NCBI GenBank assembly: GCA_016927565.1
Contig: JAFGMK010000013.1
Location: forward strand, 8,796 to 72,795
Length of the DNA stretch: 64,000 bases
DNA from: Minisyncoccota bacterium
GTDB taxonomy: Bacteria; Patescibacteriota; Microgenomatia; PFEM01; JAFGMK01
Reading direction: 5' to 3'
In this document: one piece after another, positions 1 through 64,000 of the stretch
Layout of the letters: each line of letters starts with the position of its first letter
Numbering within the stretch: position 1 is the first letter of the stretch
Position numbers and translations under genes: made by a program
Notes under the pieces: generated by a model
Told to the model about the DNA's origin: nothing
The model's input: only the letters and a program-made list of their open reading frames with translations
Databases searched by the model: none

Positions 1-13
1 TAAAGTTTTAGAG

Positions 14-361
14 ATGCGCTATTTTAAAACTTACTTGCGGAAAACTTCCTGGATCGAACAAACTATGAGGGGCGAGGAGGTTTTATTAAAAGGGCGATTA
101 AAAAAAGTCGCTGGCGGTTATGTTTTAACTAGGGATCTTTATTGGCAGGGCGAGATGGTTTCTTCGCCTTTTCTGGCGAGTCTTTTCTTTGGTAAGTTTA
201 TTCTTGATAAACGGGGGGCGGCGGCAGCAGAGATTAAAGAATTCAGGAAGAGGCTGATTAAAAAATATAATCAAACAGAGCTTGAAAGTCTTTTTGCCTT
301 TGATCTTAAAAAAAGCCGGCCTGGTTTGCTGGGGAAAATCAAAAGGACAATTCTCAGTTGA
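14..361 (+). CDS. hypothetical protein; reading frame is open to the window start, so possibly the 3' part of a longer gene
   Basis: 115-aa ORF with no recognisable motif. The frame stays open upstream of the ATG at 14 back to position 2. Confidence 0.3.
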   Translation: MRYFKTYLRKTSWIEQTMRGEEVLLKGRLKKVAGGYVLTRDLYWQGEMVSSPFLASLFFGKFILDKRGAAAAEIKEFRKRLIKKYNQTELESLFAFDLKKSRPGLLGKIKRTILS

Positions 362-392
362 TTTTCAGCTTTGGCGTGTATTCTTTTTTTAA

Positions 393-1067
393 ATGAAAGT
401 TTTAATAATTGAAGACGAGCACAAAATTGCTAACGCGATCAAAAAAGGATTGGAACAAGAATCCTTTTCGGTTGACGTTGCTTTTGATGGAGAACTGGGT
501 TTTGATTTAGCGTCCAGTGAAGATTATGACGCAATCGTGCTCGATCTGATGTTGCCGAAACTTAACGGATTGGAACTTTGCCGGAGATTGCGTCAGGAAG
601 AGAATGTTCACACGCCGATTTTGATGTTGACGGCCAAGGGTCAGCTTGAAGATCGGGTTAACGGCCTGAATGCCGGAGCCGACGATTATTTGGCTAAACC
701 GTTTGCTTTTACCGAACTTCTGGCCAGAATCAGAGCTTTGAGCCGGAGACCAAAACAGTTGCTGAACGATGTTCTGGTTTGCCGGAATTTGACTTGCAAT
801 ACCCGCGATTTTGAAGTCAGAAGGGCAGGGAAAAAAATTAACCTCAGCAAAAAAGAATTTGCCCTGCTGGAATACTTTTTAAGATATCAGGGGAAGGTTC
901 TGACAAAGAATCAGATTATTAATGCTGTCTGGAATTATGATTCGGATATTTTACCGAATACGGTTGAGGTTTATGTCGGTTATTTAAGGAATAAAATTGA
1001 TCGGCCATTTAAAAATAAGGAGCCGCTGATTCAGACGGTTAGGGGATTTGGATATAAGATGGGATAG
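393..1067 (+). CDS. two-component response regulator, OmpR/PhoB family (receiver plus winged-helix)
   Basis: Receiver motifs LIIEDE, DAIVLDLMLP and LMLTAKG. The C-terminal half is winged-helix-like. It lies immediately upstream of a histidine kinase. Confidence 0.9.
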   Translation: MKVLIIEDEHKIANAIKKGLEQESFSVDVAFDGELGFDLASSEDYDAIVLDLMLPKLNGLELCRRLRQEENVHTPILMLTAKGQLEDRVNGLNAGADDYLAKPFAFTELLARIRALSRRPKQLLNDVLVCRNLTCNTRDFEVRRAGKKINLSKKEFALLEYFLRYQGKVLTKNQIINAVWNYDSDILPNTVEVYVGYLRNKIDRPFKNKEPLIQTVRGFGYKMG

Positions 1068-1115
1068 TTTAAAATAACGATCCCGGAGCGAATAATATCA
1101 GCTTGAGGGAGAATA

Positions 1116-2168
1116 ATGTTTCATTCAGCACGAATTAAACTGACCGGCTGGTATTTGTTAATTATTATGCTGATCAGTCTTTTTTTCAGCCTGGTGATTT
1201 ATGTGGGGATGAGCCGGGAATTAACTCGCGGCTTTCACCGGGCGGAACTAAGACTCAAGGCTCGAGAACTGGGGATTCATTTGCCGCTCCGGTTTTCCGA
1301 TCGTTTTGAAGAGTTGCCGCCGGTATTAAGAGAACTTGGGCCGCGTTTTTTGTTTCCTGAAGATCTTCGGGCCGCTCAAAAAAGGGTCGGGCTGAATTTA
1401 TTATTTATTAATGGGTTGATTTTGATTATTTCCACCGGCGTCGGCTATTTTTTGGCCGGGAGAACTCTTGAGCCAATCCAAAAGGTGATGGTTGAACAAA
1501 AGCGGTTTGTGGCTGATGCCAGCCATGAATTTAAAACCCCGCTAACAGCTCTCGGGGCTTCAATGGAAGTGGCTTTAAGGGATAAAAAATTATCTTTAGC
1601 TGGAGCAAAATCGGTTATCAGGAGCGGTTTGGACGATGTTGAGAGCTTGAATTCTTTATGCAACAATCTGCTGAGCTTGGCCAGTCTTCAGGCGAATGGC
1701 AAAAATTTCGTTTTTCAGGAAGTTGATGTTACCCGGGTAGTAAGGGAGGCCGGCAAAAAGATTTTTCCCTTGGCGGAGAAAAAAAATATCAGGGTTGTTT
1801 TGAAGCTCGTTGATCAAAAAATAAAAGCCCACCCGGAAACGCTGAAGGAAATGATAGTGATTTTTCTTGACAATGCGGTTAAATATACGCCCAAAAAAGG
1901 GAAAATTACAATTAAAACCGGAAGGAGTAAGAAGCTCTTAACTCTGGAAATTAGCGATACCGGCAGAGGAATCCCGGAGAAGGACCTGCCTTTTATCTTT
2001 GATCGTTTTTATCGGGCGGACCAGTCGCGTTCCAAAGAAAATGTATCCGGTTTTGGTTTGGGACTCTCCCTGGCTAAGAAAATTATTGAAATTCATCAGG
2101 GCTCAGTTGAAGTTAAGAGCCGGGTAGGCAGAGGGACAACTTTTACGGTTAAATTGCCGGCGGGTTAG
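1116..2168 (+). CDS. sensor histidine kinase (N-terminal TMs, HisKA, HATPase_c)
   Basis: H-box ASHEFKTPLTAL, G-boxes DTGRGIP and GFGLGLSLAKKIIE, and N-terminal TM helices. Paired with the upstream response regulator. Confidence 0.9.
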   Translation: MFHSARIKLTGWYLLIIMLISLFFSLVIYVGMSRELTRGFHRAELRLKARELGIHLPLRFSDRFEELPPVLRELGPRFLFPEDLRAAQKRVGLNLLFINGLILIISTGVGYFLAGRTLEPIQKVMVEQKRFVADASHEFKTPLTALGASMEVALRDKKLSLAGAKSVIRSGLDDVESLNSLCNNLLSLASLQANGKNFVFQEVDVTRVVREAGKKIFPLAEKKNIRVVLKLVDQKIKAHPETLKEMIVIFLDNAVKYTPKKGKITIKTGRSKKLLTLEISDTGRGIPEKDLPFIFDRFYRADQSRSKENVSGFGLGLSLAKKIIEIHQGSVEVKSRVGRGTTFTVKLPAG

Positions 2169-2252
2169 GTTTAAAGAGAGAATTTTCCTGTTTGGGCTTT
2201 TTTAACTGCTGGTTGGAGAATGCTGCCAATTTGGCAATCCGATGCTTCTCCG

Positions 2253-2290
2253 ATCCCGGATCGAAAGATTAAGACGATCCGGGATCGTTA
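2253..2290. terminator. 12-bp-stem hairpin (gatcccggatcg / cgatccgggatc) between convergent genes
   Basis: A perfect inverted repeat lies between the kinase stop and the stop of the minus-strand 141-aa gene. Confidence 0.5.
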
Positions 2291-2332
2291 TCTGTTCTTG
2301 TCAATATATGTTAAGAGATCGATTGCCGGCCT

Positions 2333-2758
2333 TTAGTTATTATCCGCTTCTCTTCTCCTCATAAAATCAGTTCCGATCTGGATGTTTTGGGCGGTCAGAC
2401 TGCCATCAGGGTTAGTTTGGCCGGTAATGAATACTTCTGTTTCCTCGGCAAGATCGTCAGTGGAGCCGGTTTCTGATTTGCTAATAGTGGTGGAATCAGC
2501 CAGGATGATAATCTTGCTGCTGTTATCCGGTAACTGAACGGTCAGGCTTGATTCGTCGGTGTGTAAGATCTTGCCCCTAACGATGCTTGGGCTATTCGGG
2601 TTTCCGTTTCTTTGCTCCCCAAATCGAGTTCTTATTTGATCAGAATTGGCGGGTCGACTTGGGGCTTTGGCACCTTGATACTTTGTGCCGGCGTAAAAAG
2701 AGGCGCTGCCAACGATAACCGCGGTTAAGATAATGGGAATAACAAGGTTGTTTTTCAT
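2333..2758 (-). CDS. secreted or membrane-anchored Ser/Thr-rich protein, last gene of the efflux operon
   Basis: N-terminal hydrophobic segment MKNNLVIPIILTAVIVGSASFYAG. Co-directional with the ABC efflux genes. Confidence 0.5.
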   Translation of the reverse strand: MKNNLVIPIILTAVIVGSASFYAGTKYQGAKAPSRPANSDQIRTRFGEQRNGNPNSPSIVRGKILHTDESSLTVQLPDNSSKIIILADSTTISKSETGSTDDLAEETEVFITGQTNPDGSLTAQNIQIGTDFMRRREADNN

Positions 2759-2807
2759 ATGAGGTTCCTTTCTTTATTTTGTTAATTCATTGTAATGTCT
2801 TAATTTT

Positions 2808-4040
2808 TTATTCATATCTTAGGGCTTCGATGGGTTCTAATTTGGCTGCTTTTTGGGCCGGGTACCAGCCGAATAAAATTCCCACTCCGGCTGAAACAGC
2901 AAAGGCTAAGAGGATTGATTTTAAAGAGAGGGTAAAAGGCAAGCTCATGTAGGTTGAAAGGAGATAGGAAATGCCAATTCCTATTGCCGCTCCGATTATT
3001 CCGCCAAGAAAAGTAATCATCACTGCTTCGGTTAGAAACTGGGCGGTAATGATCTTCCTTTTGGCTCCCAGAGCTTTCCTCAGGCCGATTTCCCGGGTTC
3101 TCTCAGTGACAGTTACGAGCATTATGTTCATAATGCCAATGCCGCCGACAACCAGCGAGATGGCGGCAATGCCGGTCAGAAGAGTGGTAAAGGTATCGGT
3201 TACCGAGGTGACGGTGGAAAGAATGTCCTCTTGGGAAAAAATCCGGAAATCAGCCTGCTCGGGGTTACTTATTTTGTGGCGGGCTAAAAGAAGCCGGGCA
3301 ATTTCTTCTTGAGCTTGAGTCATTACTTTTTCGTTAATGGCGCTGATTGAAATTGAGGAAACATAATCGACACCAAAGAGAAGCTTTTGGGCTGTTGTTA
3401 GGGGAATCAAGACCAGATCGTCTTGGTTCATGAAGCCGCTGCCGCCTTTGGACTGGAGAACGCCGATGATGTTAAACACCTGATCGTTGAGTCTGATCGT
3501 CCGGCCGATCGGATTAACATTTTCACCGAATAGATCGGTGACGGTTTCCGGTCCTAAAACGGCGACTTTGCTCAGAGAGCTGACCTGGAGGCCGGTGATA
3601 AAACTGCCGCTGGAAATGGCCAGATTTCTGATATCGGCATAATCCGGCAGAACACCGGTAACGTTGGTGTTGGTATTATTTTTTCCGGCGACTATTTGAG
3701 CCCGGGATGAAAATTCAGCGGAGATTTTGCTAAGGGTTGTAATTTGGGGTGAATTGGCAATTGCCTGAGCATCCTCGTAAGTCAGGGTTTGAACACTGCC
3801 GCCCCTGATACCCCCGGAAATTTGCGAGCCGGGGGAAATAGTTAATAAGTTTGAACCTAAAGATTGAATACTGCTGGTAATTGATTGCTGGGAGGCTTGG
3901 CCTAAAGACATTAGAGCAATGACACTGCCGATGCCAATGACGACACCTAACATGGCCAGACCGGTGCGAACCTTGTTGAGGGTGAGGGTGAGTAGGCTTT
4001 CAGTGATTAATTCTTGGTAATCCATGTTTAAAAATTTCAA
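2808..4040 (-). CDS. ABC transporter permease, MacB/FtsX family
   Basis: N-terminal TM helix, a large periplasmic domain and three C-terminal TMs. The order is typical of MacB, adjacent to an ATPase and an adaptor. Confidence 0.85.
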   Translation of the reverse strand: MKFLNMDYQELITESLLTLTLNKVRTGLAMLGVVIGIGSVIALMSLGQASQQSITSSIQSLGSNLLTISPGSQISGGIRGGSVQTLTYEDAQAIANSPQITTLSKISAEFSSRAQIVAGKNNTNTNVTGVLPDYADIRNLAISSGSFITGLQVSSLSKVAVLGPETVTDLFGENVNPIGRTIRLNDQVFNIIGVLQSKGGSGFMNQDDLVLIPLTTAQKLLFGVDYVSSISISAINEKVMTQAQEEIARLLLARHKISNPEQADFRIFSQEDILSTVTSVTDTFTTLLTGIAAISLVVGGIGIMNIMLVTVTERTREIGLRKALGAKRKIITAQFLTEAVMITFLGGIIGAAIGIGISYLLSTYMSLPFTLSLKSILLAFAVSAGVGILFGWYPAQKAAKLEPIEALRYE

Positions 4041-4065
4041 TATGACGATCCGGGACAGGATCTTT

Positions 4066-4788
4066 CTATAGGGCTATTTTTGTTAAATTTCTCCGTTTTT
4101 TGTTGGGTTTGTCTTTTTCCAAATGGCCGTCGCGGAGAAAAATTATCCTTTTGGTGCACTCTGCAATCTCGTTTTCGTGGGTAATTACCACAATTGTTCG
4201 GCCTTTTCGGTTCAGCTGATCGAGAATTTTCATAATTTCTATTGCTTGTTTGCTGGCAATATTGCCGGTAGGTTCGTCAGCGAGAATTATGCTGGGATTC
4301 ATGGAAAGGGCCCTGGCAATCGCCACCCGTTGTTGCTGGCCGCCGGAAAGCTGGCCCGGGGTATGTTCGAGCCGGTTTTGCAAACCAACCATTGCCAAAT
4401 AACTCCGGGCTTTTCTGGCCCGGTCTTCTTTGGCAATCCCGCCGTACATCATCGGAATCATGACATTTTTTAAAGCGCTGGTTCGGGGAAGAAGATTGTA
4501 GAATTGGAAAACAAAGCCGATCTTTTGATTCCTGATTTCCGCCAGCTCGTCTTCATTCAGCTTTTCCACATTTTTGCCTTCCAGCAGATATTGGCCGGAA
4601 GTGGGCTTATCGAGGGCGCCGATAATATGCATCAGAGTTGATTTGCCCGAGCCTGAGGGGCCCATGATGGCGACAAATTCACCCCGATTAATCTTAAAAG
4701 AGACATTATCAAGGGCTCTGACTTGAATTTCTCCGGTTTGGTAAACTTTGGCGATGTTCTGGATTTTGATCAGGGGTTGAGGAGTCAT
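4066..4788 (-). CDS. ABC transporter ATP-binding protein (MacB/LolD-like)
   Basis: Walker [13 protein letters not shown] signature [15 protein letters not shown] and Walker B ILADEPTG. Confidence 0.9.
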
Positions 4789-4800
4789 AATTTTTCCCTC

Positions 4801-6033
4801 TTAGCGCATCATCATTCTCCCGCTGCCCCCGCCAGCGGCGGGGCCAAACGGCAAGACGCCATTGCTCCTGTTTTGAGCGGATTGATTGGGGACGGAAATT
4901 GTACCGGTAATTACCACTTCGCCTTCACTCAGACCGGAAATAATTTCGGTTTCGATGTCGCTGGAAATGCCGACCTCAACAGTCTGGTTTGTCTTCTGAC
5001 CGTCTTTTAAAATTACCACTGCTGCGGTTTCTCCTTGATAATTGATAGCGGTTGAAGGAACGATTAAAATATCGCTTTTTGTTTGGACAATGATACTGGC
5101 GGTTGCCGCCATGTTGGGTAATATTTGGCCGGTGCTGGTATCGAATTGAATGATGACCGGATAATTAGTGACATTGCTGGTGATTGTTCCCACCCGGTCG
5201 ACACTGACAACTTTGCCGGTAAAAGTTTTGCCGCTGACTGAGTCAAGAGTGATAGTGGTTTTTTGCCCGGGTTTAATTTGAGAAACATCAATTTCCGAAA
5301 CATTAAAAGTGGCGATTGGCAGGCCGCCGGTACTGATTGTGGCTACTCTTTGATTTGCCCGGGCGCCGCTGGCGGTTTCGCTGGCGCCGATATTCATTCC
5401 TTCGGCAATAGTAACGCTTTTGACGATCCCGGCAACGGGAGAGGTAATGACCGGAGCGGTGGTTTTATAAGCCAGAGCTGTTGAGTTTAATTTGGCCTCG
5501 GCATTTTTAATAGCGTCGTAAGCGTTATCGTGGGCGACTTCGGCCCGGGTGCGTTGTTCTTTCATTTCCAGGGTTTCATCGCTGTCATGGCCTTTGATTT
5601 CATCATAAACAACTTCGAGCGAAGCCCTGGCCGAGCGATAGTTATTATTAGCCGAGTTAAGCGAGTTTTGAGCGCTAAGATAATTGGAATAGGCCGAAGC
5701 GTAATTCTGTTTACCCTGAACGTCAAGATTAATTTCAACTAACTTTTGACCGGCGGAAACTTCATCGCCGTCACTGACATAAACCCGGCTGACGGTGCCG
5801 CTGGCTTGAGTAGTGATGTTTTCAATGTTTGAGGAAATGATTTTACCGGAAGCCGTAATCGAAGAAACAATCGTTCCGCGTTTTGCCGTTGCGGTTTGAT
5901 TGATTATCTGGGGCTTGTCATTTTTTGACCTCTGTCGGAAAAAAATAACTCCGGCAAGAACGACAATAATGGCCAGAAAAATCCGGGTCTTTGACTTGAA
6001 ATTTTTTTTGAGTGGATTAAGAATCTTTTTCAT
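4801..6033 (-). CDS. efflux periplasmic adaptor subunit (HlyD/MacA family)
   Basis: N-terminal TM, a coiled-coil-rich middle and a beta-barrel-like C-terminus. First gene of the ABC efflux operon. Confidence 0.75.
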   Translation of the reverse strand: MKKILNPLKKNFKSKTRIFLAIIVVLAGVIFFRQRSKNDKPQIINQTATAKRGTIVSSITASGKIISSNIENITTQASGTVSRVYVSDGDEVSAGQKLVEINLDVQGKQNYASAYSNYLSAQNSLNSANNNYRSARASLEVVYDEIKGHDSDETLEMKEQRTRAEVAHDNAYDAIKNAEAKLNSTALAYKTTAPVITSPVAGIVKSVTIAEGMNIGASETASGARANQRVATISTGGLPIATFNVSEIDVSQIKPGQKTTITLDSVSGKTFTGKVVSVDRVGTITSNVTNYPVIIQFDTSTGQILPNMAATASIIVQTKSDILIVPSTAINYQGETAAVVILKDGQKTNQTVEVGISSDIETEIISGLSEGEVVITGTISVPNQSAQNRSNGVLPFGPAAGGGSGRMMMR

Positions 6034-6182
6034 AATTGATATTCTATAAAAGAAAGTTTACAAAAACAAACTGAGAAAAAGCTGAAATATCGCCCGGTAA
6101 AAAGATAAACGATAATCTGATCAAACTGTTCCCGCCGGGAAAGCAATCACCAATATAAAATGATAAAATTTCCCAGACCGCC

Positions 6183-6215
6183 TGAATACTGGTTGGAGGC
6201 GGCTTTTTTGGATAA
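6183..6215 (+). terminator. Rho-independent terminator-like hairpin plus T-run
   Basis: ccgcct...aggcgg stem followed by cttttttgg. Confidence 0.4.
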
Positions 6216-6790
6216 TAAATGTCAGTTTGGTGGTTGATTTTCCTGAAGCAAGAATAGTTTTAGCTGAGAGGAGGGGAATGAGGCGGCTTGTCCATGACAA
6301 TCGAGCTGAGATGGTCGTTTTGATTACTTTAAAAGACTTGGCCTGGAGACATCGGCAATGGTGCCTTATTGTGTTTTTCTGGGCGGAAGCTTTGTCCGAG
6401 TCGAAGGAGACAGGGCTTAGCGATCTTGACGACACTTTTTGTGTTAAAAAGCCTTTTAAACATTCCCGTTTCTTTTTTAAATAGTCAGCCTAAAGGGAGC
6501 GGAAAAGAACCAGAGTCATATTTATGCGGCCAGAGCTCTAGGTTGGCAGGCCCTCCTTGTTGACAAAAGTCTAGAAAAATTATGCTTAATAGAATAAAAT
6601 AATTCTGAGTATGGTAAATTCAGAACTTGAGTATAATCTGGCTGGTGGTTTACTCCTTACAATTCGAGAAGGAGATTTCCGTCGGTTACAAGAAGGTTTA
6701 ATTTAGGCGGGCTTTAACTATGGTTGTCTTCTTCCTTTTCGAGCCTTAACAGAGGGAGGGGTTGAGAAATTAAGAAATTTTCCTTTACAG

Positions 6791-7339
6791 GTGGTTCACT
6801 TTGAGGAGGCATGGAATCCAACAAGTCAAGATAATTTGGGAAGAGCGGTTTTGGCGGGTCTAATTGGTTACTGGAGAAGGTTTCATGGAGACAAAACTGA
6901 ACCTCCAATTCTTCAGGACTCCTTTTTTCCTAGTAAGGCTACCTGTCAGGGGCTTTTTAGAGAAATTGCTGAAGCTTTTCCCGAGGCAAAATATATTTCT
7001 CACAAGATCCAGACAAAATTTCCTGCCGACAGGCTTTTAGTAGAAATAAACCCGGGGATAAATCTTTCAGATAAAGAAATTTTAGATATGACTGAGGAGA
7101 GGGGAATTGGTTTGGTATTTGACCCCAGTCATCTTCTTGCTTCTGAGAGGATGGTAAGTCGTCCCGGCTTGCCGACTAGACAGCCAAAAGGAGAATGGGA
7201 GAGGCAATTTCAGGTTTTTTCGTCAAGACTAGAGGTTGTTGATATTAATCCCGGCGATCAAAAAGGTGATGTTGGTGATTTATTGGCGGGAAGAGGAATG
7301 TTAAAAGAATTAGCTTCGGCGGCAGCAGATGCGGGGTAA
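6791..7339 (+). CDS. hypothetical ORF in a low-coding, higher-GC stretch; possibly not a real gene
   Basis: 182-aa ORF with no recognisable motifs. It sits in a 1.3 kb region otherwise lacking long ORFs. Confidence 0.2.
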   Translation: MVHFEEAWNPTSQDNLGRAVLAGLIGYWRRFHGDKTEPPILQDSFFPSKATCQGLFREIAEAFPEAKYISHKIQTKFPADRLLVEINPGINLSDKEILDMTEERGIGLVFDPSHLLASERMVSRPGLPTRQPKGEWERQFQVFSSRLEVVDINPGDQKGDVGDLLAGRGMLKELASAAADAG

Positions 7340-7644
7340 ATTTTTTAAGAGTAGAGATTCCTATCCCTCCGATCCGACAAATACCAGGTTCTCCTTTACA
7401 AGGGAAAGGTTTTGAGTTTTTAAGGGAAATTGGAAATGCTCTTAAGGCTTAGCTGGGTTTAAGTGAATACCCCTCCTATGAAAGCATCATGTCAAGGGTA
7501 ATAGATGAGTCTTTTTCAGGGTTTTGCCAACCAGCCTCCTATTGCTGGCCAGCTAAACTGCCATACTTTATCTTATCGCGGTCGGGTCAGGGGCGTTCTA
7601 TCCTTCCGGAACAGCTCCGTCAATTATTGTATGATTTCACCTTC

Positions 7645-7687
7645 AAGACAAGTTATAATGGGCATTAGTTTATGAAAAAAGACAGTC
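7645..7687 (+). repeat. copy 1 of a duplicated ~43-bp promoter/leader repeat (AAGAyAAGTTATAATGGGCATTAGTTTATGAAAAAA...)
   Basis: About 40/43 identical to 10097-10139. Contains a TATAAT -10 box 13 bp before an ATG. Here the ATG opens only a 32-codon ORF ahead of the CYTH gene. Confidence 0.7.
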
Positions 7688-7782
7688 ACCTTTTGGCAAA
7701 GAATCCCGCTTTAAAATTACACCAAGTTAATCAGGATTATTTTATAAAGGCGATTAAAAATACTAATTAGGAGACACAGAGA

Positions 7783-8322
7783 ATGGACAAAGACTATTTC
7801 GAGGACGAGGTAAAGGTTCTGGATGTTTCGCCAGAACATCTAAAGAGGGTCTTTGCTAAAATCAAGGCTAAAAAGGTCTTTGATGACAAAAGACTATTTA
7901 CCTCCTTTGATTATCCCAATTTAAAACTTACAAAAAATGGTAAAGGAGTTAGGCTAACAGAAGAAGGAAAATTAAAACTAAGCTTCACTACCAAATTATC
8001 AACCAAATCGAAAGAGACAATTAAGCTTTTTGTTAGTCGGAAAAAAGAAGCGGTTGATTTTTTAGATAGACTAGGCCTAAAGCCGATTGCTGAATGCCCC
8101 TCACATCGAATATCTTGGGAATGGAAGGGGGTAGACTTTGACCTTGATCAATTTCCCCAAATTCCACCTTTTTTGGAAATTGATCCGGGTGATTCGGGGA
8201 TTGCTTTGAAAAAGATCCTAGAACTTCTTGATCTGGGGAATAGAGAAGTTGTTACTCTTAGTACTCGGGAGGTTTATACTAAATACGGCAAAGATTATTT
8301 AAAGCTGTTTGCTATTAAATAA
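7783..8322 (+). CDS. CYTH-domain protein (triphosphate tunnel metalloenzyme / class IV adenylyl-cyclase-like)
   Basis: N-terminal EVKVLDV acidic strand, later RLTEEGKLKLSFTTK and LEID segments, and length about 180 aa, typical of CYTH. Confidence 0.45.
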   Translation: MDKDYFEDEVKVLDVSPEHLKRVFAKIKAKKVFDDKRLFTSFDYPNLKLTKNGKGVRLTEEGKLKLSFTTKLSTKSKETIKLFVSRKKEAVDFLDRLGLKPIAECPSHRISWEWKGVDFDLDQFPQIPPFLEIDPGDSGIALKKILELLDLGNREVVTLSTREVYTKYGKDYLKLFAIK

Positions 8323-8356
8323 AGATTAAAATTGCTACTGTGATAAAATTTTCCTG

Positions 8357-8746
8357 ATGAGAGACAATAAACTTACGATAAAGATTAATAAACCTTCAGA
8401 TATAGTTTTTGCTTACTACACAAATCCGAAAAACACTCCTCTCTGGTGGGATGCGGTCACCGTTGAAGAAACAAGTGATTGGCCAATAAAAATTGGGACG
8501 ATATATAAAAGTAAAAGTAAAGAAAGTGGCAACTGGAGCGAATTTACGGTCACTGATCTTAAGGAAAACGAAGTCTTTGAACTGACCTCAAAAGACGGCA
8601 AATATCATGTCCGCTACACCCATAAGCCAATCGATAAAAATTCCATGGAGCTTGAGTATTATGAATGGGTTGACGAAGGAGAGCTGGAAGAGCCCTTTAC
8701 GATGGAAATCTTGAGTCTACTAAAAGCAGCTATAGAAAAACTTTAA
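8357..8746 (+). CDS. SRPBCC (Bet v1/AHSA1-like) small ligand-binding protein
   Basis: About 130 aa with the IVFAYYTNPKNTPLWW N-terminus typical of AHSA1/CalC-like SRPBCC proteins. Confidence 0.35.
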   Translation: MRDNKLTIKINKPSDIVFAYYTNPKNTPLWWDAVTVEETSDWPIKIGTIYKSKSKESGNWSEFTVTDLKENEVFELTSKDGKYHVRYTHKPIDKNSMELEYYEWVDEGELEEPFTMEILSLLKAAIEKL

Positions 8747-8755
8747 ATAAAAATA

Positions 8756-9735
8756 ATGAAACCTAACAAACACCCTTTCCAAAAGCGAATAAGTTTTAAG
8801 GGCCAGCTTTCAGTATTGCTAAAAGAAATAGTTAGTGACTATCACTTTGGTAGTTACTTGAGTCATAAGGTCATTGGGGTGGGATACGAAGACTTTAATG
8901 TTATTGTCAAGACAAGTAAAGGTAAGTATTTCTTCAAGTTTTTTGCCGACTTTAGAAGTGAGATTGATTGCCAGCGCTATGTTGAGATCATGTTGGCAGC
9001 GGTTACTGGGGGAGTAAGCCATCCGAAGTTATACGAGTCTATAACCAGGGTTACTTTCACAAAATCAAAACTGAGGATGGCCTGGTCAGGCTGGTGGCTC
9101 TTGAGTATATCGACGGCAAGAGTTTTTTTGATCTCAAACAAAAACCAACTGCCAAGGAGAGGGACTTTCTGGTCAGGCAGGCAGCTTTGATTAACGGTCT
9201 TCAGATTAGACCTAAACTTTTTTATGACTACTGGGCGGTAGTTAATTTCTTAAAAGAATATCAAGAAGTTAAAAAACATCTTGAAAAAAAGGATATAAAA
9301 CTAATTGATCCTCTGGCCGAAAAGTTCAAGCAGGTAGATGTCAAAAGTCTGCCTCGTTGTCTTGTCCATGGCGACATCATTGAAACTAATGTTATCCGTA
9401 GCCAAAAAGGAAGATTGTATATTTTTGATTTTTCTGTTGCCAATATCTATCCCCGAATTCAGGAACTGGCGGTTATGCTCTGTGATATTCTTTTTGTCCC
9501 GGAAAGAGGAAAGTTCCAGGCAATTTACCAAAGAACCCTTGATGTCTACCAAAAGGAGATCAAGCTTGAAAAAGCTGAGATTGAGGCGCTGCCTCTTCTT
9601 GTCCGGGCGGCTCATGCGATGCATATTATTGGTTCGGTAAAATATGCTCTTGAAGAGGGGGATTTTGAAGAAAATAAACATTGGATAAAGATGGGGAGGG
9701 AGGGTTTGGCTTTTACTAGAAAGTTTCGGGGATAA
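8756..9735 (+). pseudogene. aminoglycoside/small-molecule phosphotransferase (APH/ChoK fold) split by a single frameshift near 9040-9100
   Basis: Two overlapping ORFs in different frames (8756-9190 and 9094-9735). The first carries a nucleotide-binding loop region. The second carries the Brenner motif HGDIIETN and the IFDFS metal-binding Asp. Reading across gives ...KLYES / NQGYFHKIKTEDGLVRLVALEYIDG. Confidence 0.6.
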
Positions 9736-10096
9736 ATTTAACTGTTACAACATAAAGGGGACAGCTCTCTTTTAGGTAGGGTATTCGTAGAAACTTCATC
9801 CGGAATGCAAGATGGGACTCCACACAGGAGAGACATTCGTCCATGTTATAATTTCTTCATTATGTCATCATTCCAGGTGGGGACGGTCAGAGCGGGACTC
9901 CAACTTTAGCCTCAAACAATCAGTCAGAGCGAGAATCAACATTTCCAAAGAGTAGGGTGATTCCTTTTCAATTTGCGGTCAAAATGCCTCCGCCAAGGTA
10001 CTATCCGATGATTTTGAAAAGAGATAAGCTAGGGAGGATTGTAAAGGCAAAATTTCCTCCAGCGGCTTTTTAGCTCCTAAGGGCCAAAAAACTCTA

Positions 10097-10139
10097 AAGA
10101 TAAGTTATAATGGGCATTAGTTTATGAAAAAAACAATCA
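10097..10139 (+). repeat. copy 2 of the duplicated promoter/leader repeat; supplies the -10 box and the ATG of the methyltransferase gene
   Basis: Same sequence as 7645-7687. The ATG at 10124 begins the 272-aa ORF. Confidence 0.7.
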
Positions 10140-10942
10140 AAACTTGTTATCAAGATCGAGCCCAGGACGAATGGCGACGACTCATTAAGGATAATTTCCA
10201 TCGTTTGGAATTTAAGACAACCCTTCACTTTCTAAAAAAATATTTGCCTAAGGAAGGTCTTATTCTTGATGCTGGCGGGGGGCCAGGCCGCTACACGATA
10301 GAACTTGCCAAACAGGGCTATGAAGTTGTCTTGCTTGATTTAACTCCTAAGCTCTTGAGGATTGCCAAGAAAAAAATTAAAAAAGCAAAGGTGGAAGATA
10401 AGGTTACGGATATTGTTGAGGGTTCGATTGTTGATCTGTCAAAATTCCCAGATAATAGTTTTGAGGCCGTTCTTTGTCTTGGCGGACCCCTGTCTCATGT
10501 CGAAGGTGAAAAAAAGCGTCAGAAAGCGGTTTCTGAATTAATCAGAGTGGCTAAAAAAGGGGCGCCAATTTTTGTATCGGTCATGGGAAGGCTAGGGCTT
10601 CTGATCGAAACGCCAATGTATTGGCCTGATGAGATTAAGCCTCGAGAACACTTTCGTTCTCTTTGGCAAGCAGGTGATGATCAAGCTTGGCGATGGGAAT
10701 ACTATTGCCACTTCTTCTTACCGGAAGAGTTAAAAAAGCTTTTTGCCTCAACTGGGAAAACCGAAATCGTCGATTGTGTTGGTCTTGAAGGTCTGGCTCA
10801 TGCGAAAAGAAAGATTAGCCAGTTGGCTTCTGGTTCACCTCAAGCTTGGAGAAATTGGCAGGAGGCTCACCTGGAGCTTTGTACCCATCCGGCTGTATTT
10901 GCGACGAGCAATCATATGATGATAATTTTGAAAAAAAAGTAA
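10124..10942 (+). CDS. class I SAM-dependent methyltransferase
   Basis: Motif I ILDAGGGPGRYTIELA with an acidic residue after beta2 (VVLLDLT). Confidence 0.75.
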   Translation: MKKTIKTCYQDRAQDEWRRLIKDNFHRLEFKTTLHFLKKYLPKEGLILDAGGGPGRYTIELAKQGYEVVLLDLTPKLLRIAKKKIKKAKVEDKVTDIVEGSIVDLSKFPDNSFEAVLCLGGPLSHVEGEKKRQKAVSELIRVAKKGAPIFVSVMGRLGLLIETPMYWPDEIKPREHFRSLWQAGDDQAWRWEYYCHFFLPEELKKLFASTGKTEIVDCVGLEGLAHAKRKISQLASGSPQAWRNWQEAHLELCTHPAVFATSNHMMIILKKK

Positions 10943-10961
10943 ACAAGTTGTCTTATTAAAA

Positions 10962-11432
10962 ATGAAAGTTAAAACTTTTTTACAGTATAAACATCAGCAA
11001 CAAGCTTACAAGATTTTTAAGTCTTATCCGAATCTTTTTACTAAAGCGGAGTTGAAAATTTTAAGGGAGGATTTAAAAACCGGTGACAATAAAAGCCACT
11101 TTAAGTTTGTGGCGGTGGACAAGGAGCAAGTAGTCGGTTTCATTAGCTTAGCTACTTGTTACGCTACCGACTATAGTTGGCAGGTTAACTGGCTTGCTGT
11201 TCATCCTGATTTTCAGCGTCTAGGAGTCGGCAGGTTGCTAATAAACTTTCTATTCCAAAAGGCTAAAAAACTAGGGTTAAAAAGGCTTTTTGTTGAAACC
11301 TGTAGTTGTCAGGGTGAAAAGCCAGCTAGATTGTTTTATCAGAAGCATGGCTTTAAAAAGATTGCCAGGTTGCCAGACTTTTATGCTAGGAAACATTCGA
11401 AGGTGATTTATTTAAAAAATATTGTAGAGTAA
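10962..11432 (+). CDS. GNAT family N-acetyltransferase
   Basis: Motif A FQRLGVGRLLINFLFQKA; length 156 aa. Confidence 0.75.
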   Translation: MKVKTFLQYKHQQQAYKIFKSYPNLFTKAELKILREDLKTGDNKSHFKFVAVDKEQVVGFISLATCYATDYSWQVNWLAVHPDFQRLGVGRLLINFLFQKAKKLGLKRLFVETCSCQGEKPARLFYQKHGFKKIARLPDFYARKHSKVIYLKNIVE

Positions 11433-11433
11433 G

Positions 11434-12015
11434 ATGAAAATTAAAGAACCGGCTTCTAAACAACCAATTCCACCTCATGCTAAAAGAGTTTTTAAGGGTA
11501 AGATATTTGATGTTTACCACTGGGAACAAAAATTATTTGATGGTTCCACGGCTACTTTTGAGAAAATAAAAAGACAAGATACAGTTAATGTTTTCCCAGT
11601 TACAAAGGAGGGTAAAATTATTCTTAGCCAGCAGAGACAGCCCGGCGGAAAGGGTTTTATCGGTTGTTTGGGAGGTAGAATTGACAAGGGCGAAACTCCG
11701 CTTGAGACAGCCAAAAGAGAGCTTCTAGAAGAGGCTGGTTTAAAAGCCAAGACGTGGCTTCTTTGGGACGCAAGACATCTTTTAGGTAAAATTGATTGGG
11801 CAATTTATACTTTTGTGGCTAAGGATTTAAAAAAGGTCGGTAAAATTCAATCTGATGCTGGCGAGAAAATAAAATTGATTCAAGTTTCTTTTGAACAGTT
11901 TTTAAAAACTGTCACCAGAGATAATTACCGAGATATAGAGATTGCTTTGATGCTTCTTAAAGCTAAAGAAGATCCAAAGAAGCTTAGCAAGATAAAAGAA
12001 CTGTTATTGAAATAA
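11434..12015 (+). CDS. NUDIX hydrolase
   Basis: Perfect Nudix box GGRIDKGETPLETAKRELLEEAGL (GX5EX7REUXEEXGU). Confidence 0.85.
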   Translation: MKIKEPASKQPIPPHAKRVFKGKIFDVYHWEQKLFDGSTATFEKIKRQDTVNVFPVTKEGKIILSQQRQPGGKGFIGCLGGRIDKGETPLETAKRELLEEAGLKAKTWLLWDARHLLGKIDWAIYTFVAKDLKKVGKIQSDAGEKIKLIQVSFEQFLKTVTRDNYRDIEIALMLLKAKEDPKKLSKIKELLLK

Positions 12016-12030
12016 GTAGAATAGTAATAA

Positions 12031-13047
12031 ATGAAGATTAATATTGATAAGCCAAAGATCTCTGAGCTAGGTGTACTCTTAGACTTGTGGCGGGGTCAGT
12101 ATGATTACCATCATGGTCTTGATGCTGAGTATTATGTGGCTAATTCTCTGGTTCTTGATAAGAAGTTTAGAGTCTATCTTGAAAAAGCAATAAACAAAAA
12201 TGATCCTTTTATACTGGCCGCTTACGAGGGAGGCAAGCTTGTTGGTTTTATTACTTTTGAAATTTCCAAAGCCGACTACTTCGACACTAAAATTAAAAGG
12301 TACGGTGAGGTGATTGAGCTTTTTGTTGATAAGGCTTATCGAGGTAAAGGAATTGGCAAAAAGCTAATGCGAGCGACCGAGGATTTTTTCAAAAGCAAGT
12401 CAATTTCTTATATCAAACTCCAATGCTCAACCTTTAATAAAAAGGCGATTGGTTTTTACCAGCACCTGAGTTATATTAACCGCCAAGTTTTTATGTTTAA
12501 AAGAATCGTGTCTGAGATGACATCGGAATATGTTGTTGATTTATATATGGACTTAGAGGGCCAAGGAGTTAAGATTTGGTTAGATGGTGGTTGGGGAGTT
12601 GATGCCCTACTTGGTAAACAAACCCGACCTCACGAGGATGTTGATATTGTTATCCAAAAAAAGAATCTTGGCAAACTCCGGAAATTCTTGGAAGAGAGAG
12701 GATATCATGATGTAGAAAGACCAGACACTAAGCCCCACAACTTTGTTTTAGGCGATGATGAGGGCCATTTGTTTGATATCCACGTTATTGTTATTGATTC
12801 CAAAGGCGATGGGATTTATGGCCCGCCCGAAAAGGGTGAGAAGTATCCGGCTGACTCTTTAACTGGGAAGGGGACAATTAGTGGTCAAGCAGTAAGGTGT
12901 ATTTCAGCCAAGCGAATGGTCGAGTTTCATACTGGCTATGACCCCAGAGAAACTGATTATAAGGATGTTGCTGCTTTGTGCAAGAAGTTTGGGATAAAAT
13001 TACCTAAGGTGTATGTCCATTTTAAAAAGAAGCAGGAGAAAAGATGA
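12031..13047 (+). CDS. two-domain protein: N-terminal GNAT acetyltransferase fused to a C-terminal ANT(2'')/AadB-like nucleotidyltransferase
   Basis: N-terminal GNAT motif A YRGKGIGKKLM. The C-terminal IWLDGGWGVDALLGKQTRPHEDVDIV ... GQAVRCISAKRMVEF aligns by eye with AadB LWIGGGWAIDARLGRVTRKHDDIDL ... GRPVRCNSWEAII. Confidence 0.7.
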   Translation: MKINIDKPKISELGVLLDLWRGQYDYHHGLDAEYYVANSLVLDKKFRVYLEKAINKNDPFILAAYEGGKLVGFITFEISKADYFDTKIKRYGEVIELFVDKAYRGKGIGKKLMRATEDFFKSKSISYIKLQCSTFNKKAIGFYQHLSYINRQVFMFKRIVSEMTSEYVVDLYMDLEGQGVKIWLDGGWGVDALLGKQTRPHEDVDIVIQKKNLGKLRKFLEERGYHDVERPDTKPHNFVLGDDEGHLFDIHVIVIDSKGDGIYGPPEKGEKYPADSLTGKGTISGQAVRCISAKRMVEFHTGYDPRETDYKDVAALCKKFGIKLPKVYVHFKKKQEKR

Positions 13048-13877
13048 AGAAGGTTTTGATCCTTGGAGCTAATGGTTATTTAGGAGCGCGTCTTTATTAC
13101 GATCTTCGGGGAAATTTTAAGGCTTACGGAACTTATCACCGGGAGCAGTTTTGTAAGGATTTTATTCATTTGGACATTACCGTTCAGGATGAGCTTTCTG
13201 AGGTGTTTAGAAAATATAATCCTGATTTCATTGTTCATGCTGCTAATTATCCTAGTCCCAGGTATGCGGTAGGTAACGAAGAGGGGTATAAAAAGCTAAA
13301 TCTTACGGCGACTCGGCTTATAGTTAATACTGCTAATAAAATTGGTGCTAGGGTCGTTTTTATCTCTACATTAGCTCCTTCCATTCTAAAGAATATCTAT
13401 GGCCAGTTGAAGCTGGAATCTGAGGCTGTAGTTAAAAAGGTTGAGGCGGGCTATTTGGTTATTCGTCCTTGCCTGATCTTGGGTTTTAGCCCAAATACGA
13501 CTAATGGTCGGCCCTTCAATCGGATTCTGAAGCATCTTGATAATAAGACCACGGCTGAGTTTGATACCTCTTGGAAATTTCGGCCGACTTATGTTGGCCA
13601 TGTTTCTGAGGTAATAGGGACTTGCATTGAAAAGAACATTTTCAATAAAACCCTTTCTGTTTTTTGTGATTCATTGCAGACCCAATATTCAACTGCCCGG
13701 GACATTTTAAAACCCTTTGGAGTAGTGGTTAAGCCCATTGATAAGGGAGTTGATATTCCGATAGCTGAGGCGGATGAGGCAGAGCTTGAAAATTTGGGCT
13801 TGCCTACCATTAGCTATGAAGAGATGATAGCCAAAATCCATTGGGAGATTAAAAATAGAGGGGAGTTTGTATTATGA
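13044..13877 (+). CDS. NAD-dependent epimerase/dehydratase (SDR) family protein, RmlD-like
   Basis: Rossmann motif ILGANGYLGARL and a catalytic YxxxK (YGQLK). Overlaps the neighbouring genes by 4 bp at both ends. Confidence 0.65.
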   Translation: MKKVLILGANGYLGARLYYDLRGNFKAYGTYHREQFCKDFIHLDITVQDELSEVFRKYNPDFIVHAANYPSPRYAVGNEEGYKKLNLTATRLIVNTANKIGARVVFISTLAPSILKNIYGQLKLESEAVVKKVEAGYLVIRPCLILGFSPNTTNGRPFNRILKHLDNKTTAEFDTSWKFRPTYVGHVSEVIGTCIEKNIFNKTLSVFCDSLQTQYSTARDILKPFGVVVKPIDKGVDIPIAEADEAELENLGLPTISYEEMIAKIHWEIKNRGEFVL

Positions 13878-14506
13878 AATTATTTTTGGCAGCCGAAGCA
13901 AAAAATCCAGCTAGTATTAGAAAGCTTAGAAAGTTTATTGGTGGTAGTTTTAAGGGAAAAAAGATAGCCTATGTTCCCACTGCCTCAAATGGGGAATATT
14001 ATGGTGCCTGGAAAGGCGGAGAATCAATCAAGAAAGCAATGTCTTTGGGTGCTGACTTAAAGATTGTTCAGCTTGAGGACGCCTGTTACCGAGATGTTAT
14101 TAAGCCAATTAGAGAGGCTAATATTTTGTGGATGGCAGGTGGAATGTCTGGCTATCTTCTTTACTGGATAAGGCGAGTAAAGTTGGATAAGGCGCTTCCG
14201 GGTATTCTTGAGAAGGGAACAATCTACGTGGGATCAAGTGCGGGGAGCATGATTTGTGCCAAAACTCAATACTCATCCGAGTGGTACCTGGGCGAGCCAG
14301 AGCCAGGCGCGAGCCTGGTTTCTGGATTAGGCTTGATTGATTTTGAAATCTATCCTCATTACGAAGAAAAGCTGTTGCCTAAGATTAAGAAGCTTTGGAA
14401 AAGTGGTGAGTTATACCTTTTGAAGAACGGTGAAGTAATTACTGTTGTTAATGAAAAGATTGAGGTTTTAGGGAAGAGGAGAGTGATAAGAAAAGAGGAG
14501 AAATGA
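13874..14506 (+). CDS. peptidase S51 (PepE/cyanophycinase-like)
   Basis: ILWMAGGMSGY and the nucleophile elbow VGSSAGSM. Confidence 0.6.
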   Translation: MKLFLAAEAKNPASIRKLRKFIGGSFKGKKIAYVPTASNGEYYGAWKGGESIKKAMSLGADLKIVQLEDACYRDVIKPIREANILWMAGGMSGYLLYWIRRVKLDKALPGILEKGTIYVGSSAGSMICAKTQYSSEWYLGEPEPGASLVSGLGLIDFEIYPHYEEKLLPKIKKLWKSGELYLLKNGEVITVVNEKIEVLGKRRVIRKEEK

Positions 14507-14666
14507 TAACTACTAAAGCAATTAAAATAATCAGGGATTTTGTAAGAGAAAAGGGGACGGTTCTCAAATAGGCACGGAATTAGTGATTTTTAATGATTTT
14601 TATTTTCGGGGTGGATCTCTATCTGTAGCTTGGGATAAGCGGCGACTATGGTAAAATAGCCTCACT

Positions 14667-15728
14667 ATGGCATCATTACAGGTGGGGATAGTTGGGCTCC
14701 CGAATGCCGGGAAATCTACTCTTTTTAATGCCTTGCTTAAAAAGCAGGTAGCGGATACAACCAACTATCCCTTTTGTACGATTGAGCCGAACAAGGGGAT
14801 AGTAGAAGTGCCGGACGGGCGGTTGCCGGTATTGGCGGAAATTGTCAGAACCCAAAAAATTATTCCGGCGGTAGTGGAATTTATTGATATCGCCGGTCTG
14901 GTTAGAGGAGCTCATCAAGGTGAGGGTTTGGGCAACCAATTTCTGGCCCAAATTCGGGAAGTGGCGGTTATTTCTCAAGTAGTCCGCCTTTTCAAAAATC
15001 CGGATGTAGCCCATGTTGAAAAGAGGTTGAATCCGAAGGCTGATGTGGAAATTGTCAATAGTGAACTTATTTTGGCTGATTTACAGACTCTAATGAAGCA
15101 GAAAGAGCCGCGGATTTCAACCGATAAGGAAGCTCTTTTCCGCTGGCAGGCAATTCAAAAATTAAAAAGGCATCTTGATCAAGGGCTGTTGGCAAGAGAG
15201 GTGTCTTTAACACCGGCCGAGAGGGAATTAACTAAGGATTTGTGTCTATTAACAGCTAAGCCAATGATATATGTGGCTAACGTCGGTGAAGATAATTTGG
15301 CCGGGGCAGTAGTTGATTTTGATTATCAACCAGTAATTAAACTCTCGGCAAAATTGGAGGAGTCTCTGATTTTACTGCCTAAAAAAGAGCAACTTGACTA
15401 TTTAGCCGAGTACGGGCTGTCAGAGGCGGGGTTGTCGAGGTTAATCAAGACTGCCTATGAAACTTTGGGGCTGATTTCTTTCTTAACCGCCGGGGAAAAA
15501 GAAGTTAGGGCATGGACAATCAGGAAAGGAATGCGGGCTCAAGAGGCAGCAGGGGTGATTCACACTGATTTCGCCCAAAAATTTATCAAGGCGGAAGTGA
15601 TTTCTTTTGAAGATTTTGTTCAGGATGGTGGTTGGGCTAATTGCCGATCTTTGGGCAAGGTTCGGCTTGAAGGACGGGATTATCAAATCAAAGATGGGGA
15701 AGTGGTGGATTTTAAGATTGGAGCTTAA
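14667..15728 (+). CDS. ychF: ribosome-binding ATPase YchF
   Basis: G1 GIVGLPNAGKSTLFNAL, a C-terminal TGS domain and length about 353 aa. Confidence 0.9.
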   Translation: MASLQVGIVGLPNAGKSTLFNALLKKQVADTTNYPFCTIEPNKGIVEVPDGRLPVLAEIVRTQKIIPAVVEFIDIAGLVRGAHQGEGLGNQFLAQIREVAVISQVVRLFKNPDVAHVEKRLNPKADVEIVNSELILADLQTLMKQKEPRISTDKEALFRWQAIQKLKRHLDQGLLAREVSLTPAERELTKDLCLLTAKPMIYVANVGEDNLAGAVVDFDYQPVIKLSAKLEESLILLPKKEQLDYLAEYGLSEAGLSRLIKTAYETLGLISFLTAGEKEVRAWTIRKGMRAQEAAGVIHTDFAQKFIKAEVISFEDFVQDGGWANCRSLGKVRLEGRDYQIKDGEVVDFKIGA

Positions 15729-15771
15729 AAATTTTTTTGATTTGAGACTGTTGAATAAAAATTTTTTCCCC

Positions 15772-15846
15772 GTCATTCTGAACAAAGCGAAAGATTCCCC
15801 TCGGCAGAGATTATTACCCCCCCCGCCTTTGGCGGGTCAGAATGAC
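15772..15846. promoter_or_regulatory. nested inverted repeats (gtcattctg ... cagaatgac enclosing cccgcc-ttt-ggcggg) in the ychF-rpsF spacer
   Basis: Seen directly in the sequence. An outer 9-bp inverted repeat is separated by 57 nt, with an inner 6-bp tight hairpin. Confidence 0.35.
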
Positions 15847-15927
15847 AATGGATCAAGACGTTATTCAGCCGTCTCTTTTGATTTAAGGCTTGTTTCTTAA
15901 TTATACCTTTGCTATACTCTTTTTCAT

Positions 15928-16209
15928 ATGCGCGACTACGAGCTGGTTTTAATTACCAAAACCAAAACAGAAGCTGAAAACGAGGCGGTTCTCAAGTCAG
16001 TGAAAGAACTGATTTTGTCTTTTAAAGGAAAGGTTAATAAAACTAGTCCTTGGGGCAAGCGTGATTTGGTTTATCCGATTAAACAACAACGTTCCGGTTA
16101 TTATTTTCTTCTTCAGATAAAGCTTTCTCCGGAAAGTATAAAGGAATTTGAAAAAAAATTAAAACTTAACGAAAATGTTATCCGCTATTTATTAATCACC
16201 CGAGGATAG
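15928..16209 (+). CDS. rpsF: 30S ribosomal protein S6
   Basis: MRDYELVLI... N-terminus, about 93 aa, immediately upstream of ssb and rpsR. Confidence 0.85.
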   Translation: MRDYELVLITKTKTEAENEAVLKSVKELILSFKGKVNKTSPWGKRDLVYPIKQQRSGYYFLLQIKLSPESIKEFEKKLKLNENVIRYLLITRG

Positions 16210-16219
16210 GAGGTTTAAG

Positions 16220-16789
16220 ATGGCATCCCGATCTCTGAATAAAGTTTGTTTGATTGGCAATTTAACTCGCGATCCGGAATTGCGTTACACTCCCCAGGGA
16301 ACGGCGGTTTGTACGCTTGGTTTGGCAACTAACCGTTCTTGGGCAACCGAGGGCGGAGAAAGAAAAGAAGAAACCGAATTCCACCGTTTAGTAGCCTGGA
16401 ATAAATTAGCCGAAATTTGTTCTCAATTTCTGGCTAAGGGCCGCCGGATTTATGCGGAAGGAAGATTGCAGACCAGACAATGGACGGCTCAGGATGGTTC
16501 GCCCCGGCAGACAACTGAAATAATCCTTTCTGAGATGATTATTCTCGACAGTCGGAGACAGGAAGATTTTGCTGGTAGTTCGGTTGAGACTGAACCGGTT
16601 GGCGATGCTGCCGATTCATCCGGAACTGGTTCAGCTAAGACTGATGATCAGTCCCTGCCGGCTGACAATGACAGCAATGACGATAAAACCAAAAAAGCCG
16701 CTTTGACCCATCCTAAGAAGGCGGTTTCAAAAAAAGCTGAAAAGAAGGACGAAGCTGCCGAGATCAGCGAGGACGAAATTCCTTTTTAA
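16220..16789 (+). CDS. ssb: single-stranded DNA-binding protein
   Basis: OB-fold N-terminus (GNLTRDPELRYTPQG ... FHRLVAWNKLAE), an acidic tail and terminal DEIPF. Confidence 0.9.
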   Translation: MASRSLNKVCLIGNLTRDPELRYTPQGTAVCTLGLATNRSWATEGGERKEETEFHRLVAWNKLAEICSQFLAKGRRIYAEGRLQTRQWTAQDGSPRQTTEIILSEMIILDSRRQEDFAGSSVETEPVGDAADSSGTGSAKTDDQSLPADNDSNDDKTKKAALTHPKKAVSKKAEKKDEAAEISEDEIPF

Positions 16790-16806
16790 AAAAAAGTTTT
16801 TTAGTT

Positions 16807-17070
16807 ATGCCTCGAAAGCCAAGCAAAGCCAAGAGTTCAAAAAGTAAGATTCCTTTGCCGGCCGAACAGGAATGCTTTTTTTGCAAAAATAAAACCAGGC
16901 TCGATTTCAAAGAAATGGAAACACTGGCGCGATTTTTATCCGACCGGGGCAAAATCCTGCCTCGGTCAAGAAGCGGAGTCTGTGCCAAACATCAACGGGG
17001 ATTGGTTCTTCAGATTAAGCGGGCTCGATATTTGAGCCTTCTTCCCTATCTGGCTAAGGTTAAGGGGTAG
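16807..17070 (+). CDS. rpsR: 30S ribosomal protein S18
   Basis: CFFCKNK ... LARFLSDRGKILPRSRSGVCAKHQR motif. Confidence 0.85.
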   Translation: MPRKPSKAKSSKSKIPLPAEQECFFCKNKTRLDFKEMETLARFLSDRGKILPRSRSGVCAKHQRGLVLQIKRARYLSLLPYLAKVKG

Positions 17071-17110
17071 TCAAAAAGCGTATTCGGGTGGTAAGATAGG
17101 TTAGCTTTTC

Positions 17111-17920
17111 ATGGAAAATAAAAAGGGATTACTCGAGAATACTTCTTATCAATTAATTGTCGATTTATTGGGCGAGCCGGTTTCTTTAGTTAAAAAGGGT
17201 GACATGGTTTCCCGTGATGAGTTATTAATAAAGATTAAAAAGCCGGTTGATAACGAGATTGATTTGGCTGCCGAGTTGGGAATCAAGCCGCATCGGGCAA
17301 TGAGGTTTTTGAATAAGGAATTGGGCGAATCAGTTGTGCGGGAGGAGATAATTGCTCAAAGGGGCTCTTTTTTGTCAAGCAGGAAAGTTCTGTCGCCGGC
17401 AACAGGAGAATTGGCATCTCTGGATGAGACCGGTATCTTGGTAGTCCGCACCTTTATTAAAAAGGAAATCCGGGCGCCGATTGCCGGCCGGGTGAGCCTG
17501 CTTTCAGCTAAGAAACTGGGGATTACCTTTCCCTGTTTGAAACTGAAAGGAACTTGGGGAACAGGGGTCAGAATTGGCGGAAATTTGGCTCTAATTGAAG
17601 CTGATTCAGCTAAAGAAAGCGCTTTTCAAGTCCGAGGTGATTTTTCAGATAAGGTTTTAATCATCCAGGGACAACTTTCAAGAACTTTCTGGTTTAAAGC
17701 GGCCAGTCTCGGACTTTTGGGTTTAGTTTGTCCTTCGGCCGGAGAAAGCGTTTCCAAAAAATTCTTGCTGTCTCGAAATCAAATTCATCCTTCCTTGCTG
17801 GTAATTGGTCAGGAAAAATTTGACAAAAAAATTTGGGAAGATCTGAAAAAATATGAGGGTAGGGAAGTTTTAATTAATCCGGCTAAGGCAGAATTAATTA
17901 TTCCATTATCAGCTCGATAG
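17111..17920 (+). CDS. hypothetical protein
   Basis: 269-aa ORF with no recognised motif. Co-directional with the neighbouring genes. Confidence 0.5.
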   Translation: MENKKGLLENTSYQLIVDLLGEPVSLVKKGDMVSRDELLIKIKKPVDNEIDLAAELGIKPHRAMRFLNKELGESVVREEIIAQRGSFLSSRKVLSPATGELASLDETGILVVRTFIKKEIRAPIAGRVSLLSAKKLGITFPCLKLKGTWGTGVRIGGNLALIEADSAKESAFQVRGDFSDKVLIIQGQLSRTFWFKAASLGLLGLVCPSAGESVSKKFLLSRNQIHPSLLVIGQEKFDKKIWEDLKKYEGREVLINPAKAELIIPLSAR

Positions 17921-17928
17921 CTAATTTT

Positions 17929-19179
17929 ATGAGGCTAACTTTAAAACAAATTAGACGGGCGGCATTTATTTTGGCTTTTTTGTTTCTTGCCGGCTGGACC
18001 GGTTTTTGGCTGGGGCAAAAATCAGCCGGTCTTTTTTTTCCGGGAAGCCAATCGGGTTCTAACCTGAGTTTGTTGAAGAAAGGAAACGAAGTAAATCTTG
18101 ATCTTTTTTGGGATGTCTGGAACCGCCTGGAAAATTCTTTTATTGATCAAAGTAAACTTGACTCGGAAAAGATGATTTATGGGGCGATTGAAGGAATGGT
18201 TGCTTCGCTGGGTGATCCTTATACATCTTTTTTACCTCCGGAAGAAAACCAGCGGAGTCTTCAAGATTTAGCCGGCTCCTTCGGAGGAGTAGGGATTCAG
18301 CTTGGGTTTCTGGAGTCCGGCTTGGCAGTGATTGCTCCTTTAAGTCAAACTCCGGCTGAAGAAGCCGGAATTAAGGCAGGTGATCTGATTCTGAAAATTG
18401 ATGATCAGGAAACTCTGGCAATGAGTTTGCCTCAGGCGGTAAATCTGATCAGAGGCGAGGAAGGAACCCAAGTCAGCCTGATTCTTAAACGCGAATCAAT
18501 CAAGGAGCCTTTTGAAGTTAAAGTTACCCGGGGAGAGATTTTAGTCAAGAGCGTTGAGGTGGATTTCCTGAATGACTGGTGCGGCCAGTCAAAGTGTCCG
18601 CTAGTGACCCATTTGAAATTAATTCGTTTCGGTGATCGGACTAACGAAGAATGGTCTGAGGCGGTGGCATTGATCAAAAAAAAGTGCCCGGTCGAAAGTT
18701 CGGATTGCCGGGGAATAATCCTGGACCTTCGGAATAATCCCGGAGGATATTTGGCCAGTTCAGTTTTTATTGCCTCGGAATTTTTACCTTCGGGGACAGT
18801 AGCTCAGGAAGAAGACTCGAGTGGCCGCCGCCAACCTTTTTTAGTCAATCGCCAGGGTAGCCTGCTGAAACATTCTTTAGTAGTTCTGGTTGATCAGGGG
18901 AGCGCTTCGGCTTCGGAAATTGTTGCCGGAGCTCTTAAAGAAAACCAGCGGGCAGCAGTAATTGGAGAAGCTACTTTCGGCAAGGGTTCAATTCAGGATC
19001 TTCAGGATTTGAGAGGTGGTGGCGGGCTTTATATCACAACTAACCGGTGGTTGTTACCCGGCGGCCAGTCGGTTGAAAATCAGGGCCTTGAGCCTGATTA
19101 TTTGGTGGAAAATGATCCGGATCGGCCTGAAGAAGATAATCAATTGCAAAAAGCCATTGAAATTTTAAGCAGCTTGTAA
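17929..19179 (+). CDS. ctpA: carboxyl-terminal processing protease (S41) with PDZ domain
   Basis: PDZ domain (AGIKAGDLILKIDD) and S41 motifs GIILDLRNNPGGYL and LVDQGSASASEIVAGAL. Confidence 0.85.
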   Translation: MRLTLKQIRRAAFILAFLFLAGWTGFWLGQKSAGLFFPGSQSGSNLSLLKKGNEVNLDLFWDVWNRLENSFIDQSKLDSEKMIYGAIEGMVASLGDPYTSFLPPEENQRSLQDLAGSFGGVGIQLGFLESGLAVIAPLSQTPAEEAGIKAGDLILKIDDQETLAMSLPQAVNLIRGEEGTQVSLILKRESIKEPFEVKVTRGEILVKSVEVDFLNDWCGQSKCPLVTHLKLIRFGDRTNEEWSEAVALIKKKCPVESSDCRGIILDLRNNPGGYLASSVFIASEFLPSGTVAQEEDSSGRRQPFLVNRQGSLLKHSLVVLVDQGSASASEIVAGALKENQRAAVIGEATFGKGSIQDLQDLRGGGGLYITTNRWLLPGGQSVENQGLEPDYLVENDPDRPEEDNQLQKAIEILSSL

Positions 19180-19209
19180 TAGTATTAAAAGGTTAAAGGA
19201 AAGAGGTAA

Positions 19210-20400
19210 ATGGAAACATCTCAGAAGCAAAATAAATACGCCGTCAGGTTCTTTCTTTTTCTAGCTGTTTTTTTTCTTTTGGGAACAGCAGTAATTGGAG
19301 GGGCCGGACTGGACCGGTATTTCAAGTTTTCTTTTCTTGATGACTGGTTTCCCCGGTCGGAGTCCGGGGCATCTCAAATTGTTTCTCAGCGGATTCTGAA
19401 TGAAGAATCTCGGGTGATTGAGGTGGTGGAAAAAGTCGGCCAGTCAGTGGTAACGATTAATATTTCCAAAAAACAAGTGGTTTCTCCATTTGGCGGAATT
19501 GATTTGGGCCCGTTTGGTTTTTTTGGACCGTCAATTGGCGGTCGGGAAGAGCAGATTGAACAAGATATCGGCAGCGGTTTTATTATTTCGTCTGACGGTT
19601 TAATTGTCACTAACCGTCATGTTGTTGAAGACCGGGAAGCTGATTATAAAGTTATTACGAGCGATGATCAGACTTATGAAGTGGAAAAGATATACCGGGA
19701 TCAAGTTAATGACTTGGCGATTTTAAAGATTAATGGCGGGGATTTGAAGCCGGTTGAATTGGGTGACTCCGATAAGCTCAAAGTTGGCCAATTTGTAATT
19801 GCGATCGGAACTGCCTTGGGAGAGTTTAGAACTACTGTTACTACCGGGGTGATTTCCGGTTTAGGCCGGGGAATTACAGCCGGTTCGCCGTTTGAGGGTT
19901 ATGTTGAACAAATCGACAATGTAATCCAGACTGATGCGGCCATTAATCCGGGCAACTCAGGCGGGCCGCTTTTGAACAGCTTGGGACAGGTGATTGGAGT
20001 AAATGTTGCCGTGGCTCCTCAAGGAGAAAATATTGCTTTTGCCATCCCGATTGATGTTATTAAAGAAAGCCTGGATAATTTTAATGATACCGGCCAGTTC
20101 AGCCGGCCTTTTTTGGGAGTGCGTTACCGGATGGTTGGTCAGGATCTGGCGATTATGGCTGAAGTTCCCCAGGGAGCTTATATTGAAGAAGTGATTGTCG
20201 GGACTCCGGCTGAAGCGGCCGGTCTTAAAGCCGGTGACATTATCACCCGGTTTGAGGGCCAGCCGGTGAGAGATGATAAGGGCGGTTTAGCCAAATTAAT
20301 CAACCAGAAAAAAGTTAACAGCCGGATCCGTCTGACTGTTTGGCGAAATGGCAGCGAAAGCGAAATCGAAGTAGTTTTAAAAGAAGTTGATAATAATTAG
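19210..20400 (+). CDS. htrA: HtrA/DegP-family serine protease (trypsin-like plus PDZ)
   Basis: Catalytic His (VTNRHVV), Asp (NDLAILKI) and Ser (NPGNSGGPLLN), plus a C-terminal PDZ domain. Confidence 0.9.
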   Translation: METSQKQNKYAVRFFLFLAVFFLLGTAVIGGAGLDRYFKFSFLDDWFPRSESGASQIVSQRILNEESRVIEVVEKVGQSVVTINISKKQVVSPFGGIDLGPFGFFGPSIGGREEQIEQDIGSGFIISSDGLIVTNRHVVEDREADYKVITSDDQTYEVEKIYRDQVNDLAILKINGGDLKPVELGDSDKLKVGQFVIAIGTALGEFRTTVTTGVISGLGRGITAGSPFEGYVEQIDNVIQTDAAINPGNSGGPLLNSLGQVIGVNVAVAPQGENIAFAIPIDVIKESLDNFNDTGQFSRPFLGVRYRMVGQDLAIMAEVPQGAYIEEVIVGTPAEAAGLKAGDIITRFEGQPVRDDKGGLAKLINQKKVNSRIRLTVWRNGSESEIEVVLKEVDNN

Positions 20401-21095
20401 GTAAATTTTGAATTTTTCAGGGTCTTAACCACTTTTTCCAGATTGCCGTCAAGAATTTCTTCCAGATTGTACCATTTTTTATTGACCCGATGATCAGTAA
20501 TGCGGCTGTTGGGATAGTTGTAGGTTCTGATTTTCTCTGAGCGCATTCCCCGGCCGACAGCGGCTCGACGGAGTCCGGTAAGCTGTTTTTGTTTTTTTTC
20601 TTCTTCCCGCTGCCAAATTTTAGCCCGTAAAAGCTCCAGGGCTATTTTGCGATTTTGTTCTTGGAATCGTTCCTGTTCGCAGGTGGCAAGTAAGCCGGTG
20701 GGTTTATGGGTAACTCTGACAGCAGTGGAAACTTTCTGAACATTTTGACCTCCCTGAGTTGAGGCGCGGTAAAATTGCCAGTCGAGATCAGCGGGATTAA
20801 TTTTGATTTCGGTTTCCGGAATCAGGGGCAAAACCGCGACCGAAGCAGTTGAAGTGTGGATTCGGCCGTAGCGCTCGGTAGCAGGAATTCGCTGAACCCG
20901 ATGAACGCCGGCCTCGGTTTTCAGGCTTTCATAGGCTTCAGGGCCGTTGATCCGCAGAGTATTTTTTCCGGGCAATTTTACTTGCCAGCCTTTTTTTTGG
21001 CTGAAACGAAGATACATCCTCAGGAGATCATCCGCCCAAATTTTAGCTTCATCCCCTCCGGCGGCAGGCCTGATTTCGACAAGACAACTAGCCAC
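20397..21095 (-). CDS. class-I peptide chain release factor, RF1-type (PAT and GGQ motifs), lacking the entire N-terminal domain 1; GTG start
   Basis: Begins at the RF1 EIRPAAGGDEA region, which lies near residue 120 in full-length RF1. Has RIPATERYGRIHTS and GGQ. An in-frame TAA lies two codons upstream, and an rpmE terminator hairpin abuts the start. Confidence 0.75.
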   Translation of the reverse strand: MASCLVEIRPAAGGDEAKIWADDLLRMYLRFSQKKGWQVKLPGKNTLRINGPEAYESLKTEAGVHRVQRIPATERYGRIHTSTASVAVLPLIPETEIKINPADLDWQFYRASTQGGQNVQKVSTAVRVTHKPTGLLATCEQERFQEQNRKIALELLRAKIWQREEEKKQKQLTGLRRAAVGRGMRSEKIRTYNYPNSRITDHRVNKKWYNLEEILDGNLEKVVKTLKNSKFT

Positions 21096-21097
21096 TT

Positions 21098-21126
21098 TTT
21101 AAAAAAAAGACACTCCAAGAGTGTCT
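21098..21126 (-). terminator. Rho-independent terminator of rpmE (agacactc-ttgg-gagtgtct plus T8 on the minus strand)
   Basis: Hairpin followed by a T-run on the minus strand, directly 3' of rpmE. Confidence 0.7.
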
Positions 21127-21145
21127 GCAGATTAATAAGATTAAT

Positions 21146-21472
21146 TTAGCCTTTTTTCAGCATTTCCCGTAAGCTCTTGGGTCTTTCTCTTTCTTTTCTT
21201 TCTTCTTCAAGCCGTTTGATTTTCTCACTAGTTTCTCGTCTGATTTTTTTCTTGACAAAAATTTCTTTTTTGGCTTTAGCTTGTTTCTTTTGAAATTTTT
21301 CCACTTTTCCGAGAGTGTCAACATATTTCATCTCGCCGGTAAAAAAGGGATGACAGGCGGAGCAAATTTCAACTTCTATCTTGGGTTTAGTTGAGCCGGT
21401 AGTAAAAGTATTGCCGCAGGCACAAACAACCTGAGCTTGAGGATAATAAGTCGGATGAACTTTCTTTTTCAT
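21146..21472 (-). CDS. rpmE: 50S ribosomal protein L31 (zinc-binding type) with a long Lys/Glu-rich C-terminal extension
   Basis: CACG...CSACHPFF zinc ribbon. Total 108 aa against about 70 typical. Confidence 0.8.
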
Positions 21473-21513
21473 AAGAAGGATTTTACCATAAAGGCAAAAA
21501 TAAAAAAAGAGGC

Positions 21514-22464
21514 CTAGCTTTTACCCTTAATGATTTCGGAGCGGGACTCGGCTAAAAAAACACCCAATCCAATCAGACCGGCGCCAAGCCAAAAAGGCAG
21601 GCTCATTTTTTCGTCAAGCCAAAAAAAAGCCAGTGGAGCGGCAAAGACCGGCTGAAGATAGGTAAAAATGGTTCCTTCTGAGGCTTCAATCAGAGACATG
21701 CCCCAATTATGAGTGGTATAAGCGATAACGGAGGAAAAAATACTCATGTATAAGATGCCGGGGATAGCTTTAGGGTCAGGGGTAGCAACTCTTAGTGGTG
21801 GTTCCGGTGCTTGATAGGGGAAACGCTGAGGGTTGTAAAGGGCCTTTTGGTTGAGGAAAAGGGGAGTAAGGATTACAACGCCGGAGAAAAAAGTAATGGC
21901 GGTGAGGACTAAGGGAGAGTGTTTATCAGACTGTTTTTTTATCAAGATACAATAAGTGGTCCAGACAAAGTTATGGATTAAAAGTAAAAGATTGCCCCAG
22001 AGATGGGATCTGGCAAAGCCGTTGCCAGCAATGAGGGGTTGGATAACGGTAAGGACGGTGCCTCCTAAAGCAATGGTCAAGCCCAGTCTTTCTCTTTTAG
22101 TGACTTTTTCTTTTAAAAACCAGGCGCCTGAAAGAACAACTAATACCGGGGCCATGGCAATGATGAGTGAGGCGTTAAGAGAGCTGGTTCGGTCAGCGCC
22201 GAAAAAGATTAAAAGCAGAGTAATAGGACCGCCGATGGCCCCGATCCCGCCCAGCTTAATCAGTTGCCGGAGGGATAGAGGTTTTTTTCGAATGGCCATT
22301 AAAAAAGGAACCGAAAAAAGAAGGCTGACGAGAATAAATCGGTAAAACAAAAAGCTGATCGGATCAATGAAGGTTAAAGTGTATTTAACAATCGGGGCGG
22401 CGATGCCCCAAAGAGCGGCGGTAACCAGTAAGAGAAAATAAGCGGTCAACCTTTTTTTATCCAT
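21514..22464 (-). CDS. EamA/DMT-family transporter
   Basis: About 10 predicted TM helices in a duplicated EamA arrangement. Confidence 0.7.
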
Positions 22465-22742
22465 TAAGCATTATCTTATTATTCCTGAAGATTAATTTCA
22501 ATGACTGGCGATCGATCTTTGAATACAGATTTAATTTGATTTGGCGCTTATCGCTCAGGAAACTCAGGCTGATTAAAGTCAGGCTGCTAGATTTTAGTGA
22601 GGTTCAGGTCAAGCAGGAAAAGTTTTTAGAAATTAAAATAACCCTAAAGTTAAAAAGATAAGCGCTAGAACTAAATTGGGGTTACCCAGGTAAGTTAAAA
22701 AAGTAGTTGCTTATCAAAAAAACTAAAATCTCAAGGATCTAT

Positions 22743-22773
22743 AAAAAACTGCCGAAAGCCAGGCAGTTTTTTA
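22743..22773. terminator. bidirectional Rho-independent terminator (aaaactgcc-gaaagcca-ggcagtttt)
   Basis: Stem flanked by an A-run and a T-run, located 3' of the 148-aa TrpR-like gene. Confidence 0.6.
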
Positions 22774-22878
22774 TTGGCTTTAAAACGAAGCGGGATTTGT
22801 TGGACATCTTTGCCTTCACTTTGTTGATTTAAATTATTGAAATGGAAAGCAGTTCTTGTTTTTTTGCTGAAATTCGTT

Positions 22879-23325
22879 TTAACCGAAGGGAGCTTGGGCT
22901 GCTTTTCTGGCAGCTGCTTTGGTCCTAAAGGTTTCTTTCCAGTTTTTGCCTTTGGGTGGAAGGATCCGGCTTAACTGCCAGTCTATCTCAGTCCAAAACT
23001 GTTCACTTTTTTGTTTCTTAATCGCTCTGCCAAGGACCTCCCGGTAACCCTTCCCGGCATGTTTTAACCAAAGGGCGACTTTGCCTATTGTCGCTGAGCT
23101 AACCTTTAGAGTTTCGTTGATTGATTGGTAATCGTAGCCTTTCAAAAGCATGAGAGCAATGGCGACTCTTTTTCCCAGCATGATCTTTTCGGTGGGGCTC
23201 AACAAGTCTTTGAAAAAAAATTTAACTTCTTCTTTGCCGCGCAGGTCATCAATTACATCCGAAAAGAGCTTAAAAACCTGTTTTTCTACTTTCTTTTCTA
23301 AGGGATGTCGGGAAACTTGGGACAT
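22879..23325 (-). CDS. TrpR-like (YerC/YecD family) HTH protein, longer paralog
   Basis: FFFKDLLSPTEKIMLGKRVAIALMLLKGYDYQSINETLKVSSATIGKV...GKGYREVL parallels the 97-aa YerC-like protein at 29983-30276. Confidence 0.55.
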   Translation of the reverse strand: MSQVSRHPLEKKVEKQVFKLFSDVIDDLRGKEEVKFFFKDLLSPTEKIMLGKRVAIALMLLKGYDYQSINETLKVSSATIGKVALWLKHAGKGYREVLGRAIKKQKSEQFWTEIDWQLSRILPPKGKNWKETFRTKAAARKAAQAPFG

Positions 23326-23342
23326 TTTCCTCCTTTAAGAAT

Positions 23343-23372
23343 ATACTTTAATAATTTAAATTATTAAAGTAT
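23343..23372. promoter_or_regulatory. perfect 30-bp palindrome ATACTTTAATAATTTAAATTATTAAAGTAT upstream of the TrpR-like gene, followed by (GGTT)4
   Basis: Seen directly. It ends 18 nt upstream of the start codon and overlaps the promoter/RBS region of the 22879-23325 gene. Confidence 0.5.
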
Positions 23373-23489
23373 GGTTGGTTGGTTGGTTTTTGTCAAGAGT
23401 TACAAGTTGGGCAAGGATAGGAAATGAAGATTCTTAATTGGGGCTTGTGCTGAAGGGGATATTGCAGTTGAAGATTTATTTTTTAAGGT

Positions 23490-23866
23490 TTAAAACAGAG
23501 AGAGTGCGGGTCTTGACGAAGTTTTGGACAGCTTGGCTTCTTTCATAGCGGGGCATATCAGTCGGTTCGAATAATTCCCCGGCGTGGAAAAAAACGGGGG
23601 CTTCTTAGGGAGCCGGGTGGGTGTGGGCGCCGATGGGTTTGGGTCGTTTTTGAATTGAGAAGGGATTTGGGGTTGTCTGGGCATAAACGTCAGCCATTGT
23701 TTGGAGGCGTCTTGGTGAGATAGCAATGATGTTCTTGCCGGTACTTGTTAAAGTGTATTGACTGTCGTAAGATCAGCAAGGCTTTTACTAAGAGCAATAA
23801 AACCATCCGGTTTGAGAGAAATAAGATGGGTTAAATTACCAAATTTGTCTCCTGTTGGGGATTTTG
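23490..23866 (-). pseudogene. possible degraded metallophosphoesterase (YfcE-like) remnant downstream of hisS
   Basis: Minus-strand fragments in different frames read ...IGAHTHPAP* and ...FFSTPGNYS, resembling the GHTH and INPGS blocks of calcineurin-like phosphoesterases. Multiple frameshifts or stops are present. Confidence 0.3.
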
Positions 23867-25189
23867 TTATTTGGCGGAGATTTCTTTCAAAAGATCGTCT
23901 TGAGGAATGGTTTTTTGAGTTCTTTTTTTTAGGTTTTTGATAGTGACAGTTTTATTTTTGACTTCATCGGGACCGATAATGACGGCAACGGGAATGCCTT
24001 TGCGGTCGGCAAATTTTAACTGTTTGTCTAGTTTGGCTGGTTCGGGATAAAGCATAGTGCGGGTATTTTCTTGACGTAATGATTGAGCAATTTCAAGAGA
24101 GTTATTGAAAGTGTTTTCTTGGAAATAGGTGACTAAAACCCGGATTTTAGTAGGGGAAATCTCAATCATTTGCCGGTCTTTGATAAGCTCCACGATTCTT
24201 TCAATGCCAAAAGAGCCGCCGGTAGCCGGAATCGGGCGGCCGATGAAATTGCTGATAACTTGATCATAGCGGCCGCAGCCGGCAATGGAACCAACATTTC
24301 CGTCAAGGACTTCAAATTCCCAAATAGGGCCGGTGTAGTAAGCCAGGCCTCGAGCGATGTAGGGACAAAATTGGAAACGATCTGGTTTGATTCCGGCCTG
24401 GTTAAGATAATTAAAAATTTCGGTTAGCTCCTTGATTCCCTCTAAACCAATGGGGATTTTTTTTAAGCTCTTTTGATATTTTTCCAAAAGCTCCTTGCTG
24501 GAGCCGGTTTCGGTGATTATCTTTAAGATCTTTTCGGCAACTTGGCGGTTGATATTTCTTTTTTCCAAGAGTTCTTTTAAAACAGCTTTTGGACCGATTT
24601 TAGGCAGCTTATCGATGGTTAGGCAAATGGGCATGAAGTCTTTTCCCTCGGCGCCAGCTAACTTAATAATTCCGTTTAAAAACTTACGATTGCTGATGCT
24701 GGCCTGGAACTTTGAAAAACCCAAGGACTTAATCGCCTCAATGCCCATTTCGATAAATTCAGCATCACAAATTACGGAAGAACTGCCGATGGTGTCGGCG
24801 TCACACTGAGTGAACTCGCGATAACGGCCTTTTTGGGGTTTTTCGGCCCGCCAGACATTTTGGATTTGATAGCGCTTGTAGGGCAGAGGAATTTGGTTAA
24901 TATTTTCAGCCACGGCCCGGCACATGGAGATCATGACTTCGTATTTGAGCATTACTTCCCGGCCGCCCTCATCAACAAAGCGGTAAAAAAGCTTTTCGGC
25001 TTCTTTGCCGGCCTTGCCGGCAAAGATCTCGACTGGTTCCAGGGCCGGAGTTTGCAGGGGTTCATAGCCGTATTTTTCAAAGACTTTTTTAAAAGTGTTG
25101 ATAACATAATCCCGGACCTGGATATCGTCTGCAAAAAAATCCCGGAAGCCGGCAAGGCGTTTTGGGACGTCTTTTGTTTGTTTGTTCAT
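23867..25189 (-). CDS. hisS: histidine--tRNA ligase
   Basis: Class II aaRS motifs and an N-terminus (RLAGFRDFFADD...) typical of HisRS; 440 aa. Confidence 0.9.
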   Translation of the reverse strand: MNKQTKDVPKRLAGFRDFFADDIQVRDYVINTFKKVFEKYGYEPLQTPALEPVEIFAGKAGKEAEKLFYRFVDEGGREVMLKYEVMISMCRAVAENINQIPLPYKRYQIQNVWRAEKPQKGRYREFTQCDADTIGSSSVICDAEFIEMGIEAIKSLGFSKFQASISNRKFLNGIIKLAGAEGKDFMPICLTIDKLPKIGPKAVLKELLEKRNINRQVAEKILKIITETGSSKELLEKYQKSLKKIPIGLEGIKELTEIFNYLNQAGIKPDRFQFCPYIARGLAYYTGPIWEFEVLDGNVGSIAGCGRYDQVISNFIGRPIPATGGSFGIERIVELIKDRQMIEISPTKIRVLVTYFQENTFNNSLEIAQSLRQENTRTMLYPEPAKLDKQLKFADRKGIPVAVIIGPDEVKNKTVTIKNLKKRTQKTIPQDDLLKEISAK

Positions 25190-25227
25190 GTTCTTCCTTT
25201 CTTGGATGATAGCATTTTTTTGATTTT

Positions 25228-26727
25228 TTAAAAAGTTAAATTGGTTTTTAGAAACTTGTTTGGGTTGGCAAGATAAAGCTTTTTAAATTTTAAAAAAAGC
25301 TTTAAGCCCTGAGCGTATTCTTCTTTGTCTCGGGAGTAGGAGAGGCGAAGCCAGAAACCAAGCTCAGGATCGGTTTGCCAGCGTTTTTGGTCAAAAGCAA
25401 AGCAAGGACCAATTTGAGTAACGAGGTTAGTGCAAAGATAGAGATTAAGACAGAAATCAAATTGATTTATTTTTTCAAGACCTCTGATCTTGATGAAAGT
25501 GTTAAAGGCAGAGATTTTTGGAGTTCGGGTGATAAGATCTTTTTTTAAGATTCTGATCGCCCTGTCATACATCTGGCTGTAATAGTTTTTGATTCTTCGG
25601 TTATAAGCCGAATAGCCTCGGTAGGTGTCTTTTAATTTTTTAATACTCAGATTGGCAATGGTGGGGCTGAAATTACTAAAAGCTTTTTTAGTCGTTTTAA
25701 AAGTCCGGTTTAGGTTTTCAGTTGAGATAAGCTTAGTTTTTATGGTTTGGATAAAGCTGTCTAAAGCAATGACGCCAGTAAAACAGGAGGCGGCAGCAAA
25801 ACATTGTCGGCCTTCAGAAATTTTTTCGATGCTTTTTAAAAGTTCCTTATTTTTAGAGAACAGATAACCAATTCGGAAGCCGGCCAAATTTTTGGACTTA
25901 GAGTAACCCTTAACAATGACAATATTATTGAGGGCGTTTAATTTTCTGGCAATTAGATCAGTTGGAGCAGGGGGCTGATTATAGATTAGTTCGGAGAAAA
26001 GTTCATCAACAAGCAAAAGAATCTTTTTTTTCTGACAGATCTGAATCAGCTTTTCAAGTTGCTCAGGGGAGTAAATCTGGCTGCTGGGATTACTGGGCTG
26101 AACTAGGGTGATTAGCCTGGTTTTAGGATTAATTTTTGCAAGGATATCGCTTAAAGCATTAAAACTGGTTAGGCCGTTTTTTAATGGTTTGATTTGAAAA
26201 GCCTCTTGGTAGGCAAGGCTGTAAAAACCAGCTAAGTATTTATAAAGATAGTAGGTGGGAGTGGCAATAATCACTTCGGCTTGAGGATTTTTGTTTTTGA
26301 TAAACTCAAAAACTTGGGAGATGGCGCCGGTGCTGCCCTCGGTTAGGGCAAAGTCTTGATAGTTGTAAATTGGCTTATCTTTAAACTTGCTGTTTTCCAT
26401 CAGGGCCAATGTCTGGCGGGCTTCGGTATTGCCTAGGGGGCAGTTATAGCTGCGGTAATAACGGTTTTTTTTAAGATCAGAGATAATTTGGTCGAGATAG
26501 TCGCGAAAAGCCAAACAATCAGAAGTTCCTGCTGAGAGCTTGAATTTGTCAAAAGGGATTTGTGATTTAACCAAAGCCGAAAGATCGGGACAATCGTCAG
26601 TAAACTTATCGTTAAACTGATAATAATTGAATCCAGTTTGTTTTTTGGTTTGTTTGTATAGATTCTGGATTATTTTTTCTGCTTTATTTTTATAGCTTGG
26701 CGAGGGATATTTTAAATTGCCAGTCAT
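25228..26727 (-). CDS. PLP-dependent aminotransferase class I/II (fold type I), unusually long (499 aa)
   Basis: YNCPLGNTEARQTLA region and a PLP-lysine block KGYSKSKNLAGFRIGYL. Confidence 0.7.
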   Translation of the reverse strand: MTGNLKYPSPSYKNKAEKIIQNLYKQTKKQTGFNYYQFNDKFTDDCPDLSALVKSQIPFDKFKLSAGTSDCLAFRDYLDQIISDLKKNRYYRSYNCPLGNTEARQTLALMENSKFKDKPIYNYQDFALTEGSTGAISQVFEFIKNKNPQAEVIIATPTYYLYKYLAGFYSLAYQEAFQIKPLKNGLTSFNALSDILAKINPKTRLITLVQPSNPSSQIYSPEQLEKLIQICQKKKILLLVDELFSELIYNQPPAPTDLIARKLNALNNIVIVKGYSKSKNLAGFRIGYLFSKNKELLKSIEKISEGRQCFAAASCFTGVIALDSFIQTIKTKLISTENLNRTFKTTKKAFSNFSPTIANLSIKKLKDTYRGYSAYNRRIKNYYSQMYDRAIRILKKDLITRTPKISAFNTFIKIRGLEKINQFDFCLNLYLCTNLVTQIGPCFAFDQKRWQTDPELGFWLRLSYSRDKEEYAQGLKLFLKFKKLYLANPNKFLKTNLTF

Positions 26728-26750
26728 GTTATTTCTCCTTTTTTTAAAAG

Positions 26751-28427
26751 TTAAATAATTGGGATTTGGCGGTCGTAAACGGGATACTTCAGACTGTTTC
26801 CCAAATCAAGCTCTTCCCAAAGATCTAAAAAAATTGTTAGGCGCAATAGAGCTTGGGCTAATCTTTGCCTTGATAAACCTCCGTAAGTGATTCTGGTCCA
26901 AAATTTATTAGAGGGATTTTTTAAACCAAAGCATTGACTACTCATCGCCACAACGCCGGTGGTTAAAAAGAGTTTTAAGATTTTATCAAGGCCGTTGTTG
27001 GGGCTCGGGCTTTGCCAGCCGGCAAGGGTGTTAAAAGCAGCTTGGTCAGGAGATCGCCAGGATTGGCGTTGGTTTAGCTCTTCCAGGACAATTTCGATTA
27101 AAGCGAGATTATCCTGATAGTATTGCTGACTTTGCTGGCGCCAGTTTTGCCGGTCTTGATAAAAATTAGCCAATTGATCAGCTTGGTAGCTTGACAGCCA
27201 GGGGCTTCCGGTTAAGCTTTCAAGAGCGGCCTTTGTTTGGCCAAGGGCTTGCGCGTTTCCAGTTTTTAAAAATCCATAGTCAGTTTGAGTTTGGACTGAT
27301 CTGGCTAAGGCTTCAAACTGAAGATAAGGTTCGATAGTTAAGGGAGGGTTGCTTAGGCGAGAGATGCTGGCATAGTTAATTAATCTTTCCAGGGGTCTGT
27401 TTTTGGTGGCTAAAAGACCAATTCGAGGTCCGGCTAAGTTAGCGGATTTTGAAAAGCCATCAATAATTACAATTTGATCAAGAGCGCCTTCTTCGGCGGC
27501 AATCCTTAGTGGGTTGGGAGAGTTGTCTTGGTTGAGCCAAAGCTGATCGAAAAGAAGGTCCAGACAGATAATAATTCCTCTTTGTTTGGCTAGTTTGATG
27601 ATTTGCCTAAAATCCTCGTCCGGGTAGGTTTCGCCATTGGGGTTATTGGGGAGAGTGATTACTAGGGCTTTGGTGTCTTGAGGAAGTTTTCTGATCAGTT
27701 CGCTGGGAGTGGGGAAAAACTGACAGGTTCTGTTTTGATCTTTTTCTGAGATAAGACGACTAATCGGGAGGCCTTTGTCTTGGGCAGAAAGAGCCAAAAC
27801 ATAATAACTGGGACCCAAAAGAACAACTCGGTTTTGGGAGGGCGACTCTTGGCTTGTTTGTCGGGCAAGGGTTTCGTAAAAAAGATCGATAGCATAGGTT
27901 GAGGATGGGGTTAAATAAACATCTTGGGGCAGATAATCGGGGCTGTCAAGCCGAGGGCCAATTTTGGTGTTTAAAAGAACAGCTCCTGCCCAACGGCTAG
28001 CTTCTCGACCGCCAGGTGAGTCATAGTTAATCATTAAATCTGGTTGGTCGAGGCCGTCTTTTAGGAGCTTGGTAGCGCCTGACCAGGGAGTAAGACAGCC
28101 AACGCCGGAACCGAGCTCGGCCGGTTGAGACCAGTTAGTTTTAAATGCTTGATTTAGATAGGGAAGGAGGCGGGGACCATAAACAGTTTTGGCTTGAATT
28201 ACAGTGGCAAAATAAGTCCCAAAGCCAGAATCTACCCAAGGAGATCGGTTAATGGCTTGGCAGATTTGGTCAAAATAATCGCTAAATTTAGGAGAAGTCA
28301 GCATTGTTTTCATTGCTTCGAGAGTGCTTTGGTATGTTTCTTGGCTGAATTGGGTTAAAAGCCAGTCGAGGTCCACCCCGGCCTGGTTTTCGGCAGTGAC
28401 TTGGTTGAGAGTCAATAACTCAATCAT
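26751..28427 (-). CDS. PLP-dependent aminotransferase-like protein (fold type I), divergent, 558 aa
   Basis: PLP-lysine block IIDGFSKSANLAGPRIGLL with large N- and C-terminal extensions. Confidence 0.6.
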   Translation of the reverse strand: MIELLTLNQVTAENQAGVDLDWLLTQFSQETYQSTLEAMKTMLTSPKFSDYFDQICQAINRSPWVDSGFGTYFATVIQAKTVYGPRLLPYLNQAFKTNWSQPAELGSGVGCLTPWSGATKLLKDGLDQPDLMINYDSPGGREASRWAGAVLLNTKIGPRLDSPDYLPQDVYLTPSSTYAIDLFYETLARQTSQESPSQNRVVLLGPSYYVLALSAQDKGLPISRLISEKDQNRTCQFFPTPSELIRKLPQDTKALVITLPNNPNGETYPDEDFRQIIKLAKQRGIIICLDLLFDQLWLNQDNSPNPLRIAAEEGALDQIVIIDGFSKSANLAGPRIGLLATKNRPLERLINYASISRLSNPPLTIEPYLQFEALARSVQTQTDYGFLKTGNAQALGQTKAALESLTGSPWLSSYQADQLANFYQDRQNWRQQSQQYYQDNLALIEIVLEELNQRQSWRSPDQAAFNTLAGWQSPSPNNGLDKILKLFLTTGVVAMSSQCFGLKNPSNKFWTRITYGGLSRQRLAQALLRLTIFLDLWEELDLGNSLKYPVYDRQIPII

Positions 28428-29524
28428 GCCGCCCTCTCTTTAAAATTACTGGTTATAAAATCGACGAACCCCTTAAAAAGTTCTTTGTTGCTGGGGGGGA
28501 GGGGGACGCTCTGAGCGATGGTAGCTAGATACTGACTGGCCAGGTCCTCCAGTTCAATTGGAATATTTTCTGCTCCAAGATCGCGAACAAAAACTTCTTG
28601 GGCAAGTTGAAGTCTTCCGATTCGTGAGGCAAGTTTAACAAGGCGTCTGTTAAAGCCGGTTAAAACCTCTCTTTCGTTTCTAAGCTCCCGGACTTCGGGA
28701 CTGATTAATTTGGCAGCGATTTCAAGATAGGGATCTTCGTATTGAATGGACCACCAGCTGACAAAGAATCCGGGTTTTTTTAAAGTTTTGGTTTGTCTTT
28801 TTCCGGTAATTATTGGTCCAACTCTTTTGGTTAAATAGATGGGAAGGCAGGTGTTTGACAGTTGCTCTGCTTGTGAGAGCTCAGTCTCTGATTGCCAGGC
28901 TCCGGGATTTTTAAAAAAGATTTGACTGGTTTCCGAGGGGTAGGTGCAAAAAAGGGTTTTTAGTTCTGGCTTGATTCTTAAAAAATCTAAAAATTCTGGA
29001 TAAAGGAACTGATCTGGTTTTTCTGCTACTGTTGGCATGGTGTTTTGATCTTGGTTTCTAAAAAGAACTCCGGCGGAAAATCCAGCTAAAAAGACTTGTT
29101 GGGCCAGAACTGCTGGAGAGGAGGATAATTTGATTAAAGAGCCGACTGTATCTTGGGGTAAGTATCTTTTTCCTTCAGGGGTGGTTTGTTCCTGGGGAAA
29201 AAGAGTTTCTAGATAAATTAGGGTGGAAACAGCCTCAATAGCCTTAATGATAGCTGGGTCATAACCTTGTTGGTCAATCGTTTGGCCTAGTCCGTAACTT
29301 TTTTCAAAAAGCTGTTGGACATCATCGCTTCGGCTGGTGCCAATGGCAGCTAGGGCTTTCTTGACGGCTTGGAGTTTTTCGGCAGGTTGACCGTCGAAGC
29401 TGGGGTCGCGACTTAATGCCAATCGGTAAAGATCGCTTCTTTTTAAACCAAGCTTCGGATTAAAAATAGGTGGTTCATCTGGAACTTGGATTGTCCTGTT
29501 TAGAAGTTGCTCTTCTAGTGGCAA
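28424..29524 (-). CDS. hypothetical protein, first gene of the operon with the two PLP enzymes
   Basis: 366-aa ORF with no recognised motif. It overlaps the next gene by 4 bp, suggesting translational coupling. Confidence 0.5.
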   Translation of the reverse strand: MPLEEQLLNRTIQVPDEPPIFNPKLGLKRSDLYRLALSRDPSFDGQPAEKLQAVKKALAAIGTSRSDDVQQLFEKSYGLGQTIDQQGYDPAIIKAIEAVSTLIYLETLFPQEQTTPEGKRYLPQDTVGSLIKLSSSPAVLAQQVFLAGFSAGVLFRNQDQNTMPTVAEKPDQFLYPEFLDFLRIKPELKTLFCTYPSETSQIFFKNPGAWQSETELSQAEQLSNTCLPIYLTKRVGPIITGKRQTKTLKKPGFFVSWWSIQYEDPYLEIAAKLISPEVRELRNEREVLTGFNRRLVKLASRIGRLQLAQEVFVRDLGAENIPIELEDLASQYLATIAQSVPLPPSNKELFKGFVDFITSNFKERAA

Positions 29525-29603
29525 GCCAGTGAACTCCCTCCATTCTGGGTATTATGGTTGTTTTTTCCCGCGTGGTCATGTTGATTCCTTTCTTTAAAAT
29601 TAA

Positions 29604-29690
29604 ACCACCCCGCCGGTGGCGGGGATCGTCTTTAATAAATTAAACTGATAAAAAAATATCAGCTACACCCGCCGGAAAGCGGGGAGTGGT
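29604..29690. repeat. pair of related GC hairpins (ccccgccggtggcgggg and cccgccggaaagcgggg) flanking an AT palindrome ctgataaaaaaatatcag
   Basis: Seen directly in the 450-bp spacer between the YerC-like gene and the PLP-enzyme operon. Confidence 0.45.
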
Positions 29691-29982
29691 GAGCTTGATT
29701 ATTTCTGACTTGTTTTGTCTGGCCCATGGTCAACCTCTTTATTGCTGTATATTACTATGGTAGCATGATGTAATCATTATAACATAATTGTCAAATTTTT
29801 GGGCGGGAAAGGGCTGTTGAATAAAAATTCACTCACCGTTACCCTGAGCCAAGCTAAGGATCCTTTTCGGCGGAGACTCTCCCGTTTACAGCTGGCAGAA
29901 AACAGGGTGTCGTATGCAGACATTTTAAAAATATCGATGTTTTTGGGTGCCTTGCGGGAGTGGTTAGACACGATTGGTCTTA

Positions 29983-30276
29983 TTATTTTTTCTGAAGCCT
30001 TTTTAAAACTAGCCGGTAACCGCCGAGGCCATGGTTAAGCCAATGGGCGACTCGGGTAACAGTCGTTGTGGAAACCCGGCATTTTCGGGCGATTTGCAAG
30101 TAAGAGTGTTTTTTTTCGAAAAGTAATTTGGCGATTTGAAAACGAATGGTGAGGTCGTTAATTTCTTTCAAAGTCAGAAGATCGCGGAAAAAATCGGCGG
30201 CTTCTTTTTGGTTCTTAAGTTTTAAAATTGCCAGTAATAATTCGTTGGTTGATTTTTTTGTTTTTTCAGAGGCCAT
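29983..30276 (-). CDS. TrpR-like transcriptional regulator, YerC/YecD family
   Basis: 97 aa with FFRDLLTLKEINDLTIRFQIAKLL...YLQIARKCRVSTTTVTRVAHWL...GGYRLVL, the canonical YerC/YecD pattern. Confidence 0.75.
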   Translation of the reverse strand: MASEKTKKSTNELLLAILKLKNQKEAADFFRDLLTLKEINDLTIRFQIAKLLFEKKHSYLQIARKCRVSTTTVTRVAHWLNHGLGGYRLVLKRLQKK

Positions 30277-30361
30277 CTTTTAAACTTTAAATTGATTTAA
30301 TTGAAACTAACACGGATTTTGGCTGACTGTCAACTTGGAGGGGATGGCTTCCTTTTAATAT

Positions 30362-30395
30362 TCTTGATATCATGATTCATATCATGGTATCAAGA
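30362..30395. promoter_or_regulatory. 34-bp near-palindrome TCTTGATATCATGAT-TCAT-ATCATGGTATCAAGA upstream of the YerC-like gene; candidate operator
   Basis: 15-bp inverted arms with one mismatch and a 4-bp spacer. It matches the site at 51306-51339 at 31 of 34 positions. Confidence 0.6.
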
Positions 30396-30451
30396 GAAGG
30401 GGTTTGATAAAAAAAAGAGTTAGAGGGTTTTGAAGTTAGAAGGTTATTGGC

Positions 30452-31162
30452 TTAATTTTCTGTTTCGGTTTCTTTTCCAGCTTCCTCGGATTCCGGAATG
30501 GGAGAAGGAAGGGTGACAATCCGGATAGTTTTGGCTGAAATCTGGTTTTTTTCTTCAGACAGACCGATAATAATTAAAAGACTATCTTCAGCCAATGACT
30601 CCGGCTCCAGCTCCTGAATCTCGCCGGCATCATTCTGATTAATTATGGTTTTGGGAGTGAGGATGACTTGCCAAGACTGGCTGTTTCTGAGGGGTTCGAG
30701 GTCAAACTGAGTTCTTTCAAGATTTTTTATTCGCCCCATAACGGCAATACGGTTATCCTGTTTGGGTTGGGAAATAACAACCACCCGGTTGGTTTCCAGC
30801 TGGTCGGCAGACTGGGAATAGCCCATGGTGATCAGATAATTGTCAATTTCTAAATCCTCGAATTTAATTTTCTGTCTGTTAGCGCCGATCAGAATCGTTT
30901 CTTGATCTATTTTAGCGGTTTTTTTACCCTGATCTGTTTCTAAAACAATGGTCTGATTGAAAAGATCGCTTACCTGACCGAAAAAGCCTCTTTTTTGTTT
31001 TTGGCTGATTTCGGTTTTTTCCTCGATTTTTTCCTCGACTTTTTTTCTGATAGATTCAATTAATTCGGCTTCTCCGCTGGAAGTTTGAGCTAAAGGCAGA
31101 GGAGGAAAGGTTAAGAATAAGAAAAAAATCAATAGGGTCGTTATTTTTGTTTTTTTCTTCAT
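30452..31162 (-). CDS. secreted hypothetical protein (signal peptide)
   Basis: N-terminus MKKKTKITTLLIFFLFLTFPPLPLAQTSS. Confidence 0.5.
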   Translation of the reverse strand: MKKKTKITTLLIFFLFLTFPPLPLAQTSSGEAELIESIRKKVEEKIEEKTEISQKQKRGFFGQVSDLFNQTIVLETDQGKKTAKIDQETILIGANRQKIKFEDLEIDNYLITMGYSQSADQLETNRVVVISQPKQDNRIAVMGRIKNLERTQFDLEPLRNSQSWQVILTPKTIINQNDAGEIQELEPESLAEDSLLIIIGLSEEKNQISAKTIRIVTLPSPIPESEEAGKETETEN

Positions 31163-31593
31163 ATTTCCGCTGTGGAATAAATTAAATTAAGAGTTTTTTC
31201 GTCTTCCCGGCCATCGGGGCTGAAGGCTTTTATCGTGATTCGGTTAGCTCCTCCAATGAGGTCGATAGTAATTTCAAAATCGCCGGTTTCGTCTGCTTCC
31301 AAAATACTTTCACCCTCTTCAAACAAGACTACCACTGTTGTTCCCGGCTCAGTGCTGCCGGTTATTTTAATTTTTTCTTGATCACTAATGAAATAATTTT
31401 CGGGCGCCAGAACTTGAAGAAGCGAGGCGGGTGATATCGGAGTGGGAGTAGCCTCAATTGGGCTAGGCAAACTTTCTGAGGGGGTCGGGGCCGGTTTTTC
31501 CTGGATGGCCTTATTAGCGGTCCAAATGCTGAAAGTGATTACCAAGCCTAAAATAAAGCCTAAAGCAATGGCAACAACGACTTCTTTCCTCAT
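31159..31593 (-). CDS. membrane-anchored hypothetical protein with a Pro/Thr-rich linker
   Basis: N-terminal TM, and a 4-bp overlap with the downstream gene. Confidence 0.5.
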   Translation of the reverse strand: MRKEVVVAIALGFILGLVITFSIWTANKAIQEKPAPTPSESLPSPIEATPTPISPASLLQVLAPENYFISDQEKIKITGSTEPGTTVVVLFEEGESILEADETGDFEITIDLIGGANRITIKAFSPDGREDEKTLNLIYSTAEI

Positions 31594-31867
31594 AGTTCAT
31601 GAGCGGCAGGTAACGCTTTTTCTAAAGATCTTTAATTTAAAAGATTTTCCCGTACTATAGCTAAAAAACTACCGGCTGTCAAGCTGGCCGGCCGGTGGCA
31701 ATCATTCAGTCTTTTTTAAAAAAACCGTTACTCTCTCCGGCATATTTGCAGATTCTGCCTCCGGAGTGAAATGATTTTCCGGAAGCGGGAGCAATTACGG
31801 CGAATCAGCGGGTTGCCTTATATGGTAGTATTTATTATACTCAAAAAAGAAAGCGAGGAAGTAACTT

Positions 31868-32521
31868 ATGGAAATTATTAGTCTCGGCCATTCTGCCTTC
31901 AGGATAAAAACCAAAACGACCACCCTGGTGACCGATCCTTATGACTCTTCGATTGGCCTTAAGATGCCAAAAGTTGCGGCTGATATTGTGACTGTTTCCC
32001 ACCAGCATCATGATCATAATCAGGTTGATGCTGTTTCCGGAACATCTCAACACCCCCGGCCTTTTATTATTGCCGGACCAGGAGAATATGAGATTAATCA
32101 GGTTTTTATTTTGGGTTTGCCCACTTTTCACGACTCTCAAAAAGGGGAGAAGAGAGGGAAAAATACAATCTATTTAATTATGGCAGATGGCCTAAAGCTT
32201 TGTCATTTGGGCGATTTGGGCCACAAGCTTTCTGATAAACAGGTTGAGCAGGTCAACCAGGTTGATGTTCTGTTTATTCCTGTCGGCGGGACTTATACTC
32301 TGACTTTAGAAAAAATCGGAGAAGTGATTAATCATATCGATCCAAAGATTGTGGTGCCGATGCATTATCAGCAACCGGGATTAAATTTGGATCTTTTGCC
32401 GGTTGATAAATTTCTGGCCGAGTTGGGGATTGAGAAACAACCGCCAGTTGACAAATTGATTGTTAAGCCGGAAAGCTTGCCTGAAGAAAGAAAAATAGTT
32501 GTTTTAAAACAGAAAGCTTAA
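31868..32521 (+). CDS. MBL-fold metallo-hydrolase
   Basis: HQHHDHN (HxHxDH) motif. Confidence 0.75.
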   Translation: MEIISLGHSAFRIKTKTTTLVTDPYDSSIGLKMPKVAADIVTVSHQHHDHNQVDAVSGTSQHPRPFIIAGPGEYEINQVFILGLPTFHDSQKGEKRGKNTIYLIMADGLKLCHLGDLGHKLSDKQVEQVNQVDVLFIPVGGTYTLTLEKIGEVINHIDPKIVVPMHYQQPGLNLDLLPVDKFLAELGIEKQPPVDKLIVKPESLPEERKIVVLKQKA

Positions 32522-32528
32522 AAAATCC

Positions 32529-33842
32529 TTGGCTGATCTTAAAATTCCTCCCCATAGCCAAGAAGCAGAAAGATCGGTTCTTGGCGCTATCCTGATTGAA
32601 AAAGAGGCTATTGTTAATGTGGCTGAATTTTTACGGCCGGAGCATTTTTACCAAGAGGCCCATCAGATTATTTTCGAAGCGGCTCTGGCTCTTTATGAAG
32701 ATCGGAAGCCAATTGATATTGTTACTTTAAGCGAAAGACTTAAAAGGAAGAAAAGTCTTACCAAATCCGGCGGCCGCTCTTTTTTGGCCGGGCTGGCTGA
32801 GGCGGTTCCAACGGCGGCCAATGTTGAAAGCTACGGAAAGATCGTTAAAGATAATTATGTTAAAAGGGAATTGATCCGGGCGGCTGGGGTTATTGCTCAG
32901 GAAGCCTTTAATGATTCGGCTGAAGCTGACGAAGCTCTGGATACCGCGGAACAAGTGATTTTTTCGCTTTCTCAGAGACATATGAAACAGGCCTTTGTTT
33001 CGGTTAAAGAAACTTTGGCTGATTCCTTTGACCGGTTGGATGAGCTTCATAAAAAAGCCGGTGGTTTGAGAGGTCTCCCGACAGGCTTCCGAGATTTAGA
33101 TGATACCCTGGCCGGACTCCAGCCTTCCAACTTGATTATTCTGGCAGCCAGGCCGGGGATGGGGAAAACAGCTTTAATTTTGAATATTGCCCAACATCTT
33201 ACCGTTAATGAAAAAATTCCTGTCGGTTTTTTCTCTTTGGAAATGAGCCGCGAGGAGTTGGTTGACCGCTTGTTGATTGCTCAAGCCGATATTGACGCCT
33301 GGCGCTTAAAAACCGGCCAGCTCGAGGAAGAAGATTTTGCGAAACTTTCGGAAGCAATGGGAGTTTTGGCTGAAAGCCCTCTCTTTGTGGACGATACTCC
33401 TGCCTTGTCAATTTTGCAGATGAGAACTAAGGCCAGGCGACTGATCGCTGAACATAATGCCCAGCTTTTAATGGTTGATTATCTTCAGTTGGCGCGGAGT
33501 CGATCGTTGGAGAATCGGGTTCAGGAAGTTTCGGAAATTTCTCAGGGTTTGAAAAACTTAGCGCGGGAATTAAAGATTCCGGTTTTGGCTTGTTCCCAGC
33601 TTTCCCGGGCTGTAGAACAACGGGGGACTAAAAGACCGCAGCTAGCCGACTTGAGGGAATCGGGAGCGATTGAGCAGGATGCGGATGTGGTGATGTTTCT
33701 TTGGCGGCCCGATGAAGAGATCATTGAAAACATGATGTTGAATATTGCCAAACACAGAAATGGTCCTTTGAGGGAAATTCCGCTTTTCTGGAAAGGCAAT
33801 CGGATCCGTTTTTATTCAGTTGATAAAAAAAGAGAGAAGTAG
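32529..33842 (+). CDS. dnaB: replicative DNA helicase DnaB
   Basis: DnaB N-terminal domain (EAERSVLGAIL), Walker A GMGKTALILNIA, Walker B and an arginine finger. No intein. Confidence 0.9.
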   Translation: MADLKIPPHSQEAERSVLGAILIEKEAIVNVAEFLRPEHFYQEAHQIIFEAALALYEDRKPIDIVTLSERLKRKKSLTKSGGRSFLAGLAEAVPTAANVESYGKIVKDNYVKRELIRAAGVIAQEAFNDSAEADEALDTAEQVIFSLSQRHMKQAFVSVKETLADSFDRLDELHKKAGGLRGLPTGFRDLDDTLAGLQPSNLIILAARPGMGKTALILNIAQHLTVNEKIPVGFFSLEMSREELVDRLLIAQADIDAWRLKTGQLEEEDFAKLSEAMGVLAESPLFVDDTPALSILQMRTKARRLIAEHNAQLLMVDYLQLARSRSLENRVQEVSEISQGLKNLARELKIPVLACSQLSRAVEQRGTKRPQLADLRESGAIEQDADVVMFLWRPDEEIIENMMLNIAKHRNGPLREIPLFWKGNRIRFYSVDKKREK

Positions 33843-33899
33843 TTCAAAAAGGCTGTTTTTCGTCTTCGTGGTAAAATATATTTGTGTTTTTTAAAATTT

Positions 33900-33984
33900 G
33901 CCGAGATGCTGGAATTGGTAGACAGGCTAGTCTCAAAAACTAGTGATCTTAACGATCGTGCGGGTTCGATTCCCGCTCTCGGCA
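33900..33984 (+). tRNA. tRNA-Leu (anticodon CAA) with long variable arm
   Basis: Acceptor GCCGAGA/TCTCGGC, D-arm ...AATTGGTAGAC..., anticodon stem CTAGT/ACTAG with loop CUCAAAA, long variable arm, and T-arm GCGGGTTCGATTCCCGC. Confidence 0.85.
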
Positions 33985-34416
33985 CAGAGGAGAGAAATCA
34001 GTTTAATCTGGACAGCAGATTGACAAACTGGAGAACCAAAGATGAATCGTGAAAGAATAGGGTCGGTCTGTGGCCGGATTGGCCGAGCGGTTGCTGATTT
34101 ATCAACCGGCAGCGGCCGGCGGCAAATAGCGGCTGAAATAGGGACCGGAATTTTAAGCCATTCACCGCTGGGTTGTGGTTATGTCAGTCTTAAAAATCTG
34201 GCAACCGGGGGAAGAATTACTGCTCAGTATCACGATCATGGGCCCTATTTTGACGGTTATATTATGCTGGGGATGATGATAGTGCCTTATATCAGATCAA
34301 TTCATGGGCCGGTGATAAAATTTAAAAGACAGGGAGACCCGGTATATTTCGGGCGACCCCATCGGCATGGAGGAAATTCGCAAAACGGACCTTATGAATT
34401 TGATCTATGAGAAGGA

Positions 34417-35007
34417 TTGACAATGATTCCTGTAACTCAACTTAGAGCCGGGGCCGTTTTTGAAAAAGACGGCCAGCTGTGGCAAGTAATTAAATATGAA
34501 CACCAGAAAATCGGCCGCGGGAGCGCAAATATTAAACTCCGGGTTAAAAACATTAGAACCGGAGCTGTCAGCGATTTGACCTTTATTTCCGGATCCAAGG
34601 TGGAACCGGTAGATTTAATCCGGAAACAGGCCCAATTTCTTTATCGGGAGGATGATTTTTTTAATTTTATGGATCCGAAAACTTATGAACAAACCCAGCT
34701 GGAAAAAAGTTTTTTAGGCGATCAGGGAATGTTTCTTAAGGAAGGAGAAGTTTACGGATTGACTTTCTGGGAGGATAAACCCCTTGCGGTTGAGTTGCCG
34801 GTTTCTCTGGTGCTTGAGATCAAAAAGACCGGTCCGGGAGTAAAAGGCGATTCGGCTACTAACATTTTTAAAGAAGCGGTTTGTGAAAACGATTTAGTGG
34901 TTAAAGTACCTCTCTTTATCAAAGAGGGCGATCGGGTGAAGGTTGATACCCGGACAGGGGAGTATGTTGAAAGAGTTAAGGCAAAATCCCCGGCGGTAAA
35001 AAACTAA
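34417..35007 (+). CDS. efp: elongation factor P
   Basis: MIPVTQLRAGAVFEKDGQLWQVIKYEHQKIGRGSANIKLRVKN... is canonical EF-P. The true start is probably the ATG at 34423. Confidence 0.9.
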   Translation: MTMIPVTQLRAGAVFEKDGQLWQVIKYEHQKIGRGSANIKLRVKNIRTGAVSDLTFISGSKVEPVDLIRKQAQFLYREDDFFNFMDPKTYEQTQLEKSFLGDQGMFLKEGEVYGLTFWEDKPLAVELPVSLVLEIKKTGPGVKGDSATNIFKEAVCENDLVVKVPLFIKEGDRVKVDTRTGEYVERVKAKSPAVKN

Positions 35008-35501
35008 AGCCAAAGAAGAACGAGGACAAGGATAGTTATTTGAGGAAGCAGTCCGGGGAGGAGATGCTGGCTTTTCTGATGGCTAATGTTACTGTGAAAA
35101 TAATTAAGCCGGGGAAAAAGCTGCCAGCCGAAAAAGATTGCCGGGCCTTCCAAAAGATCGGGTAGAAGGCTGCAGCCAACTCCCAGCCAGAGGTTGGAAG
35201 AAAAGGGTTTGTTTCGCTGGAAAAAGACAAAAACTAAAAAAAGGCTCAGCATTCCGTCAAGGCTGGCTAAAATAAAGTTTTCCAATTTGCTTCTTTTATT
35301 AAAGCTGGTTCCCAAATCCCAGTGAGGAATATAATCCATTAAAAAATGGAAAATGAAAGCAAAGGGAAAGGAGAAAAGAGGGTTTTTTATTTTGGTAACG
35401 ATGGTGGCGCCCGCAAGGGCATGGGTAACCAAAAGCATTGTCTTGGAAGTATAAAAAAAGCAAGCGGATAAATCAATCCTGACTTGATAGTCCTCCGCCA
35501 T
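35004..35501 (-). CDS. small polytopic membrane protein, possibly a YdjM/DUF457-like metal-dependent membrane hydrolase
   Basis: LLVTHALAGA and HFLMDYIPHWD histidine-containing TM segments. Confidence 0.4.
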   Translation of the reverse strand: MAEDYQVRIDLSACFFYTSKTMLLVTHALAGATIVTKIKNPLFSFPFAFIFHFLMDYIPHWDLGTSFNKRSKLENFILASLDGMLSLFLVFVFFQRNKPFSSNLWLGVGCSLLPDLLEGPAIFFGWQLFPRLNYFHSNISHQKSQHLLPGLLPQITILVLVLLWL

Positions 35502-35575
35502 TGGGGTATCATTGTTTTCGTAAACGGCTTAATTCCGGATCAAAGATATCTGATAATTCGCGATTTGAAAGATAA

Positions 35576-36361
35576 ATGTTTCCGATCCTTTTTCAAACTG
35601 GTTCTTACCGTTTTTCTTCTCTTGGTTTTTTAGTGGGTTCGGGATTTTTTGTCAGCCTTTTTCTGATTTGGCGCCGATTGCGGGAAATGGGATTGGAAGA
35701 GGAAAAAATCATTGACGTTTATCTCTTGGCTAGCTTAATGGGAGCGATCTTCTCCCGGATTTTTTATGTTCTGGGCCATCCGCTTGCTTTTGGATTTGAC
35801 TTAGTTAAATGGTTTCATTTCGGCCGCTTTCCGGGTTTTTCTTTTATTGCCGGGGTTTTAATTTTTCTGATTTTTTTTGGTTATTTTGCCAAAAAAAATA
35901 AATGGAATTTTTACAAGATCAGTGATGAGCTTGTTTTTGGCCTGACTCTCTTTTTGAGTCTGGCTGCTGTCGGCCAGTTTCTGGACGGTAGTAATCTAGG
36001 AGGGGAAACCGGTTTTTTTTGGGGAGTTTTTTTTCCGGGAGATTTAGTCAGACGCCATCCGGTCAGTCTCTTTGAAGGGGTCTTGTTTTTATTGCTTTGG
36101 TTTTTTTTGATAAAGATTGAACGGCGCTGGCGGTCCTGGTCATGGTACAAGAGCAAGAAAGAGGGTTTTTTGCTGATTGTTTTTTTAGGCTTGGTATTTC
36201 TGATTAAATTCTTACTTGCCTTTTTAAAACCGGCTGGGTTATACTCAACTTGGGCAGAAAGAATAATTTATGGCCTCCTGGTTTTGTCGGCTGGAGCTTG
36301 GCTCTATTATCGTTCAGGCCGGAGGCTGAAAAAGGAAAAAAAATGGCGCAAAAAAATCTGA
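35576..36361 (+). CDS. lgt: prolipoprotein diacylglyceryl transferase
   Basis: Polytopic. N-terminal FPILFQ..., central G-rich loop and C-terminal RRHPVSLFEGVLFLLLWFFL resemble the Lgt signature region. Confidence 0.65.
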   Translation: MFPILFQTGSYRFSSLGFLVGSGFFVSLFLIWRRLREMGLEEEKIIDVYLLASLMGAIFSRIFYVLGHPLAFGFDLVKWFHFGRFPGFSFIAGVLIFLIFFGYFAKKNKWNFYKISDELVFGLTLFLSLAAVGQFLDGSNLGGETGFFWGVFFPGDLVRRHPVSLFEGVLFLLLWFFLIKIERRWRSWSWYKSKKEGFLLIVFLGLVFLIKFLLAFLKPAGLYSTWAERIIYGLLVLSAGAWLYYRSGRRLKKEKKWRKKI

Positions 36362-36720
36362 TTCAATTTCCGCTTCAGATTCTGAAGCCGATCAAGAATT
36401 TTTTAACCAGGGAAGAAAGCCGCTTAAGAAAAACAAAAGCAGATTTGACTAAGGAGGATCCTTTTACCGATGTGGCCCGGGTAGCTGATAACGCTGCAGT
36501 TGATACTGATGCTGCTGAGCAGGAAAGTCATGCCCGGGTGTCAGCGATCAAAAAAGAAATTGACCGGAGATTGATTCAAATCAGGCAAGCGTTGACCCGG
36601 CTTAAGCTGGGAAAATACGGCAATTGCGAAAAATGCGGCCGAATGATTTCCACCGATCGGTTAATGGTCCGTCCTGAAGCAACGACTTGCATTAATTGCG
36701 AAAAGAAAAAAAATCAATAG
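36343..36720 (+). CDS. DksA/TraR-family C4 zinc-finger protein
   Basis: A coiled-coil region followed by CEKCGRMISTDRLMVRPEATTCINC. The start at 36343 overlaps the lgt stop. Confidence 0.7.
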   Translation: MAQKNLIQFPLQILKPIKNFLTREESRLRKTKADLTKEDPFTDVARVADNAAVDTDAAEQESHARVSAIKKEIDRRLIQIRQALTRLKLGKYGNCEKCGRMISTDRLMVRPEATTCINCEKKKNQ

Positions 36721-37499
36721 GAAGCAGGAAAAGCGTGGCTTCTCAAGATACCCCGGAGGTTGTTTATCAGGACCGTCATTTTCTTGTTCTTAATAAACCG
36801 GCGGGCTTGATAGTCAATCGGGCTAAAAGTGTTAAAGGGCCTACTCTCCAGGATTGGATAGAGCAGAACTTTTCTTTGGAAGAAAATCGGGAAAATCTTG
36901 ATTTTATTAAAAGAAGCGGTTTGGTTCACCGGTTGGACAAAGACACTTCAGGCTTGATTTTAGTTGCCAGAACAGCCGGCGATTTTAAACGTCTCCAGGC
37001 TCTTTTTAAAAAAAGAAAAATTAAGAAAAGATATCTGGCTCTGGTCCACGGACAATTGCCCTGCCGGGGGAGAATCGAGATTCCTATTGGGCGGAATCCT
37101 TATCAGCGGGGCAGATTTCGGGTGACTTTTAGTGGAAAGAAAGCGCTGACTGATTATGAAACGCTTAGAATCTATCAGAAAAGCAAAAGAAACAAAGAAT
37201 TATTTTCTTTATTAGCGCTTTTTCCTTCGACAGGACGAACGCACCAGTTGCGGGTACATTTAAAACATCTCCATCGGCCGATCGTCGCTGATCCTTTTTA
37301 TGTTGGCCGGAAAACCTATCGGGAAGATCAATCCTGGTGTCCGAGGCTTTTTTTACACGCCAGCGATTTAAGATTCCGCCATCCCGAAACCGGCCGGAAG
37401 GTGTTTTTTTCAATCAATTTGCCTGAAACCCTAAGAAAGGTCTTGAAAGAATTAAGTGTATATGAAAAAGTTCAGCTTCAAAATTCTAACGAAGGATAA
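36696..37499 (+). CDS. RluA-family pseudouridine synthase
   Basis: Catalytic HRLDKDTSGLILVA motif. Confidence 0.85.
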   Translation: MRKEKKSIGSRKSVASQDTPEVVYQDRHFLVLNKPAGLIVNRAKSVKGPTLQDWIEQNFSLEENRENLDFIKRSGLVHRLDKDTSGLILVARTAGDFKRLQALFKKRKIKKRYLALVHGQLPCRGRIEIPIGRNPYQRGRFRVTFSGKKALTDYETLRIYQKSKRNKELFSLLALFPSTGRTHQLRVHLKHLHRPIVADPFYVGRKTYREDQSWCPRLFLHASDLRFRHPETGRKVFFSINLPETLRKVLKELSVYEKVQLQNSNEG

Positions 37500-38616
37500 A
37501 AAAACTCAGGCCCGAACGGGCTTGATTACTACCCTTAGCGGCAAAAAAATCTTTACCCCGGCTTTTGTTCCTGTCGGAACCCAGGCTACGGTTAAAAGTC
37601 TTTCGCCTGAGGATTTGCTGAAGATTGGAGTGCAGGTGATTTTTGTTAACTCTTATCACCTTCATCTCCGGCCCGGAGAGAGAACAGTTAAAAATTTGGG
37701 TGGCCTTAGTAATTTTATGAAATGGGCTGGCCCGATCATGACTGACAGCGGCGGTTTCCAGGTTTTTTCCCTGGGGAACGGTAAAAGGAAGCAGGCCTTA
37801 GGCTTGACCGGCGGAAATTTGGTTAAAACCAGTTCTGAAGGAGTCCGATTTCGATCTCATCTTGACGGTAAGTATTGTTTTTTGACTCCCCGGAAGGCGA
37901 TTCGGATTCAAAAAGACTTGGGTTCGGATATAATGATGGCTCTCGATGACTGCTCGGCTTACCCGGTGACTTTTAAAAGAGCTCGAAAAGCGATGGAACG
38001 AACTCATCTTTGGGCTCAGGAATCAATTCGCTGTCGTCAGCGGCTCGATCTTTCCGGAGCTCTCTACGGGATAATTCAGGGATCAGTTTTCAAATCTTTG
38101 CGGTTGGAATCAGCCAAATTTATAACCTCTCTGCCTTTTGACGGGATTGCTGTCGGTGGTTTGGCGGTGGGGGAAAGCAAACGGCAGATGAGGCAGGTGA
38201 TGAAATGGCTTGCTCCCTGGTTGCCGGAAACAAAGCCATGTCATCTGCTCGGCGTAGGTGAATTAGACGATATTGTGGATCTGGTCCAGTCCGGAGTCGA
38301 TACTTTTGATTGTGTAATGCCGACCAGATTGGGAAGGATGGGATGGATTATTGGCCAAAACGGGCGGTATGAGATTGCTAAGAAAGAATTCAGCAATGAT
38401 TGGCGGCCTCCGGACACTGGTTGCAAATGCTGGGTTTGTTGCCAGTTTAGCCGGGCTTATCTCCATCATCTTTTCCGCTCGAGGGAATTGTTGGCTTACC
38501 GTCTGGCCAGCTATCATAATTTGAGTTTTATGATTAGTTTTCTGGCAAAGATCAGAAAGAGTCTTAATGAAGGAACCTTTTCCCGGCTGGTGAGGAAGTT
38601 CAGAAATGAAAGCTAA
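37456..38616 (+). CDS. tgt: queuine tRNA-ribosyltransferase (tRNA-guanine transglycosylase)
   Basis: TIM-barrel motifs (PAFVPVGT, MTDSGGFQ, LDDC) and the C-terminal zinc site CKCWVCC...H. Confidence 0.9.
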   Translation: MYMKKFSFKILTKDKKTQARTGLITTLSGKKIFTPAFVPVGTQATVKSLSPEDLLKIGVQVIFVNSYHLHLRPGERTVKNLGGLSNFMKWAGPIMTDSGGFQVFSLGNGKRKQALGLTGGNLVKTSSEGVRFRSHLDGKYCFLTPRKAIRIQKDLGSDIMMALDDCSAYPVTFKRARKAMERTHLWAQESIRCRQRLDLSGALYGIIQGSVFKSLRLESAKFITSLPFDGIAVGGLAVGESKRQMRQVMKWLAPWLPETKPCHLLGVGELDDIVDLVQSGVDTFDCVMPTRLGRMGWIIGQNGRYEIAKKEFSNDWRPPDTGCKCWVCCQFSRAYLHHLFRSRELLAYRLASYHNLSFMISFLAKIRKSLNEGTFSRLVRKFRNES

Positions 38617-39580
38617 AAGAGAAAAAATAACTCAAAAGAAGAAGAAAAGGCGGCTTTTTGCCGGAAAGTTATTTCTGATAGCCGGTGGTTTGATTCTGCT
38701 GGTTTTGGGCCTGGTTTTGTTCAGATTTTTTCATCATTCCATCTTGCCGAAAGAGGGGCGCATCACGATCGGCCTCGGCCCGAAACCGCTGGTATTGGTT
38801 TCTTATTCGAAAGAAGAAGAAACCTTGGTTTTTTTATTGATTCCTGAAAAAATTTTGCTTCCGGCCGCTTATGGTTACGGCCAATATCGGATTGAGGCTT
38901 TTAAACGTTTGGCTGAATTGACAAATCGACCGTCTCTGCTTCAGGAAAGTTTATCATCCAGTTTAGCTTTGCCGCTTCATGGCTGGATAGAACAGCCGCA
39001 TTCTTTGCCGGAAGAGACCACTGGTCGCACTTTAAAAAAATGGTTTTTAGAGCAGATTAAGGAAAAACTTCTCGGTAAAGGCCAAACTGCTTTATTTCCG
39101 CTGGACCTTTTAAGATCGTGGTGGCTGATTTTGAGAAGTCCGGCTGCCAAGATCAGGGTTTTGACTTTGGCTGAGGATCGGGGCTTAAGAGAATCCGTTT
39201 TGCCTGACGGCAGTTTCTTTTGGGAATTTGCTGAAGAGGAAACCGATCAATTAGTTAAGGAGTTTTTTTCTGAAGGGCAAATTAAAAAAGAAAAAATTGC
39301 CATTGGGATTGCGAACGCTACCGGAAAGACCGGGTTAGCCAAAAAGGCAGCTCGCCTGGTGACTAATTTAGGCGGATCCGTGGTTGAGGTAACTGATTGG
39401 CCTTCATCCTTGACGAATTCTGTCCTCAGAATTGATCCTGATCGGGAAATTACTTTTTCAATTGAAAAAGTAGCCCGAGCTTTTAACTGCGAAATAAAAA
39501 GAATAAGCCCGGAGCCTTTTGCGGTTGATGCTCTTATGATTGTAGGTGAAGATTTTTCCCAAAAGATCGGTTTTGATTAG
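38606..39580 (+). CDS. membrane-anchored protein with a LytR C-terminal-like domain (possible LCP family)
   Basis: N-terminal TM. The C-terminal IAIGIANATGKTGLAKKAARLVTNLGGSVVEV resembles LytR_C. Confidence 0.4.
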   Translation: MKAKREKITQKKKKRRLFAGKLFLIAGGLILLVLGLVLFRFFHHSILPKEGRITIGLGPKPLVLVSYSKEEETLVFLLIPEKILLPAAYGYGQYRIEAFKRLAELTNRPSLLQESLSSSLALPLHGWIEQPHSLPEETTGRTLKKWFLEQIKEKLLGKGQTALFPLDLLRSWWLILRSPAAKIRVLTLAEDRGLRESVLPDGSFFWEFAEEETDQLVKEFFSEGQIKKEKIAIGIANATGKTGLAKKAARLVTNLGGSVVEVTDWPSSLTNSVLRIDPDREITFSIEKVARAFNCEIKRISPEPFAVDALMIVGEDFSQKIGFD

Positions 39581-40290
39581 TTCGCGCTTTCCTCTTCGCC
39601 CGTAGGAGTCATTTCGGGTTTATCCTCGTCAAATTTTCTTCGACGGAGAGGCAGAGGGGGTTCTTTAGGCGAAGGTTGAAAAGAAGGTTGATTGGCCAGA
39701 TTTGGGCTTCTTTTCGTCTCCCGGATAAAAATTTGCAGGTTTTTTCTGCCAATGCTTTTAATCCAGGCTTCGTACCGATTACCGCCGGCAATCAATTTTA
39801 AAAGCCGGAAAGACAGATCATCGGGAAGGATGCCGAGATAGCGCTGGCAATGGTCTCTGACTGAAATGAATCTGGTTTTAGGAATCAATTCAACCGGACT
39901 GGCACAATCGAGGGTGTTTAAAACCGGAGTGGGGGCAATTCTTAATAAGTTGACTACCTTGGTTTTGCCTGATTCTTCCAGAAATAAAGAAGGGGTTTTT
40001 TTTGTCGGTTTTTCCGGTGTTGTTACGACTGAGTTTTTGTTTTGGGGAAGCCTTTTTAAATTCTTTCTGGCGATCGGATTGTTTTTATCAATTGAAAGAA
40101 CTTTTTTATAACTGGCTCTGGCTTTTTGGTTCTGGCCGAGCTTGGTATAAGCCCAGGCCAAACGATTAAGGGCAGTAGTGTTCTGAGATTGAAGCTTTAG
40201 AAAACATAGATTAAATTCAACGGCTTTAGGCCAATTTTCCCGGACGGCGGCCTTAATCGCTTGTTTTTCTAAACTTTCAGCAGACGGCAT
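39577..40290 (-). CDS. TPR-repeat protein with a basic or disordered C-terminus
   Basis: N-terminal TPR-like repeats (AWAYTKLGQNQKARASYKKVLSID). Confidence 0.5.
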   Translation of the reverse strand: MPSAESLEKQAIKAAVRENWPKAVEFNLCFLKLQSQNTTALNRLAWAYTKLGQNQKARASYKKVLSIDKNNPIARKNLKRLPQNKNSVVTTPEKPTKKTPSLFLEESGKTKVVNLLRIAPTPVLNTLDCASPVELIPKTRFISVRDHCQRYLGILPDDLSFRLLKLIAGGNRYEAWIKSIGRKNLQIFIRETKRSPNLANQPSFQPSPKEPPLPLRRRKFDEDKPEMTPTGEEESAN

Positions 40291-40422
40291 TAAGAGATAA
40301 AATACTATGTTGGCCGGGAACTTGTCAAGGGGGAGGTCCGGATGGTTTTTTTATGCTAAAATATCAGCAGGCAGTTTTTTCTTTTACTAGTTGATTAAAA
40401 ATTAAAGGAGGGGATTTTTATT

Positions 40423-41151
40423 ATGTCCGGACATTCAAAATGGAGCACGATTAAGCATCAAAAAGAAGCCAAGGATAAAAAAAGGGGCAATATTTTTACT
40501 AAACTTTCCCGGGTGATTACGGTCGCGGTTATTAAAGGAGGTTCAGCGGACAGCGAAACAAACTTCAGTCTGCGCCTGGCGATTGATCGGGCGAGAGCCG
40601 CCAATATGCCCAAAGAAAATATCCAAAAAGCAATTGACCGGGCCGGCAGTAAAGGAGGGGAGGGGGGTCAGGGTTTGACTGAGGTAGTGTATGAAGGTTT
40701 TGGGCCTCACCAAATTGCTCTTGTGATTGAAGCTCTAACTGATAACACCAATCGGACTGTAGCCGAACTCAAAAAACTTTTAGAGAGGGGAGGGGGGAGT
40801 TTGGCTTCGCCCGGTTCCACCAGCTATCTTTTTGAAAAGATGGGGCTTTTGGCGGTGGCAAAAAAGGGCGATATTGAAACAATGATGTTGAAATTAATTG
40901 ATCTGGGAGCCGAAGACGTCGGGGAAAAGGAAGAAGAAATTATTGTTTATACAAAAGCAGAAAACCTGGGCAGAATGAGGGATCAGGTTGCTCTGGAAAA
41001 AAACTTTGAAATAACCAGGGCGGAAATAGTGATGAGGCCAAAGGTGGTTGTTAAGATTCCGGAAGTGTCTAAAAGTAAAAAAATTCAGAATTTTCTGGAT
41101 TCCCTTGAAGAACATGATGATGTTCAGAGAGTCTTTGCCAACATTGGCTGA
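40423..41151 (+). CDS. yebC: YebC/PmpR-family transcriptional regulator
   Basis: MSGHSKWSTIKHQKEAKDKKRG N-terminus is diagnostic. Confidence 0.9.
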   Translation: MSGHSKWSTIKHQKEAKDKKRGNIFTKLSRVITVAVIKGGSADSETNFSLRLAIDRARAANMPKENIQKAIDRAGSKGGEGGQGLTEVVYEGFGPHQIALVIEALTDNTNRTVAELKKLLERGGGSLASPGSTSYLFEKMGLLAVAKKGDIETMMLKLIDLGAEDVGEKEEEIIVYTKAENLGRMRDQVALEKNFEITRAEIVMRPKVVVKIPEVSKSKKIQNFLDSLEEHDDVQRVFANIG

Positions 41152-41160
41152 ATCAGGTTT

Positions 41161-41931
41161 ATGTCTAAAAGAAGAAGAATAATTATAACTGCCTTGCTGC
41201 TTTCTTCGGGCTTGGCGGCCATTCCCACCGAAATTGTTGTTTATCGTTATTGGGCGATTTTCGGTTTGTCCTTATTGGCCCTTTTACTAAGCGGCTGGTC
41301 ATTAAGGGAAAATTTAAATGGGATTGAATGGCTGACGGTCTTGATTCTGCCTTTTCTTTTTACCGGAGGTGTGGGTTTTTTTTACTTTCTCCTGTCATCT
41401 GCCTGGACGGCCCGGTTGCCGGTAATAGTATTATTTGCTCTGGGAATTTATGTTCTTTTATTAACCGAAAACATTTTTTCAGTTGCCAGCGTCAGAAACA
41501 TTCAACTTTTCCGGTCGGCGCAAGCCACTGGTTTTCTTTTGACTTTGCTGACGGCTTTTTTTCTTTTTGATACTGTTTTTTCTTTCCGGCTGTCACCCTG
41601 GCTGAATTTTCTTGTCTGTTTTCCGCTGGGTTTTTTACTTTTCTTTCAGGGTCTTTGGTCAGTAGTTCTAAGGGAAAAATTTTCCCCCAGAATATTATAT
41701 TTGGGTTTGGTTTTAGCTTTGGTTTTGGCTGAAATCGCCCTGGGAATTTCTTTTTGGCCTCTGGCAGTGTCCACTAGCAGTCTTTTCCTGATTACCGCTC
41801 TTTATGTTTTGCTTGGTTTGGTTCAAGGCAACTTACAGGAAAGGCTTTTTAAAAACACGATCAAAGAATATCTCTGGGTTGGAATGACGGTTTTGTTAAC
41901 GGTTTTGTTAACTACCCGCTGGGGAAGATAA
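41161..41931 (+). CDS. polytopic membrane protein, hypothetical
   Basis: Seven to eight hydrophobic segments with no recognised motifs. Confidence 0.5.
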   Translation: MSKRRRIIITALLLSSGLAAIPTEIVVYRYWAIFGLSLLALLLSGWSLRENLNGIEWLTVLILPFLFTGGVGFFYFLLSSAWTARLPVIVLFALGIYVLLLTENIFSVASVRNIQLFRSAQATGFLLTLLTAFFLFDTVFSFRLSPWLNFLVCFPLGFLLFFQGLWSVVLREKFSPRILYLGLVLALVLAEIALGISFWPLAVSTSSLFLITALYVLLGLVQGNLQERLFKNTIKEYLWVGMTVLLTVLLTTRWGR

Positions 41932-42375
41932 ACCGGAAAGGGGAGAGGAGTAAAGAGGATCACATCCTATAATAATTTAAGTTATCTAGTTTTCACAAAA
42001 AAAATTCTTTTTTCACAAAAAAAGCAATTCTTAACAGGTTTTGCTAATTTTTTTAAAAAAACGGTCAGGTTTCAAACGGGTAGACCGGGGCGAGCAGAGG
42101 GTTACATCTCCCTTCCCGTTTTTAGGCTTAAAATTGAAGAAAAGATAGCTGTTTCGAGCAAAACGAAGTAATTTTTGGGATAATTTTTTGATATTGTTTG
42201 ATATAGTATCCAAGTCCGGCTGTGGAAAACTGGAAATGCATAAAAAATAACCTTGCTTCTTTTCGTAAAAAAAGGCTAGACCATAATTTATTAAATATTT
42301 TATTTTTCAATTAATAAGATTACTTTCCCCTGAAGAAGAAAAGCGGAAACTATTCTGCGGTGGAGAATCAATTTG

Positions 42376-42391
42376 ATTAATGTCGCACAAT
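42376..42391. repeat. direct repeat copy A (ATTAATGTCGCACAAT)
   Basis: 15/16 identical to 43004-43019, lying 628 bp apart upstream of the Xer-like recombinase gene. Confidence 0.6.
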
Positions 42392-43003
42392 GATACTTTT
42401 GCGACAATCTTGGGCAATCGACTCGGGGGAGAGTGTGGCAGGTTCAAAATCGGCCGTTTCGGACTTTCTAAAATAAAAAAAATTTTTAACCTGGGCATTT
42501 TTTTATATTTTTCTTAAAAAGAATTAAAATCAGCCTTCTTTTATTTTCCGTTTTTTCTTGTTCTTCTTCAGCCTGAAATAAAATCAGACTCCCCTGCCCT
42601 TTTTTGATTAAAAAAAGAAGGGTTTTTTCATCATTGCCTAAATAAAGAGGTCTTAGATGAACGCTGGTGACTTGGCTAAGTTTGAAATATCTTGGGTTTT
42701 TTTGTTTTTTTATCCAAAATAAGATAGAATAATTTATTATTTTATTTTGAAAATATGATATCAAAAGAAAGACCCACTGTAATAGTCAGATACGGCGGCC
42801 AGGATGAAACTGAACAATTACAATCGGCTCTTGCCAAATTGGGAATGAGGGGGATCAGCACCGATCCCGGTGATTCACCCCGGATGCGGGTTTACATTCC
42901 CGGCAAAATGGGTTTTTTAACTCTGACTTCGGGTCTGGAACAGGAAATTGCCAACCTGGTGAATTTCGAGATAAACTTCCGTCTTTTGGAATGAACTCCA
43001 ACT

Positions 43004-43019
43004 ATTCATGTCGCACAAT
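43004..43019. repeat. direct repeat copy B (ATTCATGTCGCACAAT)
   Basis: See copy A; located 200 bp upstream of the recombinase start. Confidence 0.6.
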
Positions 43020-43220
43020 AGTTGATTATTTTAAAAAAAAATGCTATGCTTCAGCCAGTCCATTTCAGCCTGCCCGGTTTGGGAAAATGGGTGGGAAGTT
43101 TTTTTGATTGGTTAAGAAAAAAATAAATTTTTTGGCAATGCGAAATATCTAAAACTATAGGACTACTCCCCTTCCCCATTATAGGGTATCAGTCAGATAA
43201 AAATTAGTTATTAGTCAGAA

Positions 43221-44177
43221 ATGAAAAGAAATTTGAGTCTGAATCAATTAATTGAAGAGTTTTTAGAAGGCCTGGAAATCGAAAAGAACTGTTCTCCTTT
43301 GACGATTCGCAACTATCATCACTATCTGAACCGATTTGCCGGCTGGTTTACCCAAAATTTTCCCAAAAGTAGCCTGGCAAATCTGGATTTGGATAAAGTT
43401 AGAAAATTCAGGATTCATTTAGCCCGATTTACGGGTCAAAACGGGCAAAAGCTCTCTCTTGTCACTCAATCTTACCATGTGATAGCCTTGCGCTCCTTCT
43501 TAAAGTGGCTTAGAAAGTTTGATTATAAGACGCTGGCCCCGGAAAAGATTGACCTGCCGAAGGTTAAATCCCGGTCGTTGAAGTTCCTTAACACCATTCA
43601 AACGGAGCGGCTGCTGGCTCAGCCGGGTCTGTCGACTCTTCGCGGCCTTCGGGATAAAGCAATTTTGGAAATAATATTTTCTACAGGACTTCGTGTTTCC
43701 GAAACTGCAAAATTGGATCGGAACCAATTGGATTTGGACCGGCGGGAATTCGGAGTAGTAGGTAAGGGTGGTCGGGCAAGGGTTGTTTTTTTATCTCCCC
43801 GGGCGGCTAAATGGGTAGGTCGTTATTTGGAGAAAAGAAAAGATAATTTTAAACCATTGTTTATTGCCCACCGGGAAAAAGAAGATCAGGAAAAAATAGC
43901 GGAGAATCGGTCTGACGAACAAATGAGACTAAGCCCCCGGACAATTCAGCGGCTGGTAAAAAAATATGCCCGAAAAGCCAAGTTGCCGATCGAGGTGACT
44001 CCCCATGTTCTTCGTCACAGTTTTGCGACCGATCTTTTGATGGCTGGAGCTGACCTGCGATCGGTCCAGGAAATGCTGGGTCACAAGAACATTGCTACCA
44101 CTCAGATCTATACTCATGTCACTAACCGCCAGCTAAAAGACGTCCACGCTGCTTTTCATGGCAAGGGAGGTAATTAA
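43221..44177 (+). CDS. site-specific tyrosine recombinase, XerC/XerD family
   Basis: N-terminal SAM-like core-binding domain. Catalytic R...HxxR...Y: LRVSE, HVLRHSFATDLL and IATTQIYTHV. Confidence 0.85.
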   Translation: MKRNLSLNQLIEEFLEGLEIEKNCSPLTIRNYHHYLNRFAGWFTQNFPKSSLANLDLDKVRKFRIHLARFTGQNGQKLSLVTQSYHVIALRSFLKWLRKFDYKTLAPEKIDLPKVKSRSLKFLNTIQTERLLAQPGLSTLRGLRDKAILEIIFSTGLRVSETAKLDRNQLDLDRREFGVVGKGGRARVVFLSPRAAKWVGRYLEKRKDNFKPLFIAHREKEDQEKIAENRSDEQMRLSPRTIQRLVKKYARKAKLPIEVTPHVLRHSFATDLLMAGADLRSVQEMLGHKNIATTQIYTHVTNRQLKDVHAAFHGKGGN

Positions 44178-44386
44178 AAGTTTTCACTGGGGACTTAGGG
44201 GTCCGGGCGGCGGGTTCGATAGGATCTGGATGATTGACTCCAGAGACTGCAACCGTATTTTTAACGGATTATGGCCAAAAAACTGGTTCTTTAAGAAAAA
44301 AAGGTGCGGGACTTGTATTTCAATGATTCAGTTCATTGAACTATTTTTTATCGGGCGGGGGTGAGATAATAATGGGGTCTGATGGA

Positions 44387-45475
44387 TTAATAAAAACAGA
44401 CATAGGGTGAGATTTTGAGGATTTGGAGGCGCTGATTGGCTAACCAGGCAAGGTTTTTAACTCTCCCCTTCCCTCTTAACTTAAGGATTTTTTTGGCGGA
44501 AATTGGGCCAAGACCCGGAACTTTTAGAAGAGTCCAGTAGTCGGCCCGGTTAAGATTAACCGGGAAGAAATGGGGGTGTTTTTGAGCCCAAAGGGTTTTA
44601 GGATCAGTGTTTTCGGATAAGAAACCGTTTCGGTCAACCGGAATATCCTGAGGCAGAAAATGATAGAAGCGCATTAGAAAATCAGCTTGATAAAGCCGGT
44701 GTTCTCGAGTAAGAGAAACCGCCGGTTTGTTTTCCAGAGGTGTTTGTTTAACCGGCCGGAAGGCCGAATAGAAGACCCTCTTGAAAGAAAAGGTCTGATA
44801 TAAAAAATGGGTCATTTTGATAATTTCCCAATCTTTTTCCGAACCCGCACCGACGACAAATTGGGTAGTCAGACTGGGATTTTTCCGGCCGCTGAATTTT
44901 CTTTTTTCAAAAACTTTCTTGATTTCGGCTAGAGTGGAGAAAAAGCCCTTTTTTAAAGTTTTATCCGGTGATAATGAGATCAGGCTTTCTTCGGTGGGCG
45001 CTTCGATATTGAGAGAAATCCGGTTCGCGATTCCGGCCGTTTCCTCAATGCAGGAAAGCGACGCTCCGGGCATCAATTTGAGGTGAATATAGCCTTGATA
45101 CCGGTATTTTTGCCGGAGAATGTTAACAGTGTTGATCATTGAGGTCATAGTCCGATCGGCACTGTCTGAGATGCCTGAGGAAAGAAATAATCCTTGGACT
45201 AAACGGCGGGAATAAGCTGACCAGAAAGCCCGAGCCATTTCTTCGGGAGTGGTATTGACCCGCAAATAATTCCGATCACGCCGAAAAGCACAATAGTGAC
45301 AGTTATTCCGGCAAAAATTAGACTGCAAAACTTTAAAGATTTTACAAGTGTATCTCCCGCCGACTTTGGCTTCATAAACACCGGGAATATCAGTCGTTTG
45401 GCCAAAATCTTTTGGGCCGCAGGTATCATACTGTGCTCCAGGTCCGAGGATGGCAATTTTTTGGCCCAAGTCCAT
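44387..45475 (-). CDS. radical SAM protein with C-terminal helix-hairpin-helix; putative DNA modification/repair radical SAM family
   Basis: CRNNCHYC (CX3CX2C) cluster motif and C-terminal LLKVPGLGPISAKKIL HhH. Confidence 0.65.
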   Translation of the reverse strand: MDLGQKIAILGPGAQYDTCGPKDFGQTTDIPGVYEAKVGGRYTCKIFKVLQSNFCRNNCHYCAFRRDRNYLRVNTTPEEMARAFWSAYSRRLVQGLFLSSGISDSADRTMTSMINTVNILRQKYRYQGYIHLKLMPGASLSCIEETAGIANRISLNIEAPTEESLISLSPDKTLKKGFFSTLAEIKKVFEKRKFSGRKNPSLTTQFVVGAGSEKDWEIIKMTHFLYQTFSFKRVFYSAFRPVKQTPLENKPAVSLTREHRLYQADFLMRFYHFLPQDIPVDRNGFLSENTDPKTLWAQKHPHFFPVNLNRADYWTLLKVPGLGPISAKKILKLRGKGRVKNLAWLANQRLQILKISPYVCFY

Positions 45476-45545
45476 TCTTTTAATCTACCCATAAAAAACC
45501 CAAAAGTCAAGAGGTTAAAACAGCGGCAACGGTCAGTAAAAATTT

Positions 45546-45761
45546 CTAAACTTCTTTTTTAAAGAGAAAAATCAGTCCGAACGCGATTAGGGCATAAGGC
45601 CAGTATTCCAAGCTGTCGGGTAAATGTTTTTCCGCTAAAGCCACGACGCCAATAGTAATCAAGGCAATGGCGGCCATAGGCAAAGTGTTTTTTTCTTCTT
45701 CCTTTTTTTCTGTTTTTTCTTCAGCTGATTTTTTAACTTTCTTTTTAGGCATTTCTTTCAC
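45546..45761 (-). CDS. small (71 aa) membrane protein with charged N-terminus
   Basis: Strong GGAGG RBS and one or two TM segments (IALITIGVVALAEKHLP...ALIAFGLIFLFKK). Confidence 0.5.
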   Translation of the reverse strand: MKEMPKKKVKKSAEEKTEKKEEEKNTLPMAAIALITIGVVALAEKHLPDSLEYWPYALIAFGLIFLFKKEV

Positions 45762-45799
45762 CTCCCTTATTTGCGAATATAAAATGGATAAAGACCGGT

Positions 45800-45961
45800 T
45801 TATCCGCCGATATGCTTGAAAAGCATGCCGACGCCAATGCCGATCAGCAGAAGTGGTCCGAGATCAAATCCCGGAAGACGCCTTTCCAGTAAAAAAATGA
45901 CGCCGATTGTGATTAAAATCACTGCTTCCAAAGAAACTTTTTTATTTTTGGGTTTGTCCAT
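45800..45961 (-). CDS. small (54 aa) membrane protein, paralog of the adjacent 71-aa protein; not in the supplied ORF track (under 60 aa)
   Basis: Translation MDKPKNKKVSLEAVILITIGVIFLLERRLPGFDLGPLLLIGIGVGMLFKHIGG with a GGAGG RBS. Shares the ...ITIGV..L.E..LP....LI..G...LFK pattern with its neighbour. Confidence 0.5.
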   Translation of the reverse strand: MDKPKNKKVSLEAVILITIGVIFLLERRLPGFDLGPLLLIGIGVGMLFKHIGG

Positions 45962-46029
45962 AAACCTCCTTTCTTTATCAAACCTGAAACCATTATTTTA
46001 CAAAAAAAGAAAATAATCAAGGGGTTTCT

Positions 46030-48588
46030 TTAAAGACAAGTTGCAGCTGCAATCCGGTCGTTTGCCTTGCCGAAGCGCATAAGGATTACTCCCTGGGTGT
46101 CGCGGCTGAGAATCGGGATGTTTTTGATCGGTAATTTGATTACCTGAGCTCGGCGGCTGGTGAGGATTAATTGTTTTGAATTTTGGGTAACCAGCTGGGA
46201 AAGGACAACGTTGCCGGTTTTAAGAGTGATATTGGCTACTTTAACACCGACTCCTCCCCTCTTTTGCAAAGGGTATGAGGAAAGCGGACTTCGTTTCCCC
46301 AACCCTTTTTCCGTAACAGTTATAATATCCCGAAAATATTTTCTCCGGCGGTCTTTTGGTTTGACTTGTTTCGAGGGAAAGGTTTCGATTGAAACAACCC
46401 AGTCTTCTTTTTTAAGGTTAATGCCTTTTACTCCGGTAGTGTCTCGACCCATCGGCCTGACATCGGTTTCTCTAAACCGGATCGATTTTCCCTGGTGAGA
46501 AACCATTAAAATTTGATCTTGGCCGGAAGTGGTTTTAACCCAACAGAGTTGATCGTCTTCTTTCAGTTTAATGGCAATTAAGCCCGAAGACCGGATATGA
46601 GCGAATTTGCTGAGGCGGGTTTTTTTAACGATGCCTTTTCTGGTGGCGGTAAGGATGAATTGCTGCTCGGTTTTTTTCGACATCGGCAAGACGGCCATCA
46701 CTCTTTCGTTTTGATCAACGCTGATTAAATTAATCAGCGCGCTGCCTTTAGAAGTTCGGCTTCCTTCATTGATTTCCCAGGCGGGAATGGCAAAAACCCG
46801 GCCCTGATCAGTAAAGAAAAGGATCAAGTCGTGAGTGTTGCTTTTGAGAAGGTGGGCGATTTCGTCTTCTTCTTTTGTTCCCATTCCGACCACTCCTTTG
46901 CCTCCCCTTCTCTGGCTGCGATAGGTATTAACAGGGAGCCTTTTGATATAACCGGTTTTTGTGATTGTTACCAAACAATCCTCCGAAGGCACCAGATCTT
47001 CCTCTTTGAAATTTTTGATATCCTGAGGGAAAACCCTGGTTCTTCTCGGATCGTCATATTCTTTTTTAATTTCGGTTAATTCTTCATCGATGACTTCCAG
47101 GATTTTTTCGGGCTGGGTCAGCAGGATGGCCAAGCGCTCAATCAGTTTTTTTATTGCCTCATATTCGTCCTGGATTTTTTTCTGTTCCAAAGCGGCCAAT
47201 CTTCTGAGTTGCATTTCCAAAATGGCTTCGGCCTGAGCCTGGCTGAGTTTGAATTTTTTCTCCAGATTCTTTCTTGCTGTTTCCGAATTCTGAGATTTTT
47301 TAATTGTTTCTATTACTTCATCCAGATTGTCCAGAGCGATTTTTAAGCCCTCCAGAATATGAGCCCTTTTTTTAGCAACTTGGAATTCATAGAAAGTTCG
47401 GCGGGTAATTACGCGTTGGCGATGGCGGATAAAGTAAGTTAAAATTTGTTTTAAAGATAAGAGCCTGGGAACATCATTGACCAAAGCAACCATATTGGTG
47501 GAGTAAGAAGTTTGCAATTCGGTAAACTTATAAAGTTTATTTAAAACCACTTTCGGTTTGGCGGATTTTTTAAGCTCGACGACAATTCTCATGCCCTTTC
47601 TGTCTGATTCGTCTCTCAAATCGCTGATACCCGAGATTCTTTTGTCTTTAACCAGATCGGCAATTTTGGTAATTAGCTTGGCTTTATTTACTTGATAAGG
47701 GATCTCGGAAACAATGATTTGCAAACGTCCTCTGGCCGTTTCTTCAGTAGCTACTTTGGCCCGGATAATAATTTTTCCTTTACCGGTGGCATAAGCTTTT
47801 TGGATTTCTTCAAGGTTGTAGATTTGACCGCCGGTTGGAAAATCCGGCCCCTGAATATATTGCATTAGATCATCAACGGTGACTTTACTGTCAAAAAGCG
47901 GTATCTTGGGAGGCTTCTTAATCTCCGTTTTTAAAAGATCGATTTTGGAAATTTGAAATCCGCTTCTAGGTTTAGACTGGGCTAAACTGCCTTTTTTCAG
48001 CATGTGCTTCAATCCTCCGACAACCTCAGTCAAGTTGTGAGGCGGAATTTTGGTTGCCATTCCGACTGCAATCCCGTCTGATCCCATCAGGAGAAGATTG
48101 GGAATTTTGGCCGGCAAACAAACCGGCTCTTTGAGAGTGCCGTCAAAATTATCCCGGAAAGAAACAGTTCCTTTGTCCAGGTCCGCCAGCATTTCCCGGG
48201 CGATTTTAGCCATTTTGGCCTCAGTGTAACGCATCGCTGCCGGCGGATCGCCGTCAATTGAGCCGAAATTGCCCTGACCGTCTACCAGAGGGTAGCGCAT
48301 GGAAAAATCTTGGGCCAGCCTGACTAAAGAACCGTAAATCGGGCCGTCGCCGTGAGGATGATATTTGCCCATTGTCTCCCCGACGATTTTGGCCGATTTA
48401 GAATAGTGGCTTTGGTGGACTAGCCCCATTTCCTTCATGGCAAAAAGAATCCGTCGGTGAACCGGCTTCAGACCGTCACGCACATCGGGCAGAGCCCGAG
48501 AGACGATAACGCTCATGGCATAATCGAGATATGATTTTTTCATCTCTTGGGAAATTTCCGTCGAGATGACCTTACCGATATTGGACAT
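46030..48588 (-). CDS. gyrA: DNA gyrase subunit A
   Basis: Active-site Tyr region and C-terminal beta-pinwheel repeats; 852 aa. Confidence 0.95.
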   Translation of the reverse strand: MSNIGKVISTEISQEMKKSYLDYAMSVIVSRALPDVRDGLKPVHRRILFAMKEMGLVHQSHYSKSAKIVGETMGKYHPHGDGPIYGSLVRLAQDFSMRYPLVDGQGNFGSIDGDPPAAMRYTEAKMAKIAREMLADLDKGTVSFRDNFDGTLKEPVCLPAKIPNLLLMGSDGIAVGMATKIPPHNLTEVVGGLKHMLKKGSLAQSKPRSGFQISKIDLLKTEIKKPPKIPLFDSKVTVDDLMQYIQGPDFPTGGQIYNLEEIQKAYATGKGKIIIRAKVATEETARGRLQIIVSEIPYQVNKAKLITKIADLVKDKRISGISDLRDESDRKGMRIVVELKKSAKPKVVLNKLYKFTELQTSYSTNMVALVNDVPRLLSLKQILTYFIRHRQRVITRRTFYEFQVAKKRAHILEGLKIALDNLDEVIETIKKSQNSETARKNLEKKFKLSQAQAEAILEMQLRRLAALEQKKIQDEYEAIKKLIERLAILLTQPEKILEVIDEELTEIKKEYDDPRRTRVFPQDIKNFKEEDLVPSEDCLVTITKTGYIKRLPVNTYRSQRRGGKGVVGMGTKEEDEIAHLLKSNTHDLILFFTDQGRVFAIPAWEINEGSRTSKGSALINLISVDQNERVMAVLPMSKKTEQQFILTATRKGIVKKTRLSKFAHIRSSGLIAIKLKEDDQLCWVKTTSGQDQILMVSHQGKSIRFRETDVRPMGRDTTGVKGINLKKEDWVVSIETFPSKQVKPKDRRRKYFRDIITVTEKGLGKRSPLSSYPLQKRGGVGVKVANITLKTGNVVLSQLVTQNSKQLILTSRRAQVIKLPIKNIPILSRDTQGVILMRFGKANDRIAAATCL

Positions 48589-48623
48589 TGTTAGTTTATC
48601 TAAAGCTGTTGATTTTTCAGTTT

Positions 48624-49112
48624 CTACTTCTGCTTATATCTTTCCTGAGCTTTTAAGACCTCTTTTTCTGCTTTTTCCCGACTACCCCAGCCTTTTAATT
48701 TTACCCATTTGCCTTTTTCCAGGTCTTTGTAGTGTTCAAAAAAGTTTCTAATTTTGTCTTTGGTAATTTGATCAAGTTCTTCTGCCTGTTTGACTTTACC
48801 GAACAAAGGGTCGATTTTAACATCCGGAACGGCGAGGATTTTGGTATCCACTCCTCCTTCGTCTTCCATCTGAAGAAGGCCGACCACCTGGCATTTGATT
48901 AAACAGCCCGGCACCACCGGTTTTGATGACAAAACGACGACATCAATCGGATCGTTGTCTTCGCTGAGAGTTTCTTCGACATAGCCGTAATTAAAAGGGA
49001 AATACATAGCTCCGTGCAGAAAGCGGTCAACTCTGATCCGGCCTTTTTCTTTATCAAATTCATACTTAACCAACCCCCCTTTGGGAATTTCGATTAAAAC
49101 GTCAAGACTCAT
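48624..49112 (-). CDS. ppa: inorganic pyrophosphatase (family I)
   Basis: IEIPKGG...KYE and DPIDVVVL motifs. Confidence 0.9.
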   Translation of the reverse strand: MSLDVLIEIPKGGLVKYEFDKEKGRIRVDRFLHGAMYFPFNYGYVEETLSEDNDPIDVVVLSSKPVVPGCLIKCQVVGLLQMEDEGGVDTKILAVPDVKIDPLFGKVKQAEELDQITKDKIRNFFEHYKDLEKGKWVKLKGWGSREKAEKEVLKAQERYKQK

Positions 49113-49140
49113 CTGGCCTCCTTTTTTTCAAAAAAATAAA

Positions 49141-51135
<1,995 letters not shown>

Positions 51136-51305
51136 TTATTGAAGCAAGAGAGATTCTATTGCAATTCATTATAACCAGTTGTTTTTTGAGTTTCAAGAGG
51201 TGAAAGGTTCAGGGGTTGTTTTTCTTTATCGGTAAAATTCCTTTGGGCAAATCTTTTCCTCTCAAGGAGAAAATCCGGGGCCATTTACCCGAACGGGCAG
51301 TTTTC

Positions 51306-51339
51306 TCTTGATACCATGATTCGAATCATGGTATCAAGA
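51306..51339. promoter_or_regulatory. perfect 34-bp palindrome TCTTGATACCATGAT-TCGA-ATCATGGTATCAAGA about 200 bp upstream of gyrB; second copy of the candidate YerC-type operator
   Basis: Perfect 15-bp arms and a palindromic spacer. Matches the site at 30362-30395 at 31 of 34 positions. Confidence 0.6.
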
Positions 51340-51370
51340 ATCCTGGTCTTCTTGATGATTAATTATCCCT

Positions 51371-52186
51371 TTACCTCCTCCCTATCCCTTTACCCCCCTT
51401 ATCCATCGGTAAAACTTCTTTATCGGCAAGATTCCTTTTGCGGGAGGTGATTTGAGGATAGCGGAGGAAAAGATTATCGATGACTAGACGGTGATTGACA
51501 TTTTTATCAATTAATTGATATGCCTTGTTGATTTTTTTGATGAGAATGGCTGTTCGGGAAACTGTCAGGGAAGGAAATAGTTCTTTAAAATCTTTAAACT
51601 TATCCGGATTTTGTTTCTCTTCTAATCCGGCTAAAAGAATTTGCCGCCAGGCATGAAGTTGTCCCAGAATAAATTCGGGTGCTTCTTTTTTATCAACAGC
51701 CAGCTTGGCAGTCAGCTGTAGTTTTTCGCCCGGTGATAAAAACAGAGCCTGGTGGATGATTTTAAGGTTTTCCGACAGTTTATCTGAAAAAAAATCAGTT
51801 GTTTGGCCGGGAGGCAATTTTATTATTTGGACGCGAGAAAGGATAGTAGGCAAAAGAGATTCGGCTTGCCGGGAGGTTAAAATAAGAATCGTGTCGGCGG
51901 GCGGTTCTTCCAGGGTCTTTAAAAGAGCGTTTTGGGCAGGCAGGGTCAGTTTTTCGGCTCCATAAATCAAGCCTGCTTTAAGTTTTAAGGCAAGAGGCTT
52001 ATAGAACAGCTTTTTTTTTAAGTTCCTGATCTGGCTGATTTTAATTGAGTCATCGGACTCGATGATAAAGACATCGGGATTCTGCCTGAAGTTTTTAATT
52101 GGTTTTTTTTGGATTTTTTCGATTATATTTTGAGCTTTGGCAAGCCTGGTCGGCGCGTCGGCTCCGGTAATCAAAAAAGCGTGCAT
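51371..52186 (-). CDS. holB: DNA polymerase III subunit delta'
   Basis: AQNALLKTLEEPP and LPTILSRVQ (SRC-like) motifs with a degenerate P-loop, as is typical for delta'. Confidence 0.7.
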   Translation of the reverse strand: MHAFLITGADAPTRLAKAQNIIEKIQKKPIKNFRQNPDVFIIESDDSIKISQIRNLKKKLFYKPLALKLKAGLIYGAEKLTLPAQNALLKTLEEPPADTILILTSRQAESLLPTILSRVQIIKLPPGQTTDFFSDKLSENLKIIHQALFLSPGEKLQLTAKLAVDKKEAPEFILGQLHAWRQILLAGLEEKQNPDKFKDFKELFPSLTVSRTAILIKKINKAYQLIDKNVNHRLVIDNLFLRYPQITSRKRNLADKEVLPMDKGGKGIGRR

Positions 52187-52307
52187 GGATTAATTGATAA
52201 GTAATAAGTGACAATTGGGAAGTGAGAATTTTTCTTCTCTTTTCCTGCTTTTATCTTATTGCCATTTTTCATTGACATTTTATCATAATAAAGGTTAAGA
52301 TGGGGTT

Positions 52308-54044
52308 ATGAACAGCCTGCCCGTTCAGCCAAAACCGGCATCTTTTTTTTCGTTGGCTGATGTTTTGGCAGAAAAAGGGGCCATTACTCCGGATCAGCTT
52401 GAAGCGATTAAGCTGGAAAGCGTTTCTCAGAGCAGGCCGGTTGAGGAAATTATTCAGGAAAGAAATCTGGCTTCGCCAGATCAGCTGGCCCAAGCCAAAG
52501 GCCAACTCTACCGGATACCCTTTATCAATCTGGCTGATATCGGGATTTCGCCAACGGCTTTAAACCTCATTCCCCGGCCGGTAGCAGAAAACTTTGGCAT
52601 GATTCCCTTTGCTTATGATCGGGAAAAGAATGAGCTTTCTTTGGCGATGAGCGATCCGCTCAATTTGGATGCAATTAAATTTTCCGAACGCAAGTCAAAC
52701 GCCAAAATTATCCCCTACATTGCTCCGCTTGAAATCATCAGGAAAGCAATTGAAGAAAGATATGCTCAGAGTCTGGCAACTGAGGTTAAGGCTGCCCTCA
52801 AGAAGACGGGCTATGAGGCTTCGGTAAAACAAAAAGCAGTTGATATTACTCAATTGGGCTCAGTTATCAGAGAGGCGCCGATTGCAAAAATTGTTGCCAC
52901 TGTCTTGGAGTTTGCTATTAAGGCCAGAGCTTCCGATATTCATATCGAGCCTCAGGAAGAAAAAATTAGAGTCCGTTATCGGATTGATGGCATTTTGCAT
53001 GAAAAATTAGTTTTGCCCAAAAGCCTTCATGAGGCGATTATTTCCCGGATCAAAATCCTTTCGGAAATGAAGATTGATGAAAAGAGGATCCCCCAGGACG
53101 GACGGTTCACTTTTAGGGCAAATACCCGAATGGTTGACTTGCGGGTTTCTTGTTTGCCGACTGTTCATGGAGAGAAGATTGTAATGAGGCTTTTAAAAAA
53201 GGGAGGCGGAGTTCTTGATTTGCCGGATCTGGGTTTAAGAGGCCGGGCTTTAAAGAATCTCGAAGACGCGATCTTGAGGCCTCACGGAATCATTCTGGTT
53301 TGCGGACCGACCGGATCAGGGAAAACGACGACTCTTTATTCGGTCCTTTCCCGGATTAACTCCAGCCGGGTTAACATTTTAACTTTGGAAGATCCGGTGG
53401 AGTACGAAATCCAAGGGGTAAATCAAGTTCAGGTAAATCGGGGTGCCGGTCTGACCTTTGCTTCGGGGCTGAGAAGTTTTTTGCGTCAGGACCCGAACAT
53501 TATTATGGTCGGTGAAATTCGGGATGAAGAAACAACTGATTTGGCTATTCAGGCTGCTTTAACCGGTCACCTGGTTTTTTCAACTCTCCATACTCGGAAT
53601 GCCTCCGGGGCTTTGCCGCGTCTTTTGGATCTCAAGGCTGAGCCTTTTTTGCTGGCTTCTTCAATTACCTGTATTGTCGGTCAGCGGGTCGGCCGACGAA
53701 TTTGCGACGAGTGCAAAGAAGCTTATGAACCAACTCCGGAAGTAGTTGAAAGTATCAAAGATGTTTTGGGTAATCTTTACAAACCGGCCGACAAGATTAA
53801 ACTCTATCGGGGGAAAGGCTGTCCGATTTGCAACAATACCGGCTACATGGAAAGGGTAGGGATTTTTGAGGTTCTGCCGATAACCGAGAAAGTAGGGCGG
53901 CTAATTTTGGAGAGAACTGACTCGTCGGCAATTGAGAAACAGGCGGTTGAAGAAGGAATGATTACAATGAAGGAGGACGGCTTTCTTAAGGTTCTTGAGG
54001 GCGTTTCCAGCCTGGAAGAAATTTTAAGGGTAGCCGAAACTTAA
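52308..54044 (+). CDS. pilB: type IV pilus assembly ATPase PilB (GspE family)
   Basis: N-terminal GSPII_E_N domain, Walker A GPTGSGKTTTLYS, Asp and His boxes, and a tetra-Cys zinc motif. Confidence 0.9.
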   Translation: MNSLPVQPKPASFFSLADVLAEKGAITPDQLEAIKLESVSQSRPVEEIIQERNLASPDQLAQAKGQLYRIPFINLADIGISPTALNLIPRPVAENFGMIPFAYDREKNELSLAMSDPLNLDAIKFSERKSNAKIIPYIAPLEIIRKAIEERYAQSLATEVKAALKKTGYEASVKQKAVDITQLGSVIREAPIAKIVATVLEFAIKARASDIHIEPQEEKIRVRYRIDGILHEKLVLPKSLHEAIISRIKILSEMKIDEKRIPQDGRFTFRANTRMVDLRVSCLPTVHGEKIVMRLLKKGGGVLDLPDLGLRGRALKNLEDAILRPHGIILVCGPTGSGKTTTLYSVLSRINSSRVNILTLEDPVEYEIQGVNQVQVNRGAGLTFASGLRSFLRQDPNIIMVGEIRDEETTDLAIQAALTGHLVFSTLHTRNASGALPRLLDLKAEPFLLASSITCIVGQRVGRRICDECKEAYEPTPEVVESIKDVLGNLYKPADKIKLYRGKGCPICNNTGYMERVGIFEVLPITEKVGRLILERTDSSAIEKQAVEEGMITMKEDGFLKVLEGVSSLEEILRVAET

Positions 54045-54067
54045 TATTTTAGAAACGGAGAAAAAAA

Positions 54068-55135
54068 ATGACAATCGAAGATTTGCTTAACCTGGCTTTT
54101 ACTGAAAAGGCTTCAGATCTCCATTTGGTGGTTGATTTGCCGCCGATTTTACGAGTTAACGGGGTTATCTTAACTGTTCCCAACGAACCGTTATTGACAA
54201 CAGAAAGAAACGAAGAGCTGATTTTCTCACTTTTCACCGAAGAACAAAAAGAAACTTTTCTGATTAACAAGGAAATTGATTTTTCCGTGTCTTTAAAAGA
54301 TTTGGCCCGTTTTCGGGTTAATGCCTATTATGAAAAAGGCCGGCCGGCGGCTTCTTTAAGACTGATTCCTAATCAAATTATTCCCATTGATGATCTCGGC
54401 TTGCCGAAAATCAGTCATGATTTTGCCAAGTTGAAGCAGGGGTTGATTTTAGTCACCGGTCCGACCGGACACGGAAAATCAACCACTCTGGCGGCCATTA
54501 TTGATGAGATTAACGAGTTAAGGAGAGAACATATTGTGACGATTGAGGATCCGATTGAATATGTCCATCATCATAAAAAATCGATTATCTCCCAGCGGGA
54601 GCTGCGATCAGATACTCATTCGTGGGAGATTGCTCTCCGGTCGGTATTAAGGGAGGATCCGAATATAGTTTTAATTGGCGAGATGAGAGATTATGAAACA
54701 ATTGCCGCTGCTTTGACAATTGCCGAAACAGGTCATTTGGTCTTTGCTACCCTGCACACTAATTCAGCGGCCCAAACGGTAGACAGAATTGTTGATGTTT
54801 TCCCGCCTCACCAACAGCAACAAGTGAGAACTCAGCTGGCTTTTGTTTTGGAGGCGATTGTTTCCCAAAGACTAATCCCCTCTTTGGATGAAAGCCGGGT
54901 GGTTGCCTGTGAAATTCTTTTGGCAAATTCGGCAGTAAGAAATTCTGTCCGTGAAGGACAAACCCATTTGATCGACAACATTATCCAAACCTCGATTGAA
55001 ATGGGAATGATTACTTTAGAAATGGATTTAGCCAGATTAGTTAAAACCGGCAAAATCAGCTATGAACAGGCCAAGAATTTTGCCTTAAGACCGAAAGAGC
55101 TGGTTCGTCAGGTGAGCCGGTTAAAAAAGATTTAA
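54068..55135 (+). CDS. pilT: type IV pilus retraction ATPase PilT
   Basis: Walker A GPTGHGKSTTLAA and length 355 aa without the N-terminal extension. Confidence 0.9.
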   Translation: MTIEDLLNLAFTEKASDLHLVVDLPPILRVNGVILTVPNEPLLTTERNEELIFSLFTEEQKETFLINKEIDFSVSLKDLARFRVNAYYEKGRPAASLRLIPNQIIPIDDLGLPKISHDFAKLKQGLILVTGPTGHGKSTTLAAIIDEINELRREHIVTIEDPIEYVHHHKKSIISQRELRSDTHSWEIALRSVLREDPNIVLIGEMRDYETIAAALTIAETGHLVFATLHTNSAAQTVDRIVDVFPPHQQQQVRTQLAFVLEAIVSQRLIPSLDESRVVACEILLANSAVRNSVREGQTHLIDNIIQTSIEMGMITLEMDLARLVKTGKISYEQAKNFALRPKELVRQVSRLKKI

Positions 55136-55143
55136 GACGGGAC

Positions 55144-56352
55144 ATGATCAAATTTGATTATTATGCTCGCGATCCCCAAGGTAAGCCAAAAAAGGGAATT
55201 GTCGAAGCTATTGACCGGAATCAAGCAGCCTTAATCCTCCGCAGAATGGGCTTGATTTTAATTGAGATTAAGGTGAGGAAAGAAAGCTTTTTGACAAAGA
55301 TTCAGAGAGTTTTTTTAAGCCGGGTGAAAATAGATGATGTCGTCAATTTCACCCGCCAGCTGTCAACAATGATCAATGCCGGTCTGGTTATCACTGATGC
55401 CATGGTAATCCTCCGATCCCAGACAGAAAATCCCCGAATGGTTACCATTGTTGATTCGCTTCAAAAAGATATTGAGGGGGGAAAGAGTGCCTCTGAGGCG
55501 ATGGCCAGGTTTCCTCAGGTTTTTGATTCGGTTTATGTATCTTTAGTCCGCTCAGGAGAGACAGCGGGTATTCTAGATAAAATTTTGAGTCGGCTGGCAG
55601 ATAATTTAGAAAAAAAAAGAGATTTTCTGGGCAAGATTAAAGGAGCAATGGTTTATCCGGTTATCATTGTTACCGGCATGATTTTGGTGGCGGCGGTGAT
55701 GATGATTTTTGTAATCCCCAAACTGCTTGATCTTTATCAGGAATTTGAAGCAACTTTGCCGCTGGCAACAATGGTTTTGATGTCGGTTTCTAAATTTATG
55801 GCTCGTTTCTGGTGGTTGCTTTTGATTTTGGTCGGTTCTTTAGTTTGGGGATTCAGGCTTATTTTAAAAACTGAAACAGGGCGGCTGAAAATGGATTCAA
55901 TTATTTTTGCTTTGCCGGTAATCGGCAAGCTCAGGAGATCGATGATGTTGACTGAGTTTACCCGCACTTTCGGGTTATTGGTTGAGGGTGGAGTGTTGGT
56001 GGTTGAATCACTGGGTGTAGCCGAAGGAGCAATGGGAAGCCCGATTTATAAAAAAGCAGTATCTCAGGCTACGGCGGAAGTTGAAAGGGGGACTTCTCTG
56101 GCAGTTGCTCTGAGCCGAACCGAAGCTTTTCCTCCTCTCTTGTCACAAATGGTTTCAGTAGGCGAAGAAACCGGCAAGCTGGATGAAGTACTTTTAAAAA
56201 TTGCTTCTTATTTTGAGCAAGAGGCCTCAGCCGCAGTTCGGAATTTAACTACAGCGATTGAACCGATTATTATGATTGTTATGGGGATCGGAGTAACTTT
56301 TTTAATCATTGCTGTGATCATGCCGATCTATAACCTGACGAGTCAGTTTTAA
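55144..56352 (+). CDS. pilC: type IV pilus platform protein PilC (GspF family)
   Basis: Two T2SSF repeats with three TMs; 402 aa. Confidence 0.9.
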   Translation: MIKFDYYARDPQGKPKKGIVEAIDRNQAALILRRMGLILIEIKVRKESFLTKIQRVFLSRVKIDDVVNFTRQLSTMINAGLVITDAMVILRSQTENPRMVTIVDSLQKDIEGGKSASEAMARFPQVFDSVYVSLVRSGETAGILDKILSRLADNLEKKRDFLGKIKGAMVYPVIIVTGMILVAAVMMIFVIPKLLDLYQEFEATLPLATMVLMSVSKFMARFWWLLLILVGSLVWGFRLILKTETGRLKMDSIIFALPVIGKLRRSMMLTEFTRTFGLLVEGGVLVVESLGVAEGAMGSPIYKKAVSQATAEVERGTSLAVALSRTEAFPPLLSQMVSVGEETGKLDEVLLKIASYFEQEASAAVRNLTTAIEPIIMIVMGIGVTFLIIAVIMPIYNLTSQF

Positions 56353-56521
56353 AAAAATTTCCACTGGGACTCGATTTTTTGACAAAAAGAACTGGATAAT
56401 TTCCGGATGAAGGAAACTATTTGGAATGCAGGTTCGGATTAGGGTTGACAAACAAAGACAGGGTGTGGAATTATTAGTTAAGCTTCGATCAATAATTTTT
56501 TTTGTGAAAGTTTGAAAGGGG

Positions 56522-57019
56522 GTGAAAAAAATGAAAAAAACAAGCGGTTTTACGTTAATCGAAATGTTAATTGTAATTGCTGTTATCGGTATTCTGGCGG
56601 TGGCAGTTTTGTCGGCCATTAACCCGGTTGAGCAAATGAGAAAAGCGCGGGATACTCGGCGCCGGAGTGCTGCAGCCGAGCTTCTGAATGCTCTGGAAAG
56701 ATATTATGCGACTCATGAGGAATATCCCGGGGATTATTCTGATGGAGTGGTAGACGGAACGCTTTGCGATGCGACCGGCAGCCAGGTCACTTCCGATTTG
56801 TTGGCGACTTTGATTGACAATGATGAGCTCAAGGCAGAATTCTCAAATCGGATTAACGATTCAAGTACCTCGATTTACGGGGCGATTGACTATACCAGCG
56901 GATCTGAACTGGCGACTGTCTGCTATGAGATTGAGTCATCGGCTAATATCGACCGATATACCGGTGAAGTTAATTTTTGCGATGGCACTGATACCGATTA
57001 TGTTTGTCTGCCGGAGTAA
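56522..57019 (+). CDS. type IV pilin (prepilin-type N-terminal methylation domain)
   Basis: Class III signal ...TSGFTLIEMLIVIAVIGILA. Strong RBS and a strong downstream hairpin. Confidence 0.85.
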   Translation: MKKMKKTSGFTLIEMLIVIAVIGILAVAVLSAINPVEQMRKARDTRRRSAAAELLNALERYYATHEEYPGDYSDGVVDGTLCDATGSQVTSDLLATLIDNDELKAEFSNRINDSSTSIYGAIDYTSGSELATVCYEIESSANIDRYTGEVNFCDGTDTDYVCLPE

Positions 57020-57046
57020 ATAGAACTTATAAAGAGAATAACGATA

Positions 57047-57083
57047 ACCCGAACTCCGCCAAAAAAATCGGTGCGGACGATTT
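57047..57083 (+). terminator. perfect 15-bp-stem hairpin (ccgccaaaaaaatcg-gtgcgga-cgatttttttggcgg) after the pilin gene
   Basis: Seen directly. Likely a terminator or attenuator separating the pilin gene from the downstream membrane-protein gene. Confidence 0.55.
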
Positions 57084-57092
57084 TTTTGGCGG

Positions 57093-59168
57093 ATGGGTTT
57101 TGGTTCAAAAATAGCCTGCGGTTTTGATATGGCTTCAAAATTCAAAAACATCAGGAGAGGGTGCTTTCTTTTTTTTCTTTTTTTCTGTTCGGCCGCTTTT
57201 TTTATTTTTTTTCAGAGCCCGGGTTTAACCGGAGGAGATGCCGGTGATTTGGCCAGCGCTGCTTTTACACAGGGAATTCCTCATCCGCCCGGTTATCCTC
57301 TCTATACACTGATCGGCCGCTGGCTGGTCCGATTGCCGATCGGGTCAACGCCGGCCTACCGGTTGGGATTTTTGTCTTCTTTGCCGGCGGCGGCGACAGT
57401 GGCGTTGTTTTTTTGGCTGGCTCTGAAAATAGCCGATGATTGGCTGCCGGCTTTAATCGCTTCTCTTTCTCTGGCTTTTAATTATCTTTTCTGGTATCAG
57501 GCCGAAGTTCAGGAAGTTTTTATGATTCATACCTTTTTTTTATTCTTAAGTCTTTTTCTGGCCTGGCTTTGGCTGAAAAAACCAAGTTTTAAACTGGTTC
57601 TGCTTTTGGCTTTAATCGCCGGCCTTGAATTCGGCCATCATCATACCTTTGTTTTAGTTCTGCCGGCCTTGGGTTATCTTTTGTTTTCCTGTTCTAAGAT
57701 AAAGAATTTGTTTAAAAAAAAACCTTTGTTAAAAGGAGGACTGGTTTTGGCCTGCCTTTCCGGGGGAATCTTTCTCTATTTAATCCTTTTTTACTCGACC
57801 GATCCCCTTTCGCCGGTTAATTGGGCCTTTGGTCAGGATCTGCCGGCCTTGGTAAGGTTGATTTTTCGGTCTAACTACGGCACTTTCTCTCCGATGAAAG
57901 GAGCCCGGTTTTCTTTTTCCGGCGGTTTTTTAGCTCTTTTGGGCCTGGCTCATTTTATTTATTTTGAGTTTACTCTGGTTGGGTTGTTTTTAATGGTGGT
58001 TGGCTTTGTCTGGTGGTGGCAAAAAAACCAAGTTTTTTTGCGCTTCAGTCTGATCTGGTTTGGTTTTACGGGAGTTTTTTTTCTCTTTTATGCCGGCTAC
58101 CCGTTGTCGAATTGGTTTTCGATGGCAACTGTGGAACGGTTTTATCTTCTCTCATACCCGGTTTTTTTCTTGTGGTTGATTGGCGGCTTGGAATGGATTA
58201 AGGCAAGGATTGCCGTCTTAAAAATAAAGGCGGATTTTAAAAGAGGGTTGCTGCTTTTGTTTTTGGCCTATCCCCTATTTTTGTTTTTTCTGAACTTAAA
58301 GAAAAATGATTACCGTCACTTCTGGCAGTTTGACCGATTCGGAGAAAGGCTTCTGAACTCCTGTCCGGCGGAAGCGGTTTTTTTAAACGGGGGCGATTTG
58401 CAAACTTTTGCCAGTCTTTATGCCCAGTATGTTAAAGGAGTAAGGCCGGATTTAAAAATGATCAGTCTTTTTAACCCGGCTCGGGCGATTTTTCATCTCG
58501 AGGAACTGTCCCAATTCAGGAATTATTTTGAGGTCGGGGCTCAACCTCGGGAAGAGTTCTGGCCGGATTTCAAAACCTTTTTGAAAGAAAAGCGGTTTCC
58601 TGTCTGTTCGGCCGGAGAAATCAGTTTAGGCGAGGATTATTTAGTTTATCCCCGGGGTTTAGTTTATGTCCATGCTTTGGGTTTTGCTCCGGACATTCAG
58701 ACGATTTTTGCTGATAATGAAAAACTTTGGAACGAATGGAAACCGGAAATCTTTGTAACCCGGAATTCGCTTTATGAAACCTTTTTTAATCGGCAATTGC
58801 TTGATCTTTATTATCAAAAAGCTTTTTCCCTAAGTGAATTTTTTTTCTTAAACAACGAGTTTGAAAAAACCCGGAGCTGGCTTGAGAAGGCTCTTTGGTA
58901 TCAACCCAATTCCGCTTCAGTTTTAAGAACCAGTATTTTGGTGGACATTAAAACCGGTCAATGCCAGGAGGCCGAGTCAAAGATTAGCCGGTTCCGTCTT
59001 TTGTTTGAAAAGATTAAATCCTGGCCGCTGATTGAAGCGGTTTATGAAAAAGAATGTTTGGGAAAGGAAGAAAAATATCAGCAGCTTTCGCGAGATTTGG
59101 GAATGGTTGAAGCTTCAGGCTCTTCTGAGATGGCCGAGGGAGACAAGGAAGAAAAAATACACCCCTAG
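57093..59168 (+). CDS. DUF2723-like polytopic membrane protein with C-terminal TPR-like region; putative GT-C type protein glycosyl/mannosyltransferase
   Basis: GDAGDLASAAFTQGIPHPPGYPLY N-terminal motif characteristic of DUF2723/TMEM260-like proteins, many TMs, and a soluble TPR-like C-terminus. Confidence 0.55.
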   Translation: MGFGSKIACGFDMASKFKNIRRGCFLFFLFFCSAAFFIFFQSPGLTGGDAGDLASAAFTQGIPHPPGYPLYTLIGRWLVRLPIGSTPAYRLGFLSSLPAAATVALFFWLALKIADDWLPALIASLSLAFNYLFWYQAEVQEVFMIHTFFLFLSLFLAWLWLKKPSFKLVLLLALIAGLEFGHHHTFVLVLPALGYLLFSCSKIKNLFKKKPLLKGGLVLACLSGGIFLYLILFYSTDPLSPVNWAFGQDLPALVRLIFRSNYGTFSPMKGARFSFSGGFLALLGLAHFIYFEFTLVGLFLMVVGFVWWWQKNQVFLRFSLIWFGFTGVFFLFYAGYPLSNWFSMATVERFYLLSYPVFFLWLIGGLEWIKARIAVLKIKADFKRGLLLLFLAYPLFLFFLNLKKNDYRHFWQFDRFGERLLNSCPAEAVFLNGGDLQTFASLYAQYVKGVRPDLKMISLFNPARAIFHLEELSQFRNYFEVGAQPREEFWPDFKTFLKEKRFPVCSAGEISLGEDYLVYPRGLVYVHALGFAPDIQTIFADNEKLWNEWKPEIFVTRNSLYETFFNRQLLDLYYQKAFSLSEFFFLNNEFEKTRSWLEKALWYQPNSASVLRTSILVDIKTGQCQEAESKISRFRLLFEKIKSWPLIEAVYEKECLGKEEKYQQLSRDLGMVEASGSSEMAEGDKEEKIHP

Positions 59169-60383
59169 GATAAATCCCAAAGTGAGAAGTTGATTAAAAA
59201 TCGGTCGGAAGCGGGGTTTCTTTTTCAACCAGCGAAGATTGATAAAAATAAGCAATGGTAAAAAATCGTTAGCATAGCGCGAGCCGATTTGGAAACTGCC
59301 CTCTCCCCAAAAGGAGAGAATTGATGCCAGAATGGCTAAGACGGTGATCAGGAAAGGCCAGTCTTTATGCCACCGGTGGGAATAAAAAAGGTATGGCAGA
59401 AACCAGGGCATAATAAAGATCAGACCGACACCATACCTCGAGAGTTCAAAATAAGGGAAAATGAACCTAAGCGCGGGATTGATTAGCGGTCTGGGGGGGT
59501 TGATCAAAAGATAAAGGGCGTTACTTAAAAAATAATCTTCGGGACCTTTCTCCCGGAACTTTCTTAAATCCCTGAATTCTGCATCCGGAATCCTTTGATA
59601 GCGGTAGCCAAAAGAAAGCGGATTGTCAAACCGGAAATAATTATAAGCGGAAATCAAGATCAGGCAGGTAATCAGGCTTAAGATCAAGACGGCACCCTCA
59701 TTCTTAAGATGCTTGCGGGGATTTTTTAAAATTTTTAAAGCAGGAAGAAAGTAGTAAAAAATAGTGGTCGGGCGGGTGAGAACTAGGGGGATAAGCCAGA
59801 AACTGGCCCAGCGGGAATGTTTGACTTTAAAAAACCACAAAAAGGCCAAGGCTAAACCGCCGGCGATTAAACCGCTGAGATACCAGGGCCCTTTAAAAAC
59901 CAGACAAGTCAAAACCGGCGAGGCGGTAATTAAAAGAAGGCTGTTTAAAAAAGCATTCCGGGGCTGAAAATGTTGAACCAGTTTAAAAAGAAAAAAAAGA
60001 GTAAAAATAAGAAAGAAACCGCTTAAGCTGATTAAATGCCGGTCTTCCCCGAACCCTAGAAAAGCCACCCCGGCGATAGCCGGAAAGGGACCCATCGGGA
60101 CAAAATATTTGTCTTTATAAATAGAGTAGTCAAAGGCGTAAGTTAGGTTTTGGCTGTATTCTGATTTTACCTGAGCGGTCACGTCAAGCTTTCCTTTCAG
60201 AAAAGAACGGGAAAGGAAAAAATAGTGCTGGGTGTAAGGCGAGTCAATCGGATTTCTTAAAAAGACGATCGTGCTTAAGAAGAGAAAAATAATTCCGGCT
60301 AAAACCGGTTTGGGCAAAATTTCATTAGTTTGTTTCATAAAAGGTTTTTCCGACTGGTTTTTACCATTATCCAGGGAAAACAA
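59115..60383 (-). CDS. polytopic membrane protein, possible GT-C-fold glycosyltransferase
   Basis: At least ten hydrophobic segments. Co-operonic with the methyltransferase and GT2 genes. Confidence 0.4.
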   Translation of the reverse strand: MFSLDNGKNQSEKPFMKQTNEILPKPVLAGIIFLFLSTIVFLRNPIDSPYTQHYFFLSRSFLKGKLDVTAQVKSEYSQNLTYAFDYSIYKDKYFVPMGPFPAIAGVAFLGFGEDRHLISLSGFFLIFTLFFLFKLVQHFQPRNAFLNSLLLITASPVLTCLVFKGPWYLSGLIAGGLALAFLWFFKVKHSRWASFWLIPLVLTRPTTIFYYFLPALKILKNPRKHLKNEGAVLILSLITCLILISAYNYFRFDNPLSFGYRYQRIPDAEFRDLRKFREKGPEDYFLSNALYLLINPPRPLINPALRFIFPYFELSRYGVGLIFIMPWFLPYLFYSHRWHKDWPFLITVLAILASILSFWGEGSFQIGSRYANDFLPLLIFINLRWLKKKPRFRPIFNQLLTLGFILGVYFFFLVSLGHLRRA

Positions 60384-60937
60384 AATTGCAATTCAATGTT
60401 TTTGAAATAGGGTTTAATTTGGGAGATGAACTGTTTTGGCGTCCAATGGTTAATGTGGCCCGGAGTATTGCCCAAACCGGAAACATATTTCAACCGGAGC
60501 AGGTTCAAAATCCGCCACCAGGGTTCTAAAGGAATCGAAAAAAGACAGTTTTGTTTGGTCACCCGGCTGGCTTCGGCAATTGCCCGGACGGGATTTTCAA
60601 GATGTTCGAGAACCTCACAAAGAAGAACCAGATCAAAGCGGTTGTTTTTAAAGGGAAGCTGTTCAGCATTAGCTTTTATGATCTTTGCTTGGGGATTTTT
60701 TCTTTGAGCCAGACTGACCATTTTTCCCGAGAGGTCAATTCCCCAATATCGGCCTTGGGGGTAGTTTTTCCTCATGACTTCCAGAAGGTAGCCTTCGCCA
60801 CAACCGACTTCCAGCACCTCGGGTCGATTTCCGGCCGGCCGGCCTAATTTAATCAGGCTCAATAAAAAATTTTTTACAAAAATCTTTTTAAGCGGGTTTT
60901 TGGCTTCGTACTTATTTTCGAAATTCCCCTCAATCAT
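60335..60937 (-). CDS. class I SAM-dependent methyltransferase
   Basis: Motif I VLEVGCGEGYLL and post-I LLCEVLEHL. Confidence 0.7.
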   Translation of the reverse strand: MIEGNFENKYEAKNPLKKIFVKNFLLSLIKLGRPAGNRPEVLEVGCGEGYLLEVMRKNYPQGRYWGIDLSGKMVSLAQRKNPQAKIIKANAEQLPFKNNRFDLVLLCEVLEHLENPVRAIAEASRVTKQNCLFSIPLEPWWRILNLLRLKYVSGLGNTPGHINHWTPKQFISQIKPYFKNIELQFCFPWIMVKTSRKNLL

Positions 60938-61959
60938 TTTAAGGATTGGCCTAATTTATTAATCAGTTTTCGGTTTAAACCAATCAAATCGGCCAAAATT
61001 CCCATTAAAAAAGTGGAAAAGCCGGTTCCGATTAGAATTGAGGCTAAAATCAGGGATTGAATATGGCCGTTTCCTTTGCCGGCGAAATAGAAAAATAAAA
61101 ATCGGCCGATTCCAAAAATTCCTGACAATATCAACACCAGGCCAAGAAGGCTCAAGTATTTGAAAGCCCGGTAGACCAAAATAGTCCGGACAATGATCGC
61201 TCCGGATGTTTTAATATGGGTCCAAATGTTTTTGATCAATCGGGAATGGCCGAATTGTCTTTTTTTAAAGGTGATCGGAATTTCAATTATGCGAAAGTCA
61301 TTAAGGGCTGCGTGGATGATGCTTTCATGGGTATAGGTGTGGCCTAAGAAACAGCCAAATGAGCTAGCCAGTTCGCGGCTGAAAGCGCGAAAACCGGTGG
61401 AGGCGTCTCTGATTTTGGTTCCGGTTAGTTTTCTGATTGTCCAGCTTCCCAATAGGTTCCCCCATTTTTTGGCAATCGGCATATGTTTAAGTTTCCTGAT
61501 CTGCCGGTTTCCCAGGACAAGGTCGGCCCTGTCTTTTAGAATCGGCTGAACCAGTTGGGAGATTTGGCTTTGGTTGTATTGGTTGTCGCCGTCAGTATTA
61601 ACAATGATATCAGCTCCGATGGTCAAGGCTTTTGCCAGACCGTCTTCAAATGACTTCGCCAGCCCTTGGTTTTTTTTGTGAATGACAAGGTGTTTAATCC
61701 CGGCTTTTTCAGCAATAGTCCGGGTTTGATCTGTCGAACCGTCATCAATGACAACCACTTCTATCCGGCCGATTCCCTTGATCCTTTTCGGAATTGAAGC
61801 TAAAACCCGGCCCAGACTGGAAGCTTCATTCAAACAAGGAATCATCACTGCTAATTTTTTATTTTTTTCGGCCGACGCTTTGGGTTTTTTAAACAAAGAT
61901 TGATTTCTAATTGGTTTTGACATCAGAGTAAGTTTAGCTAATAATAGAAAAAAAGGCAA
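60934..61959 (-). CDS. GT2-family polyprenyl-phosphate glycosyltransferase (dolichyl-phosphate mannose/glucose synthase-like) with C-terminal TM anchor
   Basis: VMIPCLNE, VVVIDDGSTDQT and NTDGDNQY (DXD-like) motifs, plus two C-terminal TMs. Confidence 0.85.
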   Translation of the reverse strand: MPFFLLLAKLTLMSKPIRNQSLFKKPKASAEKNKKLAVMIPCLNEASSLGRVLASIPKRIKGIGRIEVVVIDDGSTDQTRTIAEKAGIKHLVIHKKNQGLAKSFEDGLAKALTIGADIIVNTDGDNQYNQSQISQLVQPILKDRADLVLGNRQIRKLKHMPIAKKWGNLLGSWTIRKLTGTKIRDASTGFRAFSRELASSFGCFLGHTYTHESIIHAALNDFRIIEIPITFKKRQFGHSRLIKNIWTHIKTSGAIIVRTILVYRAFKYLSLLGLVLILSGIFGIGRFLFFYFAGKGNGHIQSLILASILIGTGFSTFLMGILADLIGLNRKLINKLGQSLK

Positions 61960-61962
61960 AAA

Positions 61963-62820
61963 ATGCTATTTTGTTCAGGAGTGGTTTTTCTTTTTGGTTT
62001 GATAATCGGCAGTTTTTTAAATGTGGTTGTTTGTCGCCTTAATAATTTTGATCAGGCGCCGGCTCGGAAAAATACGCCGATTGAGGGCCGTTTTTTGCTT
62101 GGAGGCCGTTCTTTCTGCCCTCGCTGCCGTCATCAATTAAGCTGGTTTGACAATCTTCCCTTAATTTCATTTTTTTTATTAAAAGGCCGTTGCCGTTACT
62201 GCCGGCAGCCAATAAGTTGGCAGTATCCTCTGGTTGAATTGACCGCGGCAGTGATTTCGGTAGCTGTTCTCTGGTGGCAGAATCTTTATTTTCAGCTTCT
62301 TATCTGCCAATTCGCCGAGGCGGTTAAGCCGGCCATTTGTTTGGAAAGAATGATTTTTTTTGTTTACACGCTCTTTATTTTTTATTGCTTAATTGCCATT
62401 TTTGCTTCCGACTTTGTTTATCAGACTATTCCTGATCAAATTTCCTATCCGGCAATTTTGATATCGATATTTTATCGTTTATTAAGGCCATCTTTCCGAA
62501 TTTTTCTGGTTTCAGGATTGGGAGGTGCCTGGCTGTTTTTTTTGATGCATTGGCTGACTAAGGGAAAGGGAATGGCAATTGGCGATGTTAAGCTGGCCTT
62601 GCTTTTGGGGTTATTTTTAGGCTGGCCCGGGGTTGGTTTTTGTCTCTATCTGGCTTTTTTAACCGGAGGCCTGTTCGGATTGATTCTGATCTTAACCGGC
62701 CGAAAAAAATTTGGCCAGGTGGTTGCCTTCGGGCCTTTTCTGGTTTTGGCGGCAGCCTCGGTTTTTTTTGCTCAAGATTATTTGATATTATTTTATCATC
62801 GGCTGATCGGTTTATCATGA
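61963..62820 (+). CDS. pilD: prepilin peptidase (A24 family)
   Basis: N-terminal tetra-Cys zinc region (CPRCRHQ...CRYCRQ), catalytic Asp motifs and polytopic topology. Confidence 0.9.
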   Translation: MLFCSGVVFLFGLIIGSFLNVVVCRLNNFDQAPARKNTPIEGRFLLGGRSFCPRCRHQLSWFDNLPLISFFLLKGRCRYCRQPISWQYPLVELTAAVISVAVLWWQNLYFQLLICQFAEAVKPAICLERMIFFVYTLFIFYCLIAIFASDFVYQTIPDQISYPAILISIFYRLLRPSFRIFLVSGLGGAWLFFLMHWLTKGKGMAIGDVKLALLLGLFLGWPGVGFCLYLAFLTGGLFGLILILTGRKKFGQVVAFGPFLVLAAASVFFAQDYLILFYHRLIGLS

Positions 62821-63317
62821 AACGGCTTAAGAGGGAAATTCTTAATGCGGCGGAAAAAAGGGTAATTTTATTTACTCTCCTTTTGCTCGGAGTTTTGATC
62901 TGGCTTAGTCTTCAGTCCAGCTGGCGGTTGCAAAGAGAGATTTCCCGAAAAGGAGCTTTGGGGAGGATTGAATCAGCTCTAAAGAATTATTGGCGGGTTA
63001 AAAAACAATACCCGCCCAATTCAGCTGAAAATGAACTTTTGGCTTGCGGCGCGGAAAAAAATCTGGCTTGCGGCGGCGGACAGAAATGGGAAGATGAAAA
63101 TTACCTTTATTTGGATTCTTTCCCCGATGACCCTCTTTTTTCCAGCGGGGCTGATTGGCCTAATTTTGGCTACCGGACTAATCAGGATCAATCTTTTTTT
63201 TGGCTTTGGGTTTTTTTGGAAAATGAAGCTGATCCTGATCTTGCCTCATCTTGGCAAAACTGCCCCGGTTTGTGGGAAAAAAATCAGTATGTTATTTGCG
63301 GCGGGAATAACTTTTAA
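62817..63317 (+). CDS. membrane-anchored hypothetical protein. Its start overlaps the pilD stop (ATGA); the track's longer ORF from 62640 is an out-of-frame overlap with pilD
   Basis: MKRLKREILNAAEKRVILFTLLLLGVLIWL single TM with no class III signal. Lies between pilD and the pilin genes. Confidence 0.4.
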   Translation: MKRLKREILNAAEKRVILFTLLLLGVLIWLSLQSSWRLQREISRKGALGRIESALKNYWRVKKQYPPNSAENELLACGAEKNLACGGGQKWEDENYLYLDSFPDDPLFSSGADWPNFGYRTNQDQSFFWLWVFLENEADPDLASSWQNCPGLWEKNQYVICGGNNF

Positions 63318-63357
63318 GAAGGATTTGCAAAAGCAATAAAGTCTGTTATAGTGTTAG

Positions 63358-63876
63358 TTGGGAATGATGAAAAAAACTGCCGGGTTTACGATGATTGAGC
63401 TGATGGCCTCAATGGCAATTTTGGCGGTCCTGATTGGTTTCTCCCTTACCTTGCTTAATCCCCGCGGCCAGTTGGCGAAGGCAAGAGATGTTCAGCGGAA
63501 AGCTGATCTTGATCAGTACTCTATTGCTTTGGAGGCCTATGCAACGGCTAATAACAGTCTTTATACCCGGCGAAACGGCCGGCAAACTGCCAGCTCTTAT
63601 CCCTGCGATGTTCTCAATCCGATTTTTCTGGCTAATTGTCCCAGTGATCCCGGCCATAATCCGGGAACTGCTCCTAATGACGATTACCGCTATCGAACTG
63701 ATAATCCCCCTGGTTGCGGCGATCCAGGTGAGCCTTGTGCAACTCAATATGTTCTCTGGACTTATTTGGAAACGGGTGGTGTTTGGGAAATATGTTCGGA
63801 TGGCCGCCGGGGAAAGCTTGAAATCAACCCCCCGGCATTGCCTTCAGATAGCGGTGGTAATTGTGAGGTGCCCTGA
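63358..63876 (+). CDS. type IV pilin / pseudopilin
   Basis: Class III signal KKTAGFTMIELMASMAILAVLIG. Confidence 0.8.
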   Translation: MGMMKKTAGFTMIELMASMAILAVLIGFSLTLLNPRGQLAKARDVQRKADLDQYSIALEAYATANNSLYTRRNGRQTASSYPCDVLNPIFLANCPSDPGHNPGTAPNDDYRYRTDNPPGCGDPGEPCATQYVLWTYLETGGVWEICSDGRRGKLEINPPALPSDSGGNCEVP

Positions 63877-64000
63877 TGAAGAAAAAAATCAGCCCAAAGG
63901 GCTTTACTCTGGTTGAGCTTTTAATTGCGATTAGCATTCTGGTGATTTTAATGGGAGTGGGACTGGTTTCATTGCGAGGATCGCAGGCCGTTGCCCGGGA
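63876..64000 (+). CDS. type IV pilin / pseudopilin, 3'-truncated at the window end
   Basis: MKKKISPKGFTLVELLIAISILVILMGVG... Its start overlaps the previous stop (ATGA). Confidence 0.7.
   Translation, partial: MKKKISPKGFTLVELLIAISILVILMGVGLVSLRGSQAVAR

Follow-up and report, generated by a model that had tools for sequence, protein, structure and literature searches.

Fusions that combine two aminoglycoside-modifying activities are known (AAC(6')-Ie/APH(2'')-Ia and ANT(3'')-Ii/AAC(6')-IId, for instance), and bifunctional resistance enzymes of this kind offer a parallel for proteins joining a GNAT acetyltransferase to a nucleotidyltransferase (NTase). Class IV adenylate cyclases and triphosphatases are found among the CYTH proteins, and Nudix enzymes can degrade signalling nucleotides. 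The lincosamide nucleotidyltransferases Lnu(A), Lnu(C), Lnu(D), and Lnu(P) share with ANT(2'')-Ia the PF10706 domain and the active-site motif WxDGGWGVDxLxGxQxRxHxDxD. Moreover, divergent resistance-like genes are common in CPR bacteria, with a mean of 7.5 per genome in 4,062 genomes (Maatouk et al. 2021, PMC8651080).

The locus described here lies in a 64-kb stretch of DNA (the window). Its low-similarity GNAT, NTase, kinase, and methyltransferase genes resemble those of the CPR catalogue; however, clustering and synteny are not addressed there, whereas in the window several such genes adjoin. The host belongs to Candidatus Pacebacteria (CPR) and has a tiny genome.

Results

Organization and composition of the segment

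An ORF check of the window found nine small genes, all on the + strand (7783-14506), where the preliminary description had placed them, and Pfam profile searches upheld every domain family assigned in it, the NTase subtype apart. The features of the locus are the following:

6034-7782: non-coding stretch, 1749 nt, longest gap of the window
6611..7452, +: decayed gene, about 280 codons, seen in three-frame translation
7645..7680, +: repeat D3 copy a, with TATAAT at 7654-7659, 12 nt before ATG 7672; heads unit 1
7672..7770, +: 32-codon ORF starting inside D3 copy a, followed by AGGAG and the CYTH start
7783..8322, +: CYTH (triphosphate tunnel) protein, 179 aa (PF01928, 24.7 bits, cut-off 23.2)
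8357..8746, +: SRPBCC/DUF3284 small ligand-binding protein, 129 aa (PF10604, 30.2 bits; PF11687, 27.2 bits)
8756..9735, +: APH-fold kinase (PF01636), frameshifted; repaired ORF 326 aa
9736-10123: non-coding stretch, 388 nt
9754..9883, +: repeat D2 copy a, diverged pseudo-copy of the S51-ychF intergenic region
10097..10132, +: repeat D3 copy b, -10 plus ATG cassette whose ATG (10124) is the methyltransferase start; heads unit 2
10124..10942, +: class I SAM-dependent methyltransferase, 272 aa (PF13649/PF08241)
10962..11432, +: stand-alone GNAT acetyltransferase, RimI-like, 156 aa (PF00583/PF13508)
11434..12015, +: Nudix hydrolase, ADP-ribose pyrophosphatase (NudF/NudE) type, 193 aa (PF00293)
12031..13047, +: fusion of a GNAT (residues ~1-160) and a PF10706 Lnu/ANT(2'')-fold NTase (residues ~165-338), from profile searches
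13044..13877, +: RmlD-like extended SDR, 277 aa, GxxGxxG and YxxxK conserved
13874..14506, +: S51 (PepE/Lmo0363-like) serine peptidase, 210 aa (PF03575, 84.6 bits)
14507-14666: non-coding stretch, 160 nt
14550..14688, +: repeat D2 copy b, functional ychF promoter and ychF start
14667..15728, +: ychF, first gene of the conserved ychF-rpsF-ssb-rpsR-S41-HtrA block and right edge of the variable slot

Clustering of 15 billion proteins at 90% identity left each of the nine as a singleton. The AT-richness noticed earlier was borne out: the segment has 39.3% GC versus 43.3% in the remainder of the window (4 points less), it is the lowest-GC 6.9-kb stretch of the 64-kb window, and 10/10 of its CDS pieces fall under the background gene mean. 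Low GC speaks for acquired DNA; however, synonymous codon usage is native (z within +/-1 for 8 of the 10 CDS pieces). The long non-coding borders also exist, although the upstream one is about half taken up by the decayed gene, which is interrupted by an in-frame TAG (6704-6706) and, near 7339, by a frameshift. A Pfam search with this decayed gene gave no significant match; a faint hint of an AP_endonuc_2/xylose-isomerase-like TIM barrel was seen (E=0.05). A MacAB-like efflux operon adjoins the segment.

Repeats and the ychF edge

The two copies of the 36-nt repeat D3 are 35/36 identical (0 expected by chance), and the window contains their 25-nt core at exactly two places (0 expected). Rather than bracketing the whole island, as had been thought, they bracket the first three genes only, each copy heading one sub-cluster: CYTH-SRPBCC-kinase and methyltransferase-GNAT-Nudix-GNAT/NTase-SDR-S51. 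D3 appears as a -10 box plus a start codon, in leaderless style, and we infer its promoter role from the -10 box alone; the -35 is poor, and a consensus promoter scan made no call there. The same -10-to-ATG geometry recurs at ychF and at the HlyD operon in the window, and at ychF in relatives. The 32-codon ORF may be a remnant, because its first ~17 nt resemble the 5' end of the methyltransferase gene, with a 1-nt indel. The six genes of the second sub-cluster are closely packed, three of them overlapping (intergenic spacing of 19, 1, 15, -4, and -4 nt); the 4-nt overlaps are those of the SDR start with the fusion gene and of the S51 start with the SDR gene.

The second repeat, D2, is direct and diverged, and its copies flank this six-gene cluster. 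Copy a stands between the two sub-clusters as a pseudo-copy of the ychF promoter together with the 5' end of the gene, and includes the ychF -10 box and the first 22 nt of the coding sequence (ATGTCATCATTCCAGGTGGGGA); over a 46-nt core, it agrees with 14643-14688 at 36/46 positions (E of about 2e-6 for the window), and a second, collinear block (9754-9788 vs. 14550-14584) is 26/35 identical. In copy b, the ychF promoter is predicted as TTGGGA-16-TAAAAT, 9 nt before the ATG.

Synteny breaks at the segment, which immediately precedes the conserved ychF-rpsF-ssb-rpsR block. The ychF-rpsF-ssb part is conserved in the relatives L083/L084 (YchF 71%) and L085 (68%), and the content upstream differs in each of three related contexts (L083/L084, L085, and L086); in L083/L084, a large-serine-recombinase element abuts ychF. 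In the comparison with related genomes that the preliminary description had proposed, the nine-gene order was not conserved, the ychF block being kept and what precedes it differing; the absence of the segment is nevertheless a coarse statement, because the closest available relatives are distant (YchF <=71%).

The nine proteins

The CYTH protein (NCBI record MBN1263205, "CYTH domain-containing protein") carries an N-terminal ExExK motif (EDEVK, residues 8-12), and the SRPBCC protein matches Polyketide_cyc2/DUF3284. The reported kinase frameshift is real in the sequence: one base is missing in a G5 run (9008-9012), the same frameshift is present in an independent Logan assembly of the same sequencing run (contig L082), and adding one G restores a 326-aa ORF that matches PF01636 in one stretch (positions 3-229 of 239, 57.6 bits; C-terminal fragment, 38.7 bits). 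The gene would be either inactivated or mis-sequenced, through the loss of one G. Homoserine kinase (type II) is both the nearest curated relative and the sole solved relative of this kinase, and no APH or MPH resistance kinase matched it at E<=0.01.

The methyltransferase is of a generic small-molecule type (best PDB match 2AVN, a UbiE-related methyltransferase) and met no NCBIfam cut-off. The stand-alone GNAT scores 52 bits against RimI (86 needed) and 33 bits against the AAC(6')-Ia family (265 needed); the Nudix protein matches ADP-ribose pyrophosphatases in the PDB (E=2e-14) and NudE with 48.9 bits (169 needed), and the S51 peptidase matches PDB 3L4E (E=1.6e-11).

Among the nine proteins, a specific resistance-type relationship appears only in the fusion. 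It had been read as a GNAT fused to ANT(2''); the fusion is real, but its PF10706 domain is much nearer the lincosamide nucleotidyltransferases (38% to Lnu(P); 117 bits with Lnu(D) and 76 bits with the LnuA structures vs. 30-34 bits with ANT(2'')-Ia), and the ANT(2'') assignment was rejected in favour of a Lnu-like one. The GGWGVD...DxD motif is intact, the catalytic motif is invariant in 32 homologues, and about 156 residues align with the LnuA structures 4WH5/4FO1. Differently from the validated Lnu enzymes, to which it is just about 35-38% identical, the NTase carries a GNAT, reaches a third of the curated cut-offs, and belongs to a large environmental clade (members 50-67% identical to one another). 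The GNAT half shows a weak likeness to the metagenomic AAC(6') meta-AAC0020 (E=3e-8). As in the AAC(6')-Ie/APH(2'')-Ia-type enzymes, an acetyltransferase and a second modifying enzyme share one polypeptide; here, however, the partner domains are generic and the activities of the fusion family putative. By analogy with LnuA and ANT(2'')-Ia, the C-terminal domain would move AMP from ATP onto a hydroxyl of an amino-sugar-like compound, and the GNAT half would act as an acetyltransferase on an amine, either of that compound or of a different one.

Gene neighborhoods elsewhere

Of the nine island genes, the neighborhood survey covered the homologues of two, the NTase and the SDR, and in the loci sampled the island gene set was not found together. 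The 80 metagenome loci with NTase homologues, on contigs of 31-74% GC, contained no homologue of any other island protein, and 113 immediate neighbours represented 148 Pfam families, the commonest being class I methyltransferases (6/113). Fusion partners of the NTase domain elsewhere are GNAT (in either order), GrpB, P-loop kinases, an alpha/beta hydrolase, and a methyltransferase; GNAT+NTase homologues with extra domains occur in uncultured Gammaproteobacteria and others (P0077, P0081).

The contexts of the NTase and SDR homologues are unrelated and often are other mixed detoxification or mobile clusters. All seven SDR contexts differ, no two sharing a gene order and none including S51, and five of the seven are mobile, defence, or mixed detoxification clusters. 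Those in the small low-GC genomes of L168, L172, and L212, some adjoining integrase or defence genes, resemble the segment as runs of unrelated small enzymes around an SDR orthologue (GNAT, SDR, FMN reductase, HD, HAD, nitroreductase, alpha/beta hydrolase, glyoxalase/Ble-like, DUF1801, and methyltransferase); however, their content varies and they have in common with the window only the SDR, plus a GNAT in L168.

Discussion

We consider it probable, on balance, that the segment, in a variable slot upstream of ychF, is an accessory collection specific to its lineage and made up of stand-alone enzymes that modify small molecules, and not an aminoglycoside-resistance module. It would comprise two separate co-directional transcription units rather than one module, each under the same D3 cassette: unit 1, with the 32-codon ORF, CYTH, SRPBCC, and the APH-fold kinase, and unit 2, with the methyltransferase, GNAT, ADP-ribose-type Nudix, GNAT-Lnu-like NTase fusion, RmlD-like SDR, and S51 peptidase. 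Since unit 2 is flanked by the two D2 copies, which repeat the promoter and start of ychF, DNA was presumably inserted or duplicated at the 5' region of this gene. The segment resembles genomic islands at conserved-gene boundaries in its lower GC, its absence from the same position in relatives, its imperfect direct repeats of the 5' end of the target gene (ychF), and the recombinase-bearing element occupying the equivalent site in a relative. It differs from them in that the window has no integrase, transposase, tRNA, or att-type inverted repeats, its codon usage is already native, and two putatively promoter-led units are present instead of one element. Against the accessory-collection reading stand the operon-tight packing of unit 2, with 4-nt overlaps that often accompany functional coupling, the partial recurrences around SDR orthologues (L167, L168, L169, and L170), and the lack of any recombinase or transposase gene in the 6-14.7 kb region of the window.

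The first two of these points might also suit unit 2 being one coherent pathway that tailors or salvages a nucleotide-sugar or amino-sugar metabolite, through the RmlD-like reductase, an NDP-X-cleaving Nudix, a sugar-hydroxyl NTase, N-acetyltransferases, the methyltransferase, and the peptidase. Indeed, starts overlap, and each of these chemistries could plausibly involve a sugar or a nucleotide. In L167, the gene immediately preceding the SDR orthologue encodes a small, divergent NTase; in L168, the SDR orthologue has at 4.8 kb a GNAT that shares 54% identity with the GNAT half of the fusion; a Nudix gene is beside or near the SDR orthologue in L170 and L169; and in L171 the orthologue falls within a glycosyltransferase cluster. 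Nevertheless, we regard such a pathway as unlikely: the seven SDR contexts share neither gene order nor S51, the 80 NTase loci lack linked homologues of the other island genes, sugar-activating and dehydratase genes (rmlA/B/C) are absent nearby, and chance proximity of Nudix and GNAT genes is not negligible, because both families are abundant.

Equally doubtful is a horizontally acquired multi-drug (aminoglycoside/lincosamide/macrolide) island inactivating antibiotics from neighbours or hosts. The Lnu/ANT(2'')-family NTase with its intact motif, the weakly AAC(6')-like GNAT half, a fusion reminiscent of bifunctional resistance enzymes, the adjoining MacAB-like operon, the lower GC with flanking repeats, and the many resistance-like genes of CPR genomes (PMC8651080) fit this idea. 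However, although the Pfam families hold, no curated AMR cut-off was approached: none of the nine proteins reached an NCBIfam AMR/equivalog cut-off, the best score being 117 vs. 325 bits for Lnu(D), with 30 vs. 350 for ANT(2'')-Ia and 16-33 vs. the 140-410 bits needed for AAC families. The three aminoglycoside chemistries once seen here dissolve into a homoserine-kinase-like, frameshifted kinase, a RimI-like GNAT, and a Lnu-like NTase; CYTH, SRPBCC, Nudix, SDR, and S51 have no resistance role; no DNA match to plasmids was found and the segment holds no mobility gene; and the genes do not travel together at the 80 NTase loci. Nothing was found in the segment that marks a dedicated antibiotic-resistance module. 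What stands of the "acquired resistance-type island" is its accessory and probably acquired nature (low GC, synteny break, D2 repeats, and singletons), but not the antibiotic module.

It is very improbable that the locus is in part an assembly artefact, with the 2.45-kb piece 7651-10131 misplaced, having been collapsed into the contig from a variant strain, a tandem loop, or a small separate molecule. In the k=31 Logan assembly of SRR13394437, this piece is a separate 2481-bp contig (L082) with both ends inside D3, and the downstream contig (L001) likewise begins inside the repeat, at 10103; both split exactly at the common D3 31-mer, as a k=31 graph does at any 31-nt repeat. Moreover, the D3 copies differ in their flanks and at the fifth base (7649 C vs. 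10101 T), just 5' of that 31-mer, so that longer k-mers or reads can resolve them, as the 93.5-kb MAG contig did; the piece also shares the codon usage of the genome, and the pseudo-ychF copy inside it ties it to the locus. Least probable is a small-molecule or nucleotide second-messenger system around CYTH and Nudix, an earlier alternative without specific support: both domains are present, but 3 kb separates them and they belong to different transcription units, the Nudix is of a common type (ADP-ribose pyrophosphatase), a sensor, effector, or cyclase partner is lacking, and PADLOC matched no defence or signalling system.

According to the accessory-collection reading, the genes would be independent, individually mobile detoxification or house-cleaning enzymes gathered at this site, and not the steps of one pathway; the segment is a real, yet fairly ordinary, strain-specific patch of nine unrelated enzyme genes.

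Gene content and composition

All nine genes named in the preliminary description of the segment upstream of ychF (14667-15728) are present on the forward strand, and every domain call was upheld by Pfam.

Genes of the segment, with positions in the window, strand and Pfam-based assignment
7783-8322, +, CYTH protein (weak match; N-terminal ExExK signature)
8357-8746, +, SRPBCC/DUF3284 protein
8756-9190 and 9094-9735, +, APH-fold kinase, in two overlapping ORFs
10124-10942, +, class I SAM methyltransferase
10962-11432, +, stand-alone GNAT
11434-12015, +, Nudix hydrolase
12031-13047, +, GNAT fused to a PF10706 nucleotidyltransferase
13044-13877, +, RmlD-like extended SDR
13874-14506, +, S51 peptidase

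The encoded proteins (accessions MBN1263205-MBN1263214) come from a 93.5-kb contig of a Candidatus Pacebacteria MAG, and each of them is a singleton at 90% identity among approximately 15 billion proteins. The frameshift suspected in the kinase gene is borne out by the sequence. Indeed, the two reading frames join at a run of five G (9008-9012), and the addition of one G at this point restores a 326-aa ORF that the APH model matches end to end in a single stretch, with the score rising from 38.7 to 57.6 bits. Since the same frameshifted sequence is found in the Logan assembly of SRR13394437, the frameshift either reflects the true loss of one base or stems from a homopolymer error of those reads.

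The segment had also been described as AT-rich. Its GC content (39.3% vs 43.3% in the rest of the window) makes it the lowest-GC 6.9-kb stretch in the window; all ten coding pieces lie under the mean of 50 background genes, with CYTH, GNAT and Nudix nearly three standard deviations under it. However, synonymous codon choice is indistinguishable from the background in eight of the ten pieces, and we therefore consider the AT-richness to be real but modest, a condition that fits an old or ameliorated acquisition or merely a set of weakly constrained accessory genes.

Two-unit layout, repeats and putative promoters

The genes are arranged in two units, the first one (7645-9735) embedding a 32-codon ORF and the CYTH, SRPBCC and kinase genes, and the second one (10097-14506) embedding the six genes from the methyltransferase to the S51 peptidase, with intergenic spacings of 19, 1, 15, -4 and -4 nt. 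Each unit opens with a copy of a 36-nt repeat, D3 (7645-7680 and 10097-10132), the copies being identical at 35 of 36 positions, with 0 such pairs expected by chance. The duplicated promoter repeat noticed previously does exist, although its copies do not bracket the island. The homology between them does not extend past approximately 45 nt, and neither D3 nor the diverged repeat D2 described below has a third copy in the window, the part upstream of 7645 included.

Both D3 copies carry a TATAAT box 12 nt upstream of an ATG, which is the methyltransferase start in the second copy and opens the 32-codon ORF ahead of the CYTH gene in the first. Because the placing of a -10 box near the ATG is common to the starts of ychF and of the HlyD operon in the window, as well as to ychF in its relatives, D3 is plausibly a native-style leaderless promoter; a consensus sigma-70 scan called the ychF promoter and did not call D3, whose -35 is poor. 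In addition, ychF, rpsF and the first gene of the HlyD operon are preceded by a TAnnAT box 7-12 nt before the ATG, without a Shine-Dalgarno sequence (14630-14669, 15900-15930 and 6033-6060 in the window; around 9990-10003 in L085 and L086, two loci carrying ychF relatives), which suggests that leaderless transcripts might be widespread in this lineage.

The core of D2 (9838-9883 vs 14643-14688) is identical at 36 of 46 positions, and a collinear 35-nt block lies approximately 85 nt upstream of the core in both copies; the copy at 14643-14688 spans the -10 box of ychF together with the opening 22 nt of the gene. Hence, the stretch between units 1 and 2 embeds a decayed duplicate of the promoter and 5' end of ychF, and unit 2 is flanked by direct repeats of its own target site, one of the features by which genomic islands are recognized.

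In the public Logan assembly of SRR13394437 (k=31) the sequence is identical to the window but is interrupted at the exact 31-mer common to the two D3 copies, so that 7651-10131 forms a separate 2481-bp contig (L082) holding the three-gene unit and another contig (L001) begins at 10103. Such a break is expected for a 31-nt repeat at k=31, and is also a reminder that this join is provisional.

The position upstream of ychF

The nearest YchF proteins among 5.8 billion clusters are only 65-71% identical, and no close relative is therefore at hand. The order ychF-rpsF-ssb-(rpsR)-S41 peptidase-HtrA-...-prfB-rpmE is nevertheless kept, as in the window, in L083/L084 (YchF 71% identical) and in L085 (68%), the two best relatives for which a context exists. 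What precedes ychF in the loci of its relatives is as follows.

Content directly upstream of ychF in related loci
L083/L084: large-serine-recombinase element with HTH genes, abutting the ychF start
L085: two-component genes
L086: Ham1 and a double Nudix

No homologue of any island protein was found in L083/L084, L085 or L086. As expected of a genomic island, the segment is absent from the syntenic position in these relatives, which are distant (YchF 67-71%). Likewise, in a scan of GTDB genomes with YchF, whose universal motif led to distant phyla only, none of 80 loci had an island homologue near ychF. Since the upstream content differs in every relative, this lineage has a variable slot immediately before ychF, in agreement with the pseudo-ychF repeat of the window. 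In L083 (4347-6005) and L084 (4397-6055) a gene for a 552-aa large serine recombinase, closing a block of HTH and unknown genes whose other end lies beyond the contig, reads into the ychF start, an arrangement which suggests that mobile elements of this lineage use the 5' end of ychF as an attachment site. In the window itself, no integrase, recombinase or transposase is encoded by the ORFs of 6-14.7 kb; a serine recombinase occupies the equivalent site in L083/L084 only.

On its other side the island faces, on the minus strand, a MacAB-type ABC efflux operon (2808-6033; MacB_PCD/FtsX permease, ABC ATPase and HlyD adaptor), in which a -10 box precedes the ATG of the first gene by 7 nt. The long non-coding border described here is indeed the longest gap in the window (6034-7782, 1749 nt), but a decayed gene (6611-7452), which carries an in-frame TAG as well as a frameshift and matches no family significantly, takes up approximately half of it; the possibility that this gene is a recombinase remnant was discarded, no match being detectable. 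No RNA family was found in the non-coding stretches with Rfam (gathering score over the window, E<=1 over 5900-7800), and no tRNA lies in or near the segment, the sole one being at 33.9 kb. The first 580 nt or so of the gap (6034-6610) lack a credible ORF as well as any match in Pfam or Rfam, and contain a terminator-like hairpin with a T-run (CCGCC...GGCGG TTTTTT, at ~6179-6210). Elsewhere in the window, a 1.29-kb ORF-poor stretch (41932-43220) directly precedes a gene for a 318-aa XerC/D-like tyrosine recombinase (43221-44177), and 42-43 kb has the lowest GC in the window (35.6%).

The reading that we favour is that the island represents an accessory patch, which would have been built up by two or more insertions or duplications at the 5' region of ychF and would be transcribed from both copies of D3, the putative leaderless promoter cassette, and that its products are independent small-molecule-modifying or house-cleaning enzymes.

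Conservation of the gene neighbourhoods

The idea that the nine genes represent one module is not supported by their neighbourhoods, which were surveyed starting only from the nucleotidyltransferase (NTase) domain of the fusion and from the SDR. The NTase domain is part of a large environmental clade whose members are 50-67% identical, GGWGVD...DxD being invariant. Across 80 metagenome loci with NTase homologues (487 kb searched, four ychF-relative loci included), no tblastn match at 1e-4 was obtained for the other island proteins or for the GNAT half of the fusion itself. The 113 immediate neighbours of the NTase homologues cover 148 Pfam families, the commonest of which, class I methyltransferase, was found in only six of them. 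The GC content of these loci ranges from 31 to 74%, and the NTase gene has therefore spread across phyla; moreover, the domain is joined to a variety of partners, in either order, as befits a stand-alone modifying enzyme. The Lnu-like fusions, which occur in different organisms (proteins P0077, P0081, P0093 and P0114; loci L129, L139, L142 and L153), involve GNATs in both orders, GrpB, AAA_18/AAA_33 P-loop kinases, a serine alpha/beta hydrolase and a class I methyltransferase, and represent an uncharacterised family, the members of which are apparently bifunctional modifying enzymes.

The SDR is one of a compact group of approximately 70 related proteins (40-65% identical, YxxxK invariant), and no two of the seven contexts read are alike.

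Contexts of SDR homologues
L167: serine-recombinase element
L168: integrase-bounded mix of GNAT, SDRs, FMN reductase, HD, Shedu and HAD
L169: sugar-nucleotide neighbourhood with Nudix genes
L170: defence region, adjoining Nudix
L171: glycosyltransferase cluster
L172 and L212: two mixed detox clusters (nitroreductase, alpha/beta hydrolase, DUF1801, glyoxalase/Ble-like, MFS, copper ATPase)

The same genes in the same order were found neither in the 80 NTase loci nor in the seven SDR contexts, where the island genes have no conserved partners. A few cases go in the direction of a single pathway: a divergent small NTase gene lies directly upstream of the SDR in L167, a GNAT 54% identical to the GNAT half of the fusion is encoded 4.8 kb from the SDR in L168, and Nudix genes adjoin or lie near the SDR in two loci. 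However, these partial recurrences are far below conserved synteny, and we assign a low probability to a single pathway. The L168 locus contains a low-GC (36%) accessory island (2702-13045) adjoining a tyrosine integrase gene, with GNAT, two adh_short SDRs, FMN reductase, TerB_N, DIT1_PvcA, HD, the RmlD-like SDR, a Shedu (SduA_C) nuclease and a HAD hydrolase. With the island of the window, this makes two mixed clusters of one kind.

One might also speculate that the ychF 5' region is, in this CPR lineage, a recurrent insertion hot spot, where head-to-tail promoter-bearing units, starting with D3 and ending with D2, are stacked as cassettes without an integron integrase, perhaps driven by serine-recombinase elements such as that of L083/L084, and where unit 2 could even be a genuine CPR-specific amino-sugar/antibiotic tailoring operon; we regard this scenario as quite improbable. 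Nor does the island correspond to an integron-type array (IntI, attI and promoterless attC cassettes), since it has no integrase, each unit has its own -10 box and the repeats duplicate, in direct orientation, a promoter and the 5' end of ychF, whereas attC sites are inverted repeats.

Relationship to resistance enzymes

The accessory patch of independent enzymes proposed here differs from the resistance island that the co-occurrence of three aminoglycoside-modifying chemistries in one locus had suggested. Taking as criterion a score at or above the curated family cut-off of the NCBIfam/AMRFinder models, no island protein reached it: Lnu(D) gave 117 bits vs a cut-off of 325, Lnu(P) 104 vs 300, ANT(2'')-Ia 30 vs 350, the AAC(6')-Ia family 33 vs 265 and Erm 17 vs 212, and the kinase matched no APH or MPH family of the NCBIfam AMR models. 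The only curated or solved relatives of the kinase are type II homoserine kinases; the stand-alone GNAT is RimI-like, the Nudix protein of the ADP-ribose pyrophosphatase type, the methyltransferase generic, the SDR RmlD/MAT2B-like and the S51 peptidase Lmo0363/PepE-like. No cut-off was even neared. The presence of all three chemistries is therefore a superfamily-level coincidence, and the resistance-island reading was rejected on the curated cut-offs and the PDB neighbours.

The fusion protein is the only one with a family-level tie to a resistance enzyme. It had been presented as a GNAT-ANT(2'') fusion, and a GNAT is indeed fused to a PF10706 domain (residues 170-316; 117 bits vs a gathering score of 21), but the domain is nearer to lincosamide than to aminoglycoside NTases, its best solved relatives being the LnuA structures (76 bits), followed by ANT(2'')-Ia (34 bits). 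The catalytic G-G-W-G/DxD motif and the acidic and His residues that follow it are conserved: GGWGVD, DVDI and DIH do not vary among 32 homologues and align with LnuA 4WH5. The tie is distant: the plasmid Lnu(P) is 38% identical to the NTase domain, too low for carrying over substrate specificity. By analogy with LnuA and ANT(2'')-Ia, the fusion would carry out AMP transfer to a sugar hydroxyl as well as N-acetylation.

A defence system was rejected by PADLOC, which returned no system-specific match and only generic domain-level ones (the methyltransferase domain to mad2, Nudix to PDC-S07); a plasmid origin was rejected because there is no DNA match to plasmids, and a viral one because the NTase relatives in IMG/VR are merely 34-46% identical and the SDR has none.

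Biological significance

Divergent resistance-like genes have already been reported as common in CPR bacteria (mean 7.5 per genome in 4,062 genomes; PMC8651080), and the island is therefore a further instance, of modest interest in itself. It is a caution that the superfamily labels kinase, acetyltransferase and nucleotidyltransferase do not, alone, make a resistance island. At the same time, it offers one worked example of a known pattern, in which reduced CPR genomes retain patches of divergent detox-like genes, and indicates that such a patch can occupy a variable slot adjoining a conserved ribosomal-protein block. The GNAT-Lnu-like fusion family, together with the wider environmental NTase clade and its many fusion partners, would represent a reasonable target for functional resistome screening.

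Follow-up and report, generated by a model that had tools for sequence, protein, structure and literature searches.

A short putative promoter and translation start repeated at the heads of two neighbouring accessory operons in a Pacebacteria genome

A short direct repeat marks the heads of two adjacent accessory gene blocks in an uncultured Pacebacteria genome. The repeat probably comprises the core promoter of a methyltransferase operon together with its translation start, and a second copy of it heads a CYTH-SRPBCC-APH block; the copy at the methyltransferase gene would be the native one, and the other a derivative. The window analysed is the whole stretch of 64,000 nucleotides in which the repeat resides. 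Copy 1 (7645–7688) and copy 2 (10097–10139) lie on the forward strand in direct orientation, 2,452 bp (~2.45 kb) apart. The 36-nt cores of the two (7645–7680 and 10097–10132) are identical at 35/36 positions, the sole mismatch being C7649/T10101, and include an exact 31-mer, AAGTTATAATGGGCATTAGTTTATGAAAAAA, found at 7650–7680 and at 10102–10132. The presence of the repeat at these two sites had been noted in the original prediction, which set the identity at about 40/43. Ungapped identity over 43 nt is lower (36/43); the match lengthens to 41/44, reaching 7688 in copy 1 and 10139 in copy 2, with one 1-nt gap after the A-run (AAAAAA-G-ACAGTCA versus AAAAAA-ACAATCA). Counted from the two ATGs (7672 and 10124), it runs from about -27 to +9, or to +17 with the gapped extension.

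A search of the window allowing up to 3 mismatches returned 2 copies, against 0 expected from 100 shuffles. The pair is the longest dispersed repeat of the 64-kb window, the runner-up measuring 18 nt. Exact matches to the 22-nt core are absent from the genome_contigs, metagenome_contigs and viral_contigs collections, and blastn-short against 1.88 Mb of related loci gave chance-level matches and no further copy. Because the 22-nt core is missing from the three public collections and the related loci, the repeat is probably not a genome-wide consensus; with an exact 31-nt core present in two copies only, and in none of the collections, chance or a common consensus can be ruled out for the sequence analysed. 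MITE- or REP-like dispersed repeats typically have many copies per genome; the count here is 2 in the 64 kb of the window and none in the three collections. A motif common in front of many unrelated genes had been named at the outset as the finding that would make a duplication superfluous; the check was run, and no third copy emerged in the window or the collections. The same result leaves without support a reused cassette promoter, the other option then offered, if by this a portable promoter with many copies is meant.

The repeat ends abruptly on both sides. In MAFFT alignments of 260 nt around each copy similarity stops with the repeat, local alignment past the exact core detected no downstream similarity relative to shuffles, and upstream, similarity is lost some 9 nt ahead of the -10 box. 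A longer duplication was rejected, and since the flanks on both sides are unrelated, the duplicated piece must be short. The 3' flanks run ...AAAAAAACAATC on the copy-2 side and ...AAAAAAGACAGTC on the copy-1 side. An RNA element at the repeat or in the spacers was rejected as well: no Rfam match was found between 6000 and 10300 (E≤1), and folding of both spacers and both copies revealed no significant structure (z-scores about 0; for the repeat, dG of -2 to -3.5 kcal/mol, z about -0.3 to -0.6). Copy 1 is not the 3' end of the upstream gene, as gene X, a forward-strand pseudogene (6611–7452), ends at 7452. This gene has an in-frame stop at 6704–6706 and a frameshift near 7290–7340; tblastn recovers it in two frames with an internal stop, and its homologs measure 280–295 aa. 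A 59-aa ORF ending inside copy 1 (7489–7668) has no real homologs (one match, E=3e-4, in 1.8 billion proteins), and the stop-to-stop segments of 7440–7790 and 9700–10130, considered as possible gene remnants in the spacers, have no Pfam match.

Both copies carry a perfect TATAAT hexamer (7654–7659 and 10106–10111, forward strand). The boxes had been recognized correctly, but the distance to the ATG is 12 nt in both, rather than the 13 bp initially reported. The copy 2 box is the sole TATAAT in the window located 4–44 nt before the ATG of an ORF of at least 80 aa. Of the hallmarks of sigma-70-type promoters the -10 box is present, whereas a conserved -35 element at 16–18 nt and a TGn extended -10 are both absent, and neither copy is reported by the promoter scan; the hexamer is preceded by GT, not TG, and the bases upstream differ between copies. 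The 12-nt spacer GGGCATTAGTTT between box and ATG has no GGAGG-like Shine-Dalgarno motif. Similar layouts recur in the window, where TAnnnT boxes (at least 5/6 match to TATAAT) are found 5–14 nt before the start in 7/30 operon-first genes, against a background of 2.7%. As about a quarter of the operon-first genes have such boxes, the near-leaderless design is, judged from the window, the norm for this genome. The 12 nt of the repeat are at the long end, the spacers of the other near-leaderless genes in the window measuring 5–10 nt. mRNAs with no leader or a short one, transcribed from a -10 box close before the start codon, are well described in Actinobacteria, Deinococcus and archaea. The genes analyzed here resemble them in the position of the TAnnnT box, the lack of a Shine-Dalgarno motif and the recurrence of the layout across the window, but differ from strictly leaderless ones in having a predicted 5' UTR of ~5 nt, not 0; for this lineage the near-leaderless mode is a prediction. 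Through the repeat, the two adjacent accessory operons probably share one near-leaderless promoter, the activity of which we infer.

Identity covers exactly the region from the -10 box to the start codon, and a small palindrome with 4-bp arms, TAAT-GGGC-ATTA (TAATGGGCATTA), lies between box and ATG. Both features would suit a regulator binding the -10/+1 region of the two operons, selection or gene conversion keeping the sites identical. We consider such a shared operator very unlikely. Selection on a binding site fails to explain 31 consecutive identical bases which include Lys codons, arms of 4 bp are short, and neither operon is adjoined by a regulator gene; moreover, an operator would account for the maintenance of the repeat, not for its origin.

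Copy 2 opens, as originally stated, the gene of a class I SAM methyltransferase (MTase; 10124–10942, forward strand), assigned from Pfam, the L001 gene table and its conserved N-terminus. The gene heads a tightly packed run, MTase-GNAT-NUDIX-GNAT/ANT(2'')-epimerase-S51 peptidase, which extends to 14506. In 12 homologs, the residues aligned with the N-terminal MKKTIK are MKKKTIK/MKKKTVK. This conservation identifies the ATG of copy 2 as the true start of the MTase, so that the repeat ends, on its 3' side, within conserved MTase codons. Homologs are 72–51% identical, and in the closest ones a -10 box resides 6–9 nt before the ATG (TAAAAT in L004, L006 and L094, TATTAT in L005); the near-leaderless reading first proposed thus fits both the genome and the MTase family.

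Since the repeat continues past the ATG into codons conserved among MTases, copy 2 is most likely the original and copy 1 its derivative. The direction of copying is read from ~8 nt past ATGAAAAAA, of which 6/7 match after the 1-nt gap, ATGAAAAAA itself being a common gene start across this genome. Past this start copy 1 continues as GACAGTCA, the resident copy 2 as ACAATCA. The copy 1 bases resemble AAGACAGTT (K-T-V), found at the N-terminus of the L006 homolog, as much as they resemble the resident sequence, and copy 1 might then be the last remnant of a second, paralogous MTase gene with its promoter, the body of which was deleted in genome decay, leaving its first codons joined to unrelated DNA. 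The locus is decaying, as denoted by the stop and frameshift of gene X and by a frameshift in the APH gene, and two methyltransferase-type genes reside in neighbouring units in L004. We deem a paralog remnant unlikely, however, as MTase similarity does not extend past about 8 nt after the A-run (local alignment of the sequences downstream of the exact core scores 16, below the shuffle mean of 18.9), and two separate, very close breakpoints around a perfect 31-nt core would be needed.

Copy 1 opens, in agreement with the original prediction, a 32-codon ORF (MKKDSHLLAKNPALKLHQVNQDYFIKAIKNTN; 7672–7770, forward strand) ahead of the CYTH gene. The ORF has no Pfam match and no similarity to the MTase 5' region past the repeat. 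It stops at a TAG that overlaps AGGAG, the Shine-Dalgarno sequence which the CYTH-domain gene (7783–8322, 179 aa, PF01928) has of its own, 8 nt before the ATG. A SRPBCC/polyketide-cyclase-like gene (8357–8746, 129 aa, PF10604) and an APH-fold kinase gene (8756–9735) follow on the same strand, and gaps between island genes measure 1–34 nt. Of the three island genes initially listed, CYTH and SRPBCC stand, but the APH-like gene is not intact, being split by one frameshift into ORFs 8756–9190 and 9094–9735. The C-terminal piece is matched by Pfam APH at profile positions 76–229, and weakly by residues 134–272 of homoserine kinase 2ppq. A 360-nt non-coding spacer (9736–10096), with no Pfam, Rfam or fold signal, separates the APH remnant from copy 2.

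A conserved three-gene cassette of CYTH, SRPBCC and APH was rejected, as the CYTH homologs (81% and 70% identical) and the MTase homologs examined are surrounded by unrelated genes and are in no case adjacent to each other. No close relative was found that could supply an empty site, and so support the insert first proposed for the 2.45-kb block: the best homologs are 72% (MTase), 81% (CYTH) and 54% (YchF) identical, and a YchF scan of GTDB genomes reached at best the same 54%. Synteny was rejected too, since L092 and L006 match in partial gene order only; gene X and YchF are 0.9 kb apart in L092, but this is a distant relative (YchF 48% identical). Arrays of single genes with repeated junctions were seen around the MTase family in L004 and L006.

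Islands and prophages of tyrosine recombinases are bracketed by attL/attR direct repeats. The present repeats are similarly tens of bp long (31–36 nt), have sharp edges and surround a discrete accessory block, and could be the junctions left by a small, non-autonomous element that integrated as a circle of 2,452 bp: its single copy of the repeat would have recombined with the one in the MTase promoter, and the element might be excised again. Small integrase-less units with repeated junctions do occur around the MTase family, as seen in L004, where the closest MTase homolog resides within a tandem array of single-gene units. Each unit has a repeated ~240-nt element in front, the first copy of which begins at the 3' end of a tRNA-Gln gene; a search of the window with an nhmmer profile of this element was negative, the best hit (E=0.096) lying elsewhere in the window. 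The low GC of the block (38.9%, in the lowest 4% of 2.4-kb windows) would also suit an acquired element, but the adjoining MTase island is equally low (39.8%). Integrase, transposase and resolvase are absent from the block and its neighbours, and the sole recombinase in the 64 kb, according to Pfam scans of the main ORFs (at least 90 aa), is a XerC/D-like gene (43221–44177) 33 kb away. In contrast to att sites, the repeat lies in a promoter/5' coding region, not at a tRNA 3' end, and has no paired inverted binding arms apart from the 4-bp palindrome. CYTH, SRPBCC and APH are found together nowhere else in the loci examined. A dif/Xer-like site was rejected, as TTATGAAAAAA looks by eye like one Xer arm, but a second arm at the right spacing was not seen. 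Altogether, we regard att-like junctions as quite unlikely.

It is highly improbable that an integrase-less 2,452-bp cassette moves in and out of the MTase promoter via a 31–44 bp site doubling as near-leaderless promoter and start codon. Were this true, each integrated unit would bring or regenerate its own expression signal, CPR bacteria would have a promoter-embedded cassette system distinct from integrons, and the system might relate to the L004 and L006 arrays. Unlike integron cassettes, the repeat has no imperfect palindromic attC of 55–140 nt with RYYYAAC/GTTRRRY cores, and IntI was not found. Unlike transposons and ISs, the block has neither terminal inverted repeats at its ends nor a transposase, and the duplication measures 36–44 bp, versus 2–14 bp.

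Both copies and all four flanks are reproduced exactly in an independent k=31 Logan assembly of SRR13394437, as is the APH frameshift split. The assembly is split into three contigs, the breaks falling exactly on the two repeat copies; contig L002 measures 2,481 nt, 29 nt being identical at both ends, so that a circle would suit the k=31 graph equally well. Since this graph cannot prove order, the linear arrangement A-R-B-R-C rests on the deposited MAG contig. The sequence is carried by one MAG contig and one sequencing run only, and a 2.45-kb segment from another locus, strain or replicon could have been threaded in through the shared 31-mer. Such an artefact is highly improbable: the 93.5-kb contig runs through the repeat, which Illumina reads exceed by far in length, as do the large k values that metagenome assemblers usually employ, and tetranucleotide composition of the block is ordinary, 22% of windows being at least as distant. 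A misplaced block would still have the repeat at both ends, and the duplication would therefore stand.

In the preferred reading, the reuse of the MTase promoter, the module would consist of the -10 box, a ~5-nt leader without ribosome-binding site, the ATG and the first 3–6 codons. A second module of 36–44 bp, taken from an MTase 5' end, would have come to lie 2,452 bp upstream of native copy 2, in front of the CYTH-SRPBCC-APH(pseudogene) block. RNA polymerase would initiate a few nucleotides ahead of each ATG, and the two near-leaderless transcripts would have the same 5' end. On the copy 1 transcript, ribosomes would read the accidental 32-codon ORF, stop at the TAG overlapping the CYTH AGGAG, and may continue to CYTH and SRPBCC by translational coupling; copy 2 would express the run from MTase to S51 peptidase. 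To judge from the sharp edges and the 31/31 identity, the copying event was probably recent and short. Either the block was inserted into the MTase 5' region with duplication of about 44 bp, or a short promoter patch was copied in front of a block that was there before.

Promoter reuse in prokaryotes has been described as putative mobile promoters (PMP; Matus-Garcia, Nijveen & van Passel 2012, PMC3575422). PMPs are similar upstream sequences found, mostly in pairs, before non-homologous genes of one genome; they have been proposed to rewire transcription, and are not tied to a known mobile element (PMC3575422). The repeat described here also fronts non-homologous genes, the downstream coding sequences not being paralogous. 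PMP families were delimited as sequences between -150 and -50 with an identity of 80% or more across 50 nt or more, repeats entering coding sequence being excluded (PMC3575422). In contrast, identity here is 97% over 36 nt, or 41/44 gapped, and the repeat, at about -27 to +17, includes -10 box and start codon. The Cit+ event of the E. coli long-term experiment is, as summarized in PMC3575422, an example of promoter capture by local duplication. The two cases are alike in that a nearby promoter was placed before other genes by a local rearrangement of few kb; they differ in that such captures duplicate kilobases, putting the gene behind the promoter, whereas here ~44 bp were duplicated, and no coding duplication is left.

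The repeat probably reflects genuine promoter reuse, of a rather ordinary kind. Its value is illustrative, not fundamental, since the current view of promoter evolution is unchanged. If the reading is right, this would be a clean, minimal example of promoter reuse in a reduced CPR genome: ~40 bp would suffice as a full expression signal (-10 box, very short leader, start codon), and a single copying event could supply it to a neighbouring block of genes. From the direct repeats, a simple deletion polymorphism would be expected in the population, the CYTH block being present or absent. The data would also lend sequence-level support to the idea of common near-leaderless transcription in this Pacebacteria lineage, which bears on the calling of gene starts in MAGs.

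A short direct repeat occurs twice in the window, at 7645-7688 (+; copy 1) and 10097-10139 (+; copy 2). The segment 7645-7680 (AAGACAAGTTATAATGGGCATTAGTTTATGAAAAAA) matches 10097-10132 save for one base, C7649 versus T10101, and a 31-nt core is identical (7650-7680 = 10102-10132). The original prediction of two copies is confirmed and is statistically unambiguous: 35/36 positions match, 0/100 dinucleotide-preserving shuffles matched the repeat, and only these two copies were found on both strands of the 64-kb window with up to 3 mismatches allowed. The high identity claimed also stands, the figure of about 40/43 does not, as ungapped identity is 36/43 over those 43 nt and reaches 41/44 only with a single 1-nt gap after the A-run (GACAGTCA versus -ACAATCA). 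In a k-mer census the pair is the sole long dispersed repeat of the window; the runner-up dispersed exact match measures 18 nt, and remaining long matches are local palindromes. The upstream flanks of the copies show no likeness in a MAFFT alignment, and the downstream 100 nt of each give a local alignment score of 16, below the shuffle mean of 18.9. A 22-nt core had no match in GTDB genomes, JGI metagenomes or IMG/VR, and none across 1.88 Mb of fetched related loci; the check for a common genome-wide consensus thus yielded no third copy in the window, the collections or the loci.

Both copies carry a perfect TATAAT, read from the sequence at 7654-7659 and 10106-10111, followed by a spacer of 12 nt (GGGCATTAGTTT), not 13 bp as first stated, and then by ATGAAAAAA. 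The spacer lacks a Shine-Dalgarno motif, and no conserved -35 or TGn extension is present at either copy. As predicted, copy 2 opens a methyltransferase (MTase) gene and copy 1 a 32-codon ORF (7672-7770). The MTase (class I SAM methyltransferase by Pfam, 272 aa) leads a compact run of genes that ends at 14506, in the order MTase, GNAT, NUDIX, GNAT-ANT(2'') fusion (12031-13047), epimerase, S51 peptidase. The TAG stop of the 32-codon ORF overlaps the AGGAG of the CYTH gene (7783-8322), which is followed by SRPBCC (8357-8746) and by an APH-fold kinase gene split by one frameshift into ORFs of 144 aa (8756-9190, +) and 213 aa (9094-9735, +), overlapping at 9094-9190. The 2,452-bp block from copy 1 to copy 2 closes, after the APH gene, with a non-coding stretch of 360 nt.

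Proteins of the locus are recorded in an NCBI MAG, Candidatus Pacebacteria bacterium, on a 93.5-kb contig, and in the Logan assembly of run SRR13394437. Three Logan contigs match the window exactly over their whole length, at 4330-7679 (L003), 7651-10131 (L002) and 10103-20942 (L001). Their breaks fall exactly at copy 1 and copy 2, and the ends of L002 have 29 nt in common; the four repeat flanks are therefore confirmed. With A, B and C denoting DNA left of, between and right of the copies, and R the repeat, the k=31 graph fits A-R-B-R-C and A-R-C plus a B-R circle alike, and the linear order comes from the MAG contig. Since the independent Logan contig has the same split, the APH frameshift is probably real decay, not a sequencing error.

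The ATG of copy 2 is the real MTase start, because in 12 homologs the N-terminus aligned with its MKKTIK reads MKKKTIK/MKKKTVK. A -10-like box lies very close to the ATG in the nearest MTase homologs (TAAAAT, 9 nt, in locus L004; TATTAT, 6 nt, in L005; TAAAAT, 6 nt in L006 and 9 nt in L094). Within the window, TAnnnT boxes with at least 5/6 match to TATAAT end 5-14 nt before the start in 7/30 operon-first genes, versus 2.7% of random positions, and looser boxes, such as TGGTAAGAT or TAGTAT, are found at several more. The near-leaderless design thus appears to be the norm of the genome, which suggests that leaderless transcripts are widespread in the Pacebacteria genome studied. Close-box starts include 4801(-), 6611, 14667, 15928, 17111, 21146(-), 39577(-), 44387(-), 52308 and 63358; such operon-first genes, of which there are many, have the -10-like box 5-13 nt from the start codon, often as TGnTAnAAT, and lack a Shine-Dalgarno. 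GGAGG sites are ordinary at internal genes of the window, CYTH included. The repeat fits as a particularly good instance of the near-leaderless design, and is sensibly read, from its sequence, as a duplicated putative near-leaderless promoter plus start codon.

Most likely copy 2 is the native copy and copy 1 a derivative, as judged from few bases. The repeat extends past the start codon and covers codons that members of the MTase family conserve, the -10/ATG layout is common to MTase homologs of unrelated genomes, and CYTH homologs are preceded by a close -10 box of their own (TGTTAAAAT in L007, at 7 nt from the ATG). The 32-codon ORF is absent before CYTH homologs. Copy 1 could also be what was left when a second MTase gene was deleted.

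The MTase family (51-60% identity in JGI metagenome loci L093-L172) is found both in CPR bacteria and in contigs that are apparently archaeal (DPANN-like). In many of these homologs, more distant and apparently archaeal ones among them, the place of the -10 box is taken by a TATA-like one (TTTATAAAAA, AAATATAAAC) some 25 nt ahead of the ATG; it seems that the gene moves across domains as a stand-alone, leaderless unit. The nearest MTase homolog (72%) resides in a tandem array (L004, 8245-12064) after a tRNA-Gln gene (8245-8318). The array consists of four consecutive single-gene units, each preceded by a repeated element of about 240 nt (8312-8553, 9661-9902, 10869-11109, 11752-11893+), the first beginning at the tRNA 3' end (GCAGCCA). 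Within the stretch seen there is neither an Rfam match nor an integrase; the arrangement resembles serial integration, or an array of cassettes, at a tRNA. In L006 a 42-80-nt element (AAACCAACACCGGGTGTTGAATAGGTAGAAACCTCGGGATTT...) occurs at 6096-6137 and 6955-6996, upstream of SNase and PNPOx genes, and at 8580-8621, between MTase and MFP genes.

The neighbourhoods of the MTase homologs (at 72%, 70% and 65% identity, with a further 80 JGI loci at 51-60%) are unrelated, as are those of the CYTH homologs (81% and 70%), which argues against a travelling three-gene cassette; the original interpretation is partly supported. In the loci examined, MTase and CYTH homologs never adjoin each other or SRPBCC/APH homologs, and CYTH-SRPBCC-APH is therefore a lineage-specific assemblage. 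In L006, whose response regulator is 75% identical to that of the window, the MTase is present and the CYTH block missing, a distant comparison that is suggestive only. GC content is 38.9% in the block, 39.8% in the MTase run and 42.9% in the window; 7453-14666 is a lower-GC run (~39-40%) of small-molecule-modifying genes, CYTH through S51 peptidase.

The neighbour preceding copy 1, gene X, is a pseudogene by tblastn (6611-7452, +): a stop codon interrupts it in frame at 6704-6706, and its frame shifts near 7290-7340. Only a fragment of it is annotated, as a 182-aa ORF (6791-7339), whose homologs measure 280-295 aa and form a conserved family without assignment, save that one member has PF01261. 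YchF, the gene beyond the MTase run, has a best identity of 54% among GTDB genomes, where no close relative was found. In L092, a distant relative, a gene X homolog (66% identical) and YchF are separated by a mere 0.9 kb, which holds a TatD gene; because the distance is 7.2 kb in the window, this interval may be an accessory island, a comparison suggestive only.

The block could have entered the 5' region of the MTase gene and duplicated its target there, or a promoter patch could have been copied, for instance by template switching. Neither in the block nor near it is there an integrase, transposase or resolvase, no inverted repeats mark its ends, and no attC-like or other fold is present in the repeat. 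The only recombinase among Pfam-scanned ORFs of the window is a XerC/D-like gene (43221-44177). Att-type recombination at a pre-existing shared site is a further possible origin, but neither a recombinase nor binding arms go with the site; a cassette site that is embedded in a promoter and has no integrase is very improbable. Membership of integrons or IS/transposons was rejected, as their defining features were tested for and not found.

The stretch 41932-43220 (1.3 kb), which abuts the upstream side of the XerC/D-like tyrosine recombinase gene, contains no Pfam-matching ORF of at least 90 aa (one 92-aa ORF is on the minus strand) and has no Rfam match (best E=0.7). A 32-nt palindrome (CTTGATAYCATGATTC plus its reverse complement) occurs at 30363-30394, ~90-115 nt upstream of a TrpR-like gene (29983-30276, -), and at 51307-51338, ~200 nt upstream of gyrB (49141-51102, -). 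One is perfect, and the other is mismatched at 2 positions of one arm (~0.03 half-site matches expected by chance); it could be an operator or terminator. A second TrpR-like gene (22879-23325, -) has a perfect 30-nt AT-rich palindrome (ATACTTTAATAATTTAAATTATTAAAGTAT, 23343-23372) immediately upstream.

MITEs and REPs are present in many copies per genome; the repeat has two copies in 64 kb. The nearest described concept is promoter reuse by 'putative mobile promoters' (PMC3575422), defined as at least 50 nt long and positioned at -150 to -50, repeats reaching coding sequence being filtered out. The idea is shared, but the repeat differs in length and position, and extends into coding sequence, a case which that filter removes. 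The data fit best with a recent duplication of a short piece, the MTase promoter/start module. A module of about 44 bp would have been duplicated and would now head the CYTH block, creating two adjacent accessory operons with identical near-leaderless 5' ends. The direct repeats predict that the block is precisely lost now and then.

Follow-up and report, generated by a model that had tools for sequence, protein, structure and literature searches.

The window analyzed here, a stretch of 64,000 nucleotides, contains an open reading frame in which a GNAT acetyltransferase is followed by a nucleotidyltransferase (NTase). The original prediction had described one reading frame joining a GNAT with an ANT(2'')/AadB-like NTase, and both domains indeed turned out to be significant and complete. 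Its approximate limits (about residues 1-165 and 185-338) held as to the two domains, but we obtained sharper ones, namely 1-159 for the GNAT, 160-162 for the linker and 163-338 for the NTase. The features of this gene and its surroundings are the following:

8756-9735, + strand, gene of an APH-family phosphotransferase, interrupted by a single frameshift near 9035-9050
10124-10942, + strand, SAM methyltransferase, upstream and co-directional
10962-11432, + strand, second, standalone GNAT, upstream and co-directional
11434-12015, + strand, Nudix hydrolase, upstream and co-directional
12031-13047, + strand, whole fusion ORF, 338 aa plus stop, ATG to TGA
12031-12507, + strand, GNAT acetyltransferase domain (Acetyltransf_1), residues 1-159, ending ...FMFKRI
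12340-12357, + strand, GNAT motif A, the acetyl-CoA pyrophosphate-binding loop R104-G-K-G107-I-G109 (subfamily alignment A3)
12508-12516, + strand, linker V160-S161-E162 (gtg tct gag), three residues between the domains
12517-13044, + strand, pol-beta-fold NTase domain of PF10706 (Aminoglyc_resit), Lnu-like, residues 163-338
12625-12645, + strand, nucleotide/Mg-binding motif R199-P-H201-E-D203-V-D205, whose four numbered residues do not vary in alignment A2
12775-12783, + strand, D249, the third acidic residue for catalysis, within the motif D249-I-H251, of which D249 and H251 do not vary in A2
13044-13877, + strand, RmlD/epimerase-like SDR, downstream, 4-nt overlap (ATGA) with the preceding stop
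13874-14506, + strand, Peptidase_S51, downstream, 4-nt overlap (ATGA) with the preceding stop

Moreover, a MacAB-type efflux operon lies in the window, with genes of the APH, methyltransferase, GNAT and Nudix families in the vicinity. Between these neighbors (APH, Nudix, S51, methyltransferase and GNAT) and those of other NTases we found weak family-level similarity and no orthology. The product of the fusion ORF is identical to NCBI MBN1263212.1 from a Candidatus Pacebacteria MAG, annotated there only as GNAT, and an identical ORF lies on a Logan contig of SRR13394437 that matches the window without a single mismatch across 12,945 bp. The exact fusion protein is already in the databases, and its novelty is modest. 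A MAFFT alignment of the whole protein (A1) misplaced the NTases onto GNAT columns, and was replaced by alignments A2, A3 and A4, whose register was checked.

Both Pfam profiles, Acetyltransf_1 and Aminoglyc_resit, scored above their cut-offs, the latter in the C-terminal half. In the N-terminal half, Acetyltransf_1 (PF00583) matched at aa 43-146 with 69 bits against a Pfam cut-off of 20.7 (E=4.7e-19). The motif YRGKGIGKKLM that had first drawn attention corresponds to residues 103-113 and does contain the GNAT motif A, R104-x-x-G107-x-G109; in the subfamily alignment A3, R104, G109 and Y143 do not vary, and G107 is conserved to at least 90%. The AF2 model of this domain alone (pLDDT 87.4, pTM 0.82) is a complete fold with strands b1-b7, the last strand lying at 154-158. 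Profile score, motif A and alpha/beta fold thus place the domain in the GNAT superfamily PF00583, within a small subfamily, all named members of which come from Patescibacteria. The aminoglycoside type that had been supposed for this GNAT was not borne out, as its scores were far under the cut-offs for AAC(6') group E (NF043067, 30.6 bits against 140) and AAC(3)-I (NF033083, 23.4 bits against 200), and its structural neighbors are generic, RimI and Naa N-terminal acetyltransferases and polyamine acetyltransferases among them, so that no specific AAC link emerged. Of the solved structures, the one that its sequence matches best is nevertheless meta-AAC0020, an aminoglycoside acetyltransferase (E=3e-8).

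The C-terminal half belongs by profile to PF10706, with a match at aa 170-316 of 117 bits against a cut-off of 21 (E=1.1e-33) that spans profile positions 4-149 of 149, and M163 aligns with the start of standalone NTase relatives. R199, H201, D203 and D205 correspond to Arg40, His42, Asp44 and Asp46 of ANT(2'')-Ia, and D249 to its catalytic base Asp86, aligning with 'LLDCEP' in ANT(2'')-Ia and 'YLDIHPI' in LnuA; the roles of these five residues in ANT(2'')-Ia have been described (PMC4313920). The D-x-D, the third acidic residue and the nucleotide-binding Arg/His of a pol-beta NT fold are therefore all present. The AF2 model of the NTase half (pLDDT about 95) has the two-lobed LnuA/ANT(2'') fold plus an extra C-terminal helix predicted at 326-337, and both folds of the protein are thus modeled with confidence on either side of the three-residue linker. 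Judged from the alignments, the predicted cofactor-binding and catalytic residues are intact in both halves.

We then compared the NTase half with the named enzymes of its family. It scored 117 bits with Lnu(D), 104 with Lnu(P), 91 with Lnu(C), 79 with Lnu(AN2), 75 with Lnu(A) and 71 with Lnu(E), and 30.3 bits with ANT(2'')-Ia (NF000064); the curated NCBIfam cut-offs are 300-350 bits for the Lnu models and 350 for ANT(2'')-Ia. Since all these scores are far under the cut-offs, the domain is not one of the named resistance enzymes. The LnuA sequence from the PDB matched end to end (E=2e-20), whereas the match to ANT(2'')-Ia covers the NT core only. In Foldseek, the NTase model superposed on LnuA with E=3e-13, TM 0.88, rmsd 2.4 A and 32% identity, and on ANT(2'')-Ia with TM 0.69 and about 21% structure-based identity. 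A tblastn search against 72,556 plasmids gave lnu genes (35-38% identical) and Streptomyces NTase genes (best 44%) among the matches listed, and aadB was absent from the matches listed and from the organism counts. By these comparisons, the characterized enzymes nearest to the domain are Lnu(D), Lnu(P), Lnu(C) and Lnu(A), which are all lincosamide nucleotidyltransferases, and ANT(2'')-Ia is more distant.

The resemblance to AadB/ANT(2'') proposed in the original prediction therefore holds at the level of the Pfam family, but not as a specific likeness to AadB (117 against 30 bits, TM 0.88 against 0.69). The first block cited for it, IWLDGGWGVDALLGKQTRPHEDVDIV against LWIGGGWAIDARLGRVTRKHDDIDL of AadB, reappeared in the HMMER alignment to ANT(2'')-Ia sequences of known structure (E about 3e-8), but of the domain this alignment takes in no more than about 75 residues. 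As to the second block, VRCIS against VRCNS, it falls outside the ANT(2'')-Ia sequence alignment, although its C290 is invariant in the clade and aligned in LnuA (IPCIS). A match 'block for block' was an overstatement at a structure-based identity of about 21%.

LnuA (4FO1, 4WH5) shares with the NTase half the Pfam family, the fold and an end-to-end alignment, and the Lnu enzymes have in common with it WLDGGWGVD, R-x-H-x-D-x-D, D-I-H, C-I-S and F-H-x-G-Y. It differs from these enzymes, which are defined by nucleotidylylation of lincomycin or clindamycin and a resistance phenotype, in being only 32-38% identical, fused to a GNAT and extended by the predicted helix 326-337. Its own clade is environmental and separate from Lnu, with members 50-64% identical to each other. 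ANT(2'')-Ia/AadB (4WQK, 4XJE) likewise shares the Pfam family, the NT core, the five catalytic equivalents and a similar domain length; its Tyr74 and Tyr134 stack the aminoglycoside, a 4,6-disubstituted 2-deoxystreptamine compound whose 2''-OH is adenylylated, but the sequence alignment to the NTase half stops near residue 90. In fact, the substrate-contacting residues of ANT(2'')-Ia and LnuA differ markedly from each other (PMC4313920), so the substrate is not transferable from family membership.

Further fusions of this NTase clade were found. These are NTase-GNAT fusions (P0114 on 11 contigs, P0242 and P0132), a kinase-GNAT-NTase fusion (P0077), a GrpB-GNAT-NTase fusion (P0081, 6 contigs) and an AAC(3)-NTase fusion (P0162). 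All six belong to the same NTase clade as the window protein (44-57% identity) and carry an acetyltransferase on the same chain; P0077 and P0081 also have the same GNAT-then-NTase order and short linkers. The other acetyltransferase-NTase fusions involve different GNAT subfamilies or the unrelated AAC(3) fold (P0162), often in reversed order and with additional kinase or GrpB domains. Because GNAT subfamily, order and extra domains differ among them, these would be independent fusion events, and the sequences indicate that the fusion of this NTase clade with an acetyltransferase arose repeatedly. We found no published description of such a fusion in the literature on PF10706, on GNAT-Lnu fusions or on metagenomic bifunctional AAC/ANT, and a paper on the CPR resistome does not mention lnu genes or fusions (PMC8651080). 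The earlier remark that no described GNAT-ANT(2'') fusion was known agrees with the literature searched but not with the databases, where the same protein and other GNAT plus PF10706 combinations in both orders are deposited.

Unbiased scans gave about 19 loci. In three of them (L028, L029 and L033) the NTase was fused with or next to APH-family kinases; in L024 its partner or neighbor was ANT(6) (289 bits), and in L012 a GNAT. MFS and MATE efflux genes and a beta-lactamase-family gene also lay near it (L004, L005). That the clade recurs joined or adjacent to other GNATs, AAC(3), APH, ANT(6) and P-loop kinases speaks for a role in modifying drugs or xenobiotics, though not for a particular substrate. 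Other fusion partners are regulators, HAD, His_Phos_1 and redoxin domains, so that the tight packing of operons, and not a functional coupling, may account for some of the fusions. As to the NTase-fused kinases, one is FlaR/adenylate-kinase-like and another weakly matches Gar/GrdA and PSTK.

The best explanation of the whole, which we hold to be fairly probable, is a genuine fusion of a GNAT and a Lnu-like NTase with independent heads, likely serving in drug or xenobiotic inactivation. In the NTase half, D203, D205 and D249 would hold two Mg2+, and an NTP would donate its NMP to a hydroxyl group on a small molecule that bears a sugar, a transfer proposed by analogy with LnuA and ANT(2'')-Ia. 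The GNAT half would transfer acetyl from acetyl-CoA to an amine. The two catalytic heads would act independently on one polypeptide, with the fusion ensuring 1:1 co-expression; the three-residue linker and an inter-domain arrangement that is not confident in the full-length AF2 model (pTM only 0.57) suggest such independence. Most likely, the protein serves to inactivate xenobiotics or compounds resembling antibiotics, which may be lincosamides, aminoglycosides or others; its locus holds further small-molecule-modifying enzymes beside an efflux pump. Against this count the matches to named resistance enzymes, every one of which is far under its cut-off, and the generic structural neighbors of the GNAT. 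On a lincosamide, a GNAT would find no free amine to acetylate, which makes a lincosamide unlikely as the common substrate of both halves.

Aminoglycosides, unlike lincosamides, carry both amines and hydroxyls, and the pairing of a GNAT with an NTase would be chemically sensible for them. A bifunctional aminoglycoside enzyme, in which an AAC-type GNAT and an ANT(2'')/AadB-like adenylyltransferase act on kanamycin, gentamicin and tobramycin, also agrees with the Pfam family and the R-x-H-x-D-x-D and third-Asp motifs shared with ANT(2'')-Ia. The NTase half (176 aa, with the predicted helix 326-337) is nearer in length to ANT(2'')-Ia (177 aa) than to LnuA (161 aa), NTase relatives adjoin or are fused with APH-family, ANT(6) and AAC(3) genes, and meta-AAC0020 heads the solved structures matched by the GNAT. 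We nevertheless consider this enzyme unlikely, because the ANT(2'')-Ia score (30 bits against 71-117 for Lnu) and structural match (TM 0.69 and 21% against 0.88 and 32% for LnuA) are the poorer ones, aadB was not among the plasmid matches listed, substrate contacts differ even between ANT(2'')-Ia and LnuA, and the GNAT is structurally non-specific with AAC scores far under the cut-offs.

The second alternative accepts the fusion as real and gives it a housekeeping role, for example in salvaging cofactors or nucleotides, in repairing metabolites, or in modifying proteins or tRNA. The clade has Nudix, HAD, His_Phos_1, UPRTase, PNPOx and AAA_18/AAA_28/AAA_33 P-loop kinases among its partners and neighbors, and the Nudix, HAD, UPRTase and PNPOx neighbors fit housekeeping metabolite chemistry as well as they fit drug inactivation. 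RimI, Naa and polyamine acetyltransferases among the fold neighbors of the GNAT point the same way, as do the retention of the NTase clade in many reduced CPR genomes and the APH-like gene of the window, which is nearer to type-II homoserine kinase or CcrZ than to APH resistance enzymes. We regard this role as distinctly unlikely, since every functionally named PF10706 member matched here is an antibiotic nucleotidyltransferase (PMC4313920 among the sources), the APH(3')-like, ANT(6) and AAC(3) neighbors indicate drug-modification enzymes, and the NTase-fused kinases are not NadR-like. For the kinase-NTase fusions, a NadR-like NR-kinase/NMN-adenylyltransferase salvage was considered and rejected, the kinases matching FlaR/adenylate-kinase-like, PSTK and Gar-like proteins; moreover, pol-beta NTases are not known to form pyrophosphate bonds.

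The third alternative concerns the junction, where the assembled letters read atcgtgtctgagatgaca. Standalone GNAT relatives (84%, 77% and 50-60% identity) all end in ...FKKI/KRI plus 0-4 residues, that is, at the start of the linker, and standalone NTases open with M...(T/S).(D/E)V..LY, aligning with M163-TSEYVVDLY. As these ends and starts coincide with the edges of the linker, both halves are full length. GC3 is equal in the two halves at 0.385 and 0.388, which speaks neither for nor against a recent acquisition of the NTase half, and we found no frameshift signature in either. The fusion might still be an artefact or a minor variant of abutting, coupled GNAT and NTase genes, whose stop or frame was lost by a consensus error or in a rare allele. 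The linker is just 3 codons, with GAG (E162) one substitution from TAG, and either alternative frame has a TGA, at 12511-12513 and within the 'ATGA' of M163. The stop of the closest GNAT relative overlaps the next gene as ATGA, and L033 has a zero-spacer 'stop-ATG' junction upstream of an NTase. The nearby APH-like gene is frameshifted, the fusion comes from one sample only, and most comparable acetyltransferase-NTase fusions are likewise singletons. Against such an origin, two different assemblers gave the identical sequence, the junction has no homopolymer run, where indel errors concentrate, both halves are in frame with all conserved residues kept, and same-order short-linker fusions occur elsewhere on multiple contigs (P0081, 6 contigs; P0077). 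A Shine-Dalgarno-like motif is also absent before M163, although several genes of the same genome have none either. All in all, an artefact or variant seems distinctly unlikely. The possibility raised at the outset, that separate genes had been joined by error, is thus countered by the agreement of assemblers and the lack of a frameshift signature, but kept alive by the one-mutation junction and the single sample.

The exact fusion is a singleton, with one cluster member in one sample, and no second copy was found in a scan of 185,579 species genomes or in a JGI metagenome scan. L033, a candidate for a second copy spanning the junction, was rejected as an APH gene abutting an NTase gene. The closest GNAT relatives, 84% and 77% identical, are standalone with unrelated neighbors, and no GNAT-NTase synteny was conserved among them (P0271 in L002; P0272 in L003 and L023); downstream of these GNATs are a CN_hydrolase and a peptidase-like gene, with no NTase. 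The window gene looks like a genuine, lineage-specific in-frame fusion of formerly separate genes, which were probably translationally coupled before joining.

Beyond the preferred explanation, a genuine fusion with independent heads, a bolder view is conceivable. The Lnu-like PF10706 clade may be a widespread environmental family of antibiotic nucleotidyltransferases, so far unrecognized, that repeatedly recruits drug-modifying modules such as GNAT, AAC(3), APH, ANT(6) and Gar-like P-loop kinases, with the window protein acetylating and nucleotidylating the same aminoglycoside-like amino-sugar antibiotic. We rate this a long shot; if true, it would represent a GNAT-ANT combination not yet described, in a host-dependent CPR bacterium near antibiotic producers. 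The significance of the window gene itself is limited: it is a singleton fusion, already deposited, and cooperation of its two predicted activities is not in evidence. The clade-wide pattern is the more useful outcome: as the clade keeps recurring with APH, ANT(6), AAC(3), GNAT and P-loop kinases, it is a reasonable target for functional resistome screens.

The known bifunctional aminoglycoside-modifying enzymes include AAC(6')-Ie-APH(2'')-Ia and ANT(3'')-Ii-AAC(6')-IId, which, like the window protein, carry a GNAT and a second group-transfer enzyme on one polypeptide. The window protein stands apart from these characterized enzymes in that neither half reaches the cut-off of a named AAC, APH or ANT; its GNAT is not a recognized AAC(6') and its dual function is a predicted one. 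Its partner is an NTase of the PF10706 Lnu/ANT(2'') family, where the known enzymes have APH or ANT(3''). If both halves act on antibiotics, genome-reduced CPR bacteria would carry composite drug-modifying enzymes, and a new domain combination would join the few bifunctional drug-modifying enzymes.

The window encodes, in a tightly packed and co-directional run of small enzymes, a protein in which a GNAT domain is followed by a nucleotidyltransferase (NTase) domain. Besides the fusion, the run contains CYTH and SRPBCC genes, a split APH-like gene, a SAM methyltransferase, a second GNAT, a Nudix hydrolase, an RmlD-like SDR and a Peptidase_S51 gene. The principal features are:

2808-6033, minus strand: MacAB-type efflux operon (MacB_PCD/FtsX permease, ABC ATPase, HlyD/MacA-like adaptor), immediately upstream of the small-enzyme cluster
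8756-9735, plus strand: APH-family phosphotransferase gene, interrupted by one frameshift near 9035-9050
12031-13047, plus strand: fusion ORF, ATG to TGA, 338 residues
20397-21095, minus strand: peptide-chain release-factor gene, 231 aa only, with PCRF profile positions 101-194 and the RF-1 domain

The release factor lacks about 100 N-terminal residues (domain 1), for which there is no space before rpmE (about 21146-21472), and it may be naturally truncated in this CPR genome.

In Pfam, Acetyltransf_1 (GNAT) matches residues 43-146 of the fusion with 69 bits (cut-off 20.7) and Aminoglyc_resit (PF10706) matches residues 170-316 with 117 bits (cut-off 21), the latter over its whole 149-position profile. 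The two domains do not overlap and both are far above threshold; these profiles assign the protein to PF10706 and to the GNAT superfamily. The two-domain composition of the original prediction is thus recovered, as is its motif A string YRGKGIGKKLM, which occupies residues 103-113 and includes R104-x-x-G107-x-G109.

The family PF10706 comprises the Lnu(A/C/D/E/P) lincosamide nucleotidyltransferases as well as ANT(2'')-Ia. The C-terminal half had been taken as specifically AadB-like, and an HMMER comparison with the sequences of the ANT(2'')-Ia crystal structures does return the same block, WLDGGWGVD...HEDVDIV (E about 3e-8). However, this half scores 117 bits with the NCBIfam model of Lnu(D), 104 with Lnu(P), 91 with Lnu(C), 79 with Lnu(AN2), 75 with Lnu(A) and 71 with Lnu(E), versus 30 with ANT(2'')-Ia; all these values miss the cut-offs of 300-350 bits, and the domain is far from each named enzyme. 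The LnuA PDB chain aligns end to end (E=2e-20), whereas the ANT(2'')-Ia chains align over the NT core only, about 75 residues. An AlphaFold2 model based on a register-checked alignment (pLDDT about 95 for the NTase half) was matched by Foldseek to LnuA with TM 0.88, rmsd 2.4 A and 32% identity, versus TM 0.69 and 21% identity for ANT(2'')-Ia. In tblastn of 72,556 plasmids every match was below 60% identity, the top one being a Streptomyces gene (44%), followed by Lnu(P) (38%), Lnu(A) and Lnu(AN2) (36% each) and Lnu(C) (35%); aadB was absent among the 25 matches listed and the organism counts. From these comparisons we regard the NTase half as Lnu-like and not AadB-like.

Standalone proteins of about 185-200 aa with 50-64% identity to the domain form, together with it, a large environmental clade; its members occur in Saccharibacteria, Paceibacterota, Portnoybacteria, Parcubacteria, Legionellales and other groups. 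ANT(2'')-Ia depends on Arg40 and His42 for the nucleotide, on Asp44 and Asp46 for Mg2+ and on Asp86 as the catalytic base (PMC4313920). Their counterparts in the fusion, R199, H201, D203, D205 and D249, are all five invariant in the clade alignment, so the NTase half is very probably catalytically competent.

The GNAT half falls in a small subfamily whose organism-named members are all from Patescibacteria and whose hallmark is the N-terminal segment LW..QY.YHH.LD..YYV; motif A is intact and Y143 is conserved. Folded alone, it is predicted to form a complete GNAT fold (pLDDT 87, pTM 0.82) with the final strand at residues 154-158. Its structural neighbours are generic, none above TM 0.76, and include uncharacterised GNATs, RimI/Naa N-terminal acetyltransferases, PaiA/SSAT polyamine acetyltransferases and the aminoglycoside acetyltransferase meta-AAC0020; AAC-family cut-offs are far from reached (AAC(6') group E, 30.6 bits vs 140). 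The subfamily also occurs fused, since the 328-aa protein P0145 is a tandem GNAT-GNAT with two copies of it.

Standalone GNAT relatives (P0271 with 84% identity, P0272 with 77%, others 50-60%) stop at ...FKK(I/V/L) plus 0-4 residues, the point where the fusion reads on through V160-S161-E162, and the start motif of standalone NTases aligns with M163-TSEYVVDLY. Because these ends match the linker borders, the protein is best read as two complete gene products joined through a three-residue linker. A frameshift within either gene is argued against because no conserved residue is missing from either half. The identical protein is deposited at NCBI (MBN1263212.1, 'GNAT family N-acetyltransferase', from a Candidatus Pacebacteria/Paceibacterota MAG), and gene calling on a Logan contig assembled independently from run SRR13394437 yields it too. 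This contig agrees with the window at 100% identity along 12,945 bp, but it comes from the same sample and thus is no biological replicate. No homopolymer occurs in the DNA across the junction (atc gtg tct gag ATG Aca), but both alternative frames there contain TGA, and the linker codon GAG is one substitution from TAG. In the closest GNAT relative the GNAT stop and the next gene's ATG overlap as ATGA, and at another locus (L033) the stop codon of an APH gene immediately adjoins the NTase start codon. One small mutation or one consensus error would therefore be enough to turn a coupled gene pair into a fusion. Consecutive cluster genes in the window overlap likewise by 4 nt (ATGA) at 13044-13047 and 13874-13877, which indicates translational coupling, an arrangement that readily yields fusions upon stop-codon loss. 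Caution over an artefact or minor variant is also prompted by the lack of a second copy in 185,579 species-representative genomes or JGI metagenomes, by the genes downstream of the closest GNAT relatives, which are unrelated to the NTase, and by the split APH-like neighbour, which passes from '...GGVSHPKLYES' in frame 2 to 'NQGYFHKIKTEDGLVRLVALEYIDG...' in frame 1. That neighbour reflects either pseudogenisation or an indel error at this spot, and in NCBIfam it matches type-II homoserine kinase and CcrZ best rather than the APH resistance enzymes. Against the matching domain ends, the intact residues and the two records of the same protein, we consider such an origin improbable, and the fusion is taken as real and plausible, but a singleton.

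The NTase clade is prone to fusion to a striking degree. PF10706 was present in 37/37 long (280 aa or more) cluster representatives from an exhaustive search.

Additional domains in the long representatives:
GNAT: 7
methyltransferase: 3
P-loop kinase (AAA_18 / AAA_28): 3
GrpB: 1
AAC(3)-type Antibiotic_NAT: 1 (P0162)
glyoxalase / bleomycin-resistance: 1
HAD, His_Phos_1, GntR-FCD, redoxin: 1 each
tandem NTase: P0002, P0125, P0133

Fused members include P0044, P0080, P0093, L012:3422-4522, L017:3422-4507 and L028:424-1899; Ser_hydrolase recurs as a partner across different phyla. The other GNAT+NTase proteins arose independently, because their GNAT subfamilies differ from that in the window and both domain orders are found. 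Among them, P0114 (NTase-GNAT) occurs on 11 contigs, invariably after a P-loop kinase gene, and P0081 (GrpB-GNAT-NTase) on 6 contigs after a beta-lactamase-family gene. The kinase upstream of P0114 (L007:5487-6011) weakly matches Gar/GrdA gentamicin-resistance ATP-binding proteins (30 bits vs cut-off 170) and also PSTK. A trio of kinase, NTase and GNAT is also found on one chain in P0077 (kinase-GNAT-NTase), flanked by a Tn3 transposase and an MFS gene on one side and by a GNAT and a MATE efflux gene on the other.

Unbiased scans gave roughly 19 independent NTase loci, including:

L028: NTase-APH fusion
L029: AAA_28 kinase, NTase, APH (top NCBIfam match APH(3'))
L033: APH (top NCBIfam match APH(3')) directly abutting NTase
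L024: NTase, then ANT(6), 289 bits
L012: Ser_hydrolase-NTase fusion, then GNAT
L017: Ser_hydrolase-NTase fusion
L025: NTase, then Nudix
L022: NTase, then Peptidase_S51
L011: AAA_33 kinase, NTase, His_Phos_1

In L024 a standalone NTase of this clade is followed directly, at 1188-2054 on the plus strand, by a gene with strong homology to ANT(6)/streptomycin adenylyltransferase (Pfam E=1e-117; ANT_6 cut-off 420). Because such partners and neighbours recur, they support a small-molecule or drug-modification role. The aminoglycoside idea of the original prediction also gains some contextual support. Both points come from a small sample, though, in which all these neighbours score under the curated cut-offs for resistance genes, and further neighbours are enzymes of housekeeping type.

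The chain carries two intact predicted catalytic domains and a very short linker; the full-length model gives no confident inter-domain geometry (pTM 0.57, residues 146-160 of low confidence). By homology with LnuA and ANT(2'')-Ia (PMC4313920), the NTase head would use two metal ions to pass an NMP directly from an NTP to a hydroxyl of the substrate. The GNAT head would transfer acetyl from acetyl-CoA to an amine. Most likely the two heads are independent and merely co-expressed at 1:1. Any shared substrate would need both an amine and a hydroxyl, as in aminoglycosides; lincosamides are not known to carry a free amine.

A GNAT fused to a Lnu/ANT(2'')-family domain was not described in the literature searched, in line with the original prediction, and a survey of the CPR resistome mentions neither lnu genes nor fusions (PMC8651080). 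The publicly deposited sequence carries a generic name, and databases already contain similar architectures. Scores short of the curated cut-offs place the fusion outside ANT(2'')-Ia, every named Lnu family and every AAC family, and its likeness to the known bifunctional aminoglycoside-modifying enzymes is one of concept alone.

Follow-up and report, generated by a model that had tools for sequence, protein, structure and literature searches.

A release factor 1 homologue without domain 1 encoded next to rpmE in a Patescibacteria genome and its relatives

Results

A short release factor gene lies downstream of rpmE

The window, meaning the whole 64,000-nt stretch of DNA analysed here, carries on its minus strand the gene for ribosomal protein bL31 (rpmE) and, downstream of it, an ORF for a 232-aa protein (taken from the ORF list of the window) that begins with GTG and ends with a TAA at 20397..20399 (Table 1). 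The two genes are separated by a spacer of 50 nt. A previous reading made from the letters alone (the sequence-only reading) had given the release factor gene the range 20397-21145, which corresponds to the ORF plus this spacer up to the rpmE stop codon. On the minus strand, the junction consists of AAAGGC TAA (with the rpmE stop), ATTAATCTTATTAATCTGC, AGACACTC TTG GAGTGTCT, TTTTTTT, AAAAA and GTG. A terminator scan and RNA folding found a hairpin in the 50-nt gap, AGACACTC-TTG-GAGTGTCT at 21126..21108, with a T8 run at 21108..21101; the RF1 GTG lies 5 nt past this hairpin-T8 element, as expected from the sequence-only reading, which had placed a hairpin and T8 after rpmE and directly 5′ of the RF1 gene. 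An Rfam scan of the window returned one tRNA and nothing else.

Table 1 Features of the rpmE-RF1 locus, in window coordinates
Feature	Position	Strand	Evidence or remark
rpmE (ribosomal protein bL31, 108 aa)	21146..21472	minus	Pfam and NCBIfam L31
Terminator-like hairpin (8-bp stem, 3-nt loop) and T8	21101..21126	minus	Terminator scan, RNA fold
In-frame TAA, two codons 5′ of GTG	21099..21101	minus	TAA AAA GTG; closes the frame
Domain-1-less release factor 1 CDS	20397..21095	minus	ORF list, Pfam, NCBIfam, PDB match, AF2 model
GTG start codon	21093..21095	minus	Aligns with E. coli RF1 residue 108
EIRPAAGGDEA, residues 7-17	21045..21077	minus	First strand of domain 2 and tip of helix α5
PAT tripeptide ‘anticodon’, residues 71-73	20877..20885	minus	Aligned with E. 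coli P188-A189-T190
GGQ catalytic motif, residues 115-117	20745..20753	minus	Aligned with E. coli G233-G234-Q235

In our alignment, residue 1 of the protein corresponds to E. coli RF1 residue 108, and EIRPAAGGDEA corresponds to residues 114-124. The start had previously been equated with about residue 119 of E. coli RF1, a position that fits the motif but not the start codon. Because an in-frame TAA stands two codons upstream of the GTG, the RF1 frame cannot be extended, as had been stated before. The earlier remark that the gene lacks a Shine-Dalgarno (S-D) sequence also proved correct, with none found within 17 nt of the GTG. Given that an S-D-like motif precedes only 20 of the 62 long ORFs in the window, such a start is not unusual in this genome. 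The starts of orthologues lie 2-10 residues further upstream of the IEIRxAAGGDEA motif, and are mostly ATG.

Both of the motifs on which the gene had originally been recognised, PAT and GGQ, are present and align with their E. coli counterparts; PAT sits inside VHRVQRIPATERYGRIHTST. The GGxE element at the α5 tip is also retained; we take this element to read U1 of the stop codon in canonical RF1, on the strength of published RF1-ribosome structures.

The protein consists of RF1 domains 2, 3 and 4

Pfam PCRF was matched only at profile positions 101-194 of 194, which is its C-terminal half, and Pfam RF-1 was matched in full. Likewise, the matches to the two NCBIfam RF1 models begin at profile positions 105 of 347 (NF001859) and 114 of 361 (TIGR00019). 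The scores for these models, 306.8 and 299.4 bits, are below both curated equivalog cutoffs (400 and 423.25, respectively), because about 105 profile positions, or about a third, are missing. RF1 is nevertheless the best-scoring of the families that the sequence-only reading had proposed for alignment, ahead of RF2 (209 bits; TIGR00020 cutoff 370) and PrfH (57.4 bits; TIGR03072 cutoff 166.65, with a match over the GGQ domain only). The tripeptide is PAT rather than the SPF of RF2. Assignment to the ArfB/ICT1 type is contradicted by the presence of domains 2 and 4 and by a score of 47 bits for the ArfB model, against a cutoff of 100. Hence, the protein has the PxT and GGQ motifs of RF1, a higher score for RF1 than for RF2, and, as described below, orthology at the same locus, but it has neither domain 1 nor a score above the whole-protein cutoff.

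The best match in the PDB is to residues 88-320 of Thermotoga maritima RF1 (1.5e-71), with RF2 matches reaching 1e-43. An AF2 (AlphaFold) model built from 52 orthologues has a pLDDT of 79.8, and superimposes on the closed-form RF1 structure 1rq0 with a TM score of 0.82 and an rmsd of 3.2 Å. We conclude that domains 2, 3 and 4 are complete in the window RF1, and that domain 1 is absent. In tblastn searches with the ORF, E. coli RF1 and E. coli RF2, no other release-factor-like sequence was detected in the window, and neither the window nor the flanks of related loci (±10 kb around each gene) contain prfB, prfC, prmC or rplK.

Orthologues of the same length occupy the same locus

The best 120 database matches, among 5.8 billion proteins, are all 225-247 aa long and 64-80% identical to the window RF1. 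They come from Microgenomates-type MAGs, named Pacebacteria, Shapirobacteria, Microgenomates group or Patescibacteria by their sources, and several lie on contigs of 406-847 kb. Closed or nearly complete genomes with a short form include CP066689.1 (Roizmanbacteria), the 847-kb JGI contig Ga0307380_10000001 and Parcubacteria contigs of 522-542 kb. Same-length orthologues number in the hundreds, across divergent lineages. When the library is clustered at 50% identity, few of the close clusters are short, and the others among the best 150 are ordinary RF1 of 340-370 aa; one close cluster is GenBank KKU58406.1 (‘Peptide chain release factor 1 [Candidatus Amesbacteria ...]’, 256 aa).

A peptide-pattern scan of GTDB species representatives gave 35 loci, one per assembly. 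About 23 of these encode a short form (227-236 aa), ten a long form (293-338 aa), and one (L021) an intermediate form of 254 aa. Short forms open with ‘MNxxIAIIEIRGAAGGDEAKIW’. In the long forms, a helical N-terminus of ~70 residues can be aligned with the final helices of domain 1 in E. coli, and even these proteins are without ~42 residues of that domain. Whether long or short, every Microgenomates form is missing a 10-residue domain-2 hairpin (E. coli residues 151-160).

We considered the possibility that an N-terminal domain is hidden by an error of sequencing or assembly, or by a wrongly called start. Apart from the prior expectation that an RF1 should be ~360 aa long, nothing points to such an error, and we give it hardly any chance at all: the same architecture occurs in independent NCBI, JGI, ENA and Logan assemblies, including a closed 1.10-Mb Roizmanbacteria chromosome that carries one of the short-form GTDB loci (L032), and an in-frame stop closes the RF1 frame just upstream at every GTDB locus.

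The rpmE gene adjoins the RF1 gene in 32 of the 35 GTDB loci, and on further contigs. It is directly upstream of RF1 in 27 loci, and downstream in a Roizmanbacteria-like clade. The gene order in relatives, hisS-EamA-rpmE-RF1 followed by htrA-ctpB-x-rpsR-ssb-rpsF-ychF, matches that of the window. Sister lineages carry an RF1 of 293-338 aa, with residual domain 1, at the same rpmE-RF1 locus. As both length classes are found at one and the same position, the short gene is orthologous to prfA rather than an extra paralog; the adjacency of rpmE and RF1, common to both forms, is ancestral. A full-length gene at this position in relatives, with rpmE located elsewhere, had been suggested as a finding that would speak against a naturally short factor; a longer gene is indeed present here in some relatives, but with rpmE still next to it.

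The sequence-only reading had also raised the possibility that the gene encodes a second, specialised release factor paralog. Such a factor would be PrfH-like or act in rescue, and a canonical full-length RF1 encoded elsewhere would be responsible for normal termination. PrfH does likewise lack domain 1 (PMC1586002). However, the PrfH model scores far below its cutoff, the decoding motifs are of the canonical RF1 type and invariant, the upstream partner is rpmE and not rtcB, and sister lineages keep a longer RF1 at this very locus. Moreover, the peptide patterns picked out only one locus in each of the 35 GTDB assemblies that they hit, though DEAKIWAD is common to long and short forms. We therefore consider a second, specialised factor improbable.

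The short form is under purifying selection

Pairs of short orthologues with unsaturated dS have a dN/dS of 0.02-0.07. Across 52 orthologues, P71, T73, G115-G116-Q117, G13-G14-E16 and A17 are invariant, as are H80-T81-S82 and the switch-loop residues R185, E187, K188 and T191-Y192-N193. The window itself indicates a need for the factor: TAG terminates 11 of its 62 long ORFs, so RF1 activity is required. TGA terminates 15, and hence an RF2 must exist somewhere.

These observations bear on the suggestion that the gene is a 5′-truncated pseudogene, left behind after rpmE was juxtaposed, or some other decaying remnant. Such a remnant could well look like this start region, with its GTG, its missing S-D sequence and the terminator-like hairpin directly upstream. 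We nonetheless regard it as extremely improbable, given the low dN/dS, the invariance of catalytic and decoding residues, the TAG stops in use, and the hundreds of orthologues of equal length in divergent lineages; juxtaposition of rpmE as the cause is contradicted by the ancestral adjacency of the two genes.

Loss of domain 1 recurs in CPR lineages

We built a bootstrapped NJ tree from domains 2-4, in which deep nodes are weak. Support is 100% both for the nesting of the 254-aa form in a long-form clade and for the Roizmanbacteria-like short clade, but only 6 of 100 replicates unite all short forms in a single clade.

A second group of short factors (242 aa; L040-L043) has an intact domain-2 hairpin, and its rpmE stop codon overlaps the RF1 start codon (ATGA). 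The best 120 matches of this 242-aa RF1 are mostly 231-247 aa long, with some of 289-309 aa. Their sources name these relatives Portnoybacteria, which belong to the Parcubacteria group, or Patescibacteria, and the contigs reach 542 kb. The short-RF1 family of Parcubacteria is independent of the Microgenomates family, so loss of domain 1 is recurrent. At least two losses took place in the two large CPR groups, Microgenomates and Parcubacteria, and there were probably more.

At one further locus (L039), an in-frame TAG in the linker splits a 56-aa domain-1 ORF from a 242-aa RF ORF, which begins where it usually does, at ‘MVILEIR’; the linker is intact in a relative. L039 may be an intermediate of domain 1 loss, on a single 2.7-kb contig where a sequencing error is possible. 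The same arrangement is what would be expected if the gene were split, with domain 1 encoded separately and either acting in trans or joined to the remainder by recoding. Yet a domain-1 HMM, run on the six-frame window and on the flanks of the 35 GTDB loci, found only the N-termini of long forms; tblastn with E. coli RF1 gave no domain-1 match in the window; and the spacers between RF1 and rpmE are 0-50 nt long. A database search with the domain-1 profile, whose sensitivity is too poor to count against a stand-alone domain 1, gave three matches only. We conclude that a split gene is very unlikely.

The hairpin between rpmE and RF1 is peculiar to this genome

No hairpin was found in the rpmE-RF1 spacers of 28 relatives, which are 0-36 nt long and have no stable structure. 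For this reason, rpmE and RF1 are evidently co-transcribed in the relatives, and often translationally coupled. The 50-nt spacer with its hairpin and T8 is peculiar to this genome, and its absence from the relatives led us to reject the hairpin as a conserved regulatory element. The stretch from the T-run to the RF1 GTG is too short for a promoter, and the one promoter-like match nearby, a weak one (9/12), lies inside the start of rpmE.

Two other ideas about the gene pair were also rejected. Fusion of rpmE and RF1 by frameshifting or read-through is contradicted by the different frames of the two genes and by the clean stop/start junctions in relatives. Compensation for domain 1 by a C-terminal extension of L31 is contradicted by the lineages with a long RF1, which have the same extended L31.

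Transcription of the RF1 gene most probably begins at the rpmE promoter. The hairpin-T8 element would then act, in this genome, as a leaky terminator that is read through into RF1 and lowers RF1 output relative to L31, with translation presumably beginning independently of an S-D sequence at the GTG in its A/U-rich stretch.

Discussion

The anatomy of the gene, the conservation of its motifs, its orthology, the purifying selection on it and its repeated occurrence among CPR lineages were observed directly. Going by these, it is the prfA orthologue of the organism, encoding a functional class-I RF1 that lost domain 1, the N-terminal helical bundle, in the course of evolution; we put the probability of this at about 0.8. 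A naturally domain-1-less RF1 had been one of three options in the sequence-only reading, and it is the one that agrees with the hundreds of same-length orthologues, the purifying selection and the orthologous locus. A short RF1 is the norm in large CPR/Patescibacteria groups, and is neither a broken gene nor an assembly error. It is presumably also the sole RF1 of its genome.

The retained parts of the protein (the α5 tip GGDE, the PAT loop, RIHTS, the switch loop and the GGQ domain) would suffice for A-site binding, reading of UAA and UAG, and peptidyl-tRNA hydrolysis. Most likely, the short RF1 is catalytically active and carries out ordinary UAA/UAG decoding and peptidyl-tRNA hydrolysis. 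In canonical RF1, domain 1 reaches the L11/L7-L12 stalk and is needed by RF3. Because the domain that contacts the L11 stalk and RF3 is missing, an RF3-dependent exit is not expected, and the short factor probably leaves the ribosome spontaneously, with neither RF3 nor docking to the L11 stalk. Most bacteria that lack RF3, such as Bacillus and Mycoplasma, retain domain 1. Hence, loss of RF3 alone is an insufficient explanation, and loss of domain 1 is a further step.

Published work is consistent with a dispensable domain 1. PMC1586002, citing Mora et al. 2003, describes domain 1 as the least conserved release factor domain, and reports that E. coli RF1 without it releases peptides codon-specifically in vitro and works in vivo; the same account states that the truncated factor cannot stimulate RF3, and that domain 1 is required for the interaction with RF3. 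RF3 is missing from 72 of 191 genomes, including most small ones, and weaker release factor binding has been proposed as compensation for its absence (PMC1780047). The translation apparatus of CPR bacteria is reduced, with uL30, bL9 and uL1 missing and rRNAs shortened (PMC9297842, which does not mention release factors), and loss of domain 1 fits this general reduction.

A broader reading, which we offer tentatively and hold to be somewhat less probable than its negation, is that several Patescibacteria lineages independently rebuilt termination around a minimal class-I factor. At least two separate families are seen, in Microgenomates and Parcubacteria, and Microgenomates shows at least one further reduction and a graded series of lengths (~330, 300, 255 and 230 aa). 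RF1, and possibly RF2, would operate there without contact to the L11/L7-L12 stalk and without RF3, and the factor would be released through weakened binding or a changed ribosome. If this were true, these lineages would constitute a natural experiment on the purpose of domain 1.

In the searchable literature, we found no account of CPR lineages whose resident RF1 naturally lacks domain 1. Sequences of short RF1 have been public since 2015, some of them labelled RF1; other sources call them ‘PCRF domain-containing protein’ or ‘release factor-like’, because the protein is too short for the NCBIfam equivalog cutoffs. With scores under the cutoffs and names as vague as these, annotation-based surveys may wrongly score such genomes as lacking prfA. 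To our knowledge, essentially all textbook RF1 and RF2 proteins have domain 1. What the domain does, in stalk docking and RF3 coupling, has been deduced for the most part from E. coli constructs. Entire lineages living on a domain-1-less RF1 would demonstrate that nature can dispense with this domain, and would offer natural material on how class-I factors are recycled without RF3. The short RF1 is ordinary for its lineage; to research on translation termination it comes as a moderate surprise and is of use in experiments. It would also extend the pared-down CPR translation apparatus (PMC9297842) to termination factors.

Canonical RF1 (prfA; 360 aa in E. coli, 342 aa in T. maritima, PDB 1rq0) shares with the window RF1 domains 2-4, the PxT and GGQ motifs, the switch loop and the α5 tip, at ~42-47% identity over the common region. 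Linkage to rpmE is, we assume, also found in Firmicutes-type gene orders, as in B. subtilis rpmE-tdk-prfA. The window RF1 differs in lacking all of domain 1 (about 105-110 residues) and, together with the rest of the Microgenomates family, the β-hairpin of domain 2. The same architecture is found in the engineered, N-terminally truncated E. coli RF1 and RF2 (Mora et al. 2003, Mol Microbiol 50:1467; via PMC1586002), which likewise consist of domains 2-4 only. As summarised in PMC1586002, these constructs read stop codons and release peptides but are artificial, are not recycled by RF3 and, according to a reviewer's comment printed there, support slow growth only; the truncation in the window RF1, by contrast, is the natural, selected state of whole lineages.

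Other members of the superfamily have been reduced in different ways. PrfH/RFH, the partner of RtcB2, is also without domain 1 and keeps GGQ in about 200-230 aa. It is, however, an accessory paralog with altered decoding motifs that, as far as is known, is always paired with an rtcB-like gene, whereas the window RF1 has canonical motifs and follows rpmE. ArfB (YaeJ) and the mitochondrial ICT1/mtRF-R are reduced class-I members: factors of this type have the GGQ domain and a basic C-terminal tail, but not the codon-recognition domains 2 and 4, and act independently of stop codons, whereas the window RF1 keeps both of these domains.

Genes flanking RF1 in the window

The bL31 encoded by rpmE, directly upstream of the domain-1-less RF1 gene, carries a C-terminal extension of ~40 aa, rich in Lys, Glu and Arg, after its Pfam L31 domain. 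Given that L31 is 94-119 aa long in relatives with either a long or a short RF1, we conclude that the extension is lineage-wide and independent of domain-1 loss. At its 3′ end, the RF1 gene converges on a gene for an HtrA-like protease, and the two stop codons overlap, together spanning only four bases, TTAG, leaving no room between the genes for terminators.

Features of interest in the window and in related contigs
Feature	Location	Strand	Remarks
Small-molecule-modifying gene cluster	window 9094-13047
GNAT domain + aminoglycoside-2''-adenylyltransferase domain fusion	window 12031-13047		338 aa; within the preceding cluster
Overlapping stop codons, TTAG	window 20397-20400		RF1 TAA (-), HtrA-like protease TAG (+)
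bL31 (rpmE)	window 21146-21472	-	108 aa; Pfam L31 domain, residues 1-63
Stretch upstream of recombinase gene	window 41932-43220		~1.3 kb
Genes for a type IV pilus or type II secretion-like system	window 52308-56352
Short RF1 with GGH in place of GGQ	L017:9986-10684		Shapirobacteria PFLE01000004.1; motif context SSHGGHNVQK
Long-form RF1 with domain-2 insertion	L023, L026, L030 (e.g. L023:1291-2307)		Lys/Gln-rich, 23-29 aa
RF1 gene split by in-frame TAG in linker	L039:1468-2424		EamA-rpmE-RF1 locus
Separate domain-1-less RF1 family, Parcubacteria (Portnoybacteria)	L040:5738-6729 and relatives		231-247 aa

Other features of the window

The small-molecule-modifying cluster comprises an APH-like phosphotransferase fragment, a methyltransferase, a GNAT acetyltransferase, a NUDIX protein and the GNAT-adenylyltransferase fusion. 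Neither an ORF of at least 100 aa nor an Rfam match was found in the ~1.3-kb stretch, and a XerC/D-type tyrosine recombinase gene (window 43221-44177) lies directly downstream of it. PilB-like and PilT-like ATPases and a PilC-like platform protein are encoded in the pilus or secretion-like set, of a kind common among CPR genomes.

Variation among related RF1 genes

Many RF1-bearing contigs from GTDB species representatives (loci L001, L002, L004, L006, L007 and others) have clear Microgenomates-type gene content under record titles that name other taxa, such as ‘uncultured Gammaproteobacteria bacterium’, ‘Bathyarchaeia archaeon’ and ‘Thermodesulfovibrionales’. Taxonomic labels on these RF1-locus MAG records are unreliable.

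In the long-form RF1s of L023, L026 and L030, the domain-2 insertion immediately precedes the conserved Y-x-x-L-K-x-E-x-G-V-H-R; a shorter, 10-aa insertion occupies the same site in L029. The GGH motif of the Shapirobacteria short RF1 may be a sequencing error, or it may mark an inactive or altered factor. The interrupted gene of L039, a further related contig, consists of a 56-aa domain-1 ORF and a 242-aa ORF spanning domains 2-4, with RIHPS replacing RIHTS. Its TAG, seen on one 2.7-kb contig, could represent an intermediate in domain loss, a site of UAG read-through or autoregulation, or an error.

A second short RF1 family in Parcubacteria

The separate Portnoybacteria family keeps intact the domain-2 hairpin (E. 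coli RF1 residues 151-160) that is missing from all Microgenomates RF1 forms. The rpmE stop and RF1 start overlap there as ATGA, and the locus has different neighbours, with rpsB-tsf upstream.
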